Positions 1 to 64,000 of a DNA stretch of 64,000 bases are shown here, one piece after another. Each line of letters starts with the position of its first letter. Position 1 is the stretch's first letter. Source of the DNA: Candidatus Levyibacteriota bacterium (lineage in GTDB: Bacteria > Patescibacteriota > Microgenomatia > Levybacterales > UBA12049); assembly GCA_027459745.1 (NCBI GenBank), contig DAIDHL010000002.1, positions 191,310-255,309 on the forward strand, read 5' to 3'. The notes beneath the pieces are model-generated. The model searched no databases, was not told the origin of the DNA, and worked only from the letters and a program-made list of their open reading frames with translations. Both the position numbers and the translations under genes were made by a program.

Positions 1-10
1 ACATATTAAT

Positions 11-1807
11 TTGGGGTTAGATAAGATGTTTGCAATTCTAAATTTTTCTGTCGGTAACTCTTTTAATAATATTCCTTCAGTTTCTTCATTGTTATTTGTT
101 TTAGTAAGTGCTGCGTTACTTACGTTAAATATAAAGATTTTAAACCATCGTGTAAGTCAATTTTTCATTTTAATGGGGGGTATAATTTTAAGTCCGACCA
201 TTATCGGGTATGTCTATAACATGCAATTTGTCTACAAAAGTTATATGGAGCCATCTCTGCTTAGTGCGAGTTCTTTTTTATTACTGCTGATAGGACTATT
301 TTTTGTGTTGCCCGAAAAGGGAGTAATGAGAATTGTCATAAGTGAAAGTGCAGGAGGTCTAATGGCGAGAAGACTCTTGTTTTTAACTACTCTGACACCC
401 TTATTACTTGGAGCAATAATTTTAGCTGGTTATAGAGTTGGTTGGTACGATACGGATTATCGATATTTATTATTAATAATGACCACTATTATTGTATATA
501 CACTTTTGATTTGGAGGAATGCAACAGATTTAGATAAAATAGATATTGAAAGACGACGTTCGGTAAAACATATGATTTTTTTGGCCGCGGTAAGCCAAGT
601 TCTTTCAACGTCTCTAAATTATCGTACTACTCTAAGAAACGTTGCTCAATTAGCAATTGGACATATTGCTAATTGGTGCATAATCGATATTATAAATTCT
701 AATAATGCAATAGAAACTGTTACTATTGCGCACGCCGATGCTAAAAAAATTGCTTGGGCGGAAAGGATGCGCAATGCATTTCCTTCAATCTTAAAGAATG
801 AACAAATTATAAGAAGAGTAACAAAAGCTCGTAAATCAGAGTTGTATCCTTTTATAACGAGTCAAATGTTGGCAGAAGGAATTAAAGATAAAAAAACATT
901 AAAGATCGTAACCGAACTCAATCTGCAATCGGTTATGATTGTGCCTCTTTTTTCTCAAAAAAAAGCGTTAGGGACTATGACTTTTTTAAGTACGAATCCT
1001 AATATGCGCTATACAGAAATGGAGTTAGCAATTGCAGAGGAGCTATCTGCACGCGCGTCATTGGCGATAGAAAATGCTCGACTTTATCGCCAAGCCCAGA
1101 ATGCAACTAAACTTAGAGACGAATTTATAAGTATTGCTTCTCATGAATTAAAAACCCCTCTGACCAGTTTGAAGGTTTATGTCCAAGTAATTAATAAACA
1201 ATTACAGAAAAAAGACTTGTTGATAGAAAATAACTATCTTCAACGCATGGATACGCAAATAGATAAATTGAGCAAGTTGATAGAAGATTTACTCAATATT
1301 TCACGCATTAGAGTAGGGAAAATGATGTTTGAATATAAAAACTTTTCTCTAGCAGATCTTACAAAAGAAATTATAGAAATGATACAACCAACCTTAGAAA
1401 AACATAAATTATCATTTAATATAGTTAGCGATTCTATTGTTAATGGGGATAAGGATAGGATTGGACAAATAATTATTAATTTAATTACCAATGCTATTAA
1501 GTACTCTCCTAATGCGGATAAGGTAAAAGTGACTGTAGCTGCCTTAGAAAAAAATAAATGTATTGTTTCTGTAGAGGATTTCGGAATCGGTATAGATAAA
1601 AAACACATTTCCAAAATATTTAATCGTTTTTATCAGATCAAGGATAAAGAAGCTAGAGGAATACCGGGTTTGGGTATTGGTCTTTATTTGTCTCATGAAA
1701 TTGCACAACGCCATGATGGAGAGATACGCATTCAAAGTAAGAAAGGTAAAGGATCAATCTTTTCTTTGATATTACCTTGTCAACAAAATTTAAAGCTGAC
1801 TAAATAA
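11..1807 (+). CDS. Membrane sensor histidine kinase (N-terminal TM region, GAF-like domain, HisKA, HATPase_c)
   Basis: The ORF is 598 aa with a hydrophobic N-terminus. The H-box ASHELKTPLTSL is typical of a HisKA dimerisation domain. The C-terminus carries N, G1 and G2 boxes (NLITNAIKYSP, EDFGIGI, GLGIGLYLSHEI). The TTG at 11 may not be the true start; an ATG at 26 is an alternative. No cognate response regulator lies inside the window. Confidence 0.75.
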   Translation: MGLDKMFAILNFSVGNSFNNIPSVSSLLFVLVSAALLTLNIKILNHRVSQFFILMGGIILSPTIIGYVYNMQFVYKSYMEPSLLSASSFLLLLIGLFFVLPEKGVMRIVISESAGGLMARRLLFLTTLTPLLLGAIILAGYRVGWYDTDYRYLLLIMTTIIVYTLLIWRNATDLDKIDIERRRSVKHMIFLAAVSQVLSTSLNYRTTLRNVAQLAIGHIANWCIIDIINSNNAIETVTIAHADAKKIAWAERMRNAFPSILKNEQIIRRVTKARKSELYPFITSQMLAEGIKDKKTLKIVTELNLQSVMIVPLFSQKKALGTMTFLSTNPNMRYTEMELAIAEELSARASLAIENARLYRQAQNATKLRDEFISIASHELKTPLTSLKVYVQVINKQLQKKDLLIENNYLQRMDTQIDKLSKLIEDLLNISRIRVGKMMFEYKNFSLADLTKEIIEMIQPTLEKHKLSFNIVSDSIVNGDKDRIGQIIINLITNAIKYSPNADKVKVTVAALEKNKCIVSVEDFGIGIDKKHISKIFNRFYQIKDKEARGIPGLGIGLYLSHEIAQRHDGEIRIQSKKGKGSIFSLILPCQQNLKLTK

Positions 1808-1892
1808 TCTGTCTTACTTTATCCTTACCTTATTTATACTCGCTTTTAGAATACCTGTTTTAACATTATTTATATGAGAAAGGAGGTGGGAT

Positions 1893-2135
1893 ATGGGTTT
1901 AATAGCTTGGATAATTTTAGGAGCGATAGCTGGCTATCTGGCTTCTGTTATCATGAAGTCTGGTCATGGCATCTTGGCTGATATAATTCTAGGAATAATC
2001 GGTGGATTAGTGGGGGGATTCCTCATGAACCTATTGGGACAGCCAGGAGTGAGTGGTTTTAATTTATACAGTTTGATTGTTGCCTTAGTCGGAGCAATCG
2101 TTCTGATTTGGATAGGAAGAGTAGTCTATCATTAA
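1893..2135 (+). CDS. GlsB/YeaQ/YmgE family (transglycosylase-associated) small membrane protein
   Basis: The 80-aa product has the characteristic G-rich two-to-three helix pattern MGLIAWIILGAIAGYLAS...IILGIIGGLVGGFL. A strong SD (aaggaggtgg) sits 6-10 nt upstream. Confidence 0.7.
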   Translation: MGLIAWIILGAIAGYLASVIMKSGHGILADIILGIIGGLVGGFLMNLLGQPGVSGFNLYSLIVALVGAIVLIWIGRVVYH

Positions 2136-2262
2136 GTTAATTAGTTTTTCTGATAAAAGAGGAATGTGAAGTCATATTCCTCTTTTTTTGCCTCATCTGT
2201 TCTTACTCGTTACTTACTCAATTTTAATTGCTTTTAAACGGTAGTAATTTAGAATTAAATTA

Positions 2263-2583
2263 ATGGTAGGTGCATTAATCATAATTTTGGCTATTCTGTG
2301 GTTCTTGGGTTATATTCATATTGGTGGGGTAGCAGTGCCCAATATACCTCTTTTTACACTTAATAGTCAGGTAATCACACTCTGGGATGTGTTGATTTTG
2401 CTGGTTTTGGCTACAATCGTAGGAGTATTACCATCTCCTTTTAGACAGATTGCAGGAGTAATTTTAATCTTCTGGATTCTGTCTGTATTAGGAATTCTGG
2501 TATTTGCCGGATTATCAAGTCTGTTAGTATTAGCTGTTGTTGTAGGATTAATATTTTACGCTCTTGGGGGCGCATTTCTATAA
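2263..2583 (+). CDS. Hypothetical small polytopic membrane protein
   Basis: The 106-aa product is almost entirely hydrophobic, with 3-4 predicted helices. No family signature was recognised. Confidence 0.4.
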   Translation: MVGALIIILAILWFLGYIHIGGVAVPNIPLFTLNSQVITLWDVLILLVLATIVGVLPSPFRQIAGVILIFWILSVLGILVFAGLSSLLVLAVVVGLIFYALGGAFL

Positions 2584-2604
2584 TTAATATTCTTAATTGG
2601 TGCT

Positions 2605-3225
2605 TTATAAAATTGTCAAAAGTTTTTGCATATCTTCCATTAAGGTTTTCTTTAAACTGCCGGTATATAAAGCAGCAGCAGGATGGTAAAGGGGAAAAAT
2701 TATGACTTCTCCATACTCTGTTTTAGCTTTTATCGATCTGCCATGTAGTCTAGTAATAGTTTGTCCGGATTCGGGTAGATTAAATTTATCCAAAATATAC
2801 TGCATAGAAAATCTACCTAGGGTAGCTATGATTTTAGGTTGAATAATATTAATTTGTTCATCCAAAAAAGGTGAATAAAGCTTTATTTCTTCTGGAGACG
2901 GATCTCGATTTTTGGGTGGACGATCCTTTACGATATTAGAAATATATACATCTGCTCTTTTTAGATTTATTGATTCTAGGAGTTGATCTAATAATTTACC
3001 TGCAGCCCCGCAAAATGGTCTACCTGTTTGTGCTTCTTTTTCTCCCGGAGCTTCACCGATAAACATAATTTTTGCATCATGAGCGCCTTCACCAATTACA
3101 GGATAGTAGTGATTTTCCGTTCGGTAGGAGTAAAGTGGGGATTCTTTAAGAATCCAAATTCTACCCAAAATATTTTTAAGTTTTTTATCTCGCTTTAAAA
3201 GCTCTGCGTTATTAACCATTTGCAA
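2605..3225 (-). CDS. Uracil-DNA glycosylase, family 4-like (UDG superfamily)
   Basis: Motif A GEAPGEKE with F-C-G-A-A-G and motif B HPAAALY are present at the expected spacing for family 4/5 UDGs. The product is 206 aa. The N-terminal Fe-S cysteines are missing, so this may be the SPO1-type subgroup. Confidence 0.7.
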   Translation of the reverse strand: MQMVNNAELLKRDKKLKNILGRIWILKESPLYSYRTENHYYPVIGEGAHDAKIMFIGEAPGEKEAQTGRPFCGAAGKLLDQLLESINLKRADVYISNIVKDRPPKNRDPSPEEIKLYSPFLDEQINIIQPKIIATLGRFSMQYILDKFNLPESGQTITRLHGRSIKAKTEYGEVIIFPLYHPAAALYTGSLKKTLMEDMQKLLTIL

Positions 3226-3260
3226 TTAATTCATATACTGTATATCATTTGAAGTAATTT

Positions 3261-4250
3261 ATGCAACATAAATATTTTTATACGATTGAAGCCAAAGACG
3301 AGGCTGATTTGGGCCGACAGAAAGGAGAGCTATTTGGGGATGTTGCTAGGGAGACTTTGCACAAACGGCAAGCAGAAAGGAACTGGTCTAAAAAAGTAGA
3401 ATTGGCCAAACATTATTATGATTTCACATTGGCTCATTTTCCACAGTATATTGAAGAAATAAAAGCTTATGCCAAAGCGTCTAATATCTCACTTGCCGAC
3501 TTTTGGCTATTGAGCTTAGAAATAGAGTTAGATTATATGGATAGCGAAAAATGCTCAACTATTGTTACCAATGGAGGTAAGTTGCTCTCACATAACGAGG
3601 ATTGGGAAAGAGGTTCGGAGGACAAAATTTGTATCGTTAAAAAAACTATTCATGGATTAACTACTTTAGAATTTTTTTATTACAATACCTTAGGTAATGC
3701 GTCAGTATGTATTAGCTCGAATGGCTATGTGATGACTTTGAATGACTTAGAATCCACAGACCGACAAATTGGTATTCCCCGTAATGTTATTGCTCGTTGG
3801 TTATCAGAAACAAAAGATCTAAAATCTGATTTTAACAAGATGCAGACTTTAAAGAGGGCTTCAGGGTATAATCATATTTTTATAACCACACATGGCCAAA
3901 CATGGAATTTGGAAAGCAGCGCCACGCAGTCTGTTCTCTATCAACCAGAATTACCTTATGCCCATACAAATCATTTTATAACAAAGGAGTTAGTTAAATA
4001 TGAAGCACCCGGTGATCCAGGTAGCACCTATAATCGCCTGGATTCTGCCTGTAAGTTAATGAAGTCTCAGATGTCAGTTGAAGAAATAAAGAAATTAAAT
4101 AGTGATAATAGTTTAGGTGAAGACCAAAGCTTATTTAATGAAAGAACAATAGGCAGATTTATTGTAGATTTAGAGAAAAAGAATGCGTATATCTGGCTAA
4201 AAAGAGAAGCAGAAAAAGACTGGATAGCATACCCACTAGATTTTATCTAA
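3261..4250 (+). CDS. C45-family Ntn-hydrolase-like protein (acyl-CoA:6-aminopenicillanic-acid acyltransferase/peptidase C45-like)
   Basis: The 329-aa product has an EKCSTIV motif (candidate nucleophile Cys after autoproteolysis) followed by SHNEDWE. Both resemble the C45 family signature. This is a weak, motif-level call. Confidence 0.4.
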   Translation: MQHKYFYTIEAKDEADLGRQKGELFGDVARETLHKRQAERNWSKKVELAKHYYDFTLAHFPQYIEEIKAYAKASNISLADFWLLSLEIELDYMDSEKCSTIVTNGGKLLSHNEDWERGSEDKICIVKKTIHGLTTLEFFYYNTLGNASVCISSNGYVMTLNDLESTDRQIGIPRNVIARWLSETKDLKSDFNKMQTLKRASGYNHIFITTHGQTWNLESSATQSVLYQPELPYAHTNHFITKELVKYEAPGDPGSTYNRLDSACKLMKSQMSVEEIKKLNSDNSLGEDQSLFNERTIGRFIVDLEKKNAYIWLKREAEKDWIAYPLDFI

Positions 4251-4558
4251 CTTTTATATTTCAGCCACTTATTTTGTACAGCTTTTTCAATGTCGATATT
4301 ATGATACCTTGCTATTAGCAGTGTTTGTGAAAAGACATCAGCAATCTCATCAGCTAAATCTTTACGTAATTCTAAGGTAGATTTATCTTTAATTCTACTT
4401 TGTTTTTGTAAACTTAAATAGGCTTTGGTTAGTTCTCCTACTTCTTCTTGTAATTTTAAAATGTACCAATCTTTATTACGTGTGATAGAAAATCTTTCAG
4501 TATAAATTCTAGAAATATATTCAACTTCCTCGGAGATTTTTGCGAGTGTAACTTTCAT
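4247..4558 (-). CDS. MazG-like nucleotide pyrophosphohydrolase domain protein
   Basis: The 103-aa product carries the EExGE...E..D metal-binding pattern (LQEEVGELTKA ... DEIADVF) of all-alpha NTP pyrophosphatases. It sits 2 bp downstream of lexA on the same strand, so the two form an operon. Confidence 0.55.
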   Translation of the reverse strand: MKVTLAKISEEVEYISRIYTERFSITRNKDWYILKLQEEVGELTKAYLSLQKQSRIKDKSTLELRKDLADEIADVFSQTLLIARYHNIDIEKAVQNKWLKYKS

Positions 4559-4559
4559 A

Positions 4560-5132
4560 TTAATGATATTTACGAATCACACTAATGACGACTCCACCAA
4601 TCATTAGGTCTCCTTTAGGAAAAATCAGAGGATAGTTTGGATTTGCAGGAACCAAGTGTACACCAGCATTATTTTTACGATAATATTTAATAGTCCATTC
4701 ATTATCAACACAAGCGGCTACCACATCGCCATTTTGTGGAGTTCGGTATTTATCAACAATTACCACATCTCCCTCATTGATGCCTTCCTCAATCATTGAA
4801 TCACCTTTTACAATAAGTGAAAAAATTGCTCCGGGAAGATTGAGCAAATATTCATATAGGTCGACGCTGTCATCGGCAAGCGCTTCCCCTGGGGTGGGAT
4901 ATCCTGCCTTGATAATTCCCAATTGAGGAATTGAGAATAAGCGCTTGGGAGAAAGTTTACCCTTGCTGTCTTTCTCCAACAGACCAGCTTCAATTAATTT
5001 ATTGACCAAGTCGAAAACTGCCTTTTTCGAAGCAAAACCAAATATTATACACATTTCAGCATAAGAGGGGAGACGTCTTTGCTGAATAAAGAATTTTTTA
5101 AGTTTATTACTAGCAGATTCGATTGTCATCAA
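4560..5132 (-). CDS. lexA: LexA repressor (wHTH + S24 peptidase)
   Basis: The N-terminal winged-HTH is followed by the A-G cleavage site (IKAG) and the S24 catalytic Ser and Lys (GDSM ... VIRKY). Start is TTG or the adjacent ATG. Confidence 0.8.
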   Translation of the reverse strand: MMTIESASNKLKKFFIQQRRLPSYAEMCIIFGFASKKAVFDLVNKLIEAGLLEKDSKGKLSPKRLFSIPQLGIIKAGYPTPGEALADDSVDLYEYLLNLPGAIFSLIVKGDSMIEEGINEGDVVIVDKYRTPQNGDVVAACVDNEWTIKYYRKNNAGVHLVPANPNYPLIFPKGDLMIGGVVISVIRKYH

Positions 5133-5140
5133 AAATAATA

Positions 5141-5166
5141 TACAGTAAACAATCGTTCACTGTCAA
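5141..5166. promoter_or_regulatory. Putative LexA operator (Cheo-box-like GAAC-N4-GTTY inside an ACAGT..ACTGT palindrome)
   Basis: The sequence tACAGTAAACAATCGTTCACTGTc lies 10-35 bp upstream of the lexA start. On the gene strand the core reads GAACGATTGTTT, one mismatch from GAAC-N4-GTTC. Confidence 0.4.
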
Positions 5167-5235
5167 TAGACAAAATTAATACCTACTAGTTGTGGAGTTG
5201 CAATGAAAACCCACAGTTGGTAAAATACTTTTCCT

Positions 5236-5523
5236 ATGAAATTACCTATAAAAGATGAATTGAGGTATTGGTCTGAACCGCGCAAAGAAGGTTTAAGATT
5301 AGCCCAAAGAGATTTGGAGATTGCCGCTCATGTAAAAAGACTTAATATTTCCAGCTCTGCACGTCCAGAACCCCGGAGTGTTGGTTTATACAAAAATTTA
5401 GAGACAACAGTGTTTCAAAGACCTGTAAGTATAAAACCTTTTGATAGAACAAGCTACACAGAGGTATTAGTAAGAGCACATCAGCTTAGCAAAAAACAAA
5501 ATGATAGCGGAACTGGGAAATAA
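5236..5523 (+). CDS. Hypothetical protein
   Basis: A 95-aa ORF with no recognisable motif. It lies in the lexA/HxlR intergenic space and may not be real. Confidence 0.25.
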   Translation: MKLPIKDELRYWSEPRKEGLRLAQRDLEIAAHVKRLNISSSARPEPRSVGLYKNLETTVFQRPVSIKPFDRTSYTEVLVRAHQLSKKQNDSGTGK

Positions 5524-5534
5524 GAGGGCAGTGT

Positions 5535-5831
5535 TTACTCTTTCATTCCCCATTTCTCCATATCATCAATTACGGTTTTCAGTGATGTGCCTCTCTTGGT
5601 TAAAGAATATTCTACATGTAAAGGTATTTCTGCAAATACTTTTTTGTGCACGATGCCATGCTTCTCTAATTGTTGCAACCTAAGGGATAAAGTTTTAGGG
5701 CTTATTCCATTCAATGACCTTTGTAGTTCTCCGAAGCGTTTAGTACCCGAACACAATTGATGCAAAATCAAAATAGTCCATTTACTGCCGATAATTTTTA
5801 ATGTCTTAGTTACGCCACAATGTTTTCTCAT
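5535..5831 (-). CDS. HxlR-family winged-helix transcriptional regulator
   Basis: The HxlR-type signature is present: C..T...IGSKWTILIL..L..G..RFGELQR...GISPKTLS..L..LE..GIV.K......P..VEYSLT..G. Confidence 0.75.
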   Translation of the reverse strand: MRKHCGVTKTLKIIGSKWTILILHQLCSGTKRFGELQRSLNGISPKTLSLRLQQLEKHGIVHKKVFAEIPLHVEYSLTKRGTSLKTVIDDMEKWGMKE

Positions 5832-5906
5832 AAAAATATTTAATCATACTATACAAAATGTAACTACTTTACAAAAGGAAGTATAGATGATATTCTATCA
5901 CAAGTT

Positions 5907-6530
5907 ATGAAAGATTGGAAACAAATACCAGACGATAAAACGTTAGAAACAACTGCGGAAAAACTCACAGCTAATGGATTCAATAGTATCATCGTAAAAA
6001 ATGGGGAAGAGGCAAAGAAAAAAGCTTTAGAATTAATTCCTGAAGGTTCAGAAGTCATGACTATGACTTCAATTACACTTGCAACATTGGGTTTAAATGA
6101 AGTGTTTGACGAGTCGGGTAAGTACGAATCAGTTAAAGCTCGATTGAATAAAATGGATCGCAGTACCCAGGGTTTAGAAATGCAAAAATTAGGTGCGGCA
6201 CCAGAATACTCTATTGGCAGTGTGCATGCGGTAACTCAGGATGGCAAAGTTTTAATTGCTTCAAACTCAGGTAGTCAGTTGCCAGGGTATGTATATGGAT
6301 CGTCTCATGTAGTGTGGATAGTAGGAGCGCAGAAGATAGTCAAAGACATTGCAGAAGGAGAGCAAAGGATCAAAGAATATATAGTTCCTATTGAATCTGT
6401 AAGAGCACGCAAGGCTTATGGATTGCCTGAAGATTGGAACACTTTCGTTAGTAAATTAGTTATATATAATAGAGAGGTAAATCCTTCTCGTATTAATTTA
6501 ATTATCGTTAAAGAAATCTTAGGCTTCTAA
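5907..6530 (+). CDS. LUD-domain (DUF162, LutC/YkgG-like) protein
   Basis: The 207-aa product has a central SxxGxxAxxxDGKVLIASNSG ... HVVWIVGAQKIV pattern that resembles lactate-utilisation LUD domains. It is divergent from the HxlR gene. Confidence 0.4.
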   Translation: MKDWKQIPDDKTLETTAEKLTANGFNSIIVKNGEEAKKKALELIPEGSEVMTMTSITLATLGLNEVFDESGKYESVKARLNKMDRSTQGLEMQKLGAAPEYSIGSVHAVTQDGKVLIASNSGSQLPGYVYGSSHVVWIVGAQKIVKDIAEGEQRIKEYIVPIESVRARKAYGLPEDWNTFVSKLVIYNREVNPSRINLIIVKEILGF

Positions 6531-6664
6531 AGATATTAGTTTTCACGGGCAGCTGTTTCTTATTTAATTCTTACAATCTTCCAACATTACTTTGTTTTAA
6601 CGCTTGTAATAATATTCATATTAAATCCTCTACTAGCTTAACTAAACTAAATATAGTGATTAAT

Positions 6665-6823
6665 ATGCAACATATTGAAAATGATTCTAATAGTAGTTTG
6701 TTTATCGGTTTGATTGTTCTGATAATTGCAATAGCTTTTTTAATGATTTATGGATTATCCCACCTAAACAACAGTACATCGTTAACTGGATTAGGATTGA
6801 ATTCTCAAGTTTTTTTCTCCTGA
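6665..6823 (+). CDS. Possible 52-aa single-TM small protein (MQHIENDSNSSLFIGLIVLIIAIAFLMIYGL...)
   Basis: This is the only plausible ORF in the 680-bp AT-rich gap. It falls below the ORF-track cutoff and is speculative. Confidence 0.2.
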   Translation: MQHIENDSNSSLFIGLIVLIIAIAFLMIYGLSHLNNSTSLTGLGLNSQVFFS

Positions 6824-7155
6824 TTTCTTTCATCTTCCTTACAGAAAATTAGTTTATTTATCATATACAGGGTTTATTATTGTTTCATAATAATAATTAA
6901 CATATTTAAGAATGTTAATTATATTACTGAGACATCTGCATTCCAAAACGACCCAACATTAACGTTTGGTTAATGCAAGTCCAGTAATAATGAATCAGGC
7001 AGGTTTATTATTACAATAATATAATTTAGTTATTATATGACACAATTTATTGAATGGGTAAATAAACAGGTATATCAGATCTTAAGTGCATTTATTACAG
7101 TATTTTCAGCACCAATACAATAAGCGAGTGCTACAATTCGTTAGTAATAAACGGA

Positions 7156-7187
7156 GGAGAGAAGGGGGGCAGCTTCTCTCCTTTTTT
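7156..7187 (+). terminator. Rho-independent terminator (GGAGAGAAG-loop-CTTCTCTCC + T6)
   Basis: A perfect 9-bp stem with an 8-nt loop is followed by TTTTTT. It lies about 25 bp upstream of the clpB promoter. The unit it terminates is unannotated. Confidence 0.6.
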
Positions 7188-7210
7188 GTAATCAATTATC
7201 TAGATAGCAC

Positions 7211-7239
7211 TTGACACCTCATACTGCTAATGCAATAAT
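7211..7239 (+). promoter_or_regulatory. Putative sigma-70-like promoter of clpB (TTGACA-N17-AATAAT)
   Basis: A perfect -35 is followed by a 17-nt spacer and a 5/6 -10. The predicted TSS falls at or next to the ATG at 7247, so the mRNA may be leaderless. Confidence 0.35.
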
Positions 7240-7246
7240 AGGGAAT

Positions 7247-9397
7247 ATGGATAATAATCAAATTTCTGATTTTCTTAAACCTGTTTCGCCACACGATGCA
7301 TTAAAAAAATTTACTATTAATTTAACTGAAGATGCGAAACAAAATAAAACCGATCCGGTTATCGGCCGTGAAGTGGAAATTCGTCGTGTAATGGAGATTT
7401 TATCTCGTCGTACTAAAAATAATCCTATTTTAATTGGTGATCCAGGAGTGGGAAAGACAGCCATCGTGGAAGGACTAGCGCAAAAGATTGTAGATGGTAC
7501 AGTCCCGACGACCTTAAAAGACAAAGAATTGTTAGTATTGGATTTTTCCCTACTTCTGGCGGGGGCTAAGTTTCGAGGTGAGTTTGAAGAAAGATTAAAA
7601 GGTATAATTAAAGGTGTCGAAGAGTCCAATGGTAAATATATTATTTTTATCGACGAGATGCATACTTTGGTAGGAGGAGGAGCTGCAGAAGGATCTTCGG
7701 ATGCTGCCAATATTTTAAAACCATCCTTGGCTCGTGGAACCATGAGAATGATTGGTGCTACCACACTTAACGAATATCGCAAATATATTGAAAAAGATCC
7801 CGCTCTCGCCCGTCGTTTTCAACCAGTTACAGTTGATGAACCTTCAATTGCCGATACAATATCTATTCTTCGAGGAATAAAAGAAAAATATGAACTACAC
7901 CACGGCATTCGTATTACTGATAACGCAATTATTGCGGCAGCTAAGCTTTCAGTGCAGTATATCCCCCATCGTTTCCTACCAGACAAAGCGATTGATTTGA
8001 TAGATGAGGCTGCGGCTGCAATTAAGATCGAAACGGAAAGTATGCCGGCTGAATTGGATAGTTTAAAGCGTAATATAACTCAGATCGAAATTGAATTAGC
8101 AGCGTTGAAGAAAGAAAAAAATGAATTAATAAGGGCTCGTAAAATACAGCAAGAAATGGAATTAAAGAGACTGAAAGACCAAGCAGCAGCTATTGAGGCT
8201 CATTGGAATGAGCAGAAGGATTTAATTCAAAAGATTCAAGAGGTTAGAGCACAAGGTGACGCTTTGCGCATTGAATTGGAACAAGCGGAAAGAGATGTGA
8301 ATTTGCAGAAAGCAGCAGAGATAAAATATGGGAAATTACCGGAACTTGAGAAAAAGCTACATGAGCAAATGGGACAATGGGAAAAAATTTCTCCTGAAGA
8401 TAGAGTATTACGCGTGGAAGTGGATGAGGATGATATTGCCAGAGTTGTATCGCGTTGGACAGGTATCCCCGCTCAACGTATGTTGGCGTCTGAAGCTGAA
8501 AGAATCAGTTCATTGGATAAAGATTTGAAAGAGCAGATCATTGGTCAGGATGAAGCAGTAGACGTTGTTAGTCGCGCAATCAAAAGAAACCGATCCGGTT
8601 TGGGAGAAAAAAATAAACCAATTGGGACCTTTCTATTTTTAGGCCCAACTGGAGTTGGCAAAACCGAAACGGCTAAAACTATCGCCAGACAATTATTTAG
8701 TGATGAACACGCACTGATTCGCATTGATATGAGCGAATATTCACAACCTCATTCCGTTGCTCGTTTGATCGGTTCACCTCCGGGTTATATCGGTTATGAC
8801 GAAGGGGGTCAGTTGACAGAAGCAGTCCGGCGAAAACCTTATTCTGTTATACTTTTTGACGAGGTAGAAAAGGCGCATCCGGAAGTGTTCAATATTTTCT
8901 TACAGCTGTTTGACGAAGGACGTCTAACGGATGGTAAAGGTGTAACAGTAGATTTTCGTAATACTATTATTATTATGACCAGTAATATTGCAAGTGAGGT
9001 TATTGCAGAAGCTAAAGATGAAAAAGATAAAAAGAGTCTTGATGATAAAGTATGGGAAATTCTAAAACATAGTTTCCGTCCGGAGTTTTTGAATCGTTTG
9101 GATGCAGTTGTTATATATAATTCTCTCTCAGCGAAAGACATAGTCAGAATAGCTGAACAACAGTTAGAAAATGTTAAGATCCGTATGAATGAGAATAATA
9201 TCGATATGCGAACTAATGATGATGTAGCATTATGGTTTGCAGAAAAAGGTTATGATCCAGTATTTGGAGCAAGACCATTGAGGCGTTTAATCGAAGAGAA
9301 ATTAGTAGACCAGATAGCTGAGAAGATTTTGGATGGAGAGATTAAGGCAGGAGATACAATTAAACCTAGGGTAGAAGATGATAGAATAGTGGTTTGA
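7247..9397 (+). CDS. clpB: ClpB-type AAA+ disaggregase lacking the canonical N-terminal domain
   Basis: NBD1 has Walker A GDPGVGKT and Walker B IIFIDEMH. A long coiled-coil M-domain spans ELDSLKRN...KLHEQ. NBD2 has GPTGVGKTE and ILFDEVEKAH, with a sensor-2 GARPLRR. Only about 45 aa precede NBD1. Confidence 0.85.
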   Translation: MDNNQISDFLKPVSPHDALKKFTINLTEDAKQNKTDPVIGREVEIRRVMEILSRRTKNNPILIGDPGVGKTAIVEGLAQKIVDGTVPTTLKDKELLVLDFSLLLAGAKFRGEFEERLKGIIKGVEESNGKYIIFIDEMHTLVGGGAAEGSSDAANILKPSLARGTMRMIGATTLNEYRKYIEKDPALARRFQPVTVDEPSIADTISILRGIKEKYELHHGIRITDNAIIAAAKLSVQYIPHRFLPDKAIDLIDEAAAAIKIETESMPAELDSLKRNITQIEIELAALKKEKNELIRARKIQQEMELKRLKDQAAAIEAHWNEQKDLIQKIQEVRAQGDALRIELEQAERDVNLQKAAEIKYGKLPELEKKLHEQMGQWEKISPEDRVLRVEVDEDDIARVVSRWTGIPAQRMLASEAERISSLDKDLKEQIIGQDEAVDVVSRAIKRNRSGLGEKNKPIGTFLFLGPTGVGKTETAKTIARQLFSDEHALIRIDMSEYSQPHSVARLIGSPPGYIGYDEGGQLTEAVRRKPYSVILFDEVEKAHPEVFNIFLQLFDEGRLTDGKGVTVDFRNTIIIMTSNIASEVIAEAKDEKDKKSLDDKVWEILKHSFRPEFLNRLDAVVIYNSLSAKDIVRIAEQQLENVKIRMNENNIDMRTNDDVALWFAEKGYDPVFGARPLRRLIEEKLVDQIAEKILDGEIKAGDTIKPRVEDDRIVV

Positions 9398-9463
9398 TAA
9401 TTAAATAAATAAACACGTAAAGTTTAATAGTGCAAACTTTGATAGAATAAGTAATGAATATTT

Positions 9464-10066
9464 ATGAAGACTTGTAAACATTGTGGAGAGGAACTAATTA
9501 TCAAACAAACTCAGACAAAGTCATCCCAATTGCAACAGCTGTATTACTACAAAGCATATTATTTTTGTTTAAATTGTCGACGTATTTATCATGATGACAA
9601 GTTTAAGGTTATAAATCACTCTCAAGCTATGTTTAATGACCAGAATAATTTATCTGTCTCCCCTGCTGATGTTGAAATTTGGACTGACGGTGCATGTACT
9701 GGTAATGGTACGTTAGATGCTAAGGCAGCCTGGGCTTTTGTTTCCGGGAATGAAGAGCAAGCTGGTTTAGTATTAGGTAAACAAACTAATAATCGAGCAG
9801 AAGCATATGCTATTTTATATGCGTTACAGTGGGCAGCAAAAAAAGGATATAGAAATATAATTATTTACACTGATAGTCAGATATCTATATTTGGTGTTAA
9901 TAAACATTTTTCTAAGGTAAAAGTAAACCAGGATATCTTCAAAGAAATCGCTGATGTGATTAATACAAGTAAATTATTAGTTACTTATAAAAAAGTTTTA
10001 GGACATAGCGGGGATGTAAATAACGAAAGAGTAGATAAATTAGCTAATAACTTAGCTTCTCATTAA
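9464..10066 (+). CDS. rnhA: Ribonuclease HI with N-terminal CxxC...CxxC zinc ribbon
   Basis: The catalytic DEDD residues are in context: EIWTDGAC, NNRAEAYA, IYTDSQ, ERVDKLA. An N-terminal segment CKHCG..(27 aa)..CLNCRR precedes the RNase H fold. Confidence 0.7.
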   Translation: MKTCKHCGEELIIKQTQTKSSQLQQLYYYKAYYFCLNCRRIYHDDKFKVINHSQAMFNDQNNLSVSPADVEIWTDGACTGNGTLDAKAAWAFVSGNEEQAGLVLGKQTNNRAEAYAILYALQWAAKKGYRNIIIYTDSQISIFGVNKHFSKVKVNQDIFKEIADVINTSKLLVTYKKVLGHSGDVNNERVDKLANNLASH

Positions 10067-10117
10067 AAGCAACAAACCCCATAGTGCAAAAGCTATTCTT
10101 GTGGTAAAATTTGTTTT

Positions 10118-10666
10118 ATGATAAAAGAAAACCTATTAAGAATAAAATTAGCTAATAGATTTAAGTTAACAGGCATCATGGATAACGGTATTAAAAGCAG
10201 AGTAGTTCGGGAAAGAAGTTTAGTTGACAATATGAGTAGAGATGTTTTCAATACTGCACGGCAGATGGCAATTTATGCATATTCTAGTAATTCCTTATCA
10301 CAAATAGCTGAGAGTTTGCCTAAATCTCCGAAAAATCCTACTATAGCAACTTTTATTCGCCATATGCGAAAAGGTAGACCTTTAGATGAAGGTTATATTG
10401 AAAAAATAGCACAAGCAGCATTATCTGATATTGATCGTTATACAGAAAGGATTAGAGGTAGACATAGTGATGCTTTATTTTATAGAGGTATAAATACTTT
10501 TCTTTTATTATTAAGTGTGGATATCATCAATAATGAGTCAAAATTAAGGATTCATAATCAGGAATTAAAGCTCTATAAAGCTTTAACAAAAGTCTTAGCA
10601 GAGCGTATGCATCAATCCTCTGCTATAGGACAGGAGAGACTTGCTAAAATTATCTTTTCAAGCTAG
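10118..10666 (+). CDS. Hypothetical protein
   Basis: The 182-aa product is hydrophilic. No motif was recognised. Confidence 0.35.
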   Translation: MIKENLLRIKLANRFKLTGIMDNGIKSRVVRERSLVDNMSRDVFNTARQMAIYAYSSNSLSQIAESLPKSPKNPTIATFIRHMRKGRPLDEGYIEKIAQAALSDIDRYTERIRGRHSDALFYRGINTFLLLLSVDIINNESKLRIHNQELKLYKALTKVLAERMHQSSAIGQERLAKIIFSS

Positions 10667-10675
10667 GATAAAAAC

Positions 10676-11239
10676 ATGACTGCGTTTTTATTAACCCAAG
10701 GAATTTTGTTGATTATTATTATTTTCTTGCTGTATCTTCTTTCTTGGTTTTGGCCGCCAGATAGTCCATGGGCTCCTTGGTGGAGTACCGATAAAAAAAC
10801 TGCCTTGATCATGTGTAAAATGGCGAAAGTGAAAAAGAGTGACATGATATACGATTTAGGTTGCGGTGAAGGCACAGCCTTGATATCTGCAGCTAAAGAA
10901 TATGGAATCAAAGGAGTGGGAGTAGAAATCGATCCGTTGAGAGTATGGTACGCCAAAACAGCTGTTAGTTTTTCAGGCTTAAAAGATCGAATAACAATTC
11001 TTCGTAAGGATATGTTTAAAGTTAAGATTGAGGAAGCAAGCGTTGTATTTATTTATCTAGTTCCCAAAGCTATTCAAAAATTAAAACGTAAAATTCTATC
11101 TGAACTCAAGCCTGGTACGCGTTTAATTTGTTATCGTTACAAAATTCCCTATTTAAATTTGATTGCGGAGGATAAAGAAAGATTAATCTATGTTTATGAA
11201 ATTCCCAAAAAAGCCAAAAGTAGGAGCAGAATTAAATAG
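10676..11239 (+). CDS. Class I SAM-dependent methyltransferase with N-terminal membrane anchor
   Basis: Motif I DLGCGEGTALISAA and post-I VGVEID are present. The N-terminal 25 aa are hydrophobic. The substrate is unknown. Confidence 0.65.
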   Translation: MTAFLLTQGILLIIIIFLLYLLSWFWPPDSPWAPWWSTDKKTALIMCKMAKVKKSDMIYDLGCGEGTALISAAKEYGIKGVGVEIDPLRVWYAKTAVSFSGLKDRITILRKDMFKVKIEEASVVFIYLVPKAIQKLKRKILSELKPGTRLICYRYKIPYLNLIAEDKERLIYVYEIPKKAKSRSRIK

Positions 11240-11277
11240 AAATTATTCTTAAACAAGTAAATAGTAAGGGAAATAAT

Positions 11278-12306
11278 TTATTTCCTCATCCTTAAGTATA
11301 TCCACCTCAATTTGTCTGCGGCTTTTAATATTGGATACAGAAAAGGATTAATGACCAGATCATAACTTCCGATAAACTCTGTTAACTGTGGACCATATCC
11401 TTGTTTGAATCGGTGAAATCCATACCAAGGATCTTTAATATCTGGATTTGGTCCCATTGATCCCCACATATCAAACTTTTTTAAATCTTGTTGCTTGCCA
11501 AATCTTATAGCTTCCCACATCAGTAGATTACTGGCCATGGTTTCACGATTCTCACTACTGGAAGATCCATAAGGATAATAAAGAGTACCATGAAAAGTAA
11601 AAAGTACCCAAGCTGCTAAGGTTTTATTTTGGTAGTTAGCTAAAAATAGGTGATAGTTTAAATGGTTTGATGCAGATGATTTACTTGATTTTTTATTGGG
11701 AGAAAAAATAGACCACTGTAAGTGATGATATTTTTTAGTATGAGCATAAAATTTTTGTCTATTAGTTGTTTCCTGCATGATCTGCCAATACTTCTCGAAT
11801 GCATCGGCTGAATTATCTTCCACAATCTTTACCCCGTGTTTTTGAGCAACTCTAATATTATACCTGGTTTTATGATGCATGTTTTTTAATAGTTCTTCTT
11901 CTGTTTTTGTCAAATCCAAAATGAATGTATATTTTGTAAATAAGGGATGAAAAGAAGGTTGTAGAGTAGAGGTTAAAGCAGGTAGGTTATAATCTTGCAG
12001 AACATTTGGCTCTAGTTGAATATATATACATTTGTTTTCCCGGCCAATCTTGCGTAGTTCTTCTAGCATTTCCTTACTAGGTAATTCGCCTTTTGGTAAA
12101 TAACCAATAGTAAAGTTGGTATGAGGAATCTTATGGATGGTAAGTTGAAAAGCAGAAGCGAGGTGCTCATTCTCAAACAGCCCTTTTCTGACAATTTTTA
12201 TCCCTTGTGCGGCTCTAAATTCTCCCCATTCGTATGATTGCAAAGGATGCGAGACAACTGAATTGTATACATCTCGATCTTGTGATTTTATATCTTTAAA
12301 GGTCAT
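11278..12306 (-). CDS. FemAB/FemX-family aminoacyltransferase-like protein (peptidoglycan interpeptide-bridge family)
   Basis: The N-terminal PLQSYEWGEF signature of the FemABX family (QSWEW) is present. The product is 342 aa, about the size of the FemX short forms. Confidence 0.55.
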   Translation of the reverse strand: MTFKDIKSQDRDVYNSVVSHPLQSYEWGEFRAAQGIKIVRKGLFENEHLASAFQLTIHKIPHTNFTIGYLPKGELPSKEMLEELRKIGRENKCIYIQLEPNVLQDYNLPALTSTLQPSFHPLFTKYTFILDLTKTEEELLKNMHHKTRYNIRVAQKHGVKIVEDNSADAFEKYWQIMQETTNRQKFYAHTKKYHHLQWSIFSPNKKSSKSSASNHLNYHLFLANYQNKTLAAWVLFTFHGTLYYPYGSSSSENRETMASNLLMWEAIRFGKQQDLKKFDMWGSMGPNPDIKDPWYGFHRFKQGYGPQLTEFIGSYDLVINPFLYPILKAADKLRWIYLRMRK

Positions 12307-12356
12307 AAAAGTATTATAGCAGGATAGGTCGGATTATCAGTTATGAATAAAATTAT

Positions 12357-14294
12357 TTATAAATAATCAGGTAGCTCGTCTTTCTTGCGAAGTTTAACGA
12401 ATTCTTCAGAAATAACGTGCTCAGGTAACTCTAAAATAAAACGCGAAACTGTATTATTGGATCGTTGACCAAAAAACATACGCCTTCGGGCGTAGGTTAA
12501 ATAAAGTTTCTTTTTAGCTCGCGTAATACCTACGTAAGCTAGTCTACGCTCCTCTTCTAACTCATCTTTATCCATCAGACTGCGACTATGTGGAAATATC
12601 CCTTCTTCCATCCCTATCATAAACACATTTTCAAACTCTAATCCCTTAGCTGCGTGTAGTGTCATTAGGGTTACTGCATTTTGTTTTCCTGTTTTTTGTG
12701 GCTCACTAGAGTATTCTTGTTCAACTAAGGCTATATTTTCTAAAAAATCTGTAATATTAGGAAAAGTGATAGCAACGGAGCGTAATTCTTTAATGTTTTC
12801 TAGGCGCATAGCATCTTCCTCGATATTCTTATCATAAAAGTTGAGATATTCGGTGGCTCTTAATGTATCATCTAGTAAATCAATAGTCGTAAGTTTATCT
12901 TGTGGATCTTTAGCTTCTGGTACTTTTTCTTCTAACCACGCTACTGATTCCTCAAAACTAACCGACGAAGTATCATTATTGAAGACAGGTTTTTCTAGGA
13001 TTTGCTTTTGAAACTCCAAGAATTTTTTTAGTCTAGTCTTGCCAAGTTTTTCGATTCGTTTGTAGGCTACTAAATCATTGGGGTTTATCAAATAACGTAA
13101 ATACGATATAACATCCTTGATTTCTTTTCTTTCATAGAATCTAGTACCTCCGATTAATAAATATGGAATTGCATGATGTAGGAATGCCTCCTCGATCACG
13201 CGTGATTGAGCATTAGTACGATATAGTACTGCAATCGAATGTAGGTTTTTTTCTCCGATTTCTTGAATTGTTTGCACAATAAAATCTGCTTCTTCCTGTT
13301 CATTCAACCCCTCATAAATAATAATCTCTTCACCCTGTGGATTTTCCGTCCATAGTTTGAGCACTGGGTGAGATTTGTTATGACTGATAATGGTAGATGC
13401 TGCATCGAGGATCATTTGTGTGGACCGATAATTTTGATCTAGAGAAAATGTTTTGGAATGTGGATAATCTGATTGGAACCGCATTAAATTACGATAATCT
13501 GCTCCTCGCCAGGAGTAAATGCTTTGTGAAAAATCCCCAACTACGCAAATGTTTTTCCATTTCTCAGATAAAAGCTTAGTTAATACATATTGTGCACGGT
13601 TAGTATCCTGATATTCGTCAACTAAAATATATTTAAATTTATTTTGATATTTTTCCAACAAGGATGGATTGGTTTTAAATAAGTCTACGGTTTTAAAAAT
13701 TAAGTCGTCAAAGTCTACGGCATCAGCTTCTTTAAGAATTTGTTGATATAGGGGGTAAATTTGGCCTACTTTATTTTGAAAAATACCCCTAGCAAAATTA
13801 GCATAATCCTGAGGTCCTAGTAGCTCGTTTTTTGCCTGAGAGATGGCCCATAAGACTGAATTGGGTTTAAAATCTTTTTGAGAAATATCCAAGCGTTGCA
13901 TAGCTTCTTTTACTGCTTCCAGACGATCTTGATCATCATAGATGACATATGTATTTGACAAACCAACATATTTTCCTTCAATACGCAGAATACGTGCACA
14001 AAAAGAATGAAAAGTTGAAACAAAAGGGATACGTCTGGTGGTTTTAAGGGTTTTATTTTGTGTAAAATATTTGATAATTCTTTCCTTCATCTCTTTTGCT
14101 GCCTTGTTGGTAAAAGTAATCATCAAAATGTCTTCGGGGGAGACTTGTTTTTCCAATATTAAGTACATGACTTTATAGGTAAGAACCCGGGTTTTACCTG
14201 AACCAGCGCCGGCGAGAATTATCATCGGTCCGTCTGTTTGTATGACGGCTTTTTGTTGCGCTGGGTTTAGTTCCTTGAGCAGGTCATTAGTCAT
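12357..14294 (-). CDS. pcrA: ATP-dependent DNA helicase PcrA/UvrD (SF1)
   Basis: Walker A AGAGSGKTRVLT is present. The SF1 motifs II-VI follow (DEYQDTN, VVGDFSQSIY, LDQNYRS, TLHAAKGLEF). The product is 645 aa. Confidence 0.8.
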   Translation of the reverse strand: MTNDLLKELNPAQQKAVIQTDGPMIILAGAGSGKTRVLTYKVMYLILEKQVSPEDILMITFTNKAAKEMKERIIKYFTQNKTLKTTRRIPFVSTFHSFCARILRIEGKYVGLSNTYVIYDDQDRLEAVKEAMQRLDISQKDFKPNSVLWAISQAKNELLGPQDYANFARGIFQNKVGQIYPLYQQILKEADAVDFDDLIFKTVDLFKTNPSLLEKYQNKFKYILVDEYQDTNRAQYVLTKLLSEKWKNICVVGDFSQSIYSWRGADYRNLMRFQSDYPHSKTFSLDQNYRSTQMILDAASTIISHNKSHPVLKLWTENPQGEEIIIYEGLNEQEEADFIVQTIQEIGEKNLHSIAVLYRTNAQSRVIEEAFLHHAIPYLLIGGTRFYERKEIKDVISYLRYLINPNDLVAYKRIEKLGKTRLKKFLEFQKQILEKPVFNNDTSSVSFEESVAWLEEKVPEAKDPQDKLTTIDLLDDTLRATEYLNFYDKNIEEDAMRLENIKELRSVAITFPNITDFLENIALVEQEYSSEPQKTGKQNAVTLMTLHAAKGLEFENVFMIGMEEGIFPHSRSLMDKDELEEERRLAYVGITRAKKKLYLTYARRRMFFGQRSNNTVSRFILELPEHVISEEFVKLRKKDELPDYL

Positions 14295-14402
14295 GATATA
14301 ATAAAATTATCAAAGGAGGCAAAGATATCAAATGTACCAAAGAAAAATTATTTTTGATACTGCTGATACCTTCACTGTCTTTTGTTGTTGTATTTTATCA
14401 TA

Positions 14403-15086
14403 ATGAAACAAATTTTTATTGTTGCGAATTGGAAAGCCAATAATATATTAGTCAAGGAGTGGGTAGAACGGTTTGAAGTTCAAATTGCAAACCTAGACTC
14501 TCTAAACAATAAAAAGGTAATTATTTGTCCTCCGTTTACTTTATTATCAGAATTAAGATTTTTAATTCACCAAAGAAATCTGGAATTGCAGTTAGGAGCA
14601 CAAAATATTTCAAGCTTCACTCCAGGTCCCTACACGGGTGAAGAGACAGCTGAGATGATTAAAGAGTTTGTCCAATATGTTATCATCGGTCATTCAGAAA
14701 GAAGGGCGATGGGGGAAACCGAGAAAGGAATAGATGCTAAATTAAAAGAAGCAAAAAAAGCTAATATAATTCCTATGTTATGTGTATCAAAGCTAGAGGA
14801 GATTGAAGCACAACATACAAATCTTCAAAATGACAAGAGAATATTAGTAGCATTTGAGCCATTGCAAGCTATTGGCTCAGGCAATCCCGATACTCCTGAA
14901 CACGCTAATGATTTTGCAATTTCAGTAAGAAAAATAGTAGGCGATGAGAGAAATGTCTTATATGGTGGAAGTGTGAAGGGTGACAATGTAAATTTGTTTA
15001 CTGCTCAGGAAAATATTAATGGTGTTTTGGTCGGAGGTGCAAGCTTGAAAGCAGACAGCTTCATAGAGATAATTAAAAACTCTTAA
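14403..15086 (+). CDS. tpiA: Triose-phosphate isomerase
   Basis: The TIM signature motifs are present: ANWKAN, IGHSERR, VLYGGSV, GVLVGGASLK. The start is chosen at the ATG that gives MKQIFIVANWK. Confidence 0.8.
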   Translation: MKQIFIVANWKANNILVKEWVERFEVQIANLDSLNNKKVIICPPFTLLSELRFLIHQRNLELQLGAQNISSFTPGPYTGEETAEMIKEFVQYVIIGHSERRAMGETEKGIDAKLKEAKKANIIPMLCVSKLEEIEAQHTNLQNDKRILVAFEPLQAIGSGNPDTPEHANDFAISVRKIVGDERNVLYGGSVKGDNVNLFTAQENINGVLVGGASLKADSFIEIIKNS

Positions 15087-15148
15087 AAATATTAATTTAA
15101 TTGTTAATTATTTATTAATCATTTATACTAAATACTTATTATCTGCAT

Positions 15149-16312
15149 ATGCGTCGTCGTCGTAATCGTGTTGCTAAATTTTTAGGATTGATTATTATAT
15201 TAGTTTTTTTTGCTGTTATTGCACTTGTCGTAGGTTATATATTGCCCTTTTTTGTCCAATACGGTAAGCCAGGAATTCATATTCCCAAAACCACTCCCGA
15301 TAATAGAATAACCTTCTTATTTCTAGGTATCGGAGGAGGAAACCATGATGGGCCACTATTAACAGACACTATTCAATTTGCCAGTGTGGATGTCAAACAT
15401 AATACGATCGATTTAATTTCTGTCCCAAGGGACTTGTGGAACCCTGCTATAAGTCAAAAGATAAATGCTACTTATGCTTTGGCTGAACAAAATCAGACAG
15501 GTAGTGGTTTAGCTGCCGCTAAATCAATAATAAGTAACGTTTTAGGTCAGTCAATAGATTATGGTTTTCGTATTGATTTTAATGGGTTTGTGAAAGCAGT
15601 CGATGAGATGGGAGGAATTGACGTGCATGTGGCTAGGACTTTGGATGACTATGCGTATCCAATTGATTCTATGACTGACGCTACATGTGGACATACCTCA
15701 CAGGAAGTGATTGATTTAACGGCCCAGGAAGCTACAGGTAGTGCTACAGATCCTCAAGCTTTTCCTTGTCGATATATGCACTTGCATGTTCCGGTGGGAT
15801 TAGTACATATGGATGGACAACTCGCTCTGGAATTTGCCCGGTCTCGTCACGCTATGGGTGTTGAAGGAACTGATTTTGCTCGTTCAGCCCGTCAGCAAGA
15901 GATCATTGAAGCTATTAGGGCTAAGTTACTTTCTACGGGCATGCTTCTAAATCCAGGCAAAATGATAGCATTATTTAATATTGTGAGATCCAGTATTGAT
16001 ACAGATATTAATACCAACGAAATTCCTGATTTTATTAAGCTTGCACAACAACTAAAATCTGCTACGATTCATAGCTATGTTATTGATTATTCCGATGACC
16101 CTAATGATCCGGGTAACTTATTAATCCAAGGTAATGCTAATGATTTTGGTGGTGCTTATGCACTTGAGCCTAGAGCTGGTTTTGGAAACTATTCGCAAAT
16201 CCACTCATTTGTGTTATGTAAAGTCCAGAACATTGACTGTCCCACTCCTACACCCAATCCAACCCTTGTTGCAAAAAATAAATTAACTCCAACTATAAGT
16301 ATCAAGCAGTAA
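15149..16312 (+). CDS. LCP (LytR-CpsA-Psr) family cell-envelope glycopolymer transferase
   Basis: An N-terminal TM is followed by ITFLFLGIGGGNHDGPLLTDTIQFASV...DLISVPRDLW, typical of the LCP catalytic domain. Confidence 0.75.
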   Translation: MRRRRNRVAKFLGLIIILVFFAVIALVVGYILPFFVQYGKPGIHIPKTTPDNRITFLFLGIGGGNHDGPLLTDTIQFASVDVKHNTIDLISVPRDLWNPAISQKINATYALAEQNQTGSGLAAAKSIISNVLGQSIDYGFRIDFNGFVKAVDEMGGIDVHVARTLDDYAYPIDSMTDATCGHTSQEVIDLTAQEATGSATDPQAFPCRYMHLHVPVGLVHMDGQLALEFARSRHAMGVEGTDFARSARQQEIIEAIRAKLLSTGMLLNPGKMIALFNIVRSSIDTDINTNEIPDFIKLAQQLKSATIHSYVIDYSDDPNDPGNLLIQGNANDFGGAYALEPRAGFGNYSQIHSFVLCKVQNIDCPTPTPNPTLVAKNKLTPTISIKQ

Positions 16313-16341
16313 TGTTATTAATTAAATATAGTTAGAATAAT

Positions 16342-18642
16342 TTAGAGTGTAGTTTCTAACTTGTAAATGCGAGTATTCCCATCTTGATAAACGACCTTTC
16401 CTAATTGTTTGAAGACAGATTCAGTCATAGTAGGATATTTCTGTCTTTCCAGATCTCCGACGAAAACATAGCTAATATTATATTCTTGTAATAACTGTTT
16501 TACCTGACTTACATTAGTCGATTCATACATAGTTTGAACATCAGTGATTCTAGGTGCTGGGATACTATAGCTTCCTCTCCAAAGCCATTCGTGAACAGTC
16601 CATCCAAGTACTGTGGGAAGTCCGGTATTGGCTGATACTCTGGCGTAATCTGTGTAAGAATCCCCTTGTGCTTCTAATATTACGGGCTGACCTTTAATGT
16701 TTTTATTGATCCATTGAATAGCTGCATAATCGGTAGGATACAAGGGTTTTAAATATGCTGTTCCATCTAATCCATGGTATGTTTGCAAATTGTTATAATA
16801 TGAATTAGTTGCTAGATAAGGATAAAGAGACACCACACCTACGAAAAAGAGTGCTATAACCATCCATATTGTTAGAACTAGACTTGATTTAAGTAGATGT
16901 TTTTTGATAACGTAACGGAACCATTGAGAAAAACGGTATAAAATATATCCACTAGAAAGTGAAAGCATAATAAATGCTTGAAAAACTAATTTAAACATAG
17001 TATTGGCCCGATAGTAAGTGGGATAAATATCTTTAAGATACACAAATTCAGGAAGCAGTATTAAGATAATAGAGAGAATAATTACGGAGACAATAAACCA
17101 ATCAGTGCGTGATCTGTCGATTTTTTTTATTAAAAGTATGATGAAAGATAATGCGAAAAATAAAAATAATCCATAAAGTATTAACAATTGCCACCAAGGT
17201 GACCTTTCACAATGATTCGCCTCAAATAAGAATGGCCCTATTTTGCCGATTTTAGTCAAAAAAGTCGGGGCACAAATAATACCGATACCAGAAGCGAAAG
17301 GTTTAAAAAATACAGAATAAGGAATGGTTATGAGGAATGCAAGTATCCCCGTGGCCAGTAAGGGGTTTATTGTGTCTGTAATCAAAGACGACTCTTTAAT
17401 TTTTTCATATAAAGTTAAAAAACTAAAATTAGAGATATTATTTAATAATGAAAGAAGTTGAGTTATTAATATTACTAAACCAGCAAGTAAGAAGTAAATT
17501 AGTCCGTCCCACGCGTTGGTCATATACATGACGGCCAGTAAGAATCCAATAAGTATTAAATCCTGAAAATTTAAAAACTTATTTGTAAAAGTATTAATGA
17601 TAAATACAGGAATCTTTGTCCATAAAGAAGAATCGGAGTTTTTTTTGACTACAGATTTAGTCGGTTTTCCACGATAAAAAATAGTTAAAAGAACAGCTAT
17701 GGTAGTTAAGACAAAAGGTATATCTAGCACATGACCATGTAGATCGGAAACAACCCAAGAGTATATAGGAAACTCATGTATTGTATGATAGATAAAGCGT
17801 GTTGCATTTGGATACCAATAATTGTTGGGGAAAAGTAAAGGTTGGAAAGTTAACTGCCAGGGAGGTACGGGACTATCATTAGGATAAGGACTAAAAAAAG
17901 CATATATTATATGCAGATTACCGCCTAAAGTTACTAAAAATGCACTTAATAAACCGCCTATAATTACCAACTTACTGAAAACTTCTTTACGGCTAAGATA
18001 AATTAAATTCCCCCCAATAGAAAATGCTGCACTAAAACTAACAGCAAAAAGTGTAGCAATCATAAGATTAAATGTAATATTGGAAGGGATAGCAGTTAAC
18101 TTAGTTAATACTGCAGTCACTAAATGGCCAAAATAGTAATAATTTATGGGTAATGGAGTAAACCAAATATCTCGAGGTGGGAAGTAAGATGATCTTAAAA
18201 TGGAATTTACGAAGCCAAAATCCATAAACTTTTCTAAGCCGTGTATGTCTGGATTGGTCGCTCTTATGTATGACCAACTATACAAACCTATAAAGAAAAT
18301 AATTTCTTCGAATAATGCACTCTTCCAACGACCAGCATTGAGGAGAAAAATATTTTTATGTATAACTAATTTAGCCTCTTTTTTTTTCCAACTAATTCTT
18401 AACAATACAAACACTACTACTAAGACTATCCAACTATTAATACCCGAGAATGGCAATAAATGTATAATGCCTAAAACAAAAATTATATAACTAAGAATAG
18501 CAAAACCAAGAATTTTACTAAAAATATAACCCTTATCAAAGAAATTGATAAAAATCCTTTGAGTAATTGGTAAAAATGTGATACCTATCACAAAGATGAT
18601 AAACCACCATGATAAAAAGTTAGTAAAATCAGAAAAAGACAT
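16342..18642 (-). CDS. Large polytopic membrane protein, DUF2298/YYY-motif family (GT-C-like)
   Basis: The 766-aa product has more than 12 predicted TM helices. The conserved PLPINYYYFGH motif matches the Chlor_Arch_YYY/DUF2298 family. There is a C-terminal soluble domain. Confidence 0.5.
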   Translation of the reverse strand: MSFSDFTNFLSWWFIIFVIGITFLPITQRIFINFFDKGYIFSKILGFAILSYIIFVLGIIHLLPFSGINSWIVLVVVFVLLRISWKKKEAKLVIHKNIFLLNAGRWKSALFEEIIFFIGLYSWSYIRATNPDIHGLEKFMDFGFVNSILRSSYFPPRDIWFTPLPINYYYFGHLVTAVLTKLTAIPSNITFNLMIATLFAVSFSAAFSIGGNLIYLSRKEVFSKLVIIGGLLSAFLVTLGGNLHIIYAFFSPYPNDSPVPPWQLTFQPLLFPNNYWYPNATRFIYHTIHEFPIYSWVVSDLHGHVLDIPFVLTTIAVLLTIFYRGKPTKSVVKKNSDSSLWTKIPVFIINTFTNKFLNFQDLILIGFLLAVMYMTNAWDGLIYFLLAGLVILITQLLSLLNNISNFSFLTLYEKIKESSLITDTINPLLATGILAFLITIPYSVFFKPFASGIGIICAPTFLTKIGKIGPFLFEANHCERSPWWQLLILYGLFLFFALSFIILLIKKIDRSRTDWFIVSVIILSIILILLPEFVYLKDIYPTYYRANTMFKLVFQAFIMLSLSSGYILYRFSQWFRYVIKKHLLKSSLVLTIWMVIALFFVGVVSLYPYLATNSYYNNLQTYHGLDGTAYLKPLYPTDYAAIQWINKNIKGQPVILEAQGDSYTDYARVSANTGLPTVLGWTVHEWLWRGSYSIPAPRITDVQTMYESTNVSQVKQLLQEYNISYVFVGDLERQKYPTMTESVFKQLGKVVYQDGNTRIYKLETTL

Positions 18643-18650
18643 AGTTATTC

Positions 18651-19190
18651 TTACTTAAGCATGTCTGCTAAACTAGATATAGCAGTAATGTTTCGAGTCA
18701 ACATGTGTGTTTTTCTTTGCGGATTCAACCAGAAAAATTTAGTGTTTTTATTTTGTTTGGCAACGTATTTTAATAAATGAAAGTCGTCATCAACATATCG
18801 ATCAATTTTCAGCTTTTTTAAAATATTATCTTTAAACAAGTGTGGTTGTTGGTTAGAAAAATTAAAATACATCTCGTCAAATATCTTATCGAAGCCGTGT
18901 TTTTTTGTTAGTTTGTGGGTGGTTTGTTCCAAAAAACTAAACCTACTAGAGATCAAGTAGAGCTTGTGTTCTTTCTTTGAAATTGATTCAAGAAATTCAA
19001 TATTTTTTTTGATTTTTGGTCTGAGAAATGGGAGATGAATAAGGCTACGCAGGATTTGTTCAGGTCTTGAAGGAATTCTATAGATTAGCACACCGTTGGC
19101 TTTTTTCTTATATAGATGATTGAGCACACTGTCTGGTATGAGTGGTGGATAGTCCACAAATACTTTGTCTAGATCGAAGCCTAAGTTCAT
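18651..19190 (-). CDS. HAD-like hydrolase (putative phosphatase)
   Basis: The N-terminal LGFDLDKVFV fits HAD motif I, hhhDxDx(T/V). The product is 179 aa. This is weak, motif-only evidence. Confidence 0.3.
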   Translation of the reverse strand: MNLGFDLDKVFVDYPPLIPDSVLNHLYKKKANGVLIYRIPSRPEQILRSLIHLPFLRPKIKKNIEFLESISKKEHKLYLISSRFSFLEQTTHKLTKKHGFDKIFDEMYFNFSNQQPHLFKDNILKKLKIDRYVDDDFHLLKYVAKQNKNTKFFWLNPQRKTHMLTRNITAISSLADMLK

Positions 19191-19249
19191 AATTTAATAT
19201 TAAGTATAAAGTATTCGACGTTATACAAACAAGCGATAAATGGCAGTTT

Positions 19250-20290
19250 TTATAATTTAGAAATCAGATCAAGAATCTTAAAGTTCCAGTTAACACGATG
19301 AGTATTGCCTTTACGATTTACTATTTCGTTTCTATGTTCTTTATACCAATTATAACTTTCTAAAAATAACTCTTTGTTGGACTTCTTGGGATGCCAATTA
19401 AGTAATTTTTCAGCTTTGGCTATAGAGACATAAGAATTTACGGGCATGGTTTTATAATGCCAGGCTGCAATTGGAGAAAGGTTTAAAATTTCTAAAATGC
19501 CAAGTATAAATTGGGATAGTAACACAGGAAGACCGGTAATTTTAGCTTTAGACCTACTTTGTTTGATAACATAACCTAGATCACTTTTCCATGATCCATA
19601 TTGTTTTGCACCAATATTAAATATCTGATTGTGTGTTTTGCTTATAAGAGCCTTATAAATCGCCTCTACCACATCTGTCACGGCTAATAATTGATATTTG
19701 TTGTCGCCATTACCAAGAATATATAATCGTCTATTATTATAAATTGCTTCAAACCAAAGAGCAAAAACTCCCAATCTTTCAATACCCAAGAAGGTTTTTG
19801 GTCGAATAATGTTTATCTCCAACCCTTTTTTCATATAATCTTTGCATAATCTTTCCCCTTCAATCTTAGAAATTCCATACCATCCGATAGGATCTAAAGG
19901 GCTTTCTTCTGTTTCTGGTAAATGCTTTGGTACCCCATAAACAGCTGTAGAAGAAATGAAGACAAGTCTTTTTATTTTGTTTTTCAATGCAGATTCAAGT
20001 GTGTTTTGTGTGCCGTCGATATTAACATGAAAAATTACATCTTTCTTGACTTGGATAGGAAGTGCAGCAGCTGTGTGAACTACATAACTATGATTTCTGA
20101 GGGATTTTAACAGTAGTTTCTTATTGCTGACGTCACCTTTAATAAATTTGACTTTTCCAACTAAATCTTTTGCATCAAGATCTGCGATGTCATATAAAGT
20201 AACATCCCAATGAGCTTTTAAAAATCTTCTAGCCAGATGTACTCCTAGAAAACCTGTACCACCTGTAATAAAAACTCTCTTTTTTTGCAT
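19250..20290 (-). CDS. NAD-dependent epimerase/dehydratase (extended SDR)
   Basis: The Rossmann motif VFITGGTGFLGVHLARRF is present. Catalytic YxxxK lies in context (YGISK). The product is 346 aa. Confidence 0.75.
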   Translation of the reverse strand: MQKKRVFITGGTGFLGVHLARRFLKAHWDVTLYDIADLDAKDLVGKVKFIKGDVSNKKLLLKSLRNHSYVVHTAAALPIQVKKDVIFHVNIDGTQNTLESALKNKIKRLVFISSTAVYGVPKHLPETEESPLDPIGWYGISKIEGERLCKDYMKKGLEINIIRPKTFLGIERLGVFALWFEAIYNNRRLYILGNGDNKYQLLAVTDVVEAIYKALISKTHNQIFNIGAKQYGSWKSDLGYVIKQSRSKAKITGLPVLLSQFILGILEILNLSPIAAWHYKTMPVNSYVSIAKAEKLLNWHPKKSNKELFLESYNWYKEHRNEIVNRKGNTHRVNWNFKILDLISKL

Positions 20291-20431
20291 AACTTTTGAA
20301 TTAAGACTTATAAAGAAGATATTGGGCAGAAAATATTTTCTATTTATTAATTATTCTATTGTACAATTTTACCTATTTCAAAAGCAAGAGTAATTGTATA
20401 AATAGATGCATTGAAGGTATAATAAATTTAA

Positions 20432-22030
20432 ATGATGAGTTTAGATTATAAAAAATATTACTTAAGAATAATTGAATTAATGCTGTTATTTACAATATTG
20501 ATTTTGGGTTTAGTAATTAGATGGCAAGGTATAGACACGGTTCCTTACTCCATTGAACAGGATGAATATCAGTGGTCTATAACAGCTTTTCTAAACTCCT
20601 ATAACATAAACTCAAGTGACAAAGGGGCATGGACAGTTAACTATGAGCTTTCTCAGTACTATCCTGTTACTTTTGTGTTTGATAGAATTTCTTTTTATAT
20701 CTTTGGACCAGATTTAGTCTCCCCTAGGAAGATGTTAATAGTTATTAGCACATTATCACTATTAGCATTCTACTTATTTATACGTAGACTATTTCCTGCA
20801 TGGACATCCTTAATAACTTTAACCTTATATAGTTTTTCTACCTACAAACTAATTACCAGTCGTATTGTGGAAGCATCCGCCTATATAGATCTTTTTACTT
20901 TTGTTGCAGCTTATATATTAATAGCAGTGCCGTTCGTTGAAGGATATGAGGGTTTTTCTTTGATGTTTCTAGGAGGCTTATCAGTAGTTTTGGCAATGCT
21001 TACTTATAATCAAGGATTTTTATTACCTTTGGTTTTCTTTATGATATTTGTATTTAAAGTATTTATTAATAGATGCTCAATAAAAGTAGTTAGATTCTAT
21101 TTTATTGCTTTCTTCTTGCCGATTATAGTAGCTCTTCCAAGATTGATATATATTGCCCATCAAGAAGCACTGTCACAAAACTATGCATTAACTTCTCTAG
21201 CGGTTTCATTAAATGGAATAGATCTGCATAAGTTATATGGAAATTTACAGACTGTATTTATAATACTATTCCTACATTCAAGTTATGACATGATAGTAAA
21301 TTATTCTGGGCCAATAGTAAATACTTTAGTTGTTGTTTTAGCATTGATCGGTATTGTGATAGGGTTATTACAGATTAAAAGATATTATCCAATACTATGT
21401 TTCTTCATTTTTATGTCCGTACCGTATCAGTTATTTTTTGGAATTAATGCTCCAAGGTGGTGGTATTTAAGCATAAGTGTAATTTACATCTTAGCAGGAG
21501 TAGTACTATTTAATCTCGAGAGAATATTAAAATGGTTATACATACGCAAAAAAAGAGGATTTCTATACGTATTAATAATTTTATTATTTATTACTATTAG
21601 TTATATTATTCAAGGAGAGGTTTGTAGATACTATTATCAAGCTTTATACAATCCATCCTTTAGGTCTACTGCGGATAGAGAAATGTTTGAAATAACTTAT
21701 AAATATAGAAGTGATTTAGGTAAAAATATTGCGTTCATTTTTTACAATGACGATTGGTATGAGCGAGATTTAATTACGAACCTAGCAGCATCATCATATA
21801 ATTATGTCTTAGCAAATTCAAATAACGCAAATAACATAAGAAATCAATCTAGATTAGCGTTAAACATAATGAATTTAGAAGAGTTTTATGACTATAAACA
21901 AATCTCAAAAATTAACAAGGTAGTAGTACCATATGTTTTATACCCTAAAATAAGAACTTACTTGCTAAGCAAAAAATATAAAATTAAAACTACGTATTTT
22001 GGGAAAAACTTTGACATAATTTTTGATTAA
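20432..22030 (+). CDS. GT-C fold membrane glycosyltransferase (PMT/ArnT-like, GT39/GT83-like)
   Basis: The 532-aa product is polytopic. A DE motif sits in the first extracytoplasmic loop (EQDEYQW). The overall architecture resembles its two neighbours. Confidence 0.4.
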   Translation: MMSLDYKKYYLRIIELMLLFTILILGLVIRWQGIDTVPYSIEQDEYQWSITAFLNSYNINSSDKGAWTVNYELSQYYPVTFVFDRISFYIFGPDLVSPRKMLIVISTLSLLAFYLFIRRLFPAWTSLITLTLYSFSTYKLITSRIVEASAYIDLFTFVAAYILIAVPFVEGYEGFSLMFLGGLSVVLAMLTYNQGFLLPLVFFMIFVFKVFINRCSIKVVRFYFIAFFLPIIVALPRLIYIAHQEALSQNYALTSLAVSLNGIDLHKLYGNLQTVFIILFLHSSYDMIVNYSGPIVNTLVVVLALIGIVIGLLQIKRYYPILCFFIFMSVPYQLFFGINAPRWWYLSISVIYILAGVVLFNLERILKWLYIRKKRGFLYVLIILLFITISYIIQGEVCRYYYQALYNPSFRSTADREMFEITYKYRSDLGKNIAFIFYNDDWYERDLITNLAASSYNYVLANSNNANNIRNQSRLALNIMNLEEFYDYKQISKINKVVVPYVLYPKIRTYLLSKKYKIKTTYFGKNFDIIFD

Positions 22031-22038
22031 AGACTGTA

Positions 22039-23862
22039 TTAAATTTTTTTAAAGATCATGATTTTGGGATGGTCATATACAGTAAATGATTCGTCTGCTG
22101 ATTGGTCATTAATTGGTATATTCATAAGAGGAATTTGCGGACTAATAGAAAACTGTTTAATTTTTTTAAAAATTAAATGTCTTGCACCGGGCAAATTGGC
22201 GAAAGAGGTACCTTGCAATATTGGTCTACCCGCGAACAAATTTTTGTAATACATACTTGCTATGGGATAGCAGCGTGGAAAAGGATATTTTTGGCAGTTT
22301 GCTAATTTTTGTATAGGTACATACAGACGATTTGAGGCAATGATTATATATTGAACTTGTTCTAGTTGATTTACTATTCCCTCCCATTTTTGTTGTGTAT
22401 CCGGATCATATAAAGGTAAAGTTTGCATTTCATAATTTGGAGCTGTACCTAAAGGTAATTCATCATCCCAATGCTCAACGGCAATACCCGTTCCTGAAGG
22501 TAGATTTTGATTAATATATTCTGTCGCCTGAACTCTAGTATTCGGTTGAGAATAAATATGTATGAAACTGAGTGGCCATATAAGAAGTAGAATGACAAAT
22601 GACGGATAGATCGCATATTTTAATAAGTTTTGGGATTTTGACTTATGGATTTGGAATATCGTTAGTGAATTAAGATAAATTATAAATTTATAAATCAGTA
22701 ATGCACCAAAAAGACAGAGTAAAGGATATAGAGGTAACATATAACGCATAAAGCCAATTGCAAACTTACCAACAATAAAAAAATATATCCAAAAGAAAAC
22801 GACTAATATAAATTCGTCTGCCCAAAGTGTTCTCTTATAAATATCCTTATCGGGTTTGTCTTTTAAAGTAGTAGTGCCAGAAAATATTTTACGAATTGAA
22901 TTTAGAGTGATATAAATCGATCCGCTGAACGTAATAATTGCAAGCAATGGCCCTAGTCCCCATAAGAATATATTTTCTATCTCATACCAGTATGGTATTA
23001 TTCCTACATATTGAAGGGTATAAGGAAACGTGAAAGCATTTGTGGTCATAGCGTCTTGTTGTAATGTCTGAGTCATAAATTCATTAAAATCAATAAATGC
23101 ATAAGGTTCTAAAACAAAATACGCTGCAGTCAGGGTAATTAAGATGAATAAACTATTACGTAATAATCCTACAATAAATCGTGGCAAATGATTTAACCAT
23201 TTCTTTGGATGAATGGAATGACTTAATAGCAATAATAAAAAATCTGCAGTTAATGCAATTACTACAGAAATACCTATAACTGTTGCACTAATTTTGGTCG
23301 CTAAGGCAAAAGCAATAGTTAAACCAATCAGAATAGCCTTACCAATGGAAGGTTTGTTATAAAACTTTATTAAAAGATAGAGAGTTATAGTCATAAAGCA
23401 AGTAAGTAGAGTATCTACGGCGTAAAAATGAGAAGTTTGAATAGCAAAAACGCTTATTGAATAGAAAAAAGCGGCAATTAGACCTGCCTTTTTATCTTTT
23501 AAATTCTTCCCCAATAAATAGACAAAAATAATAGTGCCTAAATCAAATGTGGCAGAGATTATTCTCCCCAATAAATTAATTCCATCATAAGTTGATAACG
23601 TGGGTTCTATATGAATAAACAACATACTCATTAACTTAAGTAAATATAAGGGAAAAGAACCGTAAGCAAAGAAATGAGGATTCCAAGGACTTTGTATTGA
23701 AAGGAATTGATTAAGATTACTGGGTAACTGGAGTTGTAAAGTATACAATACGATTGCTCTCTCATCAGGGTGTAAGTGATTGCCTTGATCCCAATCAATA
23801 TCATGCAAGCGAAAAATTGCTGCTAATATAATAATTAAAAATAGAATGATTTTAGATCTCAT
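22039..23862 (-). CDS. GT-C fold membrane glycosyltransferase (PMT/ArnT-like)
   Basis: HLHPDERAIV follows TM1 (the DE motif of GT39/GT83 loop 1). The product has 11 or more TM helices, and its C-terminal soluble domain is about 150 aa. Confidence 0.55.
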   Translation of the reverse strand: MRSKIILFLIIILAAIFRLHDIDWDQGNHLHPDERAIVLYTLQLQLPSNLNQFLSIQSPWNPHFFAYGSFPLYLLKLMSMLFIHIEPTLSTYDGINLLGRIISATFDLGTIIFVYLLGKNLKDKKAGLIAAFFYSISVFAIQTSHFYAVDTLLTCFMTITLYLLIKFYNKPSIGKAILIGLTIAFALATKISATVIGISVVIALTADFLLLLLSHSIHPKKWLNHLPRFIVGLLRNSLFILITLTAAYFVLEPYAFIDFNEFMTQTLQQDAMTTNAFTFPYTLQYVGIIPYWYEIENIFLWGLGPLLAIITFSGSIYITLNSIRKIFSGTTTLKDKPDKDIYKRTLWADEFILVVFFWIYFFIVGKFAIGFMRYMLPLYPLLCLFGALLIYKFIIYLNSLTIFQIHKSKSQNLLKYAIYPSFVILLLIWPLSFIHIYSQPNTRVQATEYINQNLPSGTGIAVEHWDDELPLGTAPNYEMQTLPLYDPDTQQKWEGIVNQLEQVQYIIIASNRLYVPIQKLANCQKYPFPRCYPIASMYYKNLFAGRPILQGTSFANLPGARHLIFKKIKQFSISPQIPLMNIPINDQSADESFTVYDHPKIMIFKKI

Positions 23863-23864
23863 AA

Positions 23865-25598
23865 TTATTTAGTTCGTCTAAAAATAAATATCGTAGGTCG
23901 ATCAAATACACTTGCTGTCTCTTCATAAGAGAAGACAGGATTTCCTAAATATGTAATTTGACAAAAAATATCACAAGGAGTCTCATAAACAACTTTAAAG
24001 TTTAGTTTATCAGACAATAACTGCGTATAGAAATTATGTCCTTGTGGAAATTGTTTTTCATTATCTAACCGTACTTTCATGATTCGTTGGCTTGGTAAAA
24101 TTATCGCCTGTGACTGACTTAATGCTGAATGTAAGGTGTTAGGGTTAGTCTGGTCAGAAGGATTATCTAAATCATAAAAATTGTATAATCTTATATTAGA
24201 AAAATAAGAATTAAAGGGCACAATACCTAAGTCATATACCTCACTGAGAATCTTAGTATTAGAAGATAAAACATTCCTAGCTGCTTGTAGTGCTTGCAAG
24301 CGAGTATCGGTTTCTATATAAGCACTAATTAAAAAACTTAAGGCAAAAATAATTGTGTAAAGTATTGCTAAAATATAAGATGAATTTACCAATTTTATTG
24401 TCAGCTTTTTTTTGGCATTTTCATAAAGTTTAATTAAAGTAAATGAAATCATTAAATAAATAAACGGCAAAGTTGGTACCATATATCTAGTCCATTTAAC
24501 AAAGAAAAAAGCTTGTGACAAAAATATTAATAAGAAAAAAAACACAAGTAGAAAAAGATCAAACGTCACTTGTTTATTTTTTTCAGAAGTGGATTTTAAA
24601 CGCGGAAAAGAATTGCTCAGATAAAACTTAAAGATGACAAAACAAGTATAAAAAAAGGAAAAAACAAAGAATATAGTCAGAAGGGGATTGATTAAAAAGG
24701 GAAAAACATGTAAAAGTTGGAAAATAATGGGAGCAGTATTGTAAAACTCTCCAGTGTAGAAAACGGGTTGTGTACCGAGTGCTACACCAGACTCATAATG
24801 CATGCTATTTAAAAATGAAACTTTATCTAAAAAGGTATAAGGATTAGTTAAAATATAAATATCGGCTACAATAAATAAAAAAATAAATACTTTTAACAAC
24901 ACAAACAAAACATGAAAAAGTCTACTGAAGTTAGTCTTATGTTGTGCGAAATCTTGTATGGAAGACTTAATAATAAGTAAAATTGGTATCGGTAATAGTA
25001 CGAAGGAAGTAACTTTACTTGCACAGAGTATAGCAGTTGTCAGAATCATTAAAACAAAAGGAAGAAATTTATTAGTTCTGTAATACCATAGGGCTGAGCC
25101 AAACATTAAAGTAGAAAAGAGGGTGAGCCACATTTCATATGTACCAAAATGGGCGAATTGTATAAACCCTACACTAAAAGTAGTCAAAATAGCCGAAAGA
25201 ACTCCAGTCCAGGCGTTTTTTATATATTTACCAAGTAAAAATGACAATGGAATTAATATTAAACTACTAATTGCAGCTATTATTCTCAAACCAAGGATTG
25301 CCTGTGTGAAGTTTACTTGAGTACAGTTAGTCCACGATAAATGACAACTAGTAAAAAAGTTTAATACAAGGCTACTAAAGTAAACTAGATAAATAGGTAA
25401 GGAGCCATAGGCAAAAAAATGTGGATCCATTTGGCTGGCAAATTGTAGCCCTACGATAGATGAAGCAATGTTTCTTTCATCGGGATGAAAATAAAAAGGT
25501 GCCCCCCAATTAAGATTATAAAACCTTAGAACAATACCTAAGGCCATCAAAATAATAATAATTGAAGAGGTGCTACTTTTATTTAACAATTTATGCAT
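23865..25598 (-). CDS. GT-C fold membrane glycosyltransferase (tandem paralog of 22039-23862)
   Basis: The product has the same N-terminal architecture and loop motif (YFHPDERNIASS) as its neighbour. It lies 2 bp upstream of that neighbour on the same strand. Confidence 0.55.
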   Translation of the reverse strand: MHKLLNKSSTSSIIIILMALGIVLRFYNLNWGAPFYFHPDERNIASSIVGLQFASQMDPHFFAYGSLPIYLVYFSSLVLNFFTSCHLSWTNCTQVNFTQAILGLRIIAAISSLILIPLSFLLGKYIKNAWTGVLSAILTTFSVGFIQFAHFGTYEMWLTLFSTLMFGSALWYYRTNKFLPFVLMILTTAILCASKVTSFVLLPIPILLIIKSSIQDFAQHKTNFSRLFHVLFVLLKVFIFLFIVADIYILTNPYTFLDKVSFLNSMHYESGVALGTQPVFYTGEFYNTAPIIFQLLHVFPFLINPLLTIFFVFSFFYTCFVIFKFYLSNSFPRLKSTSEKNKQVTFDLFLLVFFFLLIFLSQAFFFVKWTRYMVPTLPFIYLMISFTLIKLYENAKKKLTIKLVNSSYILAILYTIIFALSFLISAYIETDTRLQALQAARNVLSSNTKILSEVYDLGIVPFNSYFSNIRLYNFYDLDNPSDQTNPNTLHSALSQSQAIILPSQRIMKVRLDNEKQFPQGHNFYTQLLSDKLNFKVVYETPCDIFCQITYLGNPVFSYEETASVFDRPTIFIFRRTK

Positions 25599-25635
25599 GA
25601 TTCAATTGTACTTAAAAAAATATATGAATGTAAAA

Positions 25636-26919
25636 CTATTGGTGATTAGTAACAAATTGAGCTATTCTCTCTCCCAGCTCAACTGCATAGTTGGTTCCTC
25701 TATCCCATGGGTAAACTTGTTGCATATTAGCTAAATAAACGTTCTCTAGTGGTGTGGTGAAAGGAGGTATCATTTTACCGTAGTTTTTAAAGAAAATAGG
25801 CTGAGCAAAGGGTGTAGAGAATTTTCTGACGGCAATAAGATCTTTTTTATAATCTGGGTTAATTGTTTTTAAAAAACTATCAAACTCTGACAGAATTTGT
25901 TTTTCATTCATAGAGAAATACCGGTGATTATTAGGTAAGTAGTTACCCAAATAAATAATGTGTTCATTGTTATAATGTTTTTTATCCATAAAATTAGTAT
26001 GCTCAACTACAGCTAATACAGGTGCTTTGGTGTCACAAACATTTAACCAGTATGTATCATCAACAAAGAATTTTTTCTTTAAACGCATTACTAGTACAAC
26101 TGCTCCGATACCTTTTAAATTGATTAACGACTGTTGATAATCTTCAGGTAGTTGGGGAGCAACTTTAATAAAAGCGAAAGACGGTAAAGTTACAATGACT
26201 TTGTCAAAACTCTCGGCCCTAGATTCGGAATGGAGGGTATAAGTTATTAATGGTTTGCCTTCAGTTTTAATTTCATTTAATTCGGTTTGGAAATATATTT
26301 TTCCGCCTTTACTTAATATAGCTTTTGCAAGGAATTCTGCGAAGTGCAGGAATCCTCCCTGAGGATAGGCTAGATATGTAGTACGTTTTTTTATACGAGA
26401 CCAGAACCATGTCAATGCAATTTTATCAGCATATTTGCCGAACTTACTTACTAATAATGGCTGCCAAAGAATCTGATAGGCTTTTTTGCCGATTGTTTTG
26501 CTCAAAAATGCTGATGCTGTTATATTTTCAAACATCTTCCAATAGGGATTGTAACGCAGAAATGCTAGCACCAATCCCATTTGAAATCTCTCAAACATCG
26601 AAAGTTTGGGGAAAGTAAGTAGTGTTAGTGGTGAATCAAGTTGATAAATTCGGTTATTTATCAAAGAAGATGTTTTTGGCCTTTTAATTAAGACAGGATA
26701 TTTCAACTCTTTAGCTAAGTTAAGTATTGAGTCATCATTTGTGAACCAATGATGATAAAAATATTCCAGACTCCAATCCCAGTCTTTTTCTTGATAGCCG
26801 AGTGCTAAGCCACCAGGTTTATGATCTTTTTCAAAGACTGTAACAGTATGGCCGGCGCATGTCAGACGGTAAGCAGCAGCCAATCCAGTGAAACCTGCTC
26901 CAATAATAGCTATTTTCAT
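25636..26919 (-). CDS. FAD/NAD(P)-binding oxidoreductase (amine-oxidase/phytoene-desaturase/UGM-like fold)
   Basis: The N-terminal dinucleotide-binding motif MKIAIIGAGFTGLAAAYRL...VTVFEK is present. The product is 427 aa. Substrate is not assignable from sequence. Confidence 0.65.
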   Translation of the reverse strand: MKIAIIGAGFTGLAAAYRLTCAGHTVTVFEKDHKPGGLALGYQEKDWDWSLEYFYHHWFTNDDSILNLAKELKYPVLIKRPKTSSLINNRIYQLDSPLTLLTFPKLSMFERFQMGLVLAFLRYNPYWKMFENITASAFLSKTIGKKAYQILWQPLLVSKFGKYADKIALTWFWSRIKKRTTYLAYPQGGFLHFAEFLAKAILSKGGKIYFQTELNEIKTEGKPLITYTLHSESRAESFDKVIVTLPSFAFIKVAPQLPEDYQQSLINLKGIGAVVLVMRLKKKFFVDDTYWLNVCDTKAPVLAVVEHTNFMDKKHYNNEHIIYLGNYLPNNHRYFSMNEKQILSEFDSFLKTINPDYKKDLIAVRKFSTPFAQPIFFKNYGKMIPPFTTPLENVYLANMQQVYPWDRGTNYAVELGERIAQFVTNHQ

Positions 26920-26947
26920 AATTTATTTATATTATATGGAATTTGAA

Positions 26948-28384
26948 TTACCTAATAACCCCCTTGGACAGGTAGATGAGCAGCCCGCCAAGTATAACAG
27001 GAATTAGCGCAATTATCATACTGGTTGTAGCAGAATCACTTCCAGTCACAGGTGTGCCTGTGAGGTGCGGAGTGTTTGTAATACTTGCTTGAGCAATAAC
27101 ATTGCTTGGGACAATGGTGGTAGTAGGAGTAAGGGTTGGTTTAAGGGTAGGGGTGGCTGTAGGCACAATAGTGGCCGTAGGAGTAGGACTAGTTGATGGA
27201 TTAGGAGTAGCAGATACTATGGTCGGCGAAATCGTTGGAGTATTCGTAATAGTTAGAGTTGGGGTTATAGTTGGTGATACTTCCACAGATGGAACCAAAA
27301 ATTGTCCGCCCGACGCATATACATAAAAGGTTGAAGACACAGTATGAGAGAGTCCTAAATTGTCTAATGCGGTAATTGTGATGGTATGTTGTCCAGGAGC
27401 CAAATTCGTAGAAGGAATATATTGCCAATTACCATATTTGTCTGTAGTTACGGAAGTAGAGATTGCATTAGAAGAATGAATAGATATAGTTACGTCTGTA
27501 CCAGGAGCAGCAGTTCCTGCAAAAGTTGGCTGTTGGTCGGCAAAAGCCTGACCTTGGGTGGGACTTGTTATGCTAACATTTTTCTGTACAGTTTTGCTAA
27601 AAGTGGTAGTTGGTAAACCAGAGGAGGAAGCAATATTTGTGCCAGTAGGGATAGTGGCGGAAAAGTCATAATTGTTGCCTAGGACGATGGTGGGCACTGT
27701 TTGGGTCAACCCATTAGGAATAGTAAGCGTGGTTTGTTGGCCGTCAGCTTGGACAAGTAGATAAATTTTAGCAAGAGAAAGGTTTAGATTGTTATTTGTT
27801 GAATTAAGGAAATTAGAACTATCTAAACTGTAACTACCATCATTTGCCACTAAGACAGATAAATCCTCTACTCCAGAAGCAGTAGCATAAACAATAGCTT
27901 CCTGATCTAAAGCTGCAGGAATTATAACTTTCCCCTTTAATTCTTGAGAAGATAGTTTATTTTCTGGAGGCGAAAGGGTCTTTATAGAATAAGGGTGTCC
28001 ACCATTCTCATATGTATTCCCGCCGGATAAGATATTAAAGAGGTAATTTGTATCTGGCTGTAGATTTTTTAATGTAAAGTAATGTAATTTATGGTTATTT
28101 GATGTGTTGGTATTATCACGATCATCAAAAACGACAGTGTTTGCTTGACCTGCTTGTTGATAAGAAATAGTTCCGCTAGTAGATTCTGTCGTTGTGTAGC
28201 TAATAGTAAAACTAGTAGAGCTTAAGTTAGTTATGCGTATGTTCTCAGGTTGTCCACTGCCTGACGCTTGGCTAAAAGGATTTACCTTGTTTTGCGTAAC
28301 AAAAGAGACAGTAAAAAAACCTAGTATTAATAAAAAGACTATAGATAGCCCTGGTATTCTTCTTTCTAAGAATGATTGTTTCAT
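26948..28384 (-). CDS. Cell-surface protein: signal/anchor, Fn3-like domain, Thr/Pro-rich stalk, C-terminal TM anchor
   Basis: An N-terminal hydrophobic signal is followed by the ITNLSSTSFTISYTT beta-sandwich pattern. A long PT-rich linker follows (PTITPTLTITNTPTISPTIV...TPTLKPTLTPTTT). The C-terminus has a hydrophobic helix plus KGVIR. Confidence 0.5.
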   Translation of the reverse strand: MKQSFLERRIPGLSIVFLLILGFFTVSFVTQNKVNPFSQASGSGQPENIRITNLSSTSFTISYTTTESTSGTISYQQAGQANTVVFDDRDNTNTSNNHKLHYFTLKNLQPDTNYLFNILSGGNTYENGGHPYSIKTLSPPENKLSSQELKGKVIIPAALDQEAIVYATASGVEDLSVLVANDGSYSLDSSNFLNSTNNNLNLSLAKIYLLVQADGQQTTLTIPNGLTQTVPTIVLGNNYDFSATIPTGTNIASSSGLPTTTFSKTVQKNVSITSPTQGQAFADQQPTFAGTAAPGTDVTISIHSSNAISTSVTTDKYGNWQYIPSTNLAPGQHTITITALDNLGLSHTVSSTFYVYASGGQFLVPSVEVSPTITPTLTITNTPTISPTIVSATPNPSTSPTPTATIVPTATPTLKPTLTPTTTIVPSNVIAQASITNTPHLTGTPVTGSDSATTSMIIALIPVILGGLLIYLSKGVIR

Positions 28385-28764
28385 GGTAATGGTCCTGATG
28401 GTGTTATAACGACTGGTGTTTGGGTAGGCGTCGGATTGGCTGAGGTGGTTGCATTATTTTCTACTGTGTTCAAATCTTTGAGAAGACTAGAAGAAGATGC
28501 TGAAATAGGAAGTGTCGCTGATAAGTTGGCGGAGATAGTGGCGGAAGGATTATTAATTGAATATATTGGGGTGACTTGTTTTCTGTTTTGTATCAGTCGT
28601 ATTACCGATTGATTAAAAGAGTCAGGAATGGGTTGTACAATTAATTGTAAATCAGGGTTAATAGTAGATGTAGAAAAGATATGATAAATGCTAGAAACAA
28701 TCCAGGCAATCACAAAAAAAAGAGTAGAGTAAAGTAGGAATATTATATTTTTTTGTATTTTCAT
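28381..28764 (-). CDS. Small single-pass membrane protein with S/T-rich disordered tail (PilP-like?)
   Basis: The 127-aa product has an N-terminal TM helix. It is translationally coupled (4-bp overlap) to the downstream surface protein. Confidence 0.35.
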   Translation of the reverse strand: MKIQKNIIFLLYSTLFFVIAWIVSSIYHIFSTSTINPDLQLIVQPIPDSFNQSVIRLIQNRKQVTPIYSINNPSATISANLSATLPISASSSSLLKDLNTVENNATTSANPTPTQTPVVITPSGPLP

Positions 28765-28770
28765 AAGTAA

Positions 28771-29439
28771 TTAATTCTCTGAATATCCATATAATAATAC
28801 AGTTAAAGTTAGCGCGTTATCTGCAGGATTTTTAGATATTTCCAAAGAATGAATAGTCACAATCCTTTGTATTTGTACAATTTGACTTAGAAAATTCTGC
28901 ATATCTTGATAGCTTCCTTCAAAAGAGATAGACACAGCAAAAGTAGAAACATTGGCTGGTAGGTTCGATTCAGTACTATTCTTAACTGGTGAAATTGAAA
29001 GAGATTTTTGTACGAGGTTGTTAGCCTGACCTGTCGCTTGGATATCAGCTGCTAAGCCTTCTATCTCTGATGACTTGGGAATAGCATAGAATATCTCATT
29101 AAACACAGGCTGTGTCAGTAAATTTGTATATTGAGTTTGTAAGGAATGTAGAGCAGCTTTTTTTGTTTGTAATTGTTGAAATATTTGTTCTGCGTCACTA
29201 AGCTGTTTTTGTAAATCTACGACAGTCGATAAGGTGGGATAAATCGCAAAGATTGCTGCTAAAATTAAAGCTGACAGAGTCAAAAGAGTTTCTAAATAAT
29301 CTTGTGTTTTTTTCTTGCGTAAATCGGGCAAAATATGGATAGTAGAGAGGTACCTCCTTCTGTGAATAGATTCAAGGTTTTTCTCGTGTTGTGTCTTAGA
29401 TTTATCTGTGTCTGGATTTATTGGCTTTATATCTGGCAT
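28771..29439 (-). CDS. PilO-like bitopic membrane protein (cytoplasmic N-term, TM, coiled coil, periplasmic domain)
   Basis: The call rests on architecture only: TM LLTLSALILAAIFAIYPTL, then coiled coil LQKQLSDAEQIFQQLQTKKAALHSLQ. Confidence 0.3.
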   Translation of the reverse strand: MPDIKPINPDTDKSKTQHEKNLESIHRRRYLSTIHILPDLRKKKTQDYLETLLTLSALILAAIFAIYPTLSTVVDLQKQLSDAEQIFQQLQTKKAALHSLQTQYTNLLTQPVFNEIFYAIPKSSEIEGLAADIQATGQANNLVQKSLSISPVKNSTESNLPANVSTFAVSISFEGSYQDMQNFLSQIVQIQRIVTIHSLEISKNPADNALTLTVLLYGYSEN

Positions 29440-29447
29440 ATTAATTT

Positions 29448-29969
29448 TTAGTTTGTTGATATATTTAAAATCGCACTTACCTGTCCAGTTGAAATTTTGT
29501 TCTGAATATTTTCGATATTTATATCTGTAACATATCTAAGCTGTTTAATACTTGTAACAAAAGCATTAAGCTGCCCAATTGAATTGGTTGAAATAACAGC
29601 CAATTCTGATTTGTCAGAGATAGAAATATCAGTAAATGTAATGTTACCTTTTGCTACATCAATCAAGTCTTTTAATCGAGTTATACCGGTAGAAGAAGTA
29701 TTGCTTATTTGCCCAATAAGTTGAAGTCTTGCCTGCAAGTTGCGAAATAGAGTTTCAGAGTCAGACATTGCTTTAACAATAATCTTATCGTTTTGTATTT
29801 GATCGTGTAAGTTAGTAAGCCTGTAATCAACAGTAAATCTATACAAAAATGCAACTAATGCTACAGAATATGTAAGCATGATAACCATACGCCCATATGT
29901 GAGCGTCCATTGTACTATGCGGTCTATAACATTACTTTGTTGTTCTTGAAAGAAATTTATTGAACTCAT
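29448..29969 (-). CDS. PilN-like bitopic membrane protein
   Basis: A short N-terminal tail is followed by a TM (MVIMLTYSVALVAFLY) and a coiled coil. It is the first gene of a coupled four-gene operon. No pilM is adjacent. Confidence 0.3.
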   Translation of the reverse strand: MSSINFFQEQQSNVIDRIVQWTLTYGRMVIMLTYSVALVAFLYRFTVDYRLTNLHDQIQNDKIIVKAMSDSETLFRNLQARLQLIGQISNTSSTGITRLKDLIDVAKGNITFTDISISDKSELAVISTNSIGQLNAFVTSIKQLRYVTDINIENIQNKISTGQVSAILNISTN

Positions 29970-30148
29970 ATGGTATTAATTTAGTCTAGGAAGTTTGGGT
30001 GAGTTTGTCAAAGCTCAAAGCGTGTTTAGAGAAATAAAAATCTTGCTAACAATAGGCGTCTGGGCTGTATAGCGTAGCTATTAGAAATATGATATACTAT
30101 TTATGTCAAAAGATAGATAAATCATAAATCTGACTTTTGGCGTTTTTT

Positions 30149-32257
30149 ATGGCAGATGACAAATCACGTATCTATCCTTTAGACAAAATTCGCAACATTG
30201 GCATTATTGCTCATATTGACGCGGGTAAAACTACCACTACTGAACGCATTCTTTTTTATACAGGAAAATCTTACAAAATTGGAGATATTGACGAAGGTAA
30301 TACCCAAATGGATTGGATGGAACAAGAAAAAGAACGTGGAATTACAATTGTGTCTGCTGCCACGACTACTTTTTGGAAAGGCAATCGTATTAATATCATT
30401 GATACTCCTGGTCACGTAGATTTTACGGCTGAAGTCGAACGCTCGTTGCGTGTGTTAGATGGGGGCATTACTGTTTTAGACGCAGAAGAAGGCGTACAAT
30501 CTCAATCTGAAACAGTGTGGCGTCAAGCGGATAAATATAAAGTTCCACGTATTTGTTTTGTAAATAAAATGGACAAGTTAGGAGCAGACTTTTTAGCTAC
30601 AGTTAAAAGCATAGAAGTACGTTTGGGTGCCAATCCAGCTATTATGGTTTTACCAATTGGTGCAGAAAGTACATATGTGGGTAATATTGATTTATTAACA
30701 CGTCAAGCAATTGTTTGGAATTCTGAAGATTTAGGAGCCAAGTTTGATGTTTCTGACAACATCCCAGAAGACATGAAAGCCCAAGTTGAAGAATATAGAG
30801 CGAAATTAATTGAAAAAATATCTGAAACTGATGATGCATTACTTGAGAAATATTTAGCCGGTGAAGAACCTTCCATTGAAGAATTAAAAATTGCTTTGCG
30901 TAAAGCGGTTATCGCTTATAAACTAGTGCCAATTTATGCTGGTACCAGCTTGCGTAATAAAGGGGTACAACCGTTGTTAGATGCTGTTATTGATTATCTT
31001 CCATCGCCTCAAGATTTGGACCATGTTACAGGTATTAATCCCAAGACTAACGAGCCAGAAACTCGCCAATTAGTTCCAGATGAATCATTAGCTGGCTTGG
31101 CTTTCAAAATTCAAAATGATCCACATGTCGGTAAATTGACTTATTTCCGTGTTTATTCGGGTAAAATTGTGGCTGGTTCTTATATCTACAACACTACTAA
31201 AAATGTCCGAGAGCGCGTTGGCCGTTTATTATTAATGCATGCTAATCAACGTGAAGAAATCAAAGAAGCTTATGCTGGAGAAATCGTCGGTATTGTGGGT
31301 CTTAAGGATACTATTACGGGAGACACCTTATGTGATGAAGAGCATCCAATCGTTTTAGAAAAAATTACCTTCCCAGAACCAGTTATTTCTTTGGCTATTG
31401 AGCCTAAAACTAAATCAGATCAAGAAAAACTTGGCTATGCCTTGAAACATTTAATGGATGAAGATCCAACCTTTAGAGTAAAAACTAACCATGAAACAGG
31501 TCAAACCATTATTTCCGGTATTGGTGAATTGCAGTTGGAAGTTATGGTTGATCGCATGAAGCGTGAATTTAATGTGTTGGCCAATGTTGGTGCCCCACAA
31601 GTAGCTTATAAAGAAACAGTCGAAAAAGAAGGTCAAGCTGAAGGCAAGTATATTCGCCAGTCAGGTGGACGTGGACAATATGGACATTGTTATCTGAGAG
31701 TGGAACCAAAACCTCGTGGTGAAGGTTATGAATTCGTCGATGCCATCAAAGGTGGAGCTATTCCTGCAGAATTCGTGACAGCTGTTGAAAAAGGTGTTAA
31801 AGAGTCTTTAGACACAGGTGTCTTGCTTGGCTATCCTTTAGTAGATTTGAAGGTAACCTGTTATGACGGATCTTTTCACGAAGTTGATTCGAATGAAATG
31901 GCCTTTAAGATCGCTGCATCGATGGCTTTGCGTGAAGCATGCAAAAAGGCCAACTTGATGTTGCTTGAGCCTATTATGAAAGTTGAAGTAACTACCCCCT
32001 CTGAATTTATGGGAGATATTATCGGTGACCTTTCTTCAAAAAGAGCACAAATCATGGGCACGGAAGAACACAACCGTGCAACTATTGTGAATGCGACTGT
32101 ACCATTGTCTGAATTATCAGGGTATGCTACTCAATTACGTAGTATGTCTCAGGGACGTGCATCTTATTACATGGAGCCAAGTCACTATGAACAGGTTCCC
32201 AACAATTTAGTTCAACAAATGTTGGCTAAATCCACTTTCACCGGTAGAGTAGAGTAA
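30149..32257 (+). CDS. fusA: Elongation factor G
   Basis: G1 [10 protein letters not shown]3 DTPGH and G4 NKMD are present, and domains II-V are full length. The product is about 700 aa. The ATG at 30149 is preferred over the track's TTG at 30137. Confidence 0.9.
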
Positions 32258-32294
32258 TTGACAAATACCCAACTTCAGCTATACACTTAAAACA

Positions 32295-32801
32295 ATGAGT
32301 ACATTGAATCCACCTACATATAGATATATCTTCTTCAAGAACATGATTTTATACGTTGTGATGGCTTGTATCATTTGGGGAATTTATATCTTAGCTTTTA
32401 GCACTAGTAGACAAGGAACCTCTACTAGTGACTTATTGCTTTCTGGGGGTATTTTTGGTGGTATAGGTTTAGCTATTATTTTGATTGGTTTGCTTTGGAG
32501 TTGGTTATATGTAGTTTTACTTGCTAAAAATTACTCTTATGACTTACAAGACAATGCTTTAATTATTCGTAAAGGCCTTCTATCTGTATCAACGATATCG
32601 ATACCATTTGCAAGAATTATTAATGCCACCTATAGCCAATCTATTTTTCAGCGCATATTTGCCGTTGGTACAATAAAAATCGATCAAGAGGATACATCAT
32701 ATTCTTGGAATGACATTGATATGCAAAGTTCAGATAAAATCATGAATGCAGTTTCGCATAAGAGCAATATTCAACCTATCTCCACCAATATTAAAAAGTA
32801 A
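32295..32801 (+). CDS. Bacterial PH-domain (bPH_2/YdbS-like) membrane protein
   Basis: Two N-terminal TM helices are followed by a YSYDLQDNALIIRKGLLSVSTISIPFARI pattern. Confidence 0.5.
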   Translation: MSTLNPPTYRYIFFKNMILYVVMACIIWGIYILAFSTSRQGTSTSDLLLSGGIFGGIGLAIILIGLLWSWLYVVLLAKNYSYDLQDNALIIRKGLLSVSTISIPFARIINATYSQSIFQRIFAVGTIKIDQEDTSYSWNDIDMQSSDKIMNAVSHKSNIQPISTNIKK

Positions 32802-32820
32802 ACTTCTCTTTAAAAATAAT

Positions 32821-33411
32821 TTATAGTCTTTTATATGCAGCTATTATTCTTTGTACAAAAGTGAAAGCAGAGAGAAGAATTAGCATAACAAATACTGCTT
32901 CAAGCAAATTTAAGTTTAAAACTTTAAAATTAGGCCAGAGTATATAAGCAATGAGTGAAAAAAAGATGATAGCCAAGCGTTCGGTTCTTTCTATTAATCC
33001 AACAGCAAACACTTGTTTGGCTCCGCTAGCTAGTTCTGCTCGTGATCGGGAATAACTGACTAGATAAGAAATGGCAATTAAGAATACACAAATTTGCCAG
33101 CTTACAATATTGGCAAAAGCAAAGCTCATAATCAGGAAAAAATCAGCGATTCTATCAAATGTTGAATCCATAAAGCCGCCAAAGGCAGTCTTTTTATTAA
33201 ATCTTTTGGCTACTGCACCATCCAAAGTATCAAAAGCGTTGCCCAGAAATGCCACTAAAGCCCAGCCATACTGATGATTTAAAATTAAAATAAAGAACAG
33301 AATTGATGGTACAATACCAATGAGAGTTAAGAGGTTGGGAGAAACTGAGGCAAGAGGAGAGACAAGTTTTTGGGTAGTTTTATCGATGGTTGGTTTAAAA
33401 ATTGATAACAT
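32821..33411 (-). CDS. CDP-alcohol phosphatidyltransferase (PgsA-like)
   Basis: The full family signature D-G-x2-A-R-x8-G-x3-D-x3-D is present: DTLDGAVAKRFNKKTAFGGFMDSTFDRIAD. The product is 196 aa and polytopic. Confidence 0.75.
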   Translation of the reverse strand: MLSIFKPTIDKTTQKLVSPLASVSPNLLTLIGIVPSILFFILILNHQYGWALVAFLGNAFDTLDGAVAKRFNKKTAFGGFMDSTFDRIADFFLIMSFAFANIVSWQICVFLIAISYLVSYSRSRAELASGAKQVFAVGLIERTERLAIIFFSLIAYILWPNFKVLNLNLLEAVFVMLILLSAFTFVQRIIAAYKRL

Positions 33412-33542
33412 AAAAATATTAGTTGTTTTAGCGACAAAGTAGATCTTGATGGGGTCCTTCGACTCCTTCGTAAACTCGGTCGCTCAGGATGACAAAAAGA
33501 ATTTAAAGATTATAATTCTTTCTGTCAATTGCTTATGCTTAT

Positions 33543-34232
33543 ATGAATACTATAAAGATAGATCTGCATACTCATTCTATTTTATCACCTGACGGTGGTT
33601 TAAGCGAGAATGACTATCAGAGCTTATTAAATAAAGGAATATTGGATTATATTGCCATAACTGATCACAATCGGATCGATTTCGCACAAAAAATGCACAC
33701 ACTTTTAGGTGATAAAATAATTGTCGGTGAAGAGATTAGCACAAGTGATGGGGAAATAATTGGTTTATTTTTAAATAAATCAATCGACAAAGGTTTAACT
33801 ACGTTTCAAACTATACAACAAATAAAAAAACAACAGGGATTAGTTTGTATACCACACCCATTTGAAACTATGCGTAAGGGTTTGCCGGAAAAAATCTTAA
33901 AGGAAATAATTAAAGAGGTGGATTTAATGGAAGTATTTAATGGACGTAGCTTGCAACCCGCGACGCGTAAATTGGCATTAGAGTTTATTGATAAATACAA
34001 TAAAGTCGGAGTTGCTAATAGTGATGCACATTGTAGAGTGGGAATTGGTAAAACATATAATTCAATTGATAAAAAACCGCTTAAACAAACGTTGGTAAGC
34101 TTATTAAAACAAGGAAACAGGCATGAAATAGCTTCTCCTTGGCTGGCTTATTTATGTCCCAAAGTTAATAGATTTAGAAATGTCATTCTGAACGTGTTTC
34201 AGAATCTTAATTTAAAAGAAATGCTGAAATGA
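33543..34232 (+). CDS. PHP-domain metal-dependent phosphoesterase
   Basis: The N-terminal IDLHTHS and IAITDHN histidine motifs are present. Later His/Asp residues follow (IPHPFE, NSDAH). The product is 229 aa. Confidence 0.65.
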   Translation: MNTIKIDLHTHSILSPDGGLSENDYQSLLNKGILDYIAITDHNRIDFAQKMHTLLGDKIIVGEEISTSDGEIIGLFLNKSIDKGLTTFQTIQQIKKQQGLVCIPHPFETMRKGLPEKILKEIIKEVDLMEVFNGRSLQPATRKLALEFIDKYNKVGVANSDAHCRVGIGKTYNSIDKKPLKQTLVSLLKQGNRHEIASPWLAYLCPKVNRFRNVILNVFQNLNLKEMLK

Positions 34233-34247
34233 ATTCAGTATGACAGT

Positions 34248-35168
34248 TTGGTTTATTTTATGAAAAAAGTTATTTACTTACTCAATCCAAAATCTAGTGA
34301 TGGGAGAGCGCTAGAATCTTGGCAAAAAGCCAGAGAAAAATTTCATGGGTTGCCAGAACATCCCCATTTAATTACAGAAATCGCAAATGTGCAAGACTTT
34401 ATCGAAAAAGAAAGACCAGACATTATTGCCATAGGTGGTGGAGATGGCACTATCAATAAGGTTTGTCAGGCTGTTTTATCCTCTAAAACCAAACCATGTT
34501 TATCTATTTTACCTCTAGGGACGGGTAACGCACTATCGTTCTGCCTGGGAGTAGAAACGTTGGAAAAGGCAATATTTGTGTTGGAAAAACAACCCAAATC
34601 TATAACCATCGATATTATGCATACTAATATTCCGGAATTTCCATTAGGAGTATTCAATATTAGTGTCGGATTTGATGCACGTATAGTATTTAATAGGGTA
34701 AATTATCGTTATATTGGTTTGAAATCATATATTTTTTCTGGCATCAGGAGTTTTTTTGGCCACCCAGAACGTGAAATTACATTTACTATTGATAAAAAAG
34801 TGACTTTAAAAGCTACGGCTAGTTCCTTGGTGGTAGCCAATTCACCGGTTTTAGGACAAAATCTTCTAATTTCTCCGCGGGCTAGGCTAAATGATGGTTT
34901 GTTAGATTGTACGTTATTTTCCACTAAATATGCCTATATGCAGAATCTGCGCTTGCGTGGTTTTAAGCATCCCTTTTATACGGAATTGGGTAAAGTGCAT
35001 TTCAAAGCGTCACATCTTTCTATTCAAGGTGAGCCCTATGTACAAATTGATGGAGATCCGGTGGTTAGGCAGGAAGGAATTGAAGTGTCGGTTCTGCCAA
35101 GTAAAATTACTTTTTTGCGTAACTTTGATGATCATATAGAGCAGAATTATAAGTCGTTTGTAGTATAG
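34248..35168 (+). CDS. Diacylglycerol/lipid kinase catalytic-domain protein (DgkB/YegS-like)
   Basis: The DAGK_cat signature IIAIGGGDGTINKV is present, and PLGTGNAL follows downstream. The product is 306 aa. Confidence 0.7.
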   Translation: MVYFMKKVIYLLNPKSSDGRALESWQKAREKFHGLPEHPHLITEIANVQDFIEKERPDIIAIGGGDGTINKVCQAVLSSKTKPCLSILPLGTGNALSFCLGVETLEKAIFVLEKQPKSITIDIMHTNIPEFPLGVFNISVGFDARIVFNRVNYRYIGLKSYIFSGIRSFFGHPEREITFTIDKKVTLKATASSLVVANSPVLGQNLLISPRARLNDGLLDCTLFSTKYAYMQNLRLRGFKHPFYTELGKVHFKASHLSIQGEPYVQIDGDPVVRQEGIEVSVLPSKITFLRNFDDHIEQNYKSFVV

Positions 35169-35259
35169 TTAGTAGGAAGGTCGAGTCATGACCTAAGTGG
35201 AAATTAGAAATTTTGTTCCGGCTCGCTTGAACTAGGTTAAGGATTATTAATACGAATCT

Positions 35260-35787
35260 ATGAATTATTTAATTTATGCTTTTTTGTTTTTTCTACCAGC
35301 TGGGATTGCCAATATGGCGCCGGTGTTAGTTAGTAAAATGCCGGGTTTGCGAGACTGGAATTACCCACTGGACAATTACACAAAGTTTAACGGTAAGCGA
35401 TTATTAGGTGATCATAAAACCTGGCGGGGATTATTGTCAGGAGTGATAGTGGGAATGTTAGTTGCCTGGGTGGAGGTAAGGATAATTGGGGGCATCGGGG
35501 TATTTAGGGAAGTAAATCCATTAGTTTTGGGAGGTTTGATGGGTTTGGGGGCATTGGTGGGAGATAGTGTCAAGAGTTTTTTCAAACGACAGCTGGGAAT
35601 TAAGTCGGGCCAAAGCTGGTTTCCTTTTGATCAAATAGATTATATAATAGGCGGAATTATATTTATTTTGCCGATTATTGTTTTATCCTGGCATATTTAT
35701 TTAACGATTTTTATTATCTATTTTTTACTGCATCTTCTGGTTTCTTTCCTTGGTTATCTTTTAAAGTTTAAATCGTCGCCTATCTAG
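35260..35787 (+). CDS. CarS-like CTP:lipid cytidylyltransferase (CDP-archaeol synthase family, DUF46) homolog
   Basis: The 175-aa polytopic protein has LPAGIANMAPVLV ... KRLLGDHKTWRGLLSGVIVG. I recall both segments as hallmark segments of the archaeal CarS family, but this comes from memory of that family, not from an alignment. Confidence 0.5.
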   Translation: MNYLIYAFLFFLPAGIANMAPVLVSKMPGLRDWNYPLDNYTKFNGKRLLGDHKTWRGLLSGVIVGMLVAWVEVRIIGGIGVFREVNPLVLGGLMGLGALVGDSVKSFFKRQLGIKSGQSWFPFDQIDYIIGGIIFILPIIVLSWHIYLTIFIIYFLLHLLVSFLGYLLKFKSSPI

Positions 35788-35811
35788 TCAATCAGTTATT
35801 GCTGCTATAAT

Positions 35812-36897
35812 GTGAGGATGAAACATTTTGCCGTTATATGGTTTTTGATTGTCATAGCGGCATTAATTGCTTGGCGCATGTTGAGTACACCTATAACCTC
35901 ACCCATACTTAGAGAGGTTACTGACACCCCTACTCCGGCTATACGTGTAGCAAAATATAATCAGTACACTATATTCGTTCCTTATTGGAGTATATCTAAC
36001 TCATCTTCTAAGATTGATCCAAAATATTCAGAGGTTGTTTATTTTGGACTTGCAGCTGATTCATCAGGAGTTGAGAAATCAGAAGATGGATACCTAAACA
36101 TCGCTGAATTTAACGCCATGGTTAATCCTAATCAGCAAAAAATATTAGCATTACGCATGCTAGATAGCAACGAAAATAGTAAAATACTAGCCAATACACT
36201 AGAACAGAAGCATCTTATTAGTCAAACTATTAGTATTGCAAAAGAAAATGGATTTAAAGGTGTGATGCTGGATTTAGAATTACAAGCTCTACCTTTTAGC
36301 TCGATAGTGAATCAAATAGATAAATTTTATGATATATTCTATCAGCAAACAAAACAGAATAATTTAAATTTTTCTACTACGATGTATGGAGATTTATTCT
36401 ATCGCCCAAGGCCGTTTGATTTAACATATCTGACGAAAGATGTTGATAAAGTGTACATTATGGCTTATGACCTACACAAGGCTAGTGGTCAGCCGGGTCC
36501 TAATTTCCCTTTACAAACAGTAAGTAATGATAGGAGTGATTATAATTTAGAAAAAATGATTAGCGATTATGAGCTAGTAGTACCTACAAACAAACTAGTG
36601 GTAGTTTTTGGTATGTTTGGTTACGACTGGACAGTAGACCCCAAAGGGCAGACTGTTGGAAGTGGAACCGCTTTGAGTGATTTACAAATTCAACAGCAGT
36701 TTTTGAGCCATTGTTATAAATTAAATTGTCTTATCTCTAGAGATAGTAATTCTCAAGAAACAGTAATTCATTTTACTGACAATAACCAAGATCATGTTCT
36801 ATGGTTTGAGGATAAAGTATCTTCTGATGCAAAGATGATTTATTTACATCAAAAAGGCATAGCTAATTTTGGGTACTGGGCCTTCTCTTATTTTTAG
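35812..36897 (+). CDS. Glycoside-hydrolase-family-18-like (chitinase-fold) secreted protein with degenerate catalytic motif
   Basis: There is an N-terminal signal/anchor. FKGVMLDLELQ aligns to the GH18 DGxDxDWE box, but only the terminal D-x-E is retained. MAYDLH resembles the GH18 MxYD motif. Confidence 0.4.
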   Translation: MRMKHFAVIWFLIVIAALIAWRMLSTPITSPILREVTDTPTPAIRVAKYNQYTIFVPYWSISNSSSKIDPKYSEVVYFGLAADSSGVEKSEDGYLNIAEFNAMVNPNQQKILALRMLDSNENSKILANTLEQKHLISQTISIAKENGFKGVMLDLELQALPFSSIVNQIDKFYDIFYQQTKQNNLNFSTTMYGDLFYRPRPFDLTYLTKDVDKVYIMAYDLHKASGQPGPNFPLQTVSNDRSDYNLEKMISDYELVVPTNKLVVVFGMFGYDWTVDPKGQTVGSGTALSDLQIQQQFLSHCYKLNCLISRDSNSQETVIHFTDNNQDHVLWFEDKVSSDAKMIYLHQKGIANFGYWAFSYF

Positions 36898-36958
36898 ACT
36901 ATTACTTAACTCTTATGTTTTTATGATTCATTTATGATTTTTTTATGATCTACTTATC

Positions 36959-37702
36959 TTGTATAGTCGTCGCATTTTTTTGCTATGTGCTATTCAGACT
37001 ATGCAAGCTGTTGATAGATATGATCAGTATAACATTTGGAGCAACTCATTGGCTTTAGAGGCAGAGAAAATACTGTTTTTACAACGTAAACATTGGTTTG
37101 TGCTCCTGCCGGTACTATTTTCAGTAAGTGTAACGATTATTCTAGGGTTTATTGCATTGGACTATTTAATTTTAGGTTTCTCAGTTGATTTCTTAACTTC
37201 TATCGTGCTGTTGTTATCTCTACTAACTCTATCTTCATCGATATTAATAAAAGCCCTAACAGAATGGTATTTTACGGTCTATATCCTAACTTCACGAAGG
37301 TTGTTAGAAATTTGCTATACTCCCTTAGCTTCTTACGTTCTAAACAATGTACTTTTGGAACAAGTACGGTGTACTGAAATAGATACGGCGACCAATGGAT
37401 GGCTCTATAAATATTTAAACATAGGGGATATCATTATTACATTTGATAGACCTACTCACAGAGATGCTTTTATTCTGCAATCTATTAAGAATTTCCATGT
37501 TCTGAGTCGTCAGTTATGTAGTCTTTTGCTACCAGTACAATCACCACAACAAAATTTATTAAAAGAGAGATCTAATTCTAATTTGCCCGCTAAAGTAATT
37601 TGGTTTAAACAAAAAGATCCTAAAAAAAAGCTTAATTCATTTGAAGAAATCCTGCCTAAGCGAAACATCTTTAATTACCCAGTCATTAAATATGGACTAT
37701 AG
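36959..37702 (+). CDS. Hypothetical membrane protein (possible bPH-like domain)
   Basis: The 247-aa product has 2-3 TM helices followed by a YILTSRRLLEICYTP region. The start is uncertain. Confidence 0.35.
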   Translation: MYSRRIFLLCAIQTMQAVDRYDQYNIWSNSLALEAEKILFLQRKHWFVLLPVLFSVSVTIILGFIALDYLILGFSVDFLTSIVLLLSLLTLSSSILIKALTEWYFTVYILTSRRLLEICYTPLASYVLNNVLLEQVRCTEIDTATNGWLYKYLNIGDIIITFDRPTHRDAFILQSIKNFHVLSRQLCSLLLPVQSPQQNLLKERSNSNLPAKVIWFKQKDPKKKLNSFEEILPKRNIFNYPVIKYGL

Positions 37703-37913
37703 ATATCTAGTAGGAGGGATCTGTCTGGTGTTAAATGTCGTTTTGTATGTTTATAATCGTTTTTATTTTCAAGAGGCGTTAAAAGCCAACCAACAAATTG
37801 GAATACCTTTACATTCGAGGTTAGAAAAGCTACTAAAAATAAATTCTGTGTTTATAAGTGCTGTTTTTATTTTTACCTTTACATATGTACTTTATCTATT
37901 AATTGTACGCTGA
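37692..37913 (+). CDS. Hypothetical small membrane protein
   Basis: The start was trimmed to the ATG at 37692 to avoid overlap with the upstream gene. The product has two hydrophobic helices. Confidence 0.25.
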   Translation: MDYRYLVGGICLVLNVVLYVYNRFYFQEALKANQQIGIPLHSRLEKLLKINSVFISAVFIFTFTYVLYLLIVR

Positions 37914-38018
37914 AAGTATATTTACCTATTGACGTAGAAAAAAAAATATCGTAGAATCTTTTCAGACTCATTAAAAAAGTGAGTTTTATTTTTGGGTAAT
38001 TTAATTATAAATTAACTA

Positions 38019-38047
38019 TTGAATTACTCAAGAATATTTAGTATAAT
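38019..38047 (+). promoter_or_regulatory. Putative tuf promoter (TTGAAT-N17-TATAAT)
   Basis: The -10 is perfect and the -35 is 5/6, with a 17-nt spacer. It ends 15 bp before the tuf start. Confidence 0.45.
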
Positions 38048-38061
38048 AATATTACAAATAT

Positions 38062-39243
38062 ATGGCAGATAAATATACTCGTTCAAAACCACATGTTAAT
38101 ATCGGTACTATTGGTCACGTCGATCATGGTAAGACTACAACTACAGCTGCTATTGCTACCTATCTTGCTAAAAAAGGTATGGCTCAAGCTAAGAAATATG
38201 AAGATATCGATAACGCTCCCGAAGAAAAAGCTCGTGGCGTCACGATTAATATTGCTCATATTGAATATGAGACAGAGAAAAGGCATTATGCTCACATTGA
38301 CGCTCCTGGTCATGCTGATTACATTAAGAACATGATTACAGGTGCAGCTCAAATGGACGGGGCAATTTTAGTTGTATCTGCTCCGGATGGTCCTATGCCA
38401 CAAACTCGTGAACATATCTTGTTAGCTTATCAAGTCGGCGTTCCAGCTATCGTGGTTTACCTTAACAAATGTGATATGGTTCAAGATGAAGAACTTTTGG
38501 ATTTGGTCGAAATGGAAGTACGTGAATTGCTTACTAAATATCATTATCCAGGAGACACTGTGCCAATTATTCGTGGCTCTTCTTTGAAAGCTTTGGAAGG
38601 CGATCCAGCTTATGAAGCTAAAATTCAAGAATTATTAGATGCAGTTGATTCTTATATTCCTACACCAGTTCGTGCTCTAGATAAACCATTCTTGATGCCA
38701 GTTGAAGATGTTTTCTCAATCAAGGGTCGTGGTACAGTGGTTACTGGAAGAATTGAGAGAGGTATTGTTAAAGTTAATGAAACAGTTGAAATTGTGGGTA
38801 TTCGTGATACTAAAAATACTGTTGTCACCGGAGTAGAAATGTTCCGCAAACAATTGGATGAAGGTCAAGCAGGAGATAATGTAGGTTTATTGCTTCGTGG
38901 TATTGAAAAAGCTGATGTAGAGAGAGGTCAGGTGGTTGCCAAACCTGGAAGTATTACTCCTCATACTGATTTTGAAGCTGAAGTTTATATTTTGACTAAA
39001 GAAGAAGGAGGACGTCATACTCCATTCTTCTCAGGTTACCGTCCACAGTTTTATATTAGAACTACTGACGTAACTGGAACAGCTACTTTACCAACTGGTG
39101 TAGAAATGGTTATGCCAGGTGATAATGCTAAAATGACTGTTCAATTGATTGTTCCAGTTGCTTTGGAAGAGGGAATGAGATTTGCTATTCGCGAAGGCGG
39201 TCACACCGTCGGAGCAGGAGTTATTTCCAAAATTATTAAATAA
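38062..39243 (+). CDS. tuf: Elongation factor Tu
   Basis: [14 protein letters not shown] and NKCD are present. The GTP domain is followed by complete domains 2 and 3. The product is 393 aa. Confidence 0.9.
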
Positions 39244-39267
39244 TTTGGAACCATGTACAAACAAACA

Positions 39268-39289
39268 AATCCCTGAAAGGGATTTTTTT
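39268..39289. terminator. Bidirectional intrinsic terminator (AAATCCC-tgaa-GGGATTT + T-run, A-run on the other side)
   Basis: A 7-bp perfect stem with a 4-nt loop sits between the convergent tuf gene and the 39302-39838 gene. Confidence 0.6.
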
Positions 39290-39301
39290 GTGAGATAAAA
39301 C

Positions 39302-39838
39302 TTATTTGCTGAAATAAAGTGTAATAGACGAAGGACCATAATAAGTATTGTCGCTTAATTGGAGTACTTTTTGTAAATCTGTTACAAGTGATGAAGAACC
39401 ATCTGCCATCCTTATAAATCCATTATCAAAGTAAATATATTCACAGTTGTTAGGATTAAAGATGACATGCATAATCAATTGATTTTTTTGATAGAAGTTC
39501 ATGGAATAACGTACGTTTCCATACCCGAGTAAAGAACAGTAATTATTATCAACTATCTCTGCTTGTAATATATCAGAGTACAGCTTTTTTACAGTCGATA
39601 ATTTTGAAATATTTTTTGAAAAATTCGGCAGAGTAGAATTGTCAATATTTACTGACCTGACTCTTAAATAATCAGGTGAAGAAAATGAAGCAAGAAAATT
39701 ATAATAATAGGTCAACCCTAAATCTTTTAATGCTATACCTAATGCTGTTTCATAAAACATTATATATAGAACAAAAAGGAAGATGATTAACAATAAGGAG
39801 AATTTTCTTATAAAAGTAGGTTGTTTTAAACGCTTCAT
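39302..39838 (-). CDS. Hypothetical secreted/anchored protein
   Basis: The 178-aa product has an N-terminal signal/anchor (LLLIIFLFVLYIMF). No motif was recognised. Confidence 0.4.
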   Translation of the reverse strand: MKRLKQPTFIRKFSLLLIIFLFVLYIMFYETALGIALKDLGLTYYYNFLASFSSPDYLRVRSVNIDNSTLPNFSKNISKLSTVKKLYSDILQAEIVDNNYCSLLGYGNVRYSMNFYQKNQLIMHVIFNPNNCEYIYFDNGFIRMADGSSSLVTDLQKVLQLSDNTYYGPSSITLYFSK

Positions 39839-39869
39839 GATCCAGTTATTTGTCTTGGTTTAACTTCCT

Positions 39870-40292
39870 TCAGGTAAAATACTCAATAAAATACAATATG
39901 ATTCCCGATAATACGGATATTGACCAGAAAATTAGAAAGATTGTTGTAATATTCTTGTGTAATTTAAAATAATTAACTTCTTTTTTATAATTTCTCCAGG
40001 CTAAAAGCATAAATATTATCAATGAAACAAACATTAAGAGTGATAAGATTCCATGAAATGCAGCCAGAACCACGTGCCAAGGAATTTCTATTTTCTCAGT
40101 ATTTGCTTTTACACGTGTTGCCATATAAGAAATATTAAAAATGATTTCATACAGTAAAGCGAAAGCAGCCAGTTTAGTAGGGAATTTATGGTATTTATAA
40201 CTGCGGTAGAAAGTATAGAAGATGATACAGGAAATGATAATTTCGGCAACTAAGGTAATGGTGCTGTAGAGAGGAATATGCATATAAAACAA
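39870..40292 (-). CDS. Hypothetical 4-TM membrane protein (DUF420-like)
   Basis: The 140-aa product has four hydrophobic helices and a conserved-looking WHVVLAAFHG segment. Confidence 0.4.
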   Translation of the reverse strand: MFYMHIPLYSTITLVAEIIISCIIFYTFYRSYKYHKFPTKLAAFALLYEIIFNISYMATRVKANTEKIEIPWHVVLAAFHGILSLLMFVSLIIFMLLAWRNYKKEVNYFKLHKNITTIFLIFWSISVLSGIILYFIEYFT

Positions 40293-40382
40293 TAATATCA
40301 GGATATTTATTTATATGCCACTTCAAAATTTTAATAGTCTTATAGTTTGTAAATTTAATCGTTTTATGTTAAACTTGACCAT

Positions 40383-41183
40383 ATGGCAATACCAGAAAGT
40401 AGGCATGGAATACACTCAAAAATAATAGGTGGTATTAAAGTAGTGGCTGAGACAGACTTGCCTTATAATATACACATTTCGGCAGCTAATTTATCAGAAA
40501 TGTATACAATGGTTGGTTTATCCCCGACCGAAATTACAAGTCAAGTGTTATCGCTAAAAAGAAAGCATATTTTCACTAATGGAGAAACGCATGATCTGGC
40601 TGGTGAATCTCATCCTAGCAAACCAATTGTGACTTTATATACTGACTGGGCTTGGGAAGAACGTCAAGCTGATATAAAAGAAATTAGAGGTCATATTGAG
40701 GCCAATATGCAAAATAAACAAATCAGGAAGGTACCTAATTTATCTTCATTTTACTCTCCTCGCAGAGTAGAAGCGTATTTAAATACCGCACCTCCAGAAA
40801 GAGCGATAAAATTCATGGAAAAATTGATCAATAAGATTTGGGATAATAATTTGAATTCAGCTCTGATACACGAATTAAAACACCAGGCTGATACAAGAAA
40901 ATCTATGAGTAAAATAGCTGCATTATTAAGTCTATATGGCGGAGATATCGTTGCACTTTTAATAGGGGTTAGAACGGGTATATGGAGTCAGAAGAACTTG
41001 CCTCGACTAGGAGGTTTATATACGCCTGGTTTAGATGTTTTTTTGACTTCCATGACTATACTACAACCACTATTGAGTAGATTGTCTACTGTGGCAAATG
41101 TTTTTGAAGATAGAGCTTTGGCTACACAAAGACGTTTAAACAGGAATTTACCTAATGCTATCTCTTTGGTAGATAAGATTTAG
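40383..41183 (+). CDS. Hypothetical protein with HEXXH motif (possible zinc metallopeptidase-like)
   Basis: The product is 266 aa. ALIHELKHQAD contains HExxH. No further family assignment is possible. Confidence 0.35.
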   Translation: MAIPESRHGIHSKIIGGIKVVAETDLPYNIHISAANLSEMYTMVGLSPTEITSQVLSLKRKHIFTNGETHDLAGESHPSKPIVTLYTDWAWEERQADIKEIRGHIEANMQNKQIRKVPNLSSFYSPRRVEAYLNTAPPERAIKFMEKLINKIWDNNLNSALIHELKHQADTRKSMSKIAALLSLYGGDIVALLIGVRTGIWSQKNLPRLGGLYTPGLDVFLTSMTILQPLLSRLSTVANVFEDRALATQRRLNRNLPNAISLVDKI

Positions 41184-41199
41184 ATGTGTAATGACTTAT

Positions 41200-43893
41200 T
41201 TAATTTCCACTAACTGTAACATTTAGACTATTAGTGCTGGTTGAGCTACTGTTAGTTGAATTGCTATTGTTAGTTGAATTGCTATTAGAAGTTGAACTTG
41301 TGGTTGAATTATTAGTTGTAGCATTAGTGTTGCTAGAGCTTGTGTTAGTCGATGCATTAGTTCCAATACTGCCATTGCTTTGCGAGTTAGAATTAAGGGT
41401 ATTTGATTGTGAATTTGAACTATTTTGAGAACTGACAATACAGCAGTAATCCGGGTGACTAGCGTTATTTTCCGTGGGACAGTCAACATAGGGATCAGAA
41501 CTAGCTAGCTGATGGCCACTTGGACAGGAATTCCTTGCCCAGCTATAGCATTTACCCCCATATTGTTGAGCACAAAGTTGTCCGTTTGTAGGGGGAGGTG
41601 TCGTTGTTGGAGTAGCTACAAGACAACAACGTGAACCATTGGCTGCACATTGTGCTCCACAAGCATAAGCGTTATTCGCGTAAGGATTATGACAAGCGGT
41701 TCCATCGGTACACGTAGCATAAGCACAACCAAAAGATGTACCTAAATTTTGACATGTTTGACCATTATTACATAACCCGTTAGGATTACTATTACTACAG
41801 TCCGTTGAAGTAGGGTAACTTGCAGTTGCTTGGCTTGAATTAATTATTTGGATTGTCGTTGCCTCAGTGGGGATTGGAATAAGCGTTGGAGATGGAGTCG
41901 GAGTAGGTGTAGTAGATGAAGAAGGAGAATTGGGTGATAAAACTATAGTTGGGATAGGGGTTAAGGTCTGATTATTTCCAATATTATTGTTATTATTATT
42001 AGAGGATGTTTGTACTGATGAGGAAGTAGTTGAATTAGTGTTACTTACCGAATTACCAGCATAGGAAGGAGATTGTATGGCTACTGCAGCGTGATTGACT
42101 GAGGAAGTTAGGTTGGTGGTACTGGCGATATAACTTTGATTGTTTGGTAGATCTGTTTTGGTCGAATTAAGAAGGTTTTTTGTATCATCAGCAGTCTGCT
42201 TAAAACTAAGAATAAGAGGAATAATATATACTGATGACTGTTTTTCAGCTACAAATTGATTGATGGTATTTTTGTCGATATTCATTTGAGAAATATAGAA
42301 GTTTACGGCTTCTGGTACAGACAAACCAGTTACACTCGTAACCACACTTTGCAAAGACGAAGCGTTCAGAGGAAGAATATTACTAATAACAGCTGCAATA
42401 GCTGGAGTCGATGTATCATTTATTTTTAATTGGTCAGGCACTAATATTAACGATGATAAGAATTGTTTTTTAAGTTGCGTATTTGTAGTGTTTGAATTAG
42501 GTAAATTACCGATTAAAGAGGAATTATTTGTTACATCTTTCATGTAAAGCTGCATTAAATCTTCAGTCTGCTGTACAGTTTGACTGGTTTGCGGAACTAA
42601 TAAAGTATTATGTACAATATTAGCCAAATTATGTATGTCGTTAACAGTAAAAGTACTTGCAATGGGAATATTATATTGAGCTAACCTACTAATTCCTTGA
42701 GTTGAGGTGTCATGAGAGGTGAGCAGGCTTGCTTCCATTGGTTGCAAAATCTCTAAAGCTTGTTGAGGTATGGGAGATTTATTTTTAAATATGCTTGATA
42801 TTTCTCCTGTGACGTCGTCTGACAGAAGCTTTTGTTGGGTATTGGCTCTTGTTATATTTTCTGCTAATAATTGGGTATCATTTATTTTATTTATCTCCGA
42901 TTGAACTTGTTGTTGAAGTAATGAATAATCAGAAAGTGCGGTTGGGATGTTTGCTAAGATATTTTGCGAAATAGGAAGAGAATAAGGTAGCGTTGGAAAG
43001 GTATAAAGAGCATCTGAAGGGTTACTAGAATTATTGAGAGCTAGTGGTATCACCTGATACGCAGAACTAGAAGCATCAGAGGGTTGTGTAGTATTTAGGT
43101 TAAGTGAGGTATCAGTATAGTTTCCTAGACATTGATTAGCCATTTGCGCCACTCTTTTGGAACTATCTAAATCGATATTTAGTAAAAGATAGTCATGATT
43201 TACGAGATCGGTATTGTTTGTATTTATCTCATTATTTAGATCGTTTACCCTCGCTTGAATGTTTGCGTAAACTATTTTAAGTTGGGATATTTTATCTGCT
43301 AAACAATATGTTGTGGTTAAATCTTTATTCTTTTGGGCTTCTAATAAATTGTTCTGAATAGCCAATTGCTGTAACTGGGTGAAAGTCTCATATTCGTCTG
43401 CCTTTTGTTGTAATTGAGTTGTCATTGCCGAACTAGAGCTATTAAGATAGTTTGTTTGTGCGTAGGCTTGAAAGACAGAGCCTATTATGTTAGGAGAATT
43501 AGTCTCGGATTGTTCGGATAGAAGTAATAACCTATGCACTTCTGCTATGCGTTCATTGGACAAATGCATATTGAAGCTAATTTTATCGGTGTTATCAGAG
43601 AATAACAATACAAAATTATCTTCAATGAATATCTTTATTGGATAAAGCGGGTTGTTCGGCAAAATACCAGGGCTCAGAAGAGTTTGGTTGAGTGTGTCAT
43701 TGCGATGAATATAAGTTAGCGCGAAAATACTACAAACAAACACTATGCAAGGTATAAGCAAAGCAGATAATATAAAGAGAAAAACTTTTAGTTGTCTGGG
43801 AGTAATGAAATAATTGTAATCCACAGAAGGTAAAATAGCTTTTACTTTCTGCTCTGATTGTGGATCTGGTTGTTTATTATCAGTTGGCTCCAT
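41200..43893 (-). CDS. Giant membrane-anchored surface protein with Cys-rich module and N/S/T low-complexity C-terminal tail
   Basis: The 897-aa product has a TM anchor near its N-terminus (FLFILSALLIPCIVFVCSIFAL). A long extracellular region follows, with a PT-rich linker. A block with about 24 Cys follows (CSNSNPNGLC...CCLVATP...CPTENNASHPDYCC). A tail of roughly 80 aa made of S/N/T repeats is encoded by tandem repeats at 41203-41450. Confidence 0.6.
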   Translation of the reverse strand: MEPTDNKQPDPQSEQKVKAILPSVDYNYFITPRQLKVFLFILSALLIPCIVFVCSIFALTYIHRNDTLNQTLLSPGILPNNPLYPIKIFIEDNFVLLFSDNTDKISFNMHLSNERIAEVHRLLLLSEQSETNSPNIIGSVFQAYAQTNYLNSSSSAMTTQLQQKADEYETFTQLQQLAIQNNLLEAQKNKDLTTTYCLADKISQLKIVYANIQARVNDLNNEINTNNTDLVNHDYLLLNIDLDSSKRVAQMANQCLGNYTDTSLNLNTTQPSDASSSAYQVIPLALNNSSNPSDALYTFPTLPYSLPISQNILANIPTALSDYSLLQQQVQSEINKINDTQLLAENITRANTQQKLLSDDVTGEISSIFKNKSPIPQQALEILQPMEASLLTSHDTSTQGISRLAQYNIPIASTFTVNDIHNLANIVHNTLLVPQTSQTVQQTEDLMQLYMKDVTNNSSLIGNLPNSNTTNTQLKKQFLSSLILVPDQLKINDTSTPAIAAVISNILPLNASSLQSVVTSVTGLSVPEAVNFYISQMNIDKNTINQFVAEKQSSVYIIPLILSFKQTADDTKNLLNSTKTDLPNNQSYIASTTNLTSSVNHAAVAIQSPSYAGNSVSNTNSTTSSSVQTSSNNNNNNIGNNQTLTPIPTIVLSPNSPSSSTTPTPTPSPTLIPIPTEATTIQIINSSQATASYPTSTDCSNSNPNGLCNNGQTCQNLGTSFGCAYATCTDGTACHNPYANNAYACGAQCAANGSRCCLVATPTTTPPPTNGQLCAQQYGGKCYSWARNSCPSGHQLASSDPYVDCPTENNASHPDYCCIVSSQNSSNSQSNTLNSNSQSNGSIGTNASTNTSSSNTNATTNNSTTSSTSNSNSTNNSNSTNSSSTSTNSLNVTVSGN

Positions 43894-43989
43894 ATACTAA
43901 TCATGCAGAACTCATGGTTATATTGTCAATGATATATTAAGAAAAGTTTCGTTTGAGATGATTAAATGATGTAAAATACAGCTAGAATT

Positions 43990-45306
43990 ATGGAAACTAA
44001 TGGACCAGTTCCAGCTGATATCTTAAACAAGAATAGTCTGTATTTAGAGTCTTTGCGTAAACAGGGCATTCAGATGACTGAATTAAGAGCGCAAGATAGT
44101 CCATTTAATGCCGTGGTGTTTAATAATGAGCAATTAGTTAATACTATTGGCCTCGAGTCTAAATCTTCAGAGATGGTAGTACAACAGCCCAAAAGTAACA
44201 TGCTAATGTTATACGCTGTACAGGGTGAAGCAGGTCTAGCTCAGATTGGTGGTTCATTTGCAATAGAACTAAAAAGCAAAGTAAATAATGTTGTTAATCT
44301 TAATGCACCTATCTCTCCCACTGCACTTGAATCAGCAGTCTATAATGCTGATTTGCAAAAGCAGGCTAGGCAAATGGCAGAATTATATATTCACGCTATT
44401 CCTGAGTCACAACGACACCAACCAATCAAGATTGTGGGACACTCGATGGGTGGTACATCTGCTCCCTTAGTCGCCAAGGAATTAATAAGTATGGGCTATA
44501 ACGTCAGTGATATCGTAATGATTGCTCCTCCTGGCATGGTAGAACGATCGGGAGTACAGATGTTAAACGATTTCACTAAATTGGGCAGTAAAGAAAATCT
44601 ACGTCCTGATGTACCCAATATTTATCCTAGTCCAGCTGATATTGCCAGTTTTAAGGAGCGTTATAAAGAGCTGTCAGAAAAAAAGAAACTTACCTCAGAA
44701 GAAAGAGAAGAAAAGGCTATGTACGAATTGGCTATCTCGCGCCAAGTTGATCCAGATAAATTAACTCTTAGCAATATGACACGTGCAGAACGTGATGCGG
44801 TAATTAAAATTGATGTAGAAATGTTATCTTTGCTAGAAGCCACAGATGATATTTCCCAAAAGCGCCTGAAAAAATTACAAGAACAAAGATTTAATATTCT
44901 AAAAAATAATACTTGGAAGGTTATTCCGGGAAAAGTTAATAATCAACCAAGTCAACGCAGTTTGGCGGGTGGGGAAAAATTGTACCTGACGGGTAATTTA
45001 GTGCGCAGTCTTGGCGGATTTAAACGTACAGTAACAGATTTGGCTAGTGAAATAACCGTGGGTAATACGCAGGATTTGATTGATTTCAATAATACGCTGC
45101 CTGATCATAAATTAAGAATTACCCTTATTGCTGGGAAAGATGATCCTATTGCTGGTCAGTATGAAGTTGGACACGTGAAGCACATAAAAGTTGGACCTAA
45201 TACTAGCTATGGAGAAATACAAATGCCGGAGTTTAGTCATTACTCTTTATCAGTTGATCCTGTTCGGGTCGCTCAAGCTGTAGGCAGAATAATTGAAGCT
45301 GCATAA
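43990..45306 (+). CDS. Alpha/beta-hydrolase-fold protein (GHSMGG nucleophile elbow; putative esterase/lipase)
   Basis: IKIVGHSMGGTSAPLVA is the serine-hydrolase nucleophile elbow. There is no signal peptide. The product is 438 aa. Confidence 0.5.
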   Translation: METNGPVPADILNKNSLYLESLRKQGIQMTELRAQDSPFNAVVFNNEQLVNTIGLESKSSEMVVQQPKSNMLMLYAVQGEAGLAQIGGSFAIELKSKVNNVVNLNAPISPTALESAVYNADLQKQARQMAELYIHAIPESQRHQPIKIVGHSMGGTSAPLVAKELISMGYNVSDIVMIAPPGMVERSGVQMLNDFTKLGSKENLRPDVPNIYPSPADIASFKERYKELSEKKKLTSEEREEKAMYELAISRQVDPDKLTLSNMTRAERDAVIKIDVEMLSLLEATDDISQKRLKKLQEQRFNILKNNTWKVIPGKVNNQPSQRSLAGGEKLYLTGNLVRSLGGFKRTVTDLASEITVGNTQDLIDFNNTLPDHKLRITLIAGKDDPIAGQYEVGHVKHIKVGPNTSYGEIQMPEFSHYSLSVDPVRVAQAVGRIIEAA

Positions 45307-45310
45307 TCAT

Positions 45311-46294
45311 TTACCATCGGTGGTGGACCGTGGGTTTAATTTTTTCTTCATAGATATCTTGGATATGTTGCATATCGGTGCGTGGTAAAGGTGGTAGGTC
45401 GCTAGTGCCTGCATTTTCGCTCACCTGAGTTGAGGATTTTCCACCAGCAATCACAGTTGAGACTTCTTTGTGCATAAGAATCCACTTCAAAGCTATCTGA
45501 GCCAAGCTAAATTTAGGTGGCAGCATGGTTTTTAATTCATCCACTGCCTTTAAACCGGTAGCAAAATCTACCCCGGCAAAAGTTTCTCCCACATCAAATG
45601 CCTCGCCATGACGGTTAAATTGGCGATGATCTGTACTGGCAAATTTAGTTTGTTTAGTCATCTTGCCTGTTAATAAACCGCTAGCCAAAGGAACTCTGAC
45701 AATAATGCCAATATTTTTTTTGGCAGCTTGTTTGAAAAAAAGCTCTTTTGGTCGTTGACGTAAAATATTGAAGATGATTTGTATCGTAGACAGATTGGGA
45801 TATTCTATGGCTTTGAGAGCTTCTTCCACTTTTTCCACACTGACTCCATAATGTCGGATCATTTTCTTCTCGACCATTTCATCCAGCGCAGTAAAAATTT
45901 CTGGACGATAATAAACTTCAGTAGGAGGACAATGGAGTTGTAATAAGTCTAAAGTGTCGACCTGTAGGTTCTTCAAACTTCTCTGAACAAATTTAAATAG
46001 ATTATCTCTATTATATCCTTCACTAATATGAGGGTTTAATCTTCTTCCAGCTTTGGTAGCAACATAAAATTTAGCTTTCGAGTTTTGTCTGAATTTACTT
46101 ATTAGTTTTTCACTTCGTCCATCTCCATAGACATCAGCCGTGTCGATAAAGTTGATCTTGTTTTCCTCGACCGCTTTGAGAGTTTCCAAAGCTTGTTCTT
46201 CCGACACATCTCCCCAATCAGCGCCCAACGACCAGGAGCCATAGCCAATCTCTGAAACTTTAAAGCCAGTTTTACCCAATGTGCGAAATTTCAT
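45311..46294 (-). CDS. Aldo/keto reductase
   Basis: The AKR N-terminal pattern is present (MKFRTLGKTGFKVSEIGYGSW ... IDTADVYG). The product is 327 aa. Confidence 0.8.
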   Translation of the reverse strand: MKFRTLGKTGFKVSEIGYGSWSLGADWGDVSEEQALETLKAVEENKINFIDTADVYGDGRSEKLISKFRQNSKAKFYVATKAGRRLNPHISEGYNRDNLFKFVQRSLKNLQVDTLDLLQLHCPPTEVYYRPEIFTALDEMVEKKMIRHYGVSVEKVEEALKAIEYPNLSTIQIIFNILRQRPKELFFKQAAKKNIGIIVRVPLASGLLTGKMTKQTKFASTDHRQFNRHGEAFDVGETFAGVDFATGLKAVDELKTMLPPKFSLAQIALKWILMHKEVSTVIAGGKSSTQVSENAGTSDLPPLPRTDMQHIQDIYEEKIKPTVHHRW

Positions 46295-46466
46295 AAATAT
46301 TTTTTTGTCAGTACAAGGCCTACTTTAGAGAAACTAAGCAATAAATTTAATTTTAACCTGAACTTGATAATGCACAGATTCTGGACAAGCCAGAATCAGG
46401 TTATTATATACCCCATCTATAAGAAGCGTGTAAGAAGCTAATATAAGATGTATAATTTTTTATATT

Positions 46467-47552
46467 ATGAGTGAATCTAATAGTGAGTTTGTTTCAGTTT
46501 TTACTCCTGAGGGGAGAGAGACGCTGAAAGGTCAGTCACGCAAGAGCATTTTTAAGCAAGTCGCAGGTCTATGGGAAAATCGAAGTTTTGGAAGTGCAGT
46601 CTGGGATCTATATGTAAAAAAATTTAACAGAGAAGAACTTTCAGCTGCTGAGCAGGACATGGTAGAGATTCTCTATGGGACTGAGGCTAGACCATTGGGA
46701 AGTAAAATAGAATTTCCTCATTTAATGAAAGAGCTTGGTTATACTGCTCCAGAAAGTTTGTTGGTAAAAGCAAACACACCGCCTGAAGATAGAATGGAGA
46801 AGGTAAAAGAATATTTTTCTGCTAAGGGGATTGAAAAAATGTTTTGTAAACCCTTAAATAGCGCTCGTCAACGTAATCTTAGAGGTCTTAAAGAGGATTT
46901 ATTACTCGATTCAGAACAATTTAAACAGAATATAGATAACATTACCGAAGATACCGTAGTTCAAGAAAAAATGTCGATTAATGGGAATATCAGATATATT
47001 CGTTATCGAGATACACAAGGCAGAATTTATGTAGCAGCTTTTGATTATAAAGAGTTAGGGGTGGATCAAGAAGAAAAATGGGATGGTAAAAGACTTAGGC
47101 GAAGAGTACAAATACCTTTTGCTAGCAAAAAAGATAATAAAAAGTCTGCCTCAGGAGAGGGAAGATTAGCCATGGGAGAAAGCATGATCAATACCTGGGC
47201 TTTGCCTCTAGCAAATAATGATATGGAATTAGGTAATCTAAATCGCTTTATATCAGAAGCAACTACTGATTTGGAGGATAAATTAGGTGTAAAACTGCCT
47301 TTCTTTTCATGTGATATTGGTGTTAAAGATCCCAAAGCCTTAGGCGGTGAATATGATGTACCAAGGTTGAAAGAAAATGTGGTCTTTATCGAAACACAAG
47401 GTTTCCCCAATCCATGGGGAGGATATCGATGGGCTGATCGTAAGGCATTAAGAGATTATATGCGGATTTGGAATCTCTATTTAAGAGAACATGGAGACGA
47501 GATTCTCCCTAGGGCGCGAGCTATGTTACAAAAAGGTAATCAAGCAGCCTGA
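46467..47552 (+). CDS. Hypothetical protein (weak ATP-grasp-like features)
   Basis: The product is 361 aa. Candidate K (MFCKPLNSA) and E-x-N (VVFIETQGFPNPWGG) segments are reminiscent of ATP-grasp ligases. This is a low-confidence, motif-only call. Confidence 0.3.
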   Translation: MSESNSEFVSVFTPEGRETLKGQSRKSIFKQVAGLWENRSFGSAVWDLYVKKFNREELSAAEQDMVEILYGTEARPLGSKIEFPHLMKELGYTAPESLLVKANTPPEDRMEKVKEYFSAKGIEKMFCKPLNSARQRNLRGLKEDLLLDSEQFKQNIDNITEDTVVQEKMSINGNIRYIRYRDTQGRIYVAAFDYKELGVDQEEKWDGKRLRRRVQIPFASKKDNKKSASGEGRLAMGESMINTWALPLANNDMELGNLNRFISEATTDLEDKLGVKLPFFSCDIGVKDPKALGGEYDVPRLKENVVFIETQGFPNPWGGYRWADRKALRDYMRIWNLYLREHGDEILPRARAMLQKGNQAA

Positions 47553-47572
47553 GTAGATTGAAACAGCAGATT

Positions 47573-48508
47573 TTATTTCACAAATTCAGCTAGTTCGGCG
47601 GTGATGGAGTCTTGCATATCTTTTTCTCTAGGAGCATGGCCGGCAAATACAAATTTGAGTTTCGAATTCTTAATTTTCTTATGTAGATTCCAGGCATTGG
47701 CGGGTGGACAAACAAAATCATAGCGTCCATGCAGAATAGTTACAGGAATATCTGAAAGTTTGTCAGCATTGTCGAGAATATAATTATCCGGCATAAAACA
47801 TAAATTCTTCATATAAGTAGCTTCAATGGGAGCAAAAGAACGATATGAACCGTCAGACATGCCTTCTTCAATTTCTTCCTCAGTTACCTGCATGGCCAGA
47901 AAAGCTGATTCATAATAATCAAATTCATAACAATATTTCTCTTTCTCCTCCTCTGTCCCATGTAGCATTTTACTCAAATAATATTCTAAAGCCTGGTCTT
48001 TTTTATCCTCTGGCACCAAATTCATAAACCTTTCCCAATTATCAGGGAAATTGTATTTAATAGGGCCATTAATCAGATGATCATTATCTGCACTGCTGCC
48101 CAAATAAATACCCCGGATTAACATACCTGTAATCCGTAGTGGGTTTTGCAGTGCATAAAACAGCGAAAGAGCAGAACCCCATGATCCTCCATAGAGAAAA
48201 ATTTTACCTAGATTAAAAAGCTTAAGAATCTGATCAATATCATCAAGCATTTTTTGTGTGGTGTTATTTTTTACACTGGCGAAGGGAGTACTTTTACCAG
48301 CTCCGCGCTGATCAAAAGTGATAATATTCCATTTGGTGAGGTCAAAAAAAACTAAATTAGAGTATTCTATGCCACCGCCACCGGGGCCGCCATGCAAAAA
48401 GAGGACTGGTTTGCCACTTGGATTGCCATGCTGCTCATACCAGAGTTTATATCCATCACTGACCTCCAAAAAACCTGATTTAAGGGGAGTATATGTTTTC
48501 TCCAGCAT
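47573..48508 (-). CDS. pip: Proline iminopeptidase (prolyl aminopeptidase, S33)
   Basis: The oxyanion loop VLFLHGGPGGG and the nucleophile GGSWGSALSL are present. The product is 311 aa and matches the family along its length. Confidence 0.8.
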   Translation of the reverse strand: MLEKTYTPLKSGFLEVSDGYKLWYEQHGNPSGKPVLFLHGGPGGGGIEYSNLVFFDLTKWNIITFDQRGAGKSTPFASVKNNTTQKMLDDIDQILKLFNLGKIFLYGGSWGSALSLFYALQNPLRITGMLIRGIYLGSSADNDHLINGPIKYNFPDNWERFMNLVPEDKKDQALEYYLSKMLHGTEEEKEKYCYEFDYYESAFLAMQVTEEEIEEGMSDGSYRSFAPIEATYMKNLCFMPDNYILDNADKLSDIPVTILHGRYDFVCPPANAWNLHKKIKNSKLKFVFAGHAPREKDMQDSITAELAEFVK

Positions 48509-48591
48509 ATAAATTATCTTAACATATACCAGCTGAAATTTATATGAATTATTATTAGCTTGCTAAATAAAATATCTGAGGCTTAATCTTA

Positions 48592-48620
48592 TAGACATTT
48601 TTTTTCGTTTAATGTATAAT
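48592..48620 (+). promoter_or_regulatory. Putative S10-operon promoter (TAGACA-N17-TGTATAAT)
   Basis: An extended -10 has a perfect TATAAT, and the -35 is 5/6. It lies 47 bp upstream of rpsJ. A GGAGG SD sits at about 48652. Confidence 0.4.
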
Positions 48621-48666
48621 TACTTTTACCTTTAAGTAAGAACTTTGAAAGAAGGAGAAAATAGCT

Positions 48667-48975
48667 ATGCCAAAAGGAAGAATTCGTGTACGTTTAAAAA
48701 GTTATGATTCTCGTGTCATTGATGCGTGTTGTCAACAAATTTTAGATACGGCAATTAGAACCGGAGCCAAGATCGTGGGACCAGTTCCACTTCCTACACA
48801 GCGTAGCGTATATGCAATCAATAAGTCTCCTTTCGTCGAGAAGAATCATCGAGATCATTTTCAAATCTGTGTGCATAAGAGATTAGTTGATATTATTTCT
48901 CCAACCGACAAAACTATAGATAGTCTTACTCATTTGGAATTACCGGCTGGAGTTGATGTTGAGATTAAAATGTAA
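48667..48975 (+). CDS. rpsJ: 30S ribosomal protein S10
   Basis: RIRVRLKSYD...LPT matches S10 throughout. The product is 102 aa. Confidence 0.9.
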   Translation: MPKGRIRVRLKSYDSRVIDACCQQILDTAIRTGAKIVGPVPLPTQRSVYAINKSPFVEKNHRDHFQICVHKRLVDIISPTDKTIDSLTHLELPAGVDVEIKM

Positions 48976-49070
48976 TCTGAAAAGATGACATTTGATAGAT
49001 ATTGATGCCCAACAATGATATATAGTATAATATTAACTGTATAATGCTTGTTCAGGTTCTATCGTCAACA

Positions 49071-49099
49071 ACAGATAGCCGAGAGGCTGTCTTTTTTTT
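49071..49099 (+). terminator. Hairpin + T8 (terminator/attenuator candidate) between rpsJ and rplC
   Basis: ACAGATAGCC-gaga-GGCTGTCT has one bulge and is followed by TTTTTTTT. It is preceded by a TTGATG-N18-TATAAT promoter-like element at 49002-49031. Confidence 0.45.
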
Positions 49100-49134
49100 G
49101 AAAATGATAAAAAATATTAAAAAGAGGATTATAT

Positions 49135-49944
49135 ATGCAGACAATAATTGGTCAAAAATCAGAACAAACACAAAGATTTTTAGAAAACGGAACTAGAATT
49201 CCGGTTACGGTCGTGTCTGTTACCCCAAATAGTGTTATAACCACTAAATCTCTAGCTAAAGACGGGTATACTGCAGTCCAAATTGGCGCAGGTTCTCGTA
49301 AGAACTCAACCCGCAGTCAACTTGGTACAGCCAAAAAAGCTAATCTCGCTGCCGCACCCAAAATTATTAAAGAGGTGCGGTTTTTTGATGATAGTGATGT
49401 TATGCCTGAAGTTGGCACAGCTATTAATTTGAGTGATGTATTGCAACCAGGAGATATTGTAAATGCTACCGGCACATCTAAAGGCAAAGGATGGGCTGGT
49501 GTAGTCAAAAGACACAATTTCCGTGGAGGTCCTCGTACCCATGGTCAGTCAGATCGAGAACGTGCTCCTGGCTCATTAGGACAGACCACTACTCCTGGAC
49601 GTGTATATAAAGGTAAAAGAATGGCTGGTCGTATGGGGTCAGAGACTGTGACAATTCAAAATTTGTTTGTAGCTGATGTTATTGGTGATAAGGTATATGT
49701 GGCTGGTCTCGTTCCTGGACACGTAAATTCATTTATTGTTCTTAAAAAGACTGGTAAAATGGCTGATAAGAAATTTAGTCCGATGTTACGTATGGAGAAT
49801 ATGGATATCGAGCCAGTGGCTGTATTAGTTTCGGAAGATGTTTCTGCTGAAGAACCAAAAGTAGCAGAAGCAGAAAATGAGACAACTGAAGAAAAGTCCA
49901 CTTCCATTGAAAATGCCAATGAGTCGAAGGAGGAAGCTAAATAA
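49135..49944 (+). CDS. rplC: 50S ribosomal protein L3 with about 60-aa acidic C-terminal extension
   Basis: The L3 core runs from MQTIIGQKSEQTQRF..IPVTVV to ..VKRHNFRGGPRTHGQS. An extra E/K/T-rich tail follows (EEPKVAEAENETTEEKSTSIENANESKEEAK). Confidence 0.9.
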   Translation: MQTIIGQKSEQTQRFLENGTRIPVTVVSVTPNSVITTKSLAKDGYTAVQIGAGSRKNSTRSQLGTAKKANLAAAPKIIKEVRFFDDSDVMPEVGTAINLSDVLQPGDIVNATGTSKGKGWAGVVKRHNFRGGPRTHGQSDRERAPGSLGQTTTPGRVYKGKRMAGRMGSETVTIQNLFVADVIGDKVYVAGLVPGHVNSFIVLKKTGKMADKKFSPMLRMENMDIEPVAVLVSEDVSAEEPKVAEAENETTEEKSTSIENANESKEEAK

Positions 49945-49945
49945 T

Positions 49946-50668
49946 ATGGCAGAAGTAATCAAAAAACAAAAAACTACAGCTAAAAAAGCAACTAGCGCTA
50001 AAACGATAGCTTCTAAAACAGTGAAAAAAGAAACAGGTTTGGTCATTGATGTATTTGATGTCAGTGGTAAAGTTGCCGGACAATTAACTCTGGCCGAAAA
50101 AGTTTTTGGTGTAGCGATTAATAGAACGTTACTAGCACAAGCAATACGTGTTTACTTGGCCAATCAACGTCAAGGTACACGTTCTACCAAAACTCGTGGG
50201 GAAGTTTCTGCATCTACACGCAAAATCTATCGTCAAAAAGGTACAGGTCGGGCTCGTCATGGTTCCTTAAAAGCACCACTGTTCGTCCATTATGGAGGCG
50301 TTTCGCATGGACCACGTCCAGTGGATTTCAGCATGACTATGCCTCAAAAGATGCGTCAAAAAGCTTTGACCAGTGCATTGTCAGCTAAGTTGAAGGATCA
50401 AGAGATTAAAGTCGTATCTGGCTTGGTCAAACTAGAAGCAAAAACTAAAGTTATGGCCGGAATATTAAAAAATTTAGGACTTACAAACCATAAGGTGCTG
50501 ATCGTTATCAATGATGGTACAGATAATATTGTAAGAGCAGCTAGAAATTTAGAAGGCGTTACTTTGACTTCAGCCGCTAGATTAAATACTTATGATGTCC
50601 TAACAGCTAAACAAATTGTATTTGCCCAAGAAGCAGTTGAAAGTTTACAAAAAAGATTGGAGAAATAA
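49946..50668 (+). CDS. rplD: 50S ribosomal protein L4 with about 30-aa Lys/Ala/Thr-rich N-terminal extension
   Basis: The start was reset to the ATG at 49946. The L4 core begins near LVIDVFDVSGKV. The preceding MAEVIKKQKTTAKKATSAKTIASKTVKK is atypical. Confidence 0.85.
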   Translation: MAEVIKKQKTTAKKATSAKTIASKTVKKETGLVIDVFDVSGKVAGQLTLAEKVFGVAINRTLLAQAIRVYLANQRQGTRSTKTRGEVSASTRKIYRQKGTGRARHGSLKAPLFVHYGGVSHGPRPVDFSMTMPQKMRQKALTSALSAKLKDQEIKVVSGLVKLEAKTKVMAGILKNLGLTNHKVLIVINDGTDNIVRAARNLEGVTLTSAARLNTYDVLTAKQIVFAQEAVESLQKRLEK

Positions 50669-50670
50669 GT

Positions 50671-50955
50671 ATGAATCCTATTTATAAACCATTAATCACT
50701 GAAAAAACCATGTCTGAGGCTGAAAAAGGTAAATATTCGTTTGTTGTGGCTCAATCAGCAGGTAAAAAAGTTATCAGAAGAGCGATTGAATCTAATTTTT
50801 CTGTTAATGTGGTTAGTATTATGACTACTGTATCCAAAGGTAAGAGAAAGCGAGTTGGTCGTAATCGCCAAAAAGTAAGCGCCTCTACTATTAAAAAGGC
50901 AGTTGTTGAACTTAAATCAGGACAGAAAATTAGCTTATTTGAGTTAGGTGCTTAG
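50671..50955 (+). CDS. rplW: 50S ribosomal protein L23
   Basis: The 94-aa product has the L23 pattern (KPLITEKTM...KYSFVV). Confidence 0.85.
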   Translation: MNPIYKPLITEKTMSEAEKGKYSFVVAQSAGKKVIRRAIESNFSVNVVSIMTTVSKGKRKRVGRNRQKVSASTIKKAVVELKSGQKISLFELGA

Positions 50956-51008
50956 ACTTTGCGGCTATTGTATGCTACAATTAGCCTCATAGTTTATGAA
51001 GTATTTAT

Positions 51009-51761
51009 ATGAAGAAACTAAAACATATTCGCAAAAAACATGCAGGTCGCAATCTGGCTGGACAGGTAACTGTCAGGCATCAGGGTGGGGAGCATAAACG
51101 CTTTTATCGAGTAGTCGATTTTAAGCGCAATAAGGTAGATATATCGGGAGAAGTTGTAGCTATTGAATATGATCCAAATAGGACATGTGATATTGCTTTA
51201 ATTCATTATGCAGATGGTGAAAAACGCTATATCTTGGCTCCTGAGGGGCTTAAAGTAGGAGATAGTGTTGTAACTTCCCCTACTGCAGATATCAAGCCTG
51301 GTAATGCTTTGCCTTTAGCCAATATTCCGGTGGGTACTGTCGTTCACAATGTAGAATTGACGCCTGGTAAAGGTGGACAAATTGCTCGTGGTGCAGGTAC
51401 AAGTGTAACTGTAAACGCAAGTGAGGCAGGTTTGGTTTTCTTGAAGATGCCTTCCACGGAAATTCGTAAAGTTGACGCTACCGGCTATGCTACAATTGGT
51501 CAGGTTGGTAAAGTCAACTGGAAGAATGAAGTTCTTGGTAAAGCAGGTCGGTCTAGACATATGGGTATAAGACCAAGTGTTCGAGGCGTTGCCATGAATC
51601 CCCGATCCCATCCTCATGGAGGAGGAGAAGGGCGTTCAGGTATTGGTATGTCTTCACCAAAAAATTATGCTGGTAATACAGCCGTAGGTAAAAGACGCCG
51701 ACCGAATAAATACTCTGATAAATACATCGTACAGAGAAGAAAAGGAGGAGCTCACAAGTAA
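51009..51761 (+). CDS. rplB: 50S ribosomal protein L2 (N-terminally short form)
   Basis: [29 protein letters not shown] ... SHPHGGGEG is the unmistakable L2 core. The product is 250 aa and lacks about 25 N-terminal residues relative to typical L2. Confidence 0.9.
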
Positions 51762-51850
51762 AGATCAAAATTCAAAAATCTAAGATCAAAACTATAAACA
51801 TTTGATCTTAAATATACATTTTGAACTTTAACTTTTGAATTATTTACATT

Positions 51851-52135
51851 ATGGCAAGAAGTAGTAAAAAAGGTCCTTATATAGATGACAGGTTAATGAA
51901 AAAAATCCAGAAGCAAAAGCAGACTGGGGAGCATACTGCGATCAAGACTTGGTCCAGATCTTGTCAGATTCCTCCAGAGTTTGTGGGGCATACTATTGCT
52001 GTACATAATGGGAGAATTTTTATTAACGTGTTGATCTCTGAGAGTATGGTAGGTCGCAGGTTGGGTGAATTCGCTGCTACTAGAACCTTTAGAAGTCATG
52101 GAAGAGTTGTCGCACGTGAGATTAGTAAGACGTAG
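51851..52135 (+). CDS. rpsS: 30S ribosomal protein S19
   Basis: [12 protein letters not shown]...[10 protein letters not shown] matches S19. Confidence 0.9.
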
Positions 52136-52176
52136 TAAGTAATAAACAAGAAGTTATTTTTAGCTTTTAAATAAAT

Positions 52177-52524
52177 ATGAAAGTACATGCAACAGCAAAA
52201 CAAGTTAAAGTCAGTCCAAGAAAGGTTCGCTTGGTAGCTGATGCTGTGCGTAATTTACCACTGGAACAGGCCTTAGGCCAACTACCACTATTACGCAAGA
52301 GAGCAGCTAATGCTTTGGTGGAAGTAATGCAAAGTGCAGTAGCTAATGCTGTAAATAATGCCAAATTACAGCGTGATCAATTGCGTATTGCTGAAATTAT
52401 TGTTAACGAAGGACAAGCATTGAAAAGATATCACGCTTCAACTAGAGGGAGAATTCATCCCTATAAAAAAAGAAGTAGTAATATCACAGTAGTTTTAGAA
52501 GATAAAGGAGGAAAAAGTCTGTAG
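52177..52524 (+). CDS. rplV: 50S ribosomal protein L22
   Basis: AKQVKVSPRKVRLVADAVR...RIAEIIVNEG matches L22. Confidence 0.9.
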   Translation: MKVHATAKQVKVSPRKVRLVADAVRNLPLEQALGQLPLLRKRAANALVEVMQSAVANAVNNAKLQRDQLRIAEIIVNEGQALKRYHASTRGRIHPYKKRSSNITVVLEDKGGKSL

Positions 52525-52585
52525 CAGGGTTAGCATGTAGAATTTAAAATCTACAAGATCTGGACTATAAACTAAGATAAATAAT

Positions 52586-53236
52586 ATGGGACAAAAAATT
52601 AATCCAACATTGTTAAGATTACAAGTAACTGATACCTGGAGAAGTCGTTGGTTTGATGATAAAAAATACAAAGATGTTGTGTTAGAAGATTATCATTTGC
52701 GCAATATTTTATTCAAAAAGCTTGAAAAAGCTGGAGTGGCTTCGGTGGAAATAGAGCGTTCTATTAATAGTTTGCAAATTATTCTTTCAGTTTCCAAGCC
52801 CGGTATGGTTATAGGTCGTTCAGGTGCTGGTATTGAGGAGTTAAAGAAAACCTTAAATGCCTTCTTGAAAAAACAACATGGTAAACAAGCTCCTAAGTTA
52901 GAGTTGAGAGTTGAACCAGTAAAAGAACCCAACTTGGATGCCTATTTAGTTGCTAAGAATATTGCAGATATGTTAGTTAGACGTTTGCCTTATAAACGTG
53001 TTTTGGTACAGATCTCTGATCGTGTGATGAGTAGTGGTGCCAAAGGTGTCCGCATCGTGCTCTCTGGGCGTATTGCAGGGGCTGAAATACATCGTACAGA
53101 AAAGATTCAGGTTGGTACAGTACCCCTGTCTACCATACGTGAAGATATAGAATATGCTTCTGTACCTGCTTTGACCACCAAAGGTTATATTGGTGTCAAG
53201 GTTTGGATCCATAAAGTTGAAGGAGGTAATAAATAA
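52586..53236 (+). CDS. rpsC: 30S ribosomal protein S3
   Basis: [12 protein letters not shown]...KH domain...GRIAGAEI matches S3. Confidence 0.9.
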
Positions 53237-53646
53237 TGTTAGCACCGAGAAGAGTAAAATACCGTAAACAAATGCGCGGTATGATGAAAGGTGATGCCTA
53301 TAATGGTACCTCGCTTACTTATGGGGAATATGGACTTACAGCCTTGGATATGGGTTGGATAAGTAGTCGACAAATTGAGGCAGCTCGTCGTGCGATTACT
53401 CACTTTACGGCTCGAGGTGGTCGTGTTTGGATTAGAATTTTTCCAGATAAGCCTATTACTAAAAAACCACCAGAAGTACGTATGGGAAGTGGTAAAGGTG
53501 ATGTACATGAGTATGTTGCACCCGTAAAACCAGGCAGAATTTTATTTGAGATGACTGGTGTTAGTGTTGAGGTTGCATCCGAAGCCTTAAGGTTAGCAGC
53601 TCATAAATTACCTGTTAGAACCAGATTTGTGACAAAAGGAGAATAA
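53236..53646 (+). CDS. rplP: 50S ribosomal protein L16
   Basis: [15 protein letters not shown]...[12 protein letters not shown] matches L16. Confidence 0.9.
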
Positions 53647-53649
53647 AGT

Positions 53650-53856
53650 ATGAAACTTAGAGAACAAAAAGATTTAAAGAATAAAGCAACAACTGAATTG
53701 AGACAGATGCTTAAAGAAGCAAGGAAGAGTTTATTTGATCTTCAGATGGATAAAGCTTTGGGTAAAAATAAAAATACCCGTTTGAAATTCTGGAAGAGAA
53801 AAGAGATTGCTTATCTTTTAACTCACCTTGCAAGAAAGGAGCAAACAAATGGCTAA
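53650..53856 (+). CDS. rpmC: 50S ribosomal protein L29
   Basis: The product is 68 aa, with LREQKDLKNKATTELRQMLKEARKSLFDLQ. Confidence 0.85.
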   Translation: MKLREQKDLKNKATTELRQMLKEARKSLFDLQMDKALGKNKNTRLKFWKRKEIAYLLTHLARKEQTNG

Positions 53857-54100
53857 AACGATTACAGGAACAGTTGTTTCGACTGGTATGCAGAATACAA
53901 TTGTGATAGAAGTAACACGTCGTGTTCCTCATCCATTGTACAAAAAATTATTGAAGCAAACTAGTCGTTTCAAAGCCGATACAGCTGGTAAAACCGTGAA
54001 GAATGGGGATACCGTAGTCATTGTGGAAACCAAACCAATTTCTAAAGACAAACACTTTGCTTTGCAAACAGTTATAGAAAATAAGGAGGAAAAGAAATAA
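53849..54100 (+). CDS. rpsQ: 30S ribosomal protein S17
   Basis: The start was reset to the ATG at 53849 ([11 protein letters not shown]...). It overlaps the rpmC stop by 8 nt. Confidence 0.85.
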
Positions 54101-54101
54101 T

Positions 54102-54476
54102 ATGATTCAATTGAGATCAATGTTAACAGCAGCAGATAATTCAGGTGCCAGAATTTTACAGGTGGTACATATCTTTGGTGGCTCTAATCGCAAAAGCGGT
54201 CAAATTGGCGATATTGTCAATTGTGTTGTAAAATTAGCCACTCCGCATGGTGCTGTGGCGGATGGAGAAATGGTTAAGGCGGTAGTCGTGCGCACGAGGA
54301 AAGAACATCGTCGCTCAGATGGTTCGTACGTTCGTTTTTCGGATAATGCTGCTGTACTGATTGATAATCCCAACGACAAGAATCCACGTGGGACGCGTAT
54401 TTTTGGGCCTATTGCTCGAGAAGTACGTGATGCAGGCTTTACCAAAATTGCTAGCATGGCACCGGAGGTAGTTTAG
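54102..54476 (+). CDS. rplN: 50S ribosomal protein L14
   Basis: [17 protein letters not shown]...GPIAREVR matches L14. Confidence 0.9.
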
Positions 54477-54512
54477 TAGATTGACTTAGGTTAGATCTAG
54501 AGGAGAAAAATT

Positions 54513-54818
54513 ATGAAATTAAGGAAAAATGATGAAGTAAAAATTATAAGAGGAAAAGATGGTGGTAAGACTGGTAAGGTCGAGCGTGTTTTTGCCAAAG
54601 ACCATAAAGTTTTAGTCGAAGGTGTAAATCAATTTAAGCGTCATGTCAAAGCGCGTGCTCAAGGACAGAGATCAGAAATTATCTCAATCACGAAGCCTTT
54701 AGCCTTGGCTAATGTACAATTGATTTGTCCGAAATGCAAGAAACCAACGAGAGTAGGTTTCTCTATTAATAAAGATACAAAAGAGAGAATTTGCAAGAAA
54801 TGTGGAGAAGCTATATAA
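54513..54818 (+). CDS. rplX: 50S ribosomal protein L24 (with C-terminal CxxC...CxxC zinc ribbon)
   Basis: The KOW motif MKLRKNDEVKIIRGKDGGKTGKV is present. The C-terminus carries CPKCKK...CKKCGE. Confidence 0.85.
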   Translation: MKLRKNDEVKIIRGKDGGKTGKVERVFAKDHKVLVEGVNQFKRHVKARAQGQRSEIISITKPLALANVQLICPKCKKPTRVGFSINKDTKERICKKCGEAI

Positions 54819-54838
54819 AATTTATTAATTATTAAAAT

Positions 54839-55384
54839 ATGGATACATTAGAAAAACGATATAAAGAAAAGATAGCTAAAGAACTACAGACCAAACTGGG
54901 AGTGACTAATGTCATGGCTATACCAGCTATGAAAAAAATTGTAGTCAATATGGGTGTCAAAGATGCTGTTTTGGATAAAAAGCACGTTACCAAAGCAGTT
55001 GATGTAATGACTCAGATTACTGGCCAAAAACCTAAGGTAGTGAAATCCAAAAAATCAATCGCGACCTTTAAATTAAGAGAGGGAGATCCCATTGGTGTTG
55101 TGGTTACTTTACATGGCAAAAGAATGTATGAATTTTTGGAAAAAATTATTGATATTGTTTTGCCGCGTATTAAAGATTTCCGTGGAGTTAGTAGAACCAG
55201 CTTCGATGGCCATGGTAACTATGCATTAGGTTTTCCAGAGTATGCTGTCTTTCCTGAAATTGATTTATCAACTGTAGATCGAATCCAAGGGCTGGAAGTA
55301 ATTGTCGTAACTAATGCAGGAACTGACGAAAAAGGATTCGCTTTAATGGAAGCTTTGGGTATACCATTTATGAAGGAGAAGTAA
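54839..55384 (+). CDS. rplE: 50S ribosomal protein L5
   Basis: LEKRYKEKIAKEL...FRGVSRTSFDGHGNYALGFPE matches L5. Confidence 0.9.
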   Translation: MDTLEKRYKEKIAKELQTKLGVTNVMAIPAMKKIVVNMGVKDAVLDKKHVTKAVDVMTQITGQKPKVVKSKKSIATFKLREGDPIGVVVTLHGKRMYEFLEKIIDIVLPRIKDFRGVSRTSFDGHGNYALGFPEYAVFPEIDLSTVDRIQGLEVIVVTNAGTDEKGFALMEALGIPFMKEK

Positions 55385-55460
55385 TATTTAATGACCTGGT
55401 TTGGAGAATTGAGCGAGATTTGTTATAATTCCGAAGCTAGATAAAATTTATAATAATATT

Positions 55461-55646
55461 ATGGCAAAAACATCAAATGTTGTTCGTTATGACAGAAAAT
55501 TAAAATATCCTACCCGATATGTTAACATCTGTGGTATTTGTGGCCGTTCCAGAGGCTATCTAAGACGGTTTGGTTTGTGCCGTTTATGTTTTCGTGAGCG
55601 TGCATCGAAAGGAGAATTGCCAGGTGTGGTTAAAGCCACTTGGTAA
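55461..55646 (+). CDS. rpsN: 30S ribosomal protein S14 type Z (zinc-binding)
   Basis: The product is 61 aa, with [23 protein letters not shown]. Confidence 0.85.
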
Positions 55647-55655
55647 GCTAGAATT

Positions 55656-56045
55656 ATGAATTATCATGTATCAGATTTTTTAATCAGAATAAAAAATGCA
55701 TCTTATGCACATCGCAAGGAGGTTTATATGCCCTATTCTAAGCTCAGTGAAGCGATTGCTAAAGTCTTAGTGAAGGAAGGTTTCTTGGCAGAAGTCAAAG
55801 CAGAAACGGTAGAAGCAAAAAAACAATTATTGGTCAGTCTGCGTTATGTTAATCGTCGTCCTGTCGTAGAAGGAGTGAAAATTATTTCCAAACCTTCTTT
55901 GCGTACATATGCCACTAATAAAAAGATCTCAGCTGCACACAATGGTTCTATGGTCTCAGTCTTGTCTACAAGTAAAGGTGTAATGTCAGGACGTGAGGCT
56001 AATAAGAAAGGAGTAGGAGGAGAATTACTTTTTCAAATTTGGTAA
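55656..56045 (+). CDS. rpsH: 30S ribosomal protein S8
   Basis: DFLIRIKNA...GGELLFQIW matches S8. Confidence 0.9.
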   Translation: MNYHVSDFLIRIKNASYAHRKEVYMPYSKLSEAIAKVLVKEGFLAEVKAETVEAKKQLLVSLRYVNRRPVVEGVKIISKPSLRTYATNKKISAAHNGSMVSVLSTSKGVMSGREANKKGVGGELLFQIW

Positions 56046-56074
56046 TTTGCAAAAGTTTCTACTGCTAATAATAT

Positions 56075-56629
56075 ATGTCAAAAATTGGAAGAATGCCTAT
56101 TAAAATTCAGTCAGGAGTAACGGTAAGTTTGGATAATAGCAAGGTTGTTGTAAAAGGTACTAAAGGTGAACTCAATTTTATTATACCAAATGATATTAAT
56201 GTCGCTATAGCAGATGATCAGATTGTAGTAAGTCAGAAAAATCCAAATGACGTTACTAAGCGTGCCTTGTTTGGATTAACAAGAGCTTCTTTAGCTAACT
56301 TGCTAACAGGCGTTAACCAAGGGTTTGAAAAAAAATTAGAATTATCAGGGGTTGGATATCGTGCACAGATGCAGGGTAGTGATTTGCAGTTATCTTTAGG
56401 CTTTTCTCACCCTGTAAAAATTAAAGCTAAGCCTGGAATTAATTTCTCCGTAGCAGATAATGTGATTACTGTAGCGGGAATTGATAAAATGATAGTTGGG
56501 GAAATGGCAGCCGAGATTAGAAGTATACGTCCGCCCGAACCATATAAAGGTAAGGGTATCAAGTATGTTGGAGAATATATTAGACGTAAGGCTGGTAAAG
56601 CAGCCAAGGCTGTAGGAGCAGCTAAATGA
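56075..56629 (+). CDS. rplF: 50S ribosomal protein L6
   Basis: MSKIGRMPIKIQSGVTV...VGYRAQ matches L6. Confidence 0.9.
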   Translation: MSKIGRMPIKIQSGVTVSLDNSKVVVKGTKGELNFIIPNDINVAIADDQIVVSQKNPNDVTKRALFGLTRASLANLLTGVNQGFEKKLELSGVGYRAQMQGSDLQLSLGFSHPVKIKAKPGINFSVADNVITVAGIDKMIVGEMAAEIRSIRPPEPYKGKGIKYVGEYIRRKAGKAAKAVGAAK

Positions 56630-56711
56630 CGCTTTGCGTGGTCCTGAGCTGCAGTAAAAGCAACGAAGGATATAGTTTGATTCTGGTCCAAGCTAGAATG
56701 ACAATAAAATT

Positions 56712-57041
56712 ATGAAAAAAAATAAATTACAAAGACAAAGAAGAATTAGAGCAAAAATATTTGGTACGGCTGATCGTCCCCGTTTGAGTGTATATCGTTC
56801 AAATAAGGGAATTGCTGTACAATTGATTGACGATTCAAAACAGATAACCTTATTAGCAAAGCGTGATGCCAAAGGTAGTGGTAATAAAACAGGCAAAGCT
56901 AAAACTTTGGGAATGGAAATTGCCAAATTAGCTTTAGAAAAGAAAATTAAAACTGTAATTTTTGATAAAGGCAGCTATGCTTATCATGGTAGAGTCAAAG
57001 CTGTTGCTGAAGGAGCCAGAGAAGGAGGTCTAACGTTCTAG
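56712..57041 (+). CDS. rplR: 50S ribosomal protein L18
   Basis: RQRRIRAKIFGTADRPRLSVYRSNKGIAVQLIDD...DKGSYAYHGRVKAVAEGAREGGL matches L18. Confidence 0.85.
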   Translation: MKKNKLQRQRRIRAKIFGTADRPRLSVYRSNKGIAVQLIDDSKQITLLAKRDAKGSGNKTGKAKTLGMEIAKLALEKKIKTVIFDKGSYAYHGRVKAVAEGAREGGLTF

Positions 57042-57107
57042 TTTAGAGCGTAGAGTGTATGGTTATATAACCATACACAATAAACTTTATACTGTTCACT
57101 TATTGAT

Positions 57108-57638
57108 ATGGATAATAGAAACAATAGACAATTTAATCAAAATAGAAATCGAGATCGTCAAAATAATGCGCCTCGTATAGAAAGTGAGTTTGATGAAAAG
57201 ATAGTACGTATCAGTCGTACCTCTAAGAAAACTCAAGGTGGAAATAAAATTGGTTTTACAGCTTTGGCTGTAGTGGGAGATAAAAAAGGTAAGGTTGGAG
57301 TAGGTCTTGGTAAAGCTCCTGACGTTGCAAATGCCATTCGGAAGGGTATTATCTTGGCCAAAAAACATATGGTTGAAGTTCCTATTGTCAATGGAACAAT
57401 TCCTTTTCGCGTGGATGTTAAAGTTGGTGCAGCTCAGGTCATGTTAAAACCAGCTCCTATAGGAAGTGGAGTTATAGCTGGGGGAGCTATTCGTAGTGTG
57501 GTTTCTGCAGCTGGAATTAAGAATATCTCTTCTAAAGTGATGGGTACAAAAAATCAAGCTAATAACGTAGTCGCCACCTTGGAAGCTTTGAGAATTTTGA
57601 GTGAACGTAGTGCCAAAAAGGCAGCCTTGAAGAAATAA
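57108..57638 (+). CDS. rpsE: 30S ribosomal protein S5 (with about 30-aa N/R/Q-rich N-terminal extension)
   Basis: The S5 core RISRTSKKTQGGNKIGFTALAVVGD...NNVVATLEAL is present. The preceding MDNRNNRQFNQNRNRDRQNNAPRIESEFDEK is extra. Confidence 0.9.
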   Translation: MDNRNNRQFNQNRNRDRQNNAPRIESEFDEKIVRISRTSKKTQGGNKIGFTALAVVGDKKGKVGVGLGKAPDVANAIRKGIILAKKHMVEVPIVNGTIPFRVDVKVGAAQVMLKPAPIGSGVIAGGAIRSVVSAAGIKNISSKVMGTKNQANNVVATLEALRILSERSAKKAALKK

Positions 57639-57639
57639 T

Positions 57640-58077
57640 ATGAATATTCATAGTTTACCATCGATTATAAGTAAAAAGAGACGTCGTTTAGGTCAAGGAC
57701 ATGGTTCGGGTAGAGTAAAAACTTCCGGCCGTGGTACAAAGGGACAAAATGCGCGCAGTTCTCGTGGGTTAAAATTTGAAGGAGGAGCATTACCGTTAAC
57801 CAAAAGATTACCATATTTACGTGGTAAAGGACGTAACAAAGCTAACGTTAAGCCGGTTGTAATTAATTTAGCAGATTTAAACAATTTTGCTGCAAAAAGT
57901 ACTGTCACGCTTGACAGTTTAGTAGAAAAAAAACTAATCAGGTTAGACGATGCGCAGGATAGAGGAGTTAAAATTTTAGGAGATGGAGAATTAAAAGTTG
58001 CCTTGACTATTAGTTTACCCATTTCCAAAAAAGCACAAACAAAAGTTGAAAAAGCCGGTGGTACAGTCAGTCTGTAG
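57640..58077 (+). CDS. rplO: 50S ribosomal protein L15
   Basis: KRRRLGQGHGSGRVKTSGRGTKGQN matches L15. It starts 2 nt after the rpsE stop, so no rpmD sits between them. Confidence 0.85.
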   Translation: MNIHSLPSIISKKRRRLGQGHGSGRVKTSGRGTKGQNARSSRGLKFEGGALPLTKRLPYLRGKGRNKANVKPVVINLADLNNFAAKSTVTLDSLVEKKLIRLDDAQDRGVKILGDGELKVALTISLPISKKAQTKVEKAGGTVSL

Positions 58078-58156
58078 TCTTTGGTCATTTGTCTTTAGTG
58101 AAATAGAATGGTTATTTAGCTAGAGACGAACGACTAAAAAACCAAAGACCAAATAC

Positions 58157-59449
58157 ATGAACAGTATAACTTCAATTTTTAAAACAGCCTTTAGTACTCC
58201 AGAAATTCGTAATAAAATTCTTTTTACAGCACTGATTTTTTTAGTCTTTCGTATTTTCGCTCATGTTCCTGTGGCAGGTGTTAATGTCGCTCAACTAAAA
58301 AGTCTTTTCGCACAAAATCAGTTTTTAGGTTTATTAGACATTTTTTCTGGAGGGACGTTAGCTAACTTTTCCATCATGGCTTTAGGATTGAATCCTTATA
58401 TCAACGCTTCGATTATTCTACAACTACTAATGATGGTGATGCCCAAACTAGAAGAGTTACAAAAAGAAGGTGAAAGCGGACGTAGAAAAATTAATCAATA
58501 TACTCGTATGCTGACTGTACCATTAGCCGTTTTACAGTCGATTGGTATGTATGCATTACTAAGATCTCAGAGCATTATTATTACTCTTAGTCCTGTGCAA
58601 GTAATTGTATTTATCCTGACGATGACCGCAGGTACCATGTTATTAGTTTGGTTAGGTGAACTAATTACAGAACGTGGAGTGGGGAATGGTATTTCTTTAT
58701 TGATTTTTGCCGGAATTGTAGGCAGATTGCCCATAGCTTTGACCCAGACTGCTTCTACGGCTTCTACACAGTCAGTCGTAAGTTATTTAACCTTTGGCGT
58801 GCTAGGATTAATTGTAGTAATTTCCATTATTATCATCAACGAGGCGACCAGACAAATTACAGTTTATTACGCTCGCCGTTCTAGAGGAAATAATATTGCC
58901 AGCGGCAGCGACACTACTCACCTACCTTTACGGTTGAATCAGGCAGGTGTGATTCCGATTATTTTTGCTGTATCTTTGGTCTTATTGCCTTCAGTGGTCG
59001 GTAATTATTTGCTTACCTCCAAGAATGCGGCTCTGTATGCTATTGGCACTAATTTAACTCAATGGTTTAGTACCACAAGTATTTCATACAATGTTATTTA
59101 TTTTCTACTCGTTTTAGCCTTTACTTTCTTCTATACGGCTGTGGTTTTCAATCCCAAGAAAATTGCAGAAGAAATGCAGAAGGCAGGTGGCTTTATCCCT
59201 GGTGTCCGTCCCGGTAAGCCCACAAGCCAGTATTTGAATTACATTATGACGCGTATTACCTTAGTTGGGGCAGTATTTTTAGGTATCATAGCCGTCTTCC
59301 CTACTGTTGTTAGTTCTGCTACAGGAATTTCAACTTTAACTTTGGGTGGTACTGGTATTTTGATCGTAGTAAGTGTGGTATTAGATACATATAAGTCAAT
59401 TGAGGCTAATCTTGTTATGCGAAATTATGAAGGATTTTTAGAAAGGTAG
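58157..59449 (+). CDS. secY: Preprotein translocase subunit SecY
   Basis: The product is 430 aa with 10 TM helices, and the SecY signature [11 protein letters not shown] is present. Confidence 0.9.
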
Positions 59450-59453
59450 ATCT

Positions 59454-59999
59454 ATGAAAATTATTCTAATTGGTATTCAAGGTGCTGGAAAGTCAACTCA
59501 GGGTAATATGCTCTCTAAAAAGTTTAAAATTCCTTATTTGTCGACTGGACATATTTTTCGTCAAATTTCTAAAGAGCATTCCCCCCTGGGTCGTTATATT
59601 AAAGAAGTGATGAATGCCGGTTACCTTATTCCGGATGACAAAACCTTGGAAATTGTTAGTGAGTATTTGAGTAGGCCAGAATATGAAGAAGGTTATATCC
59701 TAGACGGTTTTCCTCGCACGATTCAACAGGCAGAAAAATTCTCCAATGGTATCACGAAGGCAGTTTATTTGAAAGTGTCTGACAAAGAGGCGTTATGGCG
59801 CTTAGCTGGGCGATCTGTTACAGAAAAAGAGACACGCGATGATGATACATTAAAAGCAATTTTCAAAAGAATTGAGCTTTTTCATAAATTTACTGAGCCG
59901 GTTTTGGCACATTACCGCCATCATCATAAATTAGTGGAAGTAGATGGGGAGAAACCTATTGCGGAAGTATTCCAAGAAATCGTCGAAAAGTTAGCTTAA
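59454..59999 (+). CDS. adk: Adenylate kinase (short-LID type)
   Basis: The P-loop GIQGAGKSTQG, the NMP-binding LSTGHIFR, and ILDGFPRT are present. The product is 181 aa. Confidence 0.85.
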   Translation: MKIILIGIQGAGKSTQGNMLSKKFKIPYLSTGHIFRQISKEHSPLGRYIKEVMNAGYLIPDDKTLEIVSEYLSRPEYEEGYILDGFPRTIQQAEKFSNGITKAVYLKVSDKEALWRLAGRSVTEKETRDDDTLKAIFKRIELFHKFTEPVLAHYRHHHKLVEVDGEKPIAEVFQEIVEKLA

Positions 60000-60031
60000 A
60001 TTTTTACTTTATAAAACCTCTTGAGTTTGAT

Positions 60032-60604
60032 ATGCAACAAAACAAAATTTATGTTTTTATTGGACCGGAAGGAGCCGGCAAATCCACTCAAGCTAAATTA
60101 TTAGCAGAAGCTATTAATTTACCTTACGTTTCAACCGGCAAAATGATTCGTATCTTCGCAGACAATGATGTGGGAGAATTAGGAGACGCAGCCAGAGAGA
60201 TGTTTGCAAAGAACAGTTATTTAGAAGCCAAATATTTGAGCAGTATTTTTGTTCAAACCTTAAGCAATAATAAATATCAGCAAGGTGTTGTTCTAGACGG
60301 AAGTTTGCGCACCTTTGAAGAAACTAAGCAATTTGATGATTTATTACAGCGAGCCAATTTGACACTACCTATATTGGTTGTATATATTAATATTCCTGAA
60401 GAGGAGAGTATTAAACGTTTGATACTCCATCGTAAGCGCAATGATGATACAATAGAGGGCATAAAATTGCGGCTAGCACATTTCAACGACCAGTTGTCTG
60501 AGCGCTTACAGATTATAAAAAGTAGATATAAATTATTATCGTTTGATGGAATGATGTCAATTGAAGATGTGCATGAGCAAGTGATGAAGGTAATTTATGA
60601 ATAA
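60032..60604 (+). CDS. Divergent adenylate-kinase-like nucleoside-monophosphate kinase (second paralog)
   Basis: FIGPEGAGKSTQAKLL, VSTGKMIR, VLDGSLRT (in place of DGFPRT) and HRKRNDDTIEGIKLR are present. The product has an adk-like fold with substituted NMP-site residues. Confidence 0.55.
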   Translation: MQQNKIYVFIGPEGAGKSTQAKLLAEAINLPYVSTGKMIRIFADNDVGELGDAAREMFAKNSYLEAKYLSSIFVQTLSNNKYQQGVVLDGSLRTFEETKQFDDLLQRANLTLPILVVYINIPEEESIKRLILHRKRNDDTIEGIKLRLAHFNDQLSERLQIIKSRYKLLSFDGMMSIEDVHEQVMKVIYE

Positions 60605-61289
60605 AGGATATATTATTGCGATTGATGGGCCGGTGGCATCCGGCAAGGGAACAATTGCTAAGGGTCTGGCTAGCAGATTAAATGCTTTTTTTCTGACGAC
60701 AGGTATGTTTTATCGTGCAGTTACTTACTATTGCCTACAACATAATATCAGTCTTGAGGATAGTGAGGCTGTAAAGAGAATCTTGCCGGACATAAAAGTA
60801 AGTGTAAGTGGTGATACTACTATATTGAATGGCGAGAATGTCACAGATAAACTTAAACATTCGGAGGTAGATAAGAATGTTACTGTTGTGGCTAACTATC
60901 CTTTTGTAAGAGAATACTTGATTCCTATACAAAGAGCAATTGGGGTTAAAGTTGCACAAGAAAAGATTGTCATTGCTGAGGGTAGAGATATGGCGACCAA
61001 AGTTTTTCCCAATGCCGAGGTTAAAATATATCTTACAGCTGAATTAGAAACTCGTGCAAAGAGAAGGTATATACAGCAAAATTTAGAGACCAATGAAAGC
61101 TTGCAGCAGGTTCTGGAAGAGACCAGAGAAAGGGATGAAAACGATATGTTTGGTGAATTACAATATTTGGTATCTGAGCCGGAAAGATATGGATACACGG
61201 TTATTGATGACACGAATTTGACAGAAGAGCAAACTATTGAGAGAATATTAAGAGTTATTGATGAGGTAAGAGGATATAAGAATTTATGA
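60597..61289 (+). CDS. cmk: Cytidylate kinase
   Basis: IIAIDGPVASGKGTIAKGLASRL is present. Downstream RDM and EIKIYLTA.LETRAKRR are typical of Cmk. Confidence 0.85.
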   Translation: MNKGYIIAIDGPVASGKGTIAKGLASRLNAFFLTTGMFYRAVTYYCLQHNISLEDSEAVKRILPDIKVSVSGDTTILNGENVTDKLKHSEVDKNVTVVANYPFVREYLIPIQRAIGVKVAQEKIVIAEGRDMATKVFPNAEVKIYLTAELETRAKRRYIQQNLETNESLQQVLEETRERDENDMFGELQYLVSEPERYGYTVIDDTNLTEEQTIERILRVIDEVRGYKNL

Positions 61290-62059
61290 TTGATATAAAA
61301 ACACCAGAAGAAATTAAGGTCATGCAGCATGGAGGAAAGATTCTCTCGGAGGTGATGTGGGAAGTTTGTAGAGCTGCCAAACCAGGAGTTTCTGAACTAG
61401 AACTAGACGAAATGGCCGAGAAGTTAATACGGCAAAAGGGGGGAGAGCCAGGTTTTATGAAAGTACCAGGTTACCACCATACTATTTGTGCATGTACAAA
61501 CGATGTTGTGGTACATGGTATTCCTACCAATTATCGTCTTAAGGAGGGAGATATTATTGATATTGATATGGGTGTCTTTTATGGAGGTTTTCATACTGAT
61601 ATGTGTGAAACAGTCAAAATCAAAAGTCAAAACGCAAAAATTAAAAACGAAATTCAGATTGATGATTTTTTGGCAGCTGGTAAAAGAGCTCTAAATGCAG
61701 GTATTAAACAAGCGAAGGCTGGCAATCGTATAGGGCATATCTCACAGGTAATTCAGCAAATTGTGGAAAAAGAAAATGACTATTCAGTCGTTCGTAGTCT
61801 AATTGGACATGGGGTAGGTCGTGAATTGCACGAAGAGCCAGAAGTTCCTGGGTATTTGGAAGGCTCCATTGAGAAGACTCAGCTATTGAAGCCAGGCATG
61901 ACAATTGCCATAGAAGTGATTTATAATATGGGAAAACAAGCTGTTGTCTATTTAGGCACAGATGAGTGGACAATAGTAAGTAAAGATGGGTCTTTATCAG
62001 CCGTGTTTGAGCGTAGTGTAGCGATCACAGAGGGTGAACCTTTAATACTTACTCCCTAG
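61286..62059 (+). CDS. map: Methionine aminopeptidase type I
   Basis: The metal ligands lie in context (IIDIDMG, HTD, GHGVGRELHE, E...E). The product is 257 aa. Confidence 0.9.
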   Translation: MIDIKTPEEIKVMQHGGKILSEVMWEVCRAAKPGVSELELDEMAEKLIRQKGGEPGFMKVPGYHHTICACTNDVVVHGIPTNYRLKEGDIIDIDMGVFYGGFHTDMCETVKIKSQNAKIKNEIQIDDFLAAGKRALNAGIKQAKAGNRIGHISQVIQQIVEKENDYSVVRSLIGHGVGRELHEEPEVPGYLEGSIEKTQLLKPGMTIAIEVIYNMGKQAVVYLGTDEWTIVSKDGSLSAVFERSVAITEGEPLILTP

Positions 62060-62209
62060 CCTTGCGCTTGCGTAGTGGGTTTGCTATAATATCCTAAGTT
62101 CAAATGCAAAATTCAAAAGGCAAAATTGCAAGTCAAAATTAAAAGTTTGCTCGCAGTATTCTAGCGAATTACATTTTGATCTTTGCATTTTGAGTATTGA
62201 ATTTTTTTT

Positions 62210-62428
62210 ATGGCTCACCAAGGTTCATTTGAGAAAGATGGAATAGTTCGAGAGTCTCTGCCTAATACATTGTTTAGAGTAGAGTTAGAGGATGGGACGA
62301 TTGTTTTATGCCATTTATCTGGAAAATTACGAATGAATTTTATTAAAATTCTTCCAGGTGATAAAGTCAGAATTGAAATGACGCCATATGATTTAAACAA
62401 AGGACGTATTATATTGCGTTATAGATAG
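62210..62428 (+). CDS. infA: Translation initiation factor IF-1
   Basis: The product is 72 aa, with the S1-like fold [31 protein letters not shown]. Confidence 0.9.
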
Positions 62429-62440
62429 AGGAGATTAATT

Positions 62441-62554
62441 ATGAAAGTACAAGCTAGTGTAAAAAAACGATGTATGAAATGTAAAATAATTCGACGTAAA
62501 GGTGTGGTTCGGGTGATTTGCTCCACTCCGAAGCATAAACAACGTCAAGGATAA
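62441..62554 (+). CDS. rpmJ: 50S ribosomal protein L36
   Basis: [37 protein letters not shown] is 37 aa with the C-x2-C-x12-C-x4-H zinc ribbon. It falls below the ORF-track cutoff. Confidence 0.8.
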
Positions 62555-62564
62555 TTTATTTAAT

Positions 62565-62972
62565 ATGAGATTTTTAGGGACTAACATACCAGATAACAAA
62601 AGAATTGATATTGCTTTAACCTATCTGTACGGTATAGGTAGAAGTAATGTTAAGAAAGTCTTAACTGCTGCTGGTGTTCAAGATAGTATTAGAGCCAAAA
62701 CATTGTCCGAAGATGACATTAAGAAGTTAACTAATGTTCTGGAAAGTTACAAGCTTGAGGGTGATTTAAGAGCAGAAGTAAGTGGGAATATTAGAACTTT
62801 ACGTGATATTGGTGCTTATCGTGGTATGCGTCATGCTAGAAACTTACCGGCACGGGGGCAAAGGACTCGATCCAATGCTAGAACTAAGCGTGGTAAAAGA
62901 ATGACTATTGGTGCAATTAAAAAAGAAGTAGCAGCAAAGATAGAAGCAGCTGCTACAGCTAAAACAAAATAA
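62565..62972 (+). CDS. rpsM: 30S ribosomal protein S13
   Basis: RFLGTNIPDNKRIDIALTYLYGIGRS matches S13. Confidence 0.9.
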   Translation: MRFLGTNIPDNKRIDIALTYLYGIGRSNVKKVLTAAGVQDSIRAKTLSEDDIKKLTNVLESYKLEGDLRAEVSGNIRTLRDIGAYRGMRHARNLPARGQRTRSNARTKRGKRMTIGAIKKEVAAKIEAAATAKTK

Positions 62973-63001
62973 CTAAGAATATAAATCTATAATTTAAGGA
63001 T

Positions 63002-63406
63002 ATGGCAACTAAAAAAACGACAAAATTAACAACAAGCAAAAAGAACACAGTTGATACTGTGTCTAAACATGGCAGATTGTTTGTAACAGCTACCTTTAAT
63101 AATACTCTAGTTACCATAACAGATGATAGAGGTAATGCTATATCTTGGAGTTCAGCTGGTAATGCGGGTTTTCGTGGAACACGCAAATCTACTCCTTTTG
63201 CTGCTTCAACAGCCGTCGAGATTGCTGCCAAAAAGGCGGTCGAGAGAGGTATGGAAACGGTTGATGTCTTTGTAAAAGGCCCTGGATCAGGTAGAGATTC
63301 ATCCTTAAGAGCGGTAAAAGCAGCAGGTTTATCAATTAATTCGATTGCGGATATTACACCAATTCCGCATAATGGACCACGTCCACCTGTTCGTCGACGT
63401 GTTTAA
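63002..63406 (+). CDS. rpsK: 30S ribosomal protein S11
   Basis: [30 protein letters not shown]...[13 protein letters not shown] matches S11. Confidence 0.9.
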
Positions 63407-63417
63407 TATTTAATCAT

Positions 63418-64000
63418 ATGGCAAGATATACTGGACCAAAACATAAGTTAGCAAGAAGAGAAGGTATAAATGTATTGGATAAAACTTCCAATAGTTTACT
63501 TCGACGTTTATCTGTTCCGCCAGGCGTACATGGAAAAAAACGTAAGAAAAAAATGTCTGAGTATGGTTTACAGATGCGAGAAAAACAAAAAGCCAAGGCT
63601 ATTTATGGACTTTTAGAAAAGCAATTTAAAGGCTTGGTTGACAGAGTATCTACCCAAACAGGCGATACTGGTGAATTATTACTCTCTTTATTGGAAACCA
63701 GATTAGATAATGTAGTTTATCGTTTAGGATTTTCCTCCAGTCGTTTTATGTCTCGTCAATTAGTTTCGCATGGACATATCTTAGTTAATGGTAAAAAAAT
63801 GTCTATTCCTTCTTATCAAGTTAAGGTTGATGAAGTAGTCAGTTTAAGTCCAAAGTTGCAAAAAAATTCACAAATTGCTAAACTATTAGAGGACACTCCC
63901 AATATCTTGCCGTTTTTGGAGCGACAAGCAACCACTGGCAAATTATTACGCATGCCAAAAGGAGCAGATATTGAAGTGCCATTCAATACTCAACAGATTA
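63418..64000 (+). CDS. rpsD: 30S ribosomal protein S4 (3'-truncated by window end)
   Basis: MARYTGPKHKLARREG... is the S4 N-terminus. The ORF runs to the window edge. Confidence 0.85.
   Translation, partial: MARYTGPKHKLARREGINVLDKTSNSLLRRLSVPPGVHGKKRKKKMSEYGLQMREKQKAKAIYGLLEKQFKGLVDRVSTQTGDTGELLLSLLETRLDNVVYRLGFSSSRFMSRQLVSHGHILVNGKKMSIPSYQVKVDEVVSLSPKLQKNSQIAKLLEDTPNILPFLERQATTGKLLRMPKGADIEVPFNTQQI

Follow-up and report, generated by a model that had tools for sequence, protein, structure and literature searches.

A predicted route from diacylglycerol to phosphatidylinositol in a gene cluster built around a CarS-like cytidylyltransferase of Candidatus Levyibacteriota

In a 64,000-nucleotide stretch of DNA from a Candidatus Levyibacteriota bacterium (GCA_027459745.1 DAIDHL010000002.1:191310-255309; hereafter the window), genes for a CDP-alcohol phosphatidyltransferase, a PHP-domain phosphoesterase, a lipid kinase and a small membrane protein resembling archaeal CarS lie side by side, which raises the question of what lipid they might make together and from what starting material. 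The initial annotation had proposed a phospholipid-salvage module. All four open reading frames lie where it had placed them and on the strands it had assigned (Table 1), the three co-directional genes being separated by 15 and 91 bp and the transferase being divergent; Pfam profiles upheld each of its family calls (transferase, PHP, DagK and CarS-type), and the segments it had singled out, LPAGIANMAPVLV, RLLGDHKTWRG and GGDGT, were all found in the sequence.

Table 1. Coordinates, counted from the first nucleotide of the window, and features of the candidate lipid gene cluster.
Feature	Position	Strand	Length and profile
AIPS/PIPS-like CDP-alcohol phosphatidyltransferase, polytopic	32821-33411	-	196 aa; Pfam PF01066
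Divergent intergenic region, 131 bp; candidate promoters for both transcription units	33412-33542	.	sigma-70-like matches
PHP-family metal phosphoesterase, soluble, cytoplasmic; candidate PIP phosphatase	33543-34232	+	229 aa; PHP_C
YegS/BmrU/DgkB-type lipid kinase, soluble; candidate DAG kinase	34248-35168	+	306 aa; DAGK_cat + YegS_C
CarS-family integral-membrane CTP:lipid-phosphate cytidylyltransferase; candidate CDP-diacylglycerol synthase	35260-35787	+	175 aa; PF01864

Pfam, a sequence match to A. pernix CarS and the predicted fold agreed with the earlier view that the membrane protein is of the CarS type and not the CdsA type. Residues 2-172 aligned to positions 3-172 of the 175 in PF01864, which is the full length of the profile (E=3.5e-26; 92.7 bits, cutoff 22), whereas CTP_transf_1 matched only in part, at residues 52-115 (E=6e-6). 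A. pernix CarS (5guf) was matched in sequence at E=3e-15, and was also the sole Foldseek match with E<1e-3 for the AF2 model (pLDDT 92.8; TM 0.74/0.82, rmsd 1.9 Å). The protein has PF01864 and a predicted five-helix fold in common with archaeal CarS (A. pernix 5GUF; A. fulgidus AF1740) and shares with ApCarS the cytoplasmic-loop motifs LPAxIAN, RLLGDxKT, GDxxxSFxKR and DQxD; GDxxxSFFKR and FDQxDY are invariant. It differs from archaeal CarS in scoring below the cutoff of the NCBIfam equivalog model NF003114 (135.7 bits; cutoff 148) and in belonging to a bacterial clade that each of 100 bootstraps separated from every archaeal CarS sampled, with 27-36% identity between the two groups.

The reaction proposed for this protein, CTP + phosphatidate (PA) to CDP-diacylglycerol (CDP-DAG) + PPi, would be that of bacterial CdsA (PF01148), and the partial CTP_transf_1 match covers a catalytic core common to both. 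The two nonetheless belong to different subfamilies with different architectures: only positions 169-231 of the 264-position CdsA profile match, and TmCdsA is missing from the fold-search matches. Acyl-phosphatidate is the presumed substrate, a compound on which archaeal CarS acts poorly; the characterised archaeal enzymes prefer geranylgeranyl lipids to phosphatidate and fail to complement cdsA in E. coli. We found no biochemical data in the literature for any bacterial CarS-like protein. No cdsA, pls or fab genes were found within the 64-kb window.

The transferase matched CDP-OH_P_transf at E=1e-15, and more specific models led us to drop the label PgsA-like. Its best NCBIfam match was archaetidylinositol-phosphate synthase (AIPS; NF040950), at 145 bits with a cutoff of 180, followed by PIPS (NF045883), at 87.7 bits with a cutoff of 170; the pgsA model gave only 31.6 bits. 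Saccharibacteria-type transferases were likewise best on AIPS/PIPS models and poor on pgsA, and across window-type and Saccharibacteria-type proteins the ranges were 80-150 and 22-42 bits, respectively. The best PDB match was M. tuberculosis PgsA1/PIPS (6h53, E=1.8e-10), whose inositol-phosphate (ino-P) ligands R94, S132, K135, R137, R152, R155 and R195 are all matched in the window protein (by the Arg that follows D4 in a D-R pair, S119, R122, R124, R142, R145 and R188). R94 of MtPgsA1 has been described as specific to ino-P-using enzymes. A PgsA-like transferase was rejected on the pgsA and AIPS scores together with these conserved residues. The signature DTLDGAVAKRFNKKTAFGGFMDSTFDR, which had been called complete, keeps the four Asp and both Gly of DxxDGxxAR...GxxxDxxxD, but has Lys where DGxxAR has its canonical Arg, a substitution shared by the closest relatives; the Arg is present in 66 of the 78 cluster transferases. 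Assignment to the AIPS/PIPS group, with an inositol-phosphate acceptor, defines which head group is added and means that a phosphatase must follow. Neither the window nor the annotated neighbourhoods contained a gene for inositol-1-phosphate synthase (MIPS). In relatives, the stop and start codons of the transferase and CarS-like genes often overlap.

For the phosphatase step, gene linkage and pathway logic make the PHP protein the obvious candidate. It scored above the gathering threshold for PHP_C (E=5e-7) and below it for PHP (E=4.5e-4), and sequence comparison with the PDB gave no significant match. Its metal ligands H9, H11, D17, H42, E64, H105, D161 and H163 do not vary among 25 homologs. 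The AF2 model (pLDDT 95.2) had as fold neighbours RNase AM, the top match, TM0559, BVU_3505 and the pAp phosphatase Cv1693, with E down to 7e-11. The nearest structural relatives have nucleotides, not lipids, as substrates. A search for a transmembrane (TM) segment or signal peptide found neither, there is a cationic amphipathic helix at the C-terminus, and no Pfam or NCBIfam match to PgpA, PgpB or PgpC was obtained. A complete set of metal ligands, a cytoplasmic location, the cationic tail and the tightest linkage of any soluble partner are the reasons for regarding this protein as a candidate phosphatidylinositol phosphate (PIP) phosphatase. It shares its fold and full ligand set with TrpH-like PHP phosphoesterases (RNase AM, Cv1693, TM0559), and Cv1693 takes off a ring-bound 3'-phosphate beside a second phosphate, a geometry that may be similar to that of PIP. 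Unlike the TrpH-like enzymes, the window protein belongs to a distinct family of ~217 aa whose members come largely from Patescibacteria and share a basic helix at the C-terminus, and its genomic linkage is to lipid enzymes and not to nucleotide metabolism. The enzyme that dephosphorylates the PIPS/AIPS product has not been assigned in mycobacteria or archaea; only in Bacteroides has a PIP phosphatase been identified, and it belongs to the PgpA family.

The kinase matched DAGK_cat (E=5e-17, 62.2 bits) and YegS_C (E=1e-11, 45.3 bits), both above cutoffs, and its best PDB match was YegS (2jgr, E=4e-12), with BmrU/DgkB-like structures at ~4e-10. Both domains, the GGDGT motif and solubility are common to the YegS/BmrU/DgkB kinases, from which it differs in its divergence (79.4 bits on TIGR00147, cutoff 118.65, and far below cutoff on all equivalog models) and in being embedded in a CDP-lipid operon; its putative substrate is DAG. 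Translation probably starts at ATG 34260, giving 302 aa and a gap of 27 bp, since the 306-aa TTG form is missing from the protein collection and homologs have 302-303 aa.

Whether these genes belong together was judged from 85 loci and from the 80 best-matching reference species, out of at least 569 that carry CarS-like genes. Transferase, PHP and CarS-like genes were adjacent in 59 of the 80 species, mostly Saccharibacteria; in 64 of the 80 the PHP gene immediately preceded CarS, and a CDP-alcohol transferase adjoined the CarS-like gene in 74 of the 85 loci. Recurrence in so many species-level genomes puts the arrangement far beyond chance and bears out the earlier claim of a conserved functional cluster, as far as the transferase/PHP/CarS core is concerned. 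This setting also distinguishes the CarS-like gene from archaeal CarS, which was not clustered with PHP, CDP-alcohol transferase and DagK genes in the two contexts examined. The kinase did not share in this conservation: it was missing from 60 of 68 PHP-bearing loci and from the syntenic L030. Only 8 of the 85 loci besides the window (L009, L016, L019, L025, L058, L087, L089 and L090) had it, inserted exactly between PHP and CarS, so that it is a lineage-specific addition. In six of these (L016, L019, L025, L058, L087 and L090) no EF-G or EF-Tu gene lies within 10 kb, whereas the window cluster sits in a fusA-tuf setting. In 31 loci the gene immediately after CarS encodes a PIG-L-family deacetylase, and L089 has one nearby; the classical substrates of PIG-L are GlcNAc-inositol conjugates. 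Solitary CarS-like genes also occur in Chloroflexia, Ktedonobacteraceae and WS6.

Flanking genes that had been counted as system members fell outside the conserved unit. The upstream neighbour (32295-32801) is a bPH_2 protein as claimed, but the downstream 247-aa ORF had no family match and is unrelated to it, and bPH proteins occurred at no other locus. The degenerate GH18-like neighbour was upheld (E=1.4e-17; its motif KGVMLDLE retains DxE and lacks the first two Asp), and GH18 genes were found near the cluster only in L009, L030 and L089. The divergent intergenic region contains a sigma-70-like match on the + strand at 33489-33516 (11/12), the top score within 32000-38100, and another on the - strand at 33528-33500 (10/12). 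These are suggestive of promoters for both units, in a region (32000-38100) where the total number of such matches is no higher than in shuffled sequence.

The family and fold of all four proteins, their intact catalytic motifs, the retained ino-P residues and the strong conservation of the transferase/PHP/CarS core suggest a pathway on the cytoplasmic face of the membrane from DAG through PA, CDP-DAG and PIP to phosphatidylinositol (PI), which it would make or regenerate, most likely from scavenged DAG or PA, as a prokaryotic counterpart of the PI cycle. We hold this reading with moderate confidence; the substrates, the direction in which the pathway runs and the salvage setting are all inferred. 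The DagK-type kinase would phosphorylate DAG, either scavenged or freed by head-group donation elsewhere, to phosphatidate; the CarS-like enzyme would convert phosphatidate and CTP to CDP-diacylglycerol, doing the job of CdsA on an archaeal-type scaffold; the AIPS/PIPS-like transferase would exchange CMP for myo-inositol-1-phosphate, yielding PIP; and the PHP metallo-phosphoesterase would strip the phosphate to leave PI. A CDP-alcohol transferase requires a CDP-activated lipid, and its adjacency to the CarS-like gene thus supports CDP-lipid synthesis. The order first envisaged, from DAG to phosphatidate, CDP-lipid, head-group transfer and dephosphorylation, is still the most coherent reading. 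The salvage idea is not wholly new, as a path from PA through CDP-DAG to PI, PGP and cardiolipin, together with genes for PI-mannosides, had been predicted independently from the annotation of one Saccharibacterium (Starr et al., 2018).

The gene order PHP, DagK, CarS also parallels a different order of reactions, in which the PHP enzyme would act first, as a phospholipase C- or D-like activity on imported host phospholipids, releasing DAG for DagK or PA directly; the CarS-like protein and transferase would rebuild a head group, and the final phosphate would be kept or removed by another enzyme. Such head-group stripping would account for the recruitment of a DAG kinase to the operon, and the PHP family does include phosphodiesterases, RNase AM being an example. 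We consider it rather unlikely, given that most PHP-bearing loci have no DagK in the cluster, that a protein with neither signal peptide nor TM segment could not attack host membranes from outside, and that a PIPS-type product would still require a phosphatase, a role for which the cluster has no second linked candidate. The CarS-like protein itself might be a CTP-dependent lipid kinase with an indirect link to the transferase: the CTP_transf_1 superfamily includes CTP-dependent polyprenol kinases (dolichol and phytol kinases), and solitary genes such as those of Chloroflexia, WS6 and Ktedonobacteraceae would suit that role. The full-length CarS match in sequence and fold, and the tight, often translational, coupling to a transferase that needs a CDP-lipid donor, leave this explanation with very little probability.

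Two further alternatives keep the enzymology and change the lipid. Identical chemistry, a CDP-lipid joined to a phosphorylated alcohol and then a phosphatase, would apply if the transferase made PGP or a different phosphorylated polyol lipid, with the PHP protein as a non-orthologous PGP phosphatase, so that the product was PG and not PI. PG is a universal bacterial lipid, every HMM score fell under its equivalog cutoff, and PGP synthase is also among the possible steps in Starr et al. (2018); against this, the low pgsA scores, the seven conserved MtPgsA1 pocket residues, R94 included, and a PIG-L neighbour that points to inositol glycoconjugates make a glycerol-phosphate head group improbable. 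The top-scoring models for both membrane enzymes are archaeal (CarS and AIPS), and characterised CarS enzymes choose geranylgeranyl over acyl chains, as would be expected if the CarS-like protein activated an ether or isoprenoid lipid phosphate, for example one like archaetidic acid from archaeal partners, and the AIPS-like enzyme made an archaetidylinositol-type lipid. This is very unlikely in view of the separation and low identity of the bacterial clade, the recruitment of a DAGK_cat kinase, and the conserved neighbours, among which no GGGPS, DGGGPS, G1PDH or prenyl synthase was found; moreover, cultivated Saccharibacteria live on Actinobacteria, and in Crystal Geyser groundwater the lipids attributed to CPR are lysolipids in a fatty-acid-based lipidome.

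The favoured route to PI has counterparts elsewhere. Mycobacterial PgsA1/PIPS likewise joins CDP-DAG to inositol-phosphate, giving PIP and then PI, and its ino-P pocket is kept here. In Bacteroides the synthase and phosphatase genes (BT_1523 and BT_1525) are clustered as in the window, although the candidate phosphatase here is PHP-fold and not of the PgpA family. The cluster differs from both in its CarS-type CDP-DAG synthase and in that no MIPS gene was seen in it, and the window transferase is nearer to archaeal AIPS than to bacterial PIPS models. The eukaryotic PI cycle, in which DGK, CDS and PIS regenerate PI, follows the same logic with enzymes that are unrelated or only distantly related; the cluster would reach PI in two steps, by PIPS and a phosphatase, where the eukaryotic cycle has a PI synthase that uses free inositol, and no signalling PLC was identified with it.

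The module is an accessory one for a special lipid and not part of general membrane-building in the ultra-small Patescibacteria. In the cultivated Saccharibacterium Southlakia epibionticum, CarS-like, PHP_C and DAGK_cat proteins are all missing, and the one CDP-alcohol transferase it encodes is not essential; the module is thus not a general route of lipid acquisition, and the bulk membrane-salvage pathway of reduced genomes that had been envisaged is not supported. The widely conserved cluster offers a concrete handle on the use of acquired lipid backbones. With a CarS-type enzyme presumably working on ester lipids in bacteria, the 'lipid divide' would become less sharp as far as enzymes are concerned. 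The PHP protein, in turn, offers a testable candidate for dephosphorylation of PIP/AIP, a step with no assigned enzyme in mycobacteria and archaea. More tentatively, the CarS-like clade could be a second, CdsA-independent family of bacterial CDP-DAG synthases and the PHP protein the first PHP-fold PIP phosphatase, which together with the AIPS-like synthase and, in some lineages, a DAG kinase might form a self-contained prokaryotic PI cycle converting scavenged host backbones to inositol lipids in many environmental Patescibacteria; given the linked PIG-L gene, these could possibly be glycolipid anchors of the GlcN-PI type. Inositol lipids are considered rare in bacteria, and their known range would widen, notably in Saccharibacteria, which in culture have PI-rich Actinobacteria as hosts.

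Comparison with reference genomes established that the cluster is real and strongly conserved, with a core consisting of the CDP-alcohol phosphatidyltransferase, the PHP phosphoesterase and the CarS-like protein. Relatives were sought in one genome per GTDB species and were present in at least 569 species, from which the best 80 loci were fetched, in stretches of 20 kb or less. Among these best 80, 64 had a PHP homolog (41-64% identical) as the gene directly upstream of CarS, 64 had a CDP-alcohol transferase carrying the motif no more than 5 kb from CarS, and all three genes co-occurred in 59. Unbiased clustering of all genes within 7 kb at 85 non-redundant loci ranked CarS (83), the transferase (74) and PHP (68) ahead of lineage-specific synteny genes. 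The order in Saccharibacteria is transferase, PHP, CarS, all in the same direction, and the stop codon of one gene often overlaps the start codon of the next; the transferase is divergent in the window's lineage and in other Microgenomates-like genomes.

The DagK-type kinase, by comparison, lies between PHP and CarS in only eight other reference loci (L009, L016, L019, L025, L058, L087, L089 and L090). Neither EF-G nor EF-Tu was found within 10 kb in six of these eight, the window itself having a fusA-tuf setting, and locus L030 has a fusA-tuf placement like the window's without the kinase. Because DagK is this restricted, occurs mostly away from fusA-tuf and is missing from L030, it is excluded from the core and is a recurrent lineage-specific insertion. 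As a check on a possible archaeal origin of the cluster, two archaeal CarS neighbourhoods, a small sample (Methanobacteriaceae and Micrarchaeota), were inspected and contained neither a PHP gene nor a CDP-alcohol transferase. The neighbourhoods of CarS-like genes outside the CPR, in Chloroflexia (L080) and WS6 (L029), were uninformative. At the WS6 locus an ORF that matches nothing in Pfam overlaps the CarS-like start, in the position occupied elsewhere by DagK; no homology to DagK was detected. Several Patescibacteria-type CarS clusters (L016, L026, L058, L064, L073, L087) came from MAGs titled "Gammaproteobacteria" or "Burkholderiaceae," which are probably mislabelled or contaminated bins.

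Features of the window and of reference loci carrying a CarS-like gene
Sequence	Feature	Position	Strand	Remarks
Window	FemAB	11278-12306		near glycosylation run
Window	LytR_cpsA_psr	15149-16312		near glycosylation run
Window	Envelope-glycosylation run	16342-23862
Window	fusA (EF-G)	30137-32257
Window	CDP-alcohol phosphatidyltransferase	32821-33411	-	196 aa, Pfam
Window	PHP phosphoesterase	33543-34232	+	229 aa, Pfam
Window	DAGK_cat/YegS_C kinase	34248-35168	+	306 aa, Pfam
Window	CarS-like	35260-35787	+	175 aa, Pfam
Window	GH18-like protein	35812-36897		N-terminal membrane anchor
Window	Two overlapping ORFs	36959-37702, 37641-37913		family unknown
Window	tuf (EF-Tu)	38062-39243
Window	Alpha/beta-hydrolases	43990-45306, 47573-48508
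L003	DUF1361 protein	5980-6603	-	Saccharibacteria
L004	DUF1361 protein	3891-4652	-	Saccharibacteria
L006	DUF1361 protein	3921-4619	-	Saccharibacteria
L004	PIG-L-family deacetylase	6509-7039	-	downstream of CarS; ~30 Saccharibacteria loci alike
L089	PIG-L-family deacetylase	11332-12000	+	near CarS
L029	ORF (WS6)	9070-10002		310 aa

All four genes are present where the initial annotation had placed them, with the gaps of 15 and 91 bp that it reported between the plus-strand PHP, kinase and CarS-like genes and a divergent 131-bp region separating these from the transferase, and Pfam supported each family assignment. For the kinase, the ATG at 34260 is the most likely start codon. Matches to promoters and terminators were no more numerous in 32000-38100 than in shuffles, so spacing and conservation are the grounds for the operon boundaries. 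The window looks like a Patescibacteria genome, and the nearest reference relative among the matches listed is a Candidatus Levyibacteriota MAG with identical synteny and 69% CarS identity. No cdsA, pls or fab genes were found within the 64-kb window.

The call of the 175-aa protein as CarS/DUF46 and not CdsA was correct. PF01864 covers its full length (E=3.5e-26), whereas the CdsA profile matches only residues 52-115, the common catalytic core. Aeropyrum pernix CarS (5guf) is its sole meaningful PDB sequence match (E=3e-15) and also the sole significant fold match of its confidently predicted model (pLDDT 92.8; TM 0.74/0.82, rmsd 1.9 A). The catalytic residues of the A. pernix enzyme were compared with the protein through an HMMER alignment, and 19 bacterial homologs show no variation in the loop motifs GDxxxSFFKR and FDQxDY. 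The score on the NCBIfam equivalog model, 135.7, is slightly below the cutoff of 148, and identity to archaeal sequences is 27-36%. A distance tree built from 20 bacterial and 18 named archaeal sequences placed the bacterial ones, Chloroflexia and WS6 included, in one clade, with 100/100 bootstrap for the split between bacteria and archaea. Judged by its sequence, the window protein is a member of a distinct bacterial CarS-like subfamily and not a recent transfer from a sampled archaeon. Characterised archaeal CarS enzymes favour geranylgeranyl lipids and did not rescue E. coli cdsA, and acyl-PA (phosphatidate) therefore stays a putative substrate of the bacterial clade.

The PgsA-like label first given to the transferase was abandoned, as NCBIfam models ranked archaetidylinositol-phosphate synthase (AIPS; 145 bits) and phosphatidylinositol-phosphate (PIP) synthase (PIPS; 87.7) far above pgsA (31.6). 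Five cluster transferases of Saccharibacteria or Microgenomates type had the same top two models, with AIPS first in four and PIPS in one, and pgsA at no more than 42 bits. Its nearest solved relatives are the mycobacterial and Renibacterium PIPS. In the M. tuberculosis PIPS, PgsA1, the inositol-phosphate pocket comprises R94, S132, K135, R137, R152, R155 and R195, with R94 typical of inositol-phosphate-using enzymes (Grave et al., 2019); the window counterparts in HMMER alignments are an Arg after the fourth Asp, S119, R122, R124, R142, R145 and R188. The signature, initially described as complete, has Lys at the position of the canonical Arg, as do the nearest relatives. Because all equivalog scores are under their cutoffs, the protein is best said to work like PIPS/AIPS, not to be a proven member, and its residues and model ranking indicate a transferase of the inositol-phosphate type.

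The PIG-L family has GlcNAc-inositol conjugates as classical substrates, and a PIG-L/LmbE-family deacetylase gene (PF02585, E ~4e-30, AHPDDE motif) lies directly downstream of CarS, convergent, in 31 loci, which is circumstantial support for inositol lipids; none was found in the 64-kb window. In 43 loci a gene for an integral membrane DUF1361 protein runs divergently from the transferase; it could belong to the module as found in Saccharibacteria, or its presence there could simply reflect synteny. A second transferase type occurs near CarS in L015, L023, L056, L060, L069, L070, L081 and L085, mostly in loci without a PHP gene; it has the motif DxxDGxxA[H/E/Q/A/D]xTGTKSPLGE...D...DK, lacks an Arg both after the AR position and after D4, and may attach a different head group.

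The lipid made by PIPS or AIPS carries a phosphate on its head group and requires dephosphorylation. The responsible phosphatase is described as unidentified in mycobacteria and archaea, and in Bacteroides a member of the PgpA family fills the role. Linkage and pathway logic make the PHP protein a candidate PIP phosphatase; the main rival reading is that it acts upstream, as a phosphodiesterase. The family (~217 aa, 1669 matches) is largely patescibacterial, with all eight canonical metal ligands invariant and a conserved basic C-terminal helix. No significant sequence relative was found in the PDB, and the fold neighbours of the confidently predicted model (pLDDT 95.2) are TrpH-like: RNase AM, TM0559, BVU_3505 and the Cv1693 pAp phosphatase. 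Neither a signal peptide nor a TM segment was found, so the protein should act in the cytoplasm; the active sites of CarS-type enzymes and CDP-alcohol transferases lie there too. The kinase is a divergent, soluble lipid kinase of the YegS/BmrU/DgkB type with GGDGT present, and its placement between PHP and CarS fits a supply of phosphatidate from DAG. On the most likely reading the whole chain would then run from DAG through PA, CDP-DAG and PIP to phosphatidylinositol (PI), a proposal to which we give even chances; we are more confident that the CarS-like protein and the transferase cooperate in attaching a head group to a CDP-lipid.

The fusA and tuf genes, normally neighbours in the str operon, here enclose the cluster and its flanks, namely bPH, the GH18-like gene and two unknown ORFs. 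This placement recurs in L009, L030 and L089, but not in other DagK-type loci. The bPH and GH18-like proteins, which the initial annotation had drawn into the system, are neighbours and not members: no other locus has bPH, and the GH18-like gene appears elsewhere only in L009, L030 and L089. The GH18-like motif is partly degenerate (KGVMLDLE, with DxE retained and the first two Asp gone). The 247-aa member of the two overlapping ORFs, which has two hydrophobic segments and is conserved in L009, is unrelated to bPH and was rejected as a bPH protein. Farther away, two alpha/beta-hydrolases, the first with weak Thioesterase, Lipase_3, PGAP1 and Tle3-phospholipase matches, may be lipases or lysophospholipases with a bearing on lipid scavenging, and the envelope-glycosylation run encodes a DUF2298 membrane protein, an NAD-dependent epimerase and two GT-C PMT_2 glycosyltransferases.

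The salvage concept is not new, since steps from PA through CDP-DAG to PGP, cardiolipin and PI, together with PI-mannoside steps, were proposed from annotation for a Saccharibacterium (Starr et al., 2018). In full-text literature searches, neither CarS homologs of bacteria or the CPR nor a PIP phosphatase of the PHP type turned up as the subject of any paper, and CarS is not mentioned by Coleman (2019); in the literature searched we found no description of the protein's identity as CarS-type, of its conserved partner PHP or of the operon. The chemistry is known and the enzyme set unusual. In the annotation and Tn-seq tables of Southlakia epibionticum, proteins with PF01864, PHP_C, DAGK_cat or PIG-L are absent, and the one CDP-alcohol transferase that the organism has is non-essential. 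The general membrane-salvage pathway of reduced genomes envisaged at the outset is rejected on this ground, and the absence of the module from S. epibionticum marks it as accessory, not a universal route of lipid acquisition.

Follow-up and report, generated by a model that had tools for sequence, protein, structure and literature searches.

On sequence comparison, the interval between tuf and rpsJ in the 64,000-nt stretch of the Candidatus Levyibacteriota genome analysed here (the window) marks a break in gene order that is restricted to one lineage and has been remodelled, with about half of it conserved and the remainder variable. The junction of these two translation genes, which are normally adjacent, was probably opened in one small uncultured lineage and would now house native, lineage-restricted genes. 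Three of these make up a conserved skeleton and code for a large envelope protein, a prolyl aminopeptidase and a multi-pass membrane protein similar to DUF420; around it, five genes, coding for a 178-aa protein, an ORFan with a HEXXH motif, a hydrolase, an aldo/keto reductase and a 361-aa protein, appear to have been gained, lost or swapped. The large envelope protein of 897 residues most likely acts as a cell-surface stalk presenting a cysteine-rich knob for binding. Taken as a whole, this is the explanation that we favour, with moderate confidence.

Layout of the tuf-rpsJ interval

The interval is bounded on the left by tuf (EF-Tu; 38062-39243, + strand, a 393-aa ORF) and on the right by rpsJ (S10; 48667-48975, + strand, from the ORF list), which starts the S10 operon. 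It spans 9,423 nt and contains eight ORFs with the strand order -, -, +, -, +, -, +, -, separated by gaps of 4 to 172 nt. The layout proposed in a first-pass annotation of the window, a gene-filled gap of 9.4 kb with a terminator behind tuf, was confirmed, with the ORFs at the coordinates given. The separation is as unusual as had been claimed: among 35 sampled loci in which rpsJ follows tuf, the distance is at most 400 nt in 31, and the largest of the other gaps is 3.5 kb, compared to 9.4 kb here. The gap between fusA and tuf is also wide, 5.8 kb, whereas 35 of 36 such gaps in sampled genomes are below 820 nt. Apart from these two gaps, fusA, tuf and the S10/spc operons keep the order and orientation of the canonical str-S10 arrangement (rpsL-rpsG-fusA-tuf, then rpsJ).

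Signals for transcription were recognised at both boundaries. A hairpin at 39261-39291, common to the convergent tuf and 178-aa ORF, is terminator-like on both strands, with folding energies of -12.9 and -12.4 kcal/mol for the + and the - strand, respectively (z of about -3.5 for each), and a T-run that is uninterrupted only on the + strand, in agreement with the bidirectional terminator proposed earlier. Upstream of rpsJ, a consensus scan identified a promoter-like site (TAGACA-17-TATAAT; 48592-48620, + strand) with 11 of 12 matches, as a pattern match only. Transcription of tuf would end at its own hairpin and the S10 operon would restart at its own promoter-like site, so that the insert need not disturb the expression of the ribosomal genes.

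Comparison with related genomes

The comparison of the junction is based on one close relative (L001, GCA_027459725.1), the only one found, in which tuf and rpsJ are 98% and 99% identical to the genes studied here, and on one outgroup (L003), the next closest genome when ribosomal proteins are compared (80%, 73% and 62% identity for tuf, fusA and secY, respectively). In L003, tuf and rpsJ are nearly adjacent, 49 nt apart, so that the insert is lineage-specific. Between its own tuf and rpsJ, L001 has counterparts of all three skeleton genes (DUF420-like membrane protein, big protein, prolyl aminopeptidase). The other five, for the 178-aa protein, HEXXH ORFan, 438-aa hydrolase, aldo/keto reductase and 361-aa protein, are missing from that locus. 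Accordingly, the blocks shared with L001 (35802-39298, the terminator hairpin included, 39889-40288, 41304-43848 and 47601-51999) alternate with blocks that have no counterpart there (39299-39888, 40289-41303 and 43849-47600), and about 5.3 kb of the interval are absent from L001 or replaced. The 897-aa protein, which had been taken for the core of a variable island, belongs instead to the conserved skeleton, since a homologue with 70% identity (P0001) occupies the same position in L001.

Architecture of the 897-aa protein

The gene (41200-43893, - strand) codes for an N-terminally anchored protein of the DUF5667 family, presumably with type II topology (N-in, C-out). The proposed order is signal anchor, DUF5667, two-cysteine helical module, ectodomain, Pro/Thr linker, 16-cysteine domain and S/N/T tail, with the parts beyond the anchor presumably facing outside. 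Membrane anchoring, as annotated before, agrees with a single N-terminal hydrophobic segment at residues 32-64 (43702-43800, - strand; Kyte-Doolittle peak 2.82), and in the AF2 model a helix covers residues 32-71. The DUF5667 domain (residues 76-155; 43429-43668, - strand) scores 29.6 bits with PF18915 against a cutoff of 27; no mention of DUF5667 was found in the literature searched. The following helical module (residues ~161-260; 43114-43413, - strand) contains Cys197 and Cys255 and is the best-predicted part of the model (pLDDT 50-65), the mean pLDDT of the two structure predictions being only 32 and 40. About 140 of the 150 listed matches are short proteins (93-365 aa, mostly ~190 aa) that cover only this module, and each of the five examined begins with a hydrophobic segment resembling a signal, as would suit proteins located outside the cytoplasm. 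The central ectodomain (residues 261-640; 41974-43113, - strand) is long, predicted to be helical with low confidence, rich in N, Q, S and T and poor in charged residues; within it, residues 321-600 share 85% identity with P0001 and 52% with P0002. The PT linker noted in the first-pass annotation was located at residues 641-697 (41803-41973, - strand; T 25%, P 19%, S 18%) and is poorly conserved.

The second homologue, P0002 (45% identity), has a frameshifted N-terminus and lies in a different context, so the linkage to tuf and rpsJ is not a property of the protein family. At least five longer proteins (746-892 aa) also match, with DUF5667 in all five and at or above the Pfam cutoff in three. 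Like the 897-aa protein, the DUF5667 membrane-anchored proteins of uncultured bacteria have an N-terminal anchor followed by DUF5667, and the three longer proteins examined in full (P0011-P0013) share with it the anchor, then a two-cysteine module and a C-terminal part that is of low complexity or rich in Pro. The 16-cysteine domain, in contrast, has no counterpart beyond P0001 and P0002 among the 150 matches listed of 220 (1.84 billion representatives searched).

The protein ends in an S/N/T-rich tail (residues 820-897; 41203-41436, - strand) with 82% S+N+T, whose length is close to the 80 residues first estimated. Its hypervariability holds in so far as the length differs between species (78 aa here, ~62 in P0001, absent from P0002), but not as a long tandem array: Tandem Repeats Finder detected one 18-nt unit in 2.3 copies at 41245-41296, which is in frame and could thus alter the length and not the phase, contrary to the phase variation that had been suggested. 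Both the linker and the tail are possible targets of O-glycosylation by enzymes of the GT-C/PMT type, candidates for which are encoded about 17-23 kb upstream by two PMT_2 GT-C genes, together with a gene for a DUF2298 protein (16342-23862). With serine-rich and Pro/Thr-linker glycoproteins of monoderm bacteria, such as serine-rich repeat adhesins and O-mannosylated actinobacterial proteins, the 897-aa protein shares low-complexity sequence rich in S, T and N and a Pro/Thr linker on either side of a folded domain, and PMT-type GT-C glycosyltransferases are encoded in the window. It differs from these glycoproteins in that it lacks LPXTG and a long serine-rich array, with a tail of 78 aa, and in that it is anchored N-terminally and not to the wall.

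Possible role at the cell surface

A surface or adhesive role is plausible, as topology and composition fit an exposed protein, although no wall-anchoring signal is present at the C-terminus. For the adhesin-like surface protein proposed in the first-pass annotation, topology and composition are consistent with exposure and 16 cysteines are invariant, but no fold or family was matched and neither structure prediction gave a fold in favour of a binding domain; binding would be a property of the cysteine-rich knob. A possible, though clearly less probable, alternative is that the protein has a structural task in the envelope, for example as wall spacer, S-layer-like coat or pilus-associated scaffold, with the cysteine domain serving stability or self-assembly. 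The same architecture would suit such a task, the central region is strongly conserved (the 85% between the two close genomes), the overall identity of 70% is ordinary for non-housekeeping genes of this pair (64 to 83%), with none of the rapid divergence that host-contact proteins often display, and envelope genes (FemAB, LCP, PilO) are nearby. However, S-layer, wall-binding and pilin domains were not detected in Pfam or NCBIfam, and a disulfide-rich knob carried at the end of a long linker is more usual among ligand-binding modules. The two roles are inseparable from sequence alone. The absence of L30 and the presence of DUF5667 and of genes for FemAB, LCP and type IV pili would suit the episymbiotic Patescibacteria setting that had been assumed for the surface protein.

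Origin of the interval

We consider it improbable that the whole interval entered the tuf-rpsJ junction in one piece, as a mobile accessory island obtained by horizontal transfer. Such an origin would agree with its absence from the more distant L003, with the ~5.3 kb absent or replaced in L001 and with a fragment adjoining P0002 that resembles, by eye only, the C-terminus of an integrase-family (rve) protein. However, the interval contains no tRNA, integrase or transposase and no flanking direct or inverted repeats, searches for phage and defence families gave no match suggesting mobility, and all eight genes, indistinguishable from the remaining window, stay within the range of 51 background genes for GC, GC3 and codon-usage distance. 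Moreover, the variable DNA forms three separate patches around the conserved skeleton and not one block, and the homologue of the 361-aa protein in the L001 genome sits among housekeeping genes. The notion of an accessory island is borne out in part: the insert is lineage-specific, but the central 897-aa protein belongs to the conserved skeleton, and marks of mobility are missing.

Other genes of the interval

Besides the 897-aa protein, the skeleton comprises a 140-aa multi-pass membrane protein and a prolyl aminopeptidase. The former (39870-40292, - strand) is weakly DUF420/MARVEL-like, as DUF420 scores 26.1 bits, below the cutoff of 30.5, with an alignment over nearly the entire length. It is 82% identical to the product of an L001 gene, itself 42 nt downstream of the big gene, and a homologue with 71% identity occurs in L083 in a different context. 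The aminopeptidase (47573-48508, - strand), correctly annotated before as a proline iminopeptidase, scores 268.5 bits with TIGR01249 against a cutoff of 259.75 and is 74% identical to the gene at the same position in L001.

Among the variable genes, the 178-aa ORF (39302-39838, - strand) has an N-terminal hydrophobic anchor at residues 6-38 and no family match in the searches run; L001 carries an unrelated 149-aa ORF at this site. The 266-aa ORFan (40383-41183, + strand) has native codon usage and two hydrophobic segments, and matches only itself among 5.8 billion proteins. It does have the HEXXH motif previously noted, HELKH at residue 163, but the protease reading lacks statistical support: ~0.5% of ORFs this long would contain HEXXH by chance, and the profile searches suggested for this protein (Pfam, NCBIfam) gave no match, nor did PHROGs, PADLOC, PDB, plasmids or phages. 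In the order of its elements (HELKH 163, two hydrophobic segments, EDRA 242) it resembles E. coli HtpX of family M48B (HEISH 139, two membrane helices, EFHA 222), but neither BLASTP nor hhalign detected sequence similarity and the likeness is a lead only. The 438-aa alpha/beta-fold hydrolase (43990-45306, + strand) carries the GHSMGG motif noted before, at residue 150, followed by KDDP at 383 and FSHY at 415; it has no signal or transmembrane segment, and Thioesterase PF00975 (37.3 bits) covers only the nucleophile elbow. The annotation as aldo/keto reductase (45311-46294, - strand) is borne out by a full-length match to PF00248 with 209 bits. Neither the hydrolase nor the reductase has a match in L001. 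The 361-aa protein (46467-47552, + strand) is lineage-restricted and variable at this site; four homologues were found, one of which (46% identity) is encoded on another contig of the L001 genome between dnaG and rpoD. It had been called ATP-grasp-like, but Pfam, NCBIfam and PDB gave no match and the hhalign probability is 0.2%.

That the eight genes constitute one pathway, for example for peptide or small-molecule processing by hydrolase, reductase, ligase-like protein and aminopeptidase in the service of the surface protein, appears more improbable still than a mobile origin. The genes are closely packed, several code for hydrolytic or redox enzymes, and motifs of the 361-aa family resemble the ATP-grasp hinge, with the best hhalign segment on the VQE...IR motif of RimK. 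However, this ATP-grasp similarity is insignificant, the orientation alternates at almost every junction, so that the interval is not an operon, four genes are missing from L001, which retains the big protein, and the L001 homologue of the 361-aa protein has the dnaG-rpoD location given above.

The 16-cysteine C-terminal domain

The C-terminal domain of the 897-aa protein (residues 699-818; 41437-41802, - strand) consists of sub-blocks of 10 and 6 cysteines with a short Pro/Thr spacer in between. The cysteines thus number 16 in the block and 20 in the entire protein, fewer than the ~24 first counted for the block, and are spaced as C-x8-C-x5-C-x8-C-x4-C-x5-C-x10-C-x3-C-x6-CC ... C-x7-C-x7-C-x14-C-x11-CC. 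All 16 are invariant across the three homologues. Identity of the two sub-blocks amounts to 82% and 80% with P0001 and to 72% and 61% with P0002, compared to 14-54% for linkers and tail with both proteins, which makes the domain the most conserved part of the protein with respect to the distant P0002. This compact domain would most likely hold eight disulfides; no disulfide-forming enzyme was seen within the window.

The proposed domain and structure prediction assigned no fold or family to the block (mean pLDDT of 32 and 40), and the EGF/chitin-binding-like character ascribed to it was not recovered, as Pfam gave no such match even at E<=10 and PDB no sequence match. A metal-binding (zinc, iron-sulfur or metallothionein-like), possibly intracellular domain, for which the cysteine content of 13% and two invariant histidines (H735 and H813) could speak, is very unlikely given that no Pfam zinc-finger or Fe-S family (best zf_CCCH_4, E = 4.1) and no PDB entry matched, that the cysteines are even in number and form two CC pairs without any CxxC or CxC motif, and that the block lies >630 residues past the single N-terminal anchor, beyond DUF5667 and the Pro/Thr linker. 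The domain also lacks the CxC that is the signature of EGF and the early CC that is the signature of hevein; like hevein/CBM18, peritrophin/CBM14 and EGF, it is small and cysteine-dense, and it is probably extracellular, at the end of a linker.

Gene order between tuf and rpsJ

The 897-aa protein encoded at 41200-43893 (− strand) is an anchored member of the DUF5667 family that carries an orphan cysteine-rich domain, and its gene lies at a remodelled gene-order break between tuf (38062-39243, +) and rpsJ (48667-48975, +). According to the ORF map, these two genes are 9,423 nt apart, and the coordinates given to the genes of this interval by a first-pass annotation agree with the map. Reading from tuf, the interval encodes a 178-aa ORF (39302-39838, −), a DUF420-like 140-aa ORF (39870-40292, −), a 266-aa ORF (40383-41183, +), the 897-aa ORF, a 438-aa ORF (43990-45306, +), a 327-aa aldo/keto reductase (45311-46294, −), a 361-aa ORF (46467-47552, +) and a 311-aa prolyl aminopeptidase (47573-48508, −). 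The convergent tuf and 178-aa genes are separated by a hairpin at 39261-39291 (folding energies of -12.9 and -12.4 kcal/mol on the + and − strands, each with z about -3.5), whose T-run is clean on the + strand and interrupted on the − strand. Upstream of rpsJ, a promoter-like site, TAGACA-17-TATAAT, is present at 48592-48620.

The length of this gap was compared to 80 tuf loci listed from species-representative genomes, a background that is drawn mostly from unrelated phyla and is not lineage-wide. Among the loci listed, rpsJ lies downstream of tuf in 35, with a gap of less than 400 nt in 31 of the 35, and the largest gap besides that of the window is 3.5 kb. The fusA-tuf gap of the window is also long, with 5.8 kb (fusA 30137-32257; interval 32295-37913); of 36 sampled loci, 35 have a fusA-tuf gap shorter than 820 nt, the sole exception being the outgroup locus L003 with 4.7 kb. 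The fusA-tuf interval encodes a bPH_2 protein, a CDP-alcohol phosphatidyltransferase, a PHP protein, a DAGK-type lipid kinase, a CarS-like cytidylyltransferase, a GH18 protein and two membrane ORFs; except for bPH_2, this gene set is kept in the close relative GCA_027459725.1.

Comparison of the interval with related genomes

The closest homologue of the 897-aa protein (P0001, 70% identity) is encoded on a 280-kb contig of GCA_027459725.1, where tuf is 98% identical to the tuf of the window. The tuf-rpsJ interval of this relative (locus L001) measures 5.6 kb and contains, in this order, an unrelated 149-aa ORF, the DUF420-like gene (82% identity), the gene for the large protein, a 60-aa fragment and the aminopeptidase gene (74%). 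By blastn, the two loci have in common the window blocks 35802-39298, 39889-40288, 41304-43848 and 47601-51999, while the patches 39299-39888, 40289-41303 and 43849-47600 lack a counterpart in the relative. The pattern of these blocks therefore defines a conserved skeleton of about 4.1 kb, with about 5.3 of the 9.4 kb absent or replaced in L001; this comparison of gain and loss rests on one close relative. The 897-aa protein falls in the conserved part of the interval, not in the variable one. The nearest genome by ribosomal proteins among the loci sampled is that of L003 (fusA 73%, secY 62% and tuf 80% identity), a metagenome genome labelled Gammaproteobacteria. There, tuf and rpsJ are 49 nt apart, so the break arose within the present lineage.

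A mobile island was rejected as an explanation: searches of the eight ORFs against Pfam, NCBIfam and PHROGs found no integrase, recombinase or transposase, no tRNA gene that could have been a target is present anywhere in the 64 kb, the repeats flanking the interval are short and at chance level, and the composition is native. The GC contents of the eight genes range from 0.285 to 0.398 compared to a background of 0.363 +/- 0.033, their codon-usage distances are at most 0.162 compared to a background maximum of 0.187, and for GC, GC3 and codon-usage distance alike, each of the eight lies inside the range of the 51 other window genes. The view of the interval as an accessory island thus holds in part: about 5.3 kb are absent or replaced in the relative and the whole interval is absent in L003, but the skeleton including the large protein is shared with the relative and marks of mobility are lacking. 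We conclude that the tuf-rpsJ interval is a lineage-specific gene-order break which was reshaped by local gain, loss and replacement of genes, and not a mobile island. A gene order as highly conserved as fusA-tuf-rpsJ can still open and be refilled with native genes without marks of mobile elements, which matters when "islands" are called from synteny.

In place of the hydrolase, aldo/keto reductase and 361-aa genes of the window, the relative has a stretch of about 630 nt (L001 9483-10000). The 60-aa ORF in this stretch contains the sequence IVDKDSGKGT, which resembles the SAM-binding motif of a methyltransferase, and may be what is left of an earlier, different occupant of the site. A homologue of the 361-aa protein with 46% identity is encoded elsewhere in the relative's genome, on another contig (DAIDHK010000003.1 of GCA_027459725.1; L084 8001-9086), where dnaG and rpoD flank it; the 361-aa family is lineage-restricted and occurs in housekeeping neighbourhoods. 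A scan of JGI metagenomes with the family alignment of the large protein returned no further relatives, and when the DUF420-like protein served as query, one 1.2-kb contig with a different context was found.

Architecture and relatives of the 897-aa protein

The protein has a single hydrophobic anchor (residues 32-64), followed by a DUF5667 domain (PF18915; residues 76-155), a helical module with two cysteines (residues ~161-260, window 43114-43413), a region rich in N, Q, S and T that is predicted to be helical (residues 261-640), a Pro/Thr/Ser linker (residues 641-697), 16 cysteines arranged in blocks of 10 and 6 (residues 699-818) and an S/N/T tail (residues 820-897). The DUF5667 match lies above the Pfam gathering threshold (29.6 bits vs. 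a cutoff of 27), and P0001 has the same precomputed match. N, Q, S and T together make up 46% of the ectodomain and charged residues only about 10%. Our literature search found no paper naming DUF5667 or the assembly accession of the relative, and nothing specific on surface proteins of Patescibacteria.

A word-index search among 5.8 billion proteins found just two homologues of the 897-aa protein, P0001 and the more distant P0002. The gene for P0002 (L002 1335-3713) is frameshifted in its N-terminal part, with anchor and DUF5667 in separate ORFs, and does not encode an S/N/T tail; it is a pseudogene or reflects an error of assembly. A nearby fragment in L002 resembles, as judged by eye, the C-terminus of an integrase-family (rve) protein. 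Searched with a HMMER profile, 1.84 billion representatives yielded 220 matches, the best 150 of which were listed. Five of these 150 are longer proteins (746-892 aa); all five have a DUF5667 match, three of them at or above the Pfam cutoff, and the three that were read have, after the anchor, a two-cysteine module and a C-terminal part that is Pro-rich or of low complexity. Of the listed matches, which are clusters at 50% identity, about 140 are short (93-365 aa, mostly around 190 aa) and align with the two-cysteine module only. Five of these short proteins were examined; all five carry a signal-like hydrophobic segment at the N-terminus, and none is annotated in Pfam or NCBIfam. The module recurs widely, has the motif RDVVKxLCLxDKLxQ ... 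HEF ... EAxQCIG and looks like an undescribed domain family.

The cysteine-rich block reported by the first-pass annotation is present, but with 16 rather than about 24 cysteines. All 16 are invariant in the 897-aa protein, P0001 and P0002, and in the comparison with P0002 the two cysteine sub-blocks are the best-conserved parts with 72% and 61% identity, compared to 52% for the central region; identities of the linkers and the tail to P0001 and P0002 are 14-54%. Besides P0001 and P0002, none of the matches among the best 150 of 220 covers this domain. It has no sequence match in the PDB, and the full-length Pfam scan of the protein found nothing beyond DUF5667. With the isolated 123-aa block, the only Pfam match at E<=10 was zf_CCCH_4 with E = 4.1. 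The proposed EGF- or chitin-binding-like character is not borne out by any such match, even at this relaxed threshold. An intracellular Fe-S or zinc-finger protein, the alternative that had been named for this block, is likewise disfavoured by the lack of a significant match in Pfam or PDB and by the absence of CxxC and CxC motifs among the 16 cysteine positions. AF2 models had a mean pLDDT of 32 for the full-length protein, based on an alignment of three sequences, and of 40 for the cysteine domain alone, which is too low for a fold search.

The tail had been described as hypervariable and encoded by tandem repeats. Its length does differ between homologues (78 aa in the 897-aa protein and about 62 aa in P0001, with none in P0002), but the DNA contains a single 18-nt repeat in 2.3 copies. 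Serine-rich repeat adhesins have a long serine-rich repeat region and are anchored to the wall by a C-terminal LPXTG motif, whereas the tail of the 897-aa protein has 78 aa with one short repeat. The C-terminus, ...SLNVTVSGN, contains neither an LPXTG motif nor a hydrophobic anchor.

Possible function of the 897-aa protein

From its sequence, the protein would be held by its N-terminus with the remainder outside the cell, and the helical stalk and the Pro/Thr linker would extend a compact domain that probably contains eight disulfides. This compact cysteine domain would be the part under strongest constraint, and linker and tail would be free to vary. Genes for the envelope and for glycosylation are clustered at 11278-29439; they encode FemAB, LCP and DUF2298 proteins, two PMT_2 GT-C glycosyltransferases, a fn3/Big_13 protein and PilO, and suggest a monoderm-type wall. 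Linker and tail of the large protein, with their Pro/Thr and S/T segments, may be O-glycosylated, and the GT-C enzymes encoded in this upstream cluster are candidates for this modification.

The main rival to a role in recognition is a structural role of the protein in the envelope. Binding to the surface of a partner would be the most likely use of the cysteine knob. To our knowledge, little has been learned about partner recognition by ultrasmall and uncultured bacteria beyond type IV pili, and the cysteine-rich end domain of this long anchored protein, which is strongly conserved and has no detectable relatives, is a concrete candidate for it. The more far-reaching proposal, that the 16-cysteine domain is a new disulfide-rich module by which a small, probably episymbiotic lineage binds partner cells, displayed by a glycosylated stalk, with its gene at a gene-order break that acts as a hotspot for the gain and loss of envelope and accessory genes, appears to us improbable. 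Taken as it stands, the locus is an ordinary set of hypothetical genes specific to one lineage. The observation made in the first-pass annotation is largely real with corrected details, and its interpretation is partly supported.

Other genes of the interval

The assignments of the proline iminopeptidase and the aldo/keto reductase were confirmed, the former by a full-length match to TIGR01249 (268.5 bits vs. an equivalog cutoff of 259.75) and the latter by a full-length match to PF00248 (209 bits, profile positions 1-290 of 291). The 438-aa protein had been described as a cytoplasmic GHSMGG alpha/beta hydrolase, in agreement with the motif, a GxSxG nucleophile elbow, at residue 150, a PF00975 match of 37.3 bits limited to residues 123-196, and the absence of a signal or membrane segment. 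With the triad placed by position, KDDP at 383 and FSHY at 415 likely provide the acid and the histidine of an alpha/beta-fold hydrolase, with a long insert between these two candidates. The 140-aa protein aligned to DUF420 over its full length with a score below the cutoff.

The HEXXH motif, a feature of zincin metalloproteases (M48/M56 type), is present in the 266-aa protein as HELKH at residues 163-167, a motif expected by chance at about 0.005 per ORF of this size (about 0.5%), but no peptidase-family profile matched. Searches of Pfam, NCBIfam, PHROGs, PADLOC, PDB, plasmids, phages and the collection of 5.8 billion proteins returned only the protein itself. With HELKH, two hydrophobic segments and, about 80 residues after the motif, EDRA, its layout mirrors that of E. 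coli HtpX, but the two have no sequence similarity. For the 361-aa protein, the suggested likeness to ATP-grasp enzymes found no significant backing: neither the protein nor its five-member profile matched Pfam or PDB, and hhalign against E. coli RimK gave a probability of 0.2%, the sole aligned segment being the VQE...IR hinge motif. The conserved motifs of the family resemble the ATP-grasp hinge.

Organism and ribosomal protein operons

The window contains no rRNA, and an Rfam search of the whole 64 kb at gathering score found no family, including ribosomal-protein leaders around the S10 and spc operons. Its ribosomal proteins are no closer to three sampled CPR loci than to other phyla. The genes for S5 (end at 57638) and L15 (start at 57640) are 1 nt apart (57108-58077); the spc operon thus lacks L30, which is consistent with CPR and not exclusive to it. 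L30 is likewise missing between S5 and L15 in L003. The FemAB, LCP, PilO, DUF2298 and PMT_2 proteins and the missing L30 fit a monoderm-type organism that may belong to the Patescibacteria. Downstream of secY, tandem adenylate-kinase paralogues (59454-59999 and 60032-60604) are followed by genes for cytidylate kinase and methionine aminopeptidase (59454-61289). The L3 ORF (269 aa; region 49135-50668) has a long acidic C-terminal extension and shares 68 nt with the longest L4 ORF; the real L4 start therefore probably lies further downstream.
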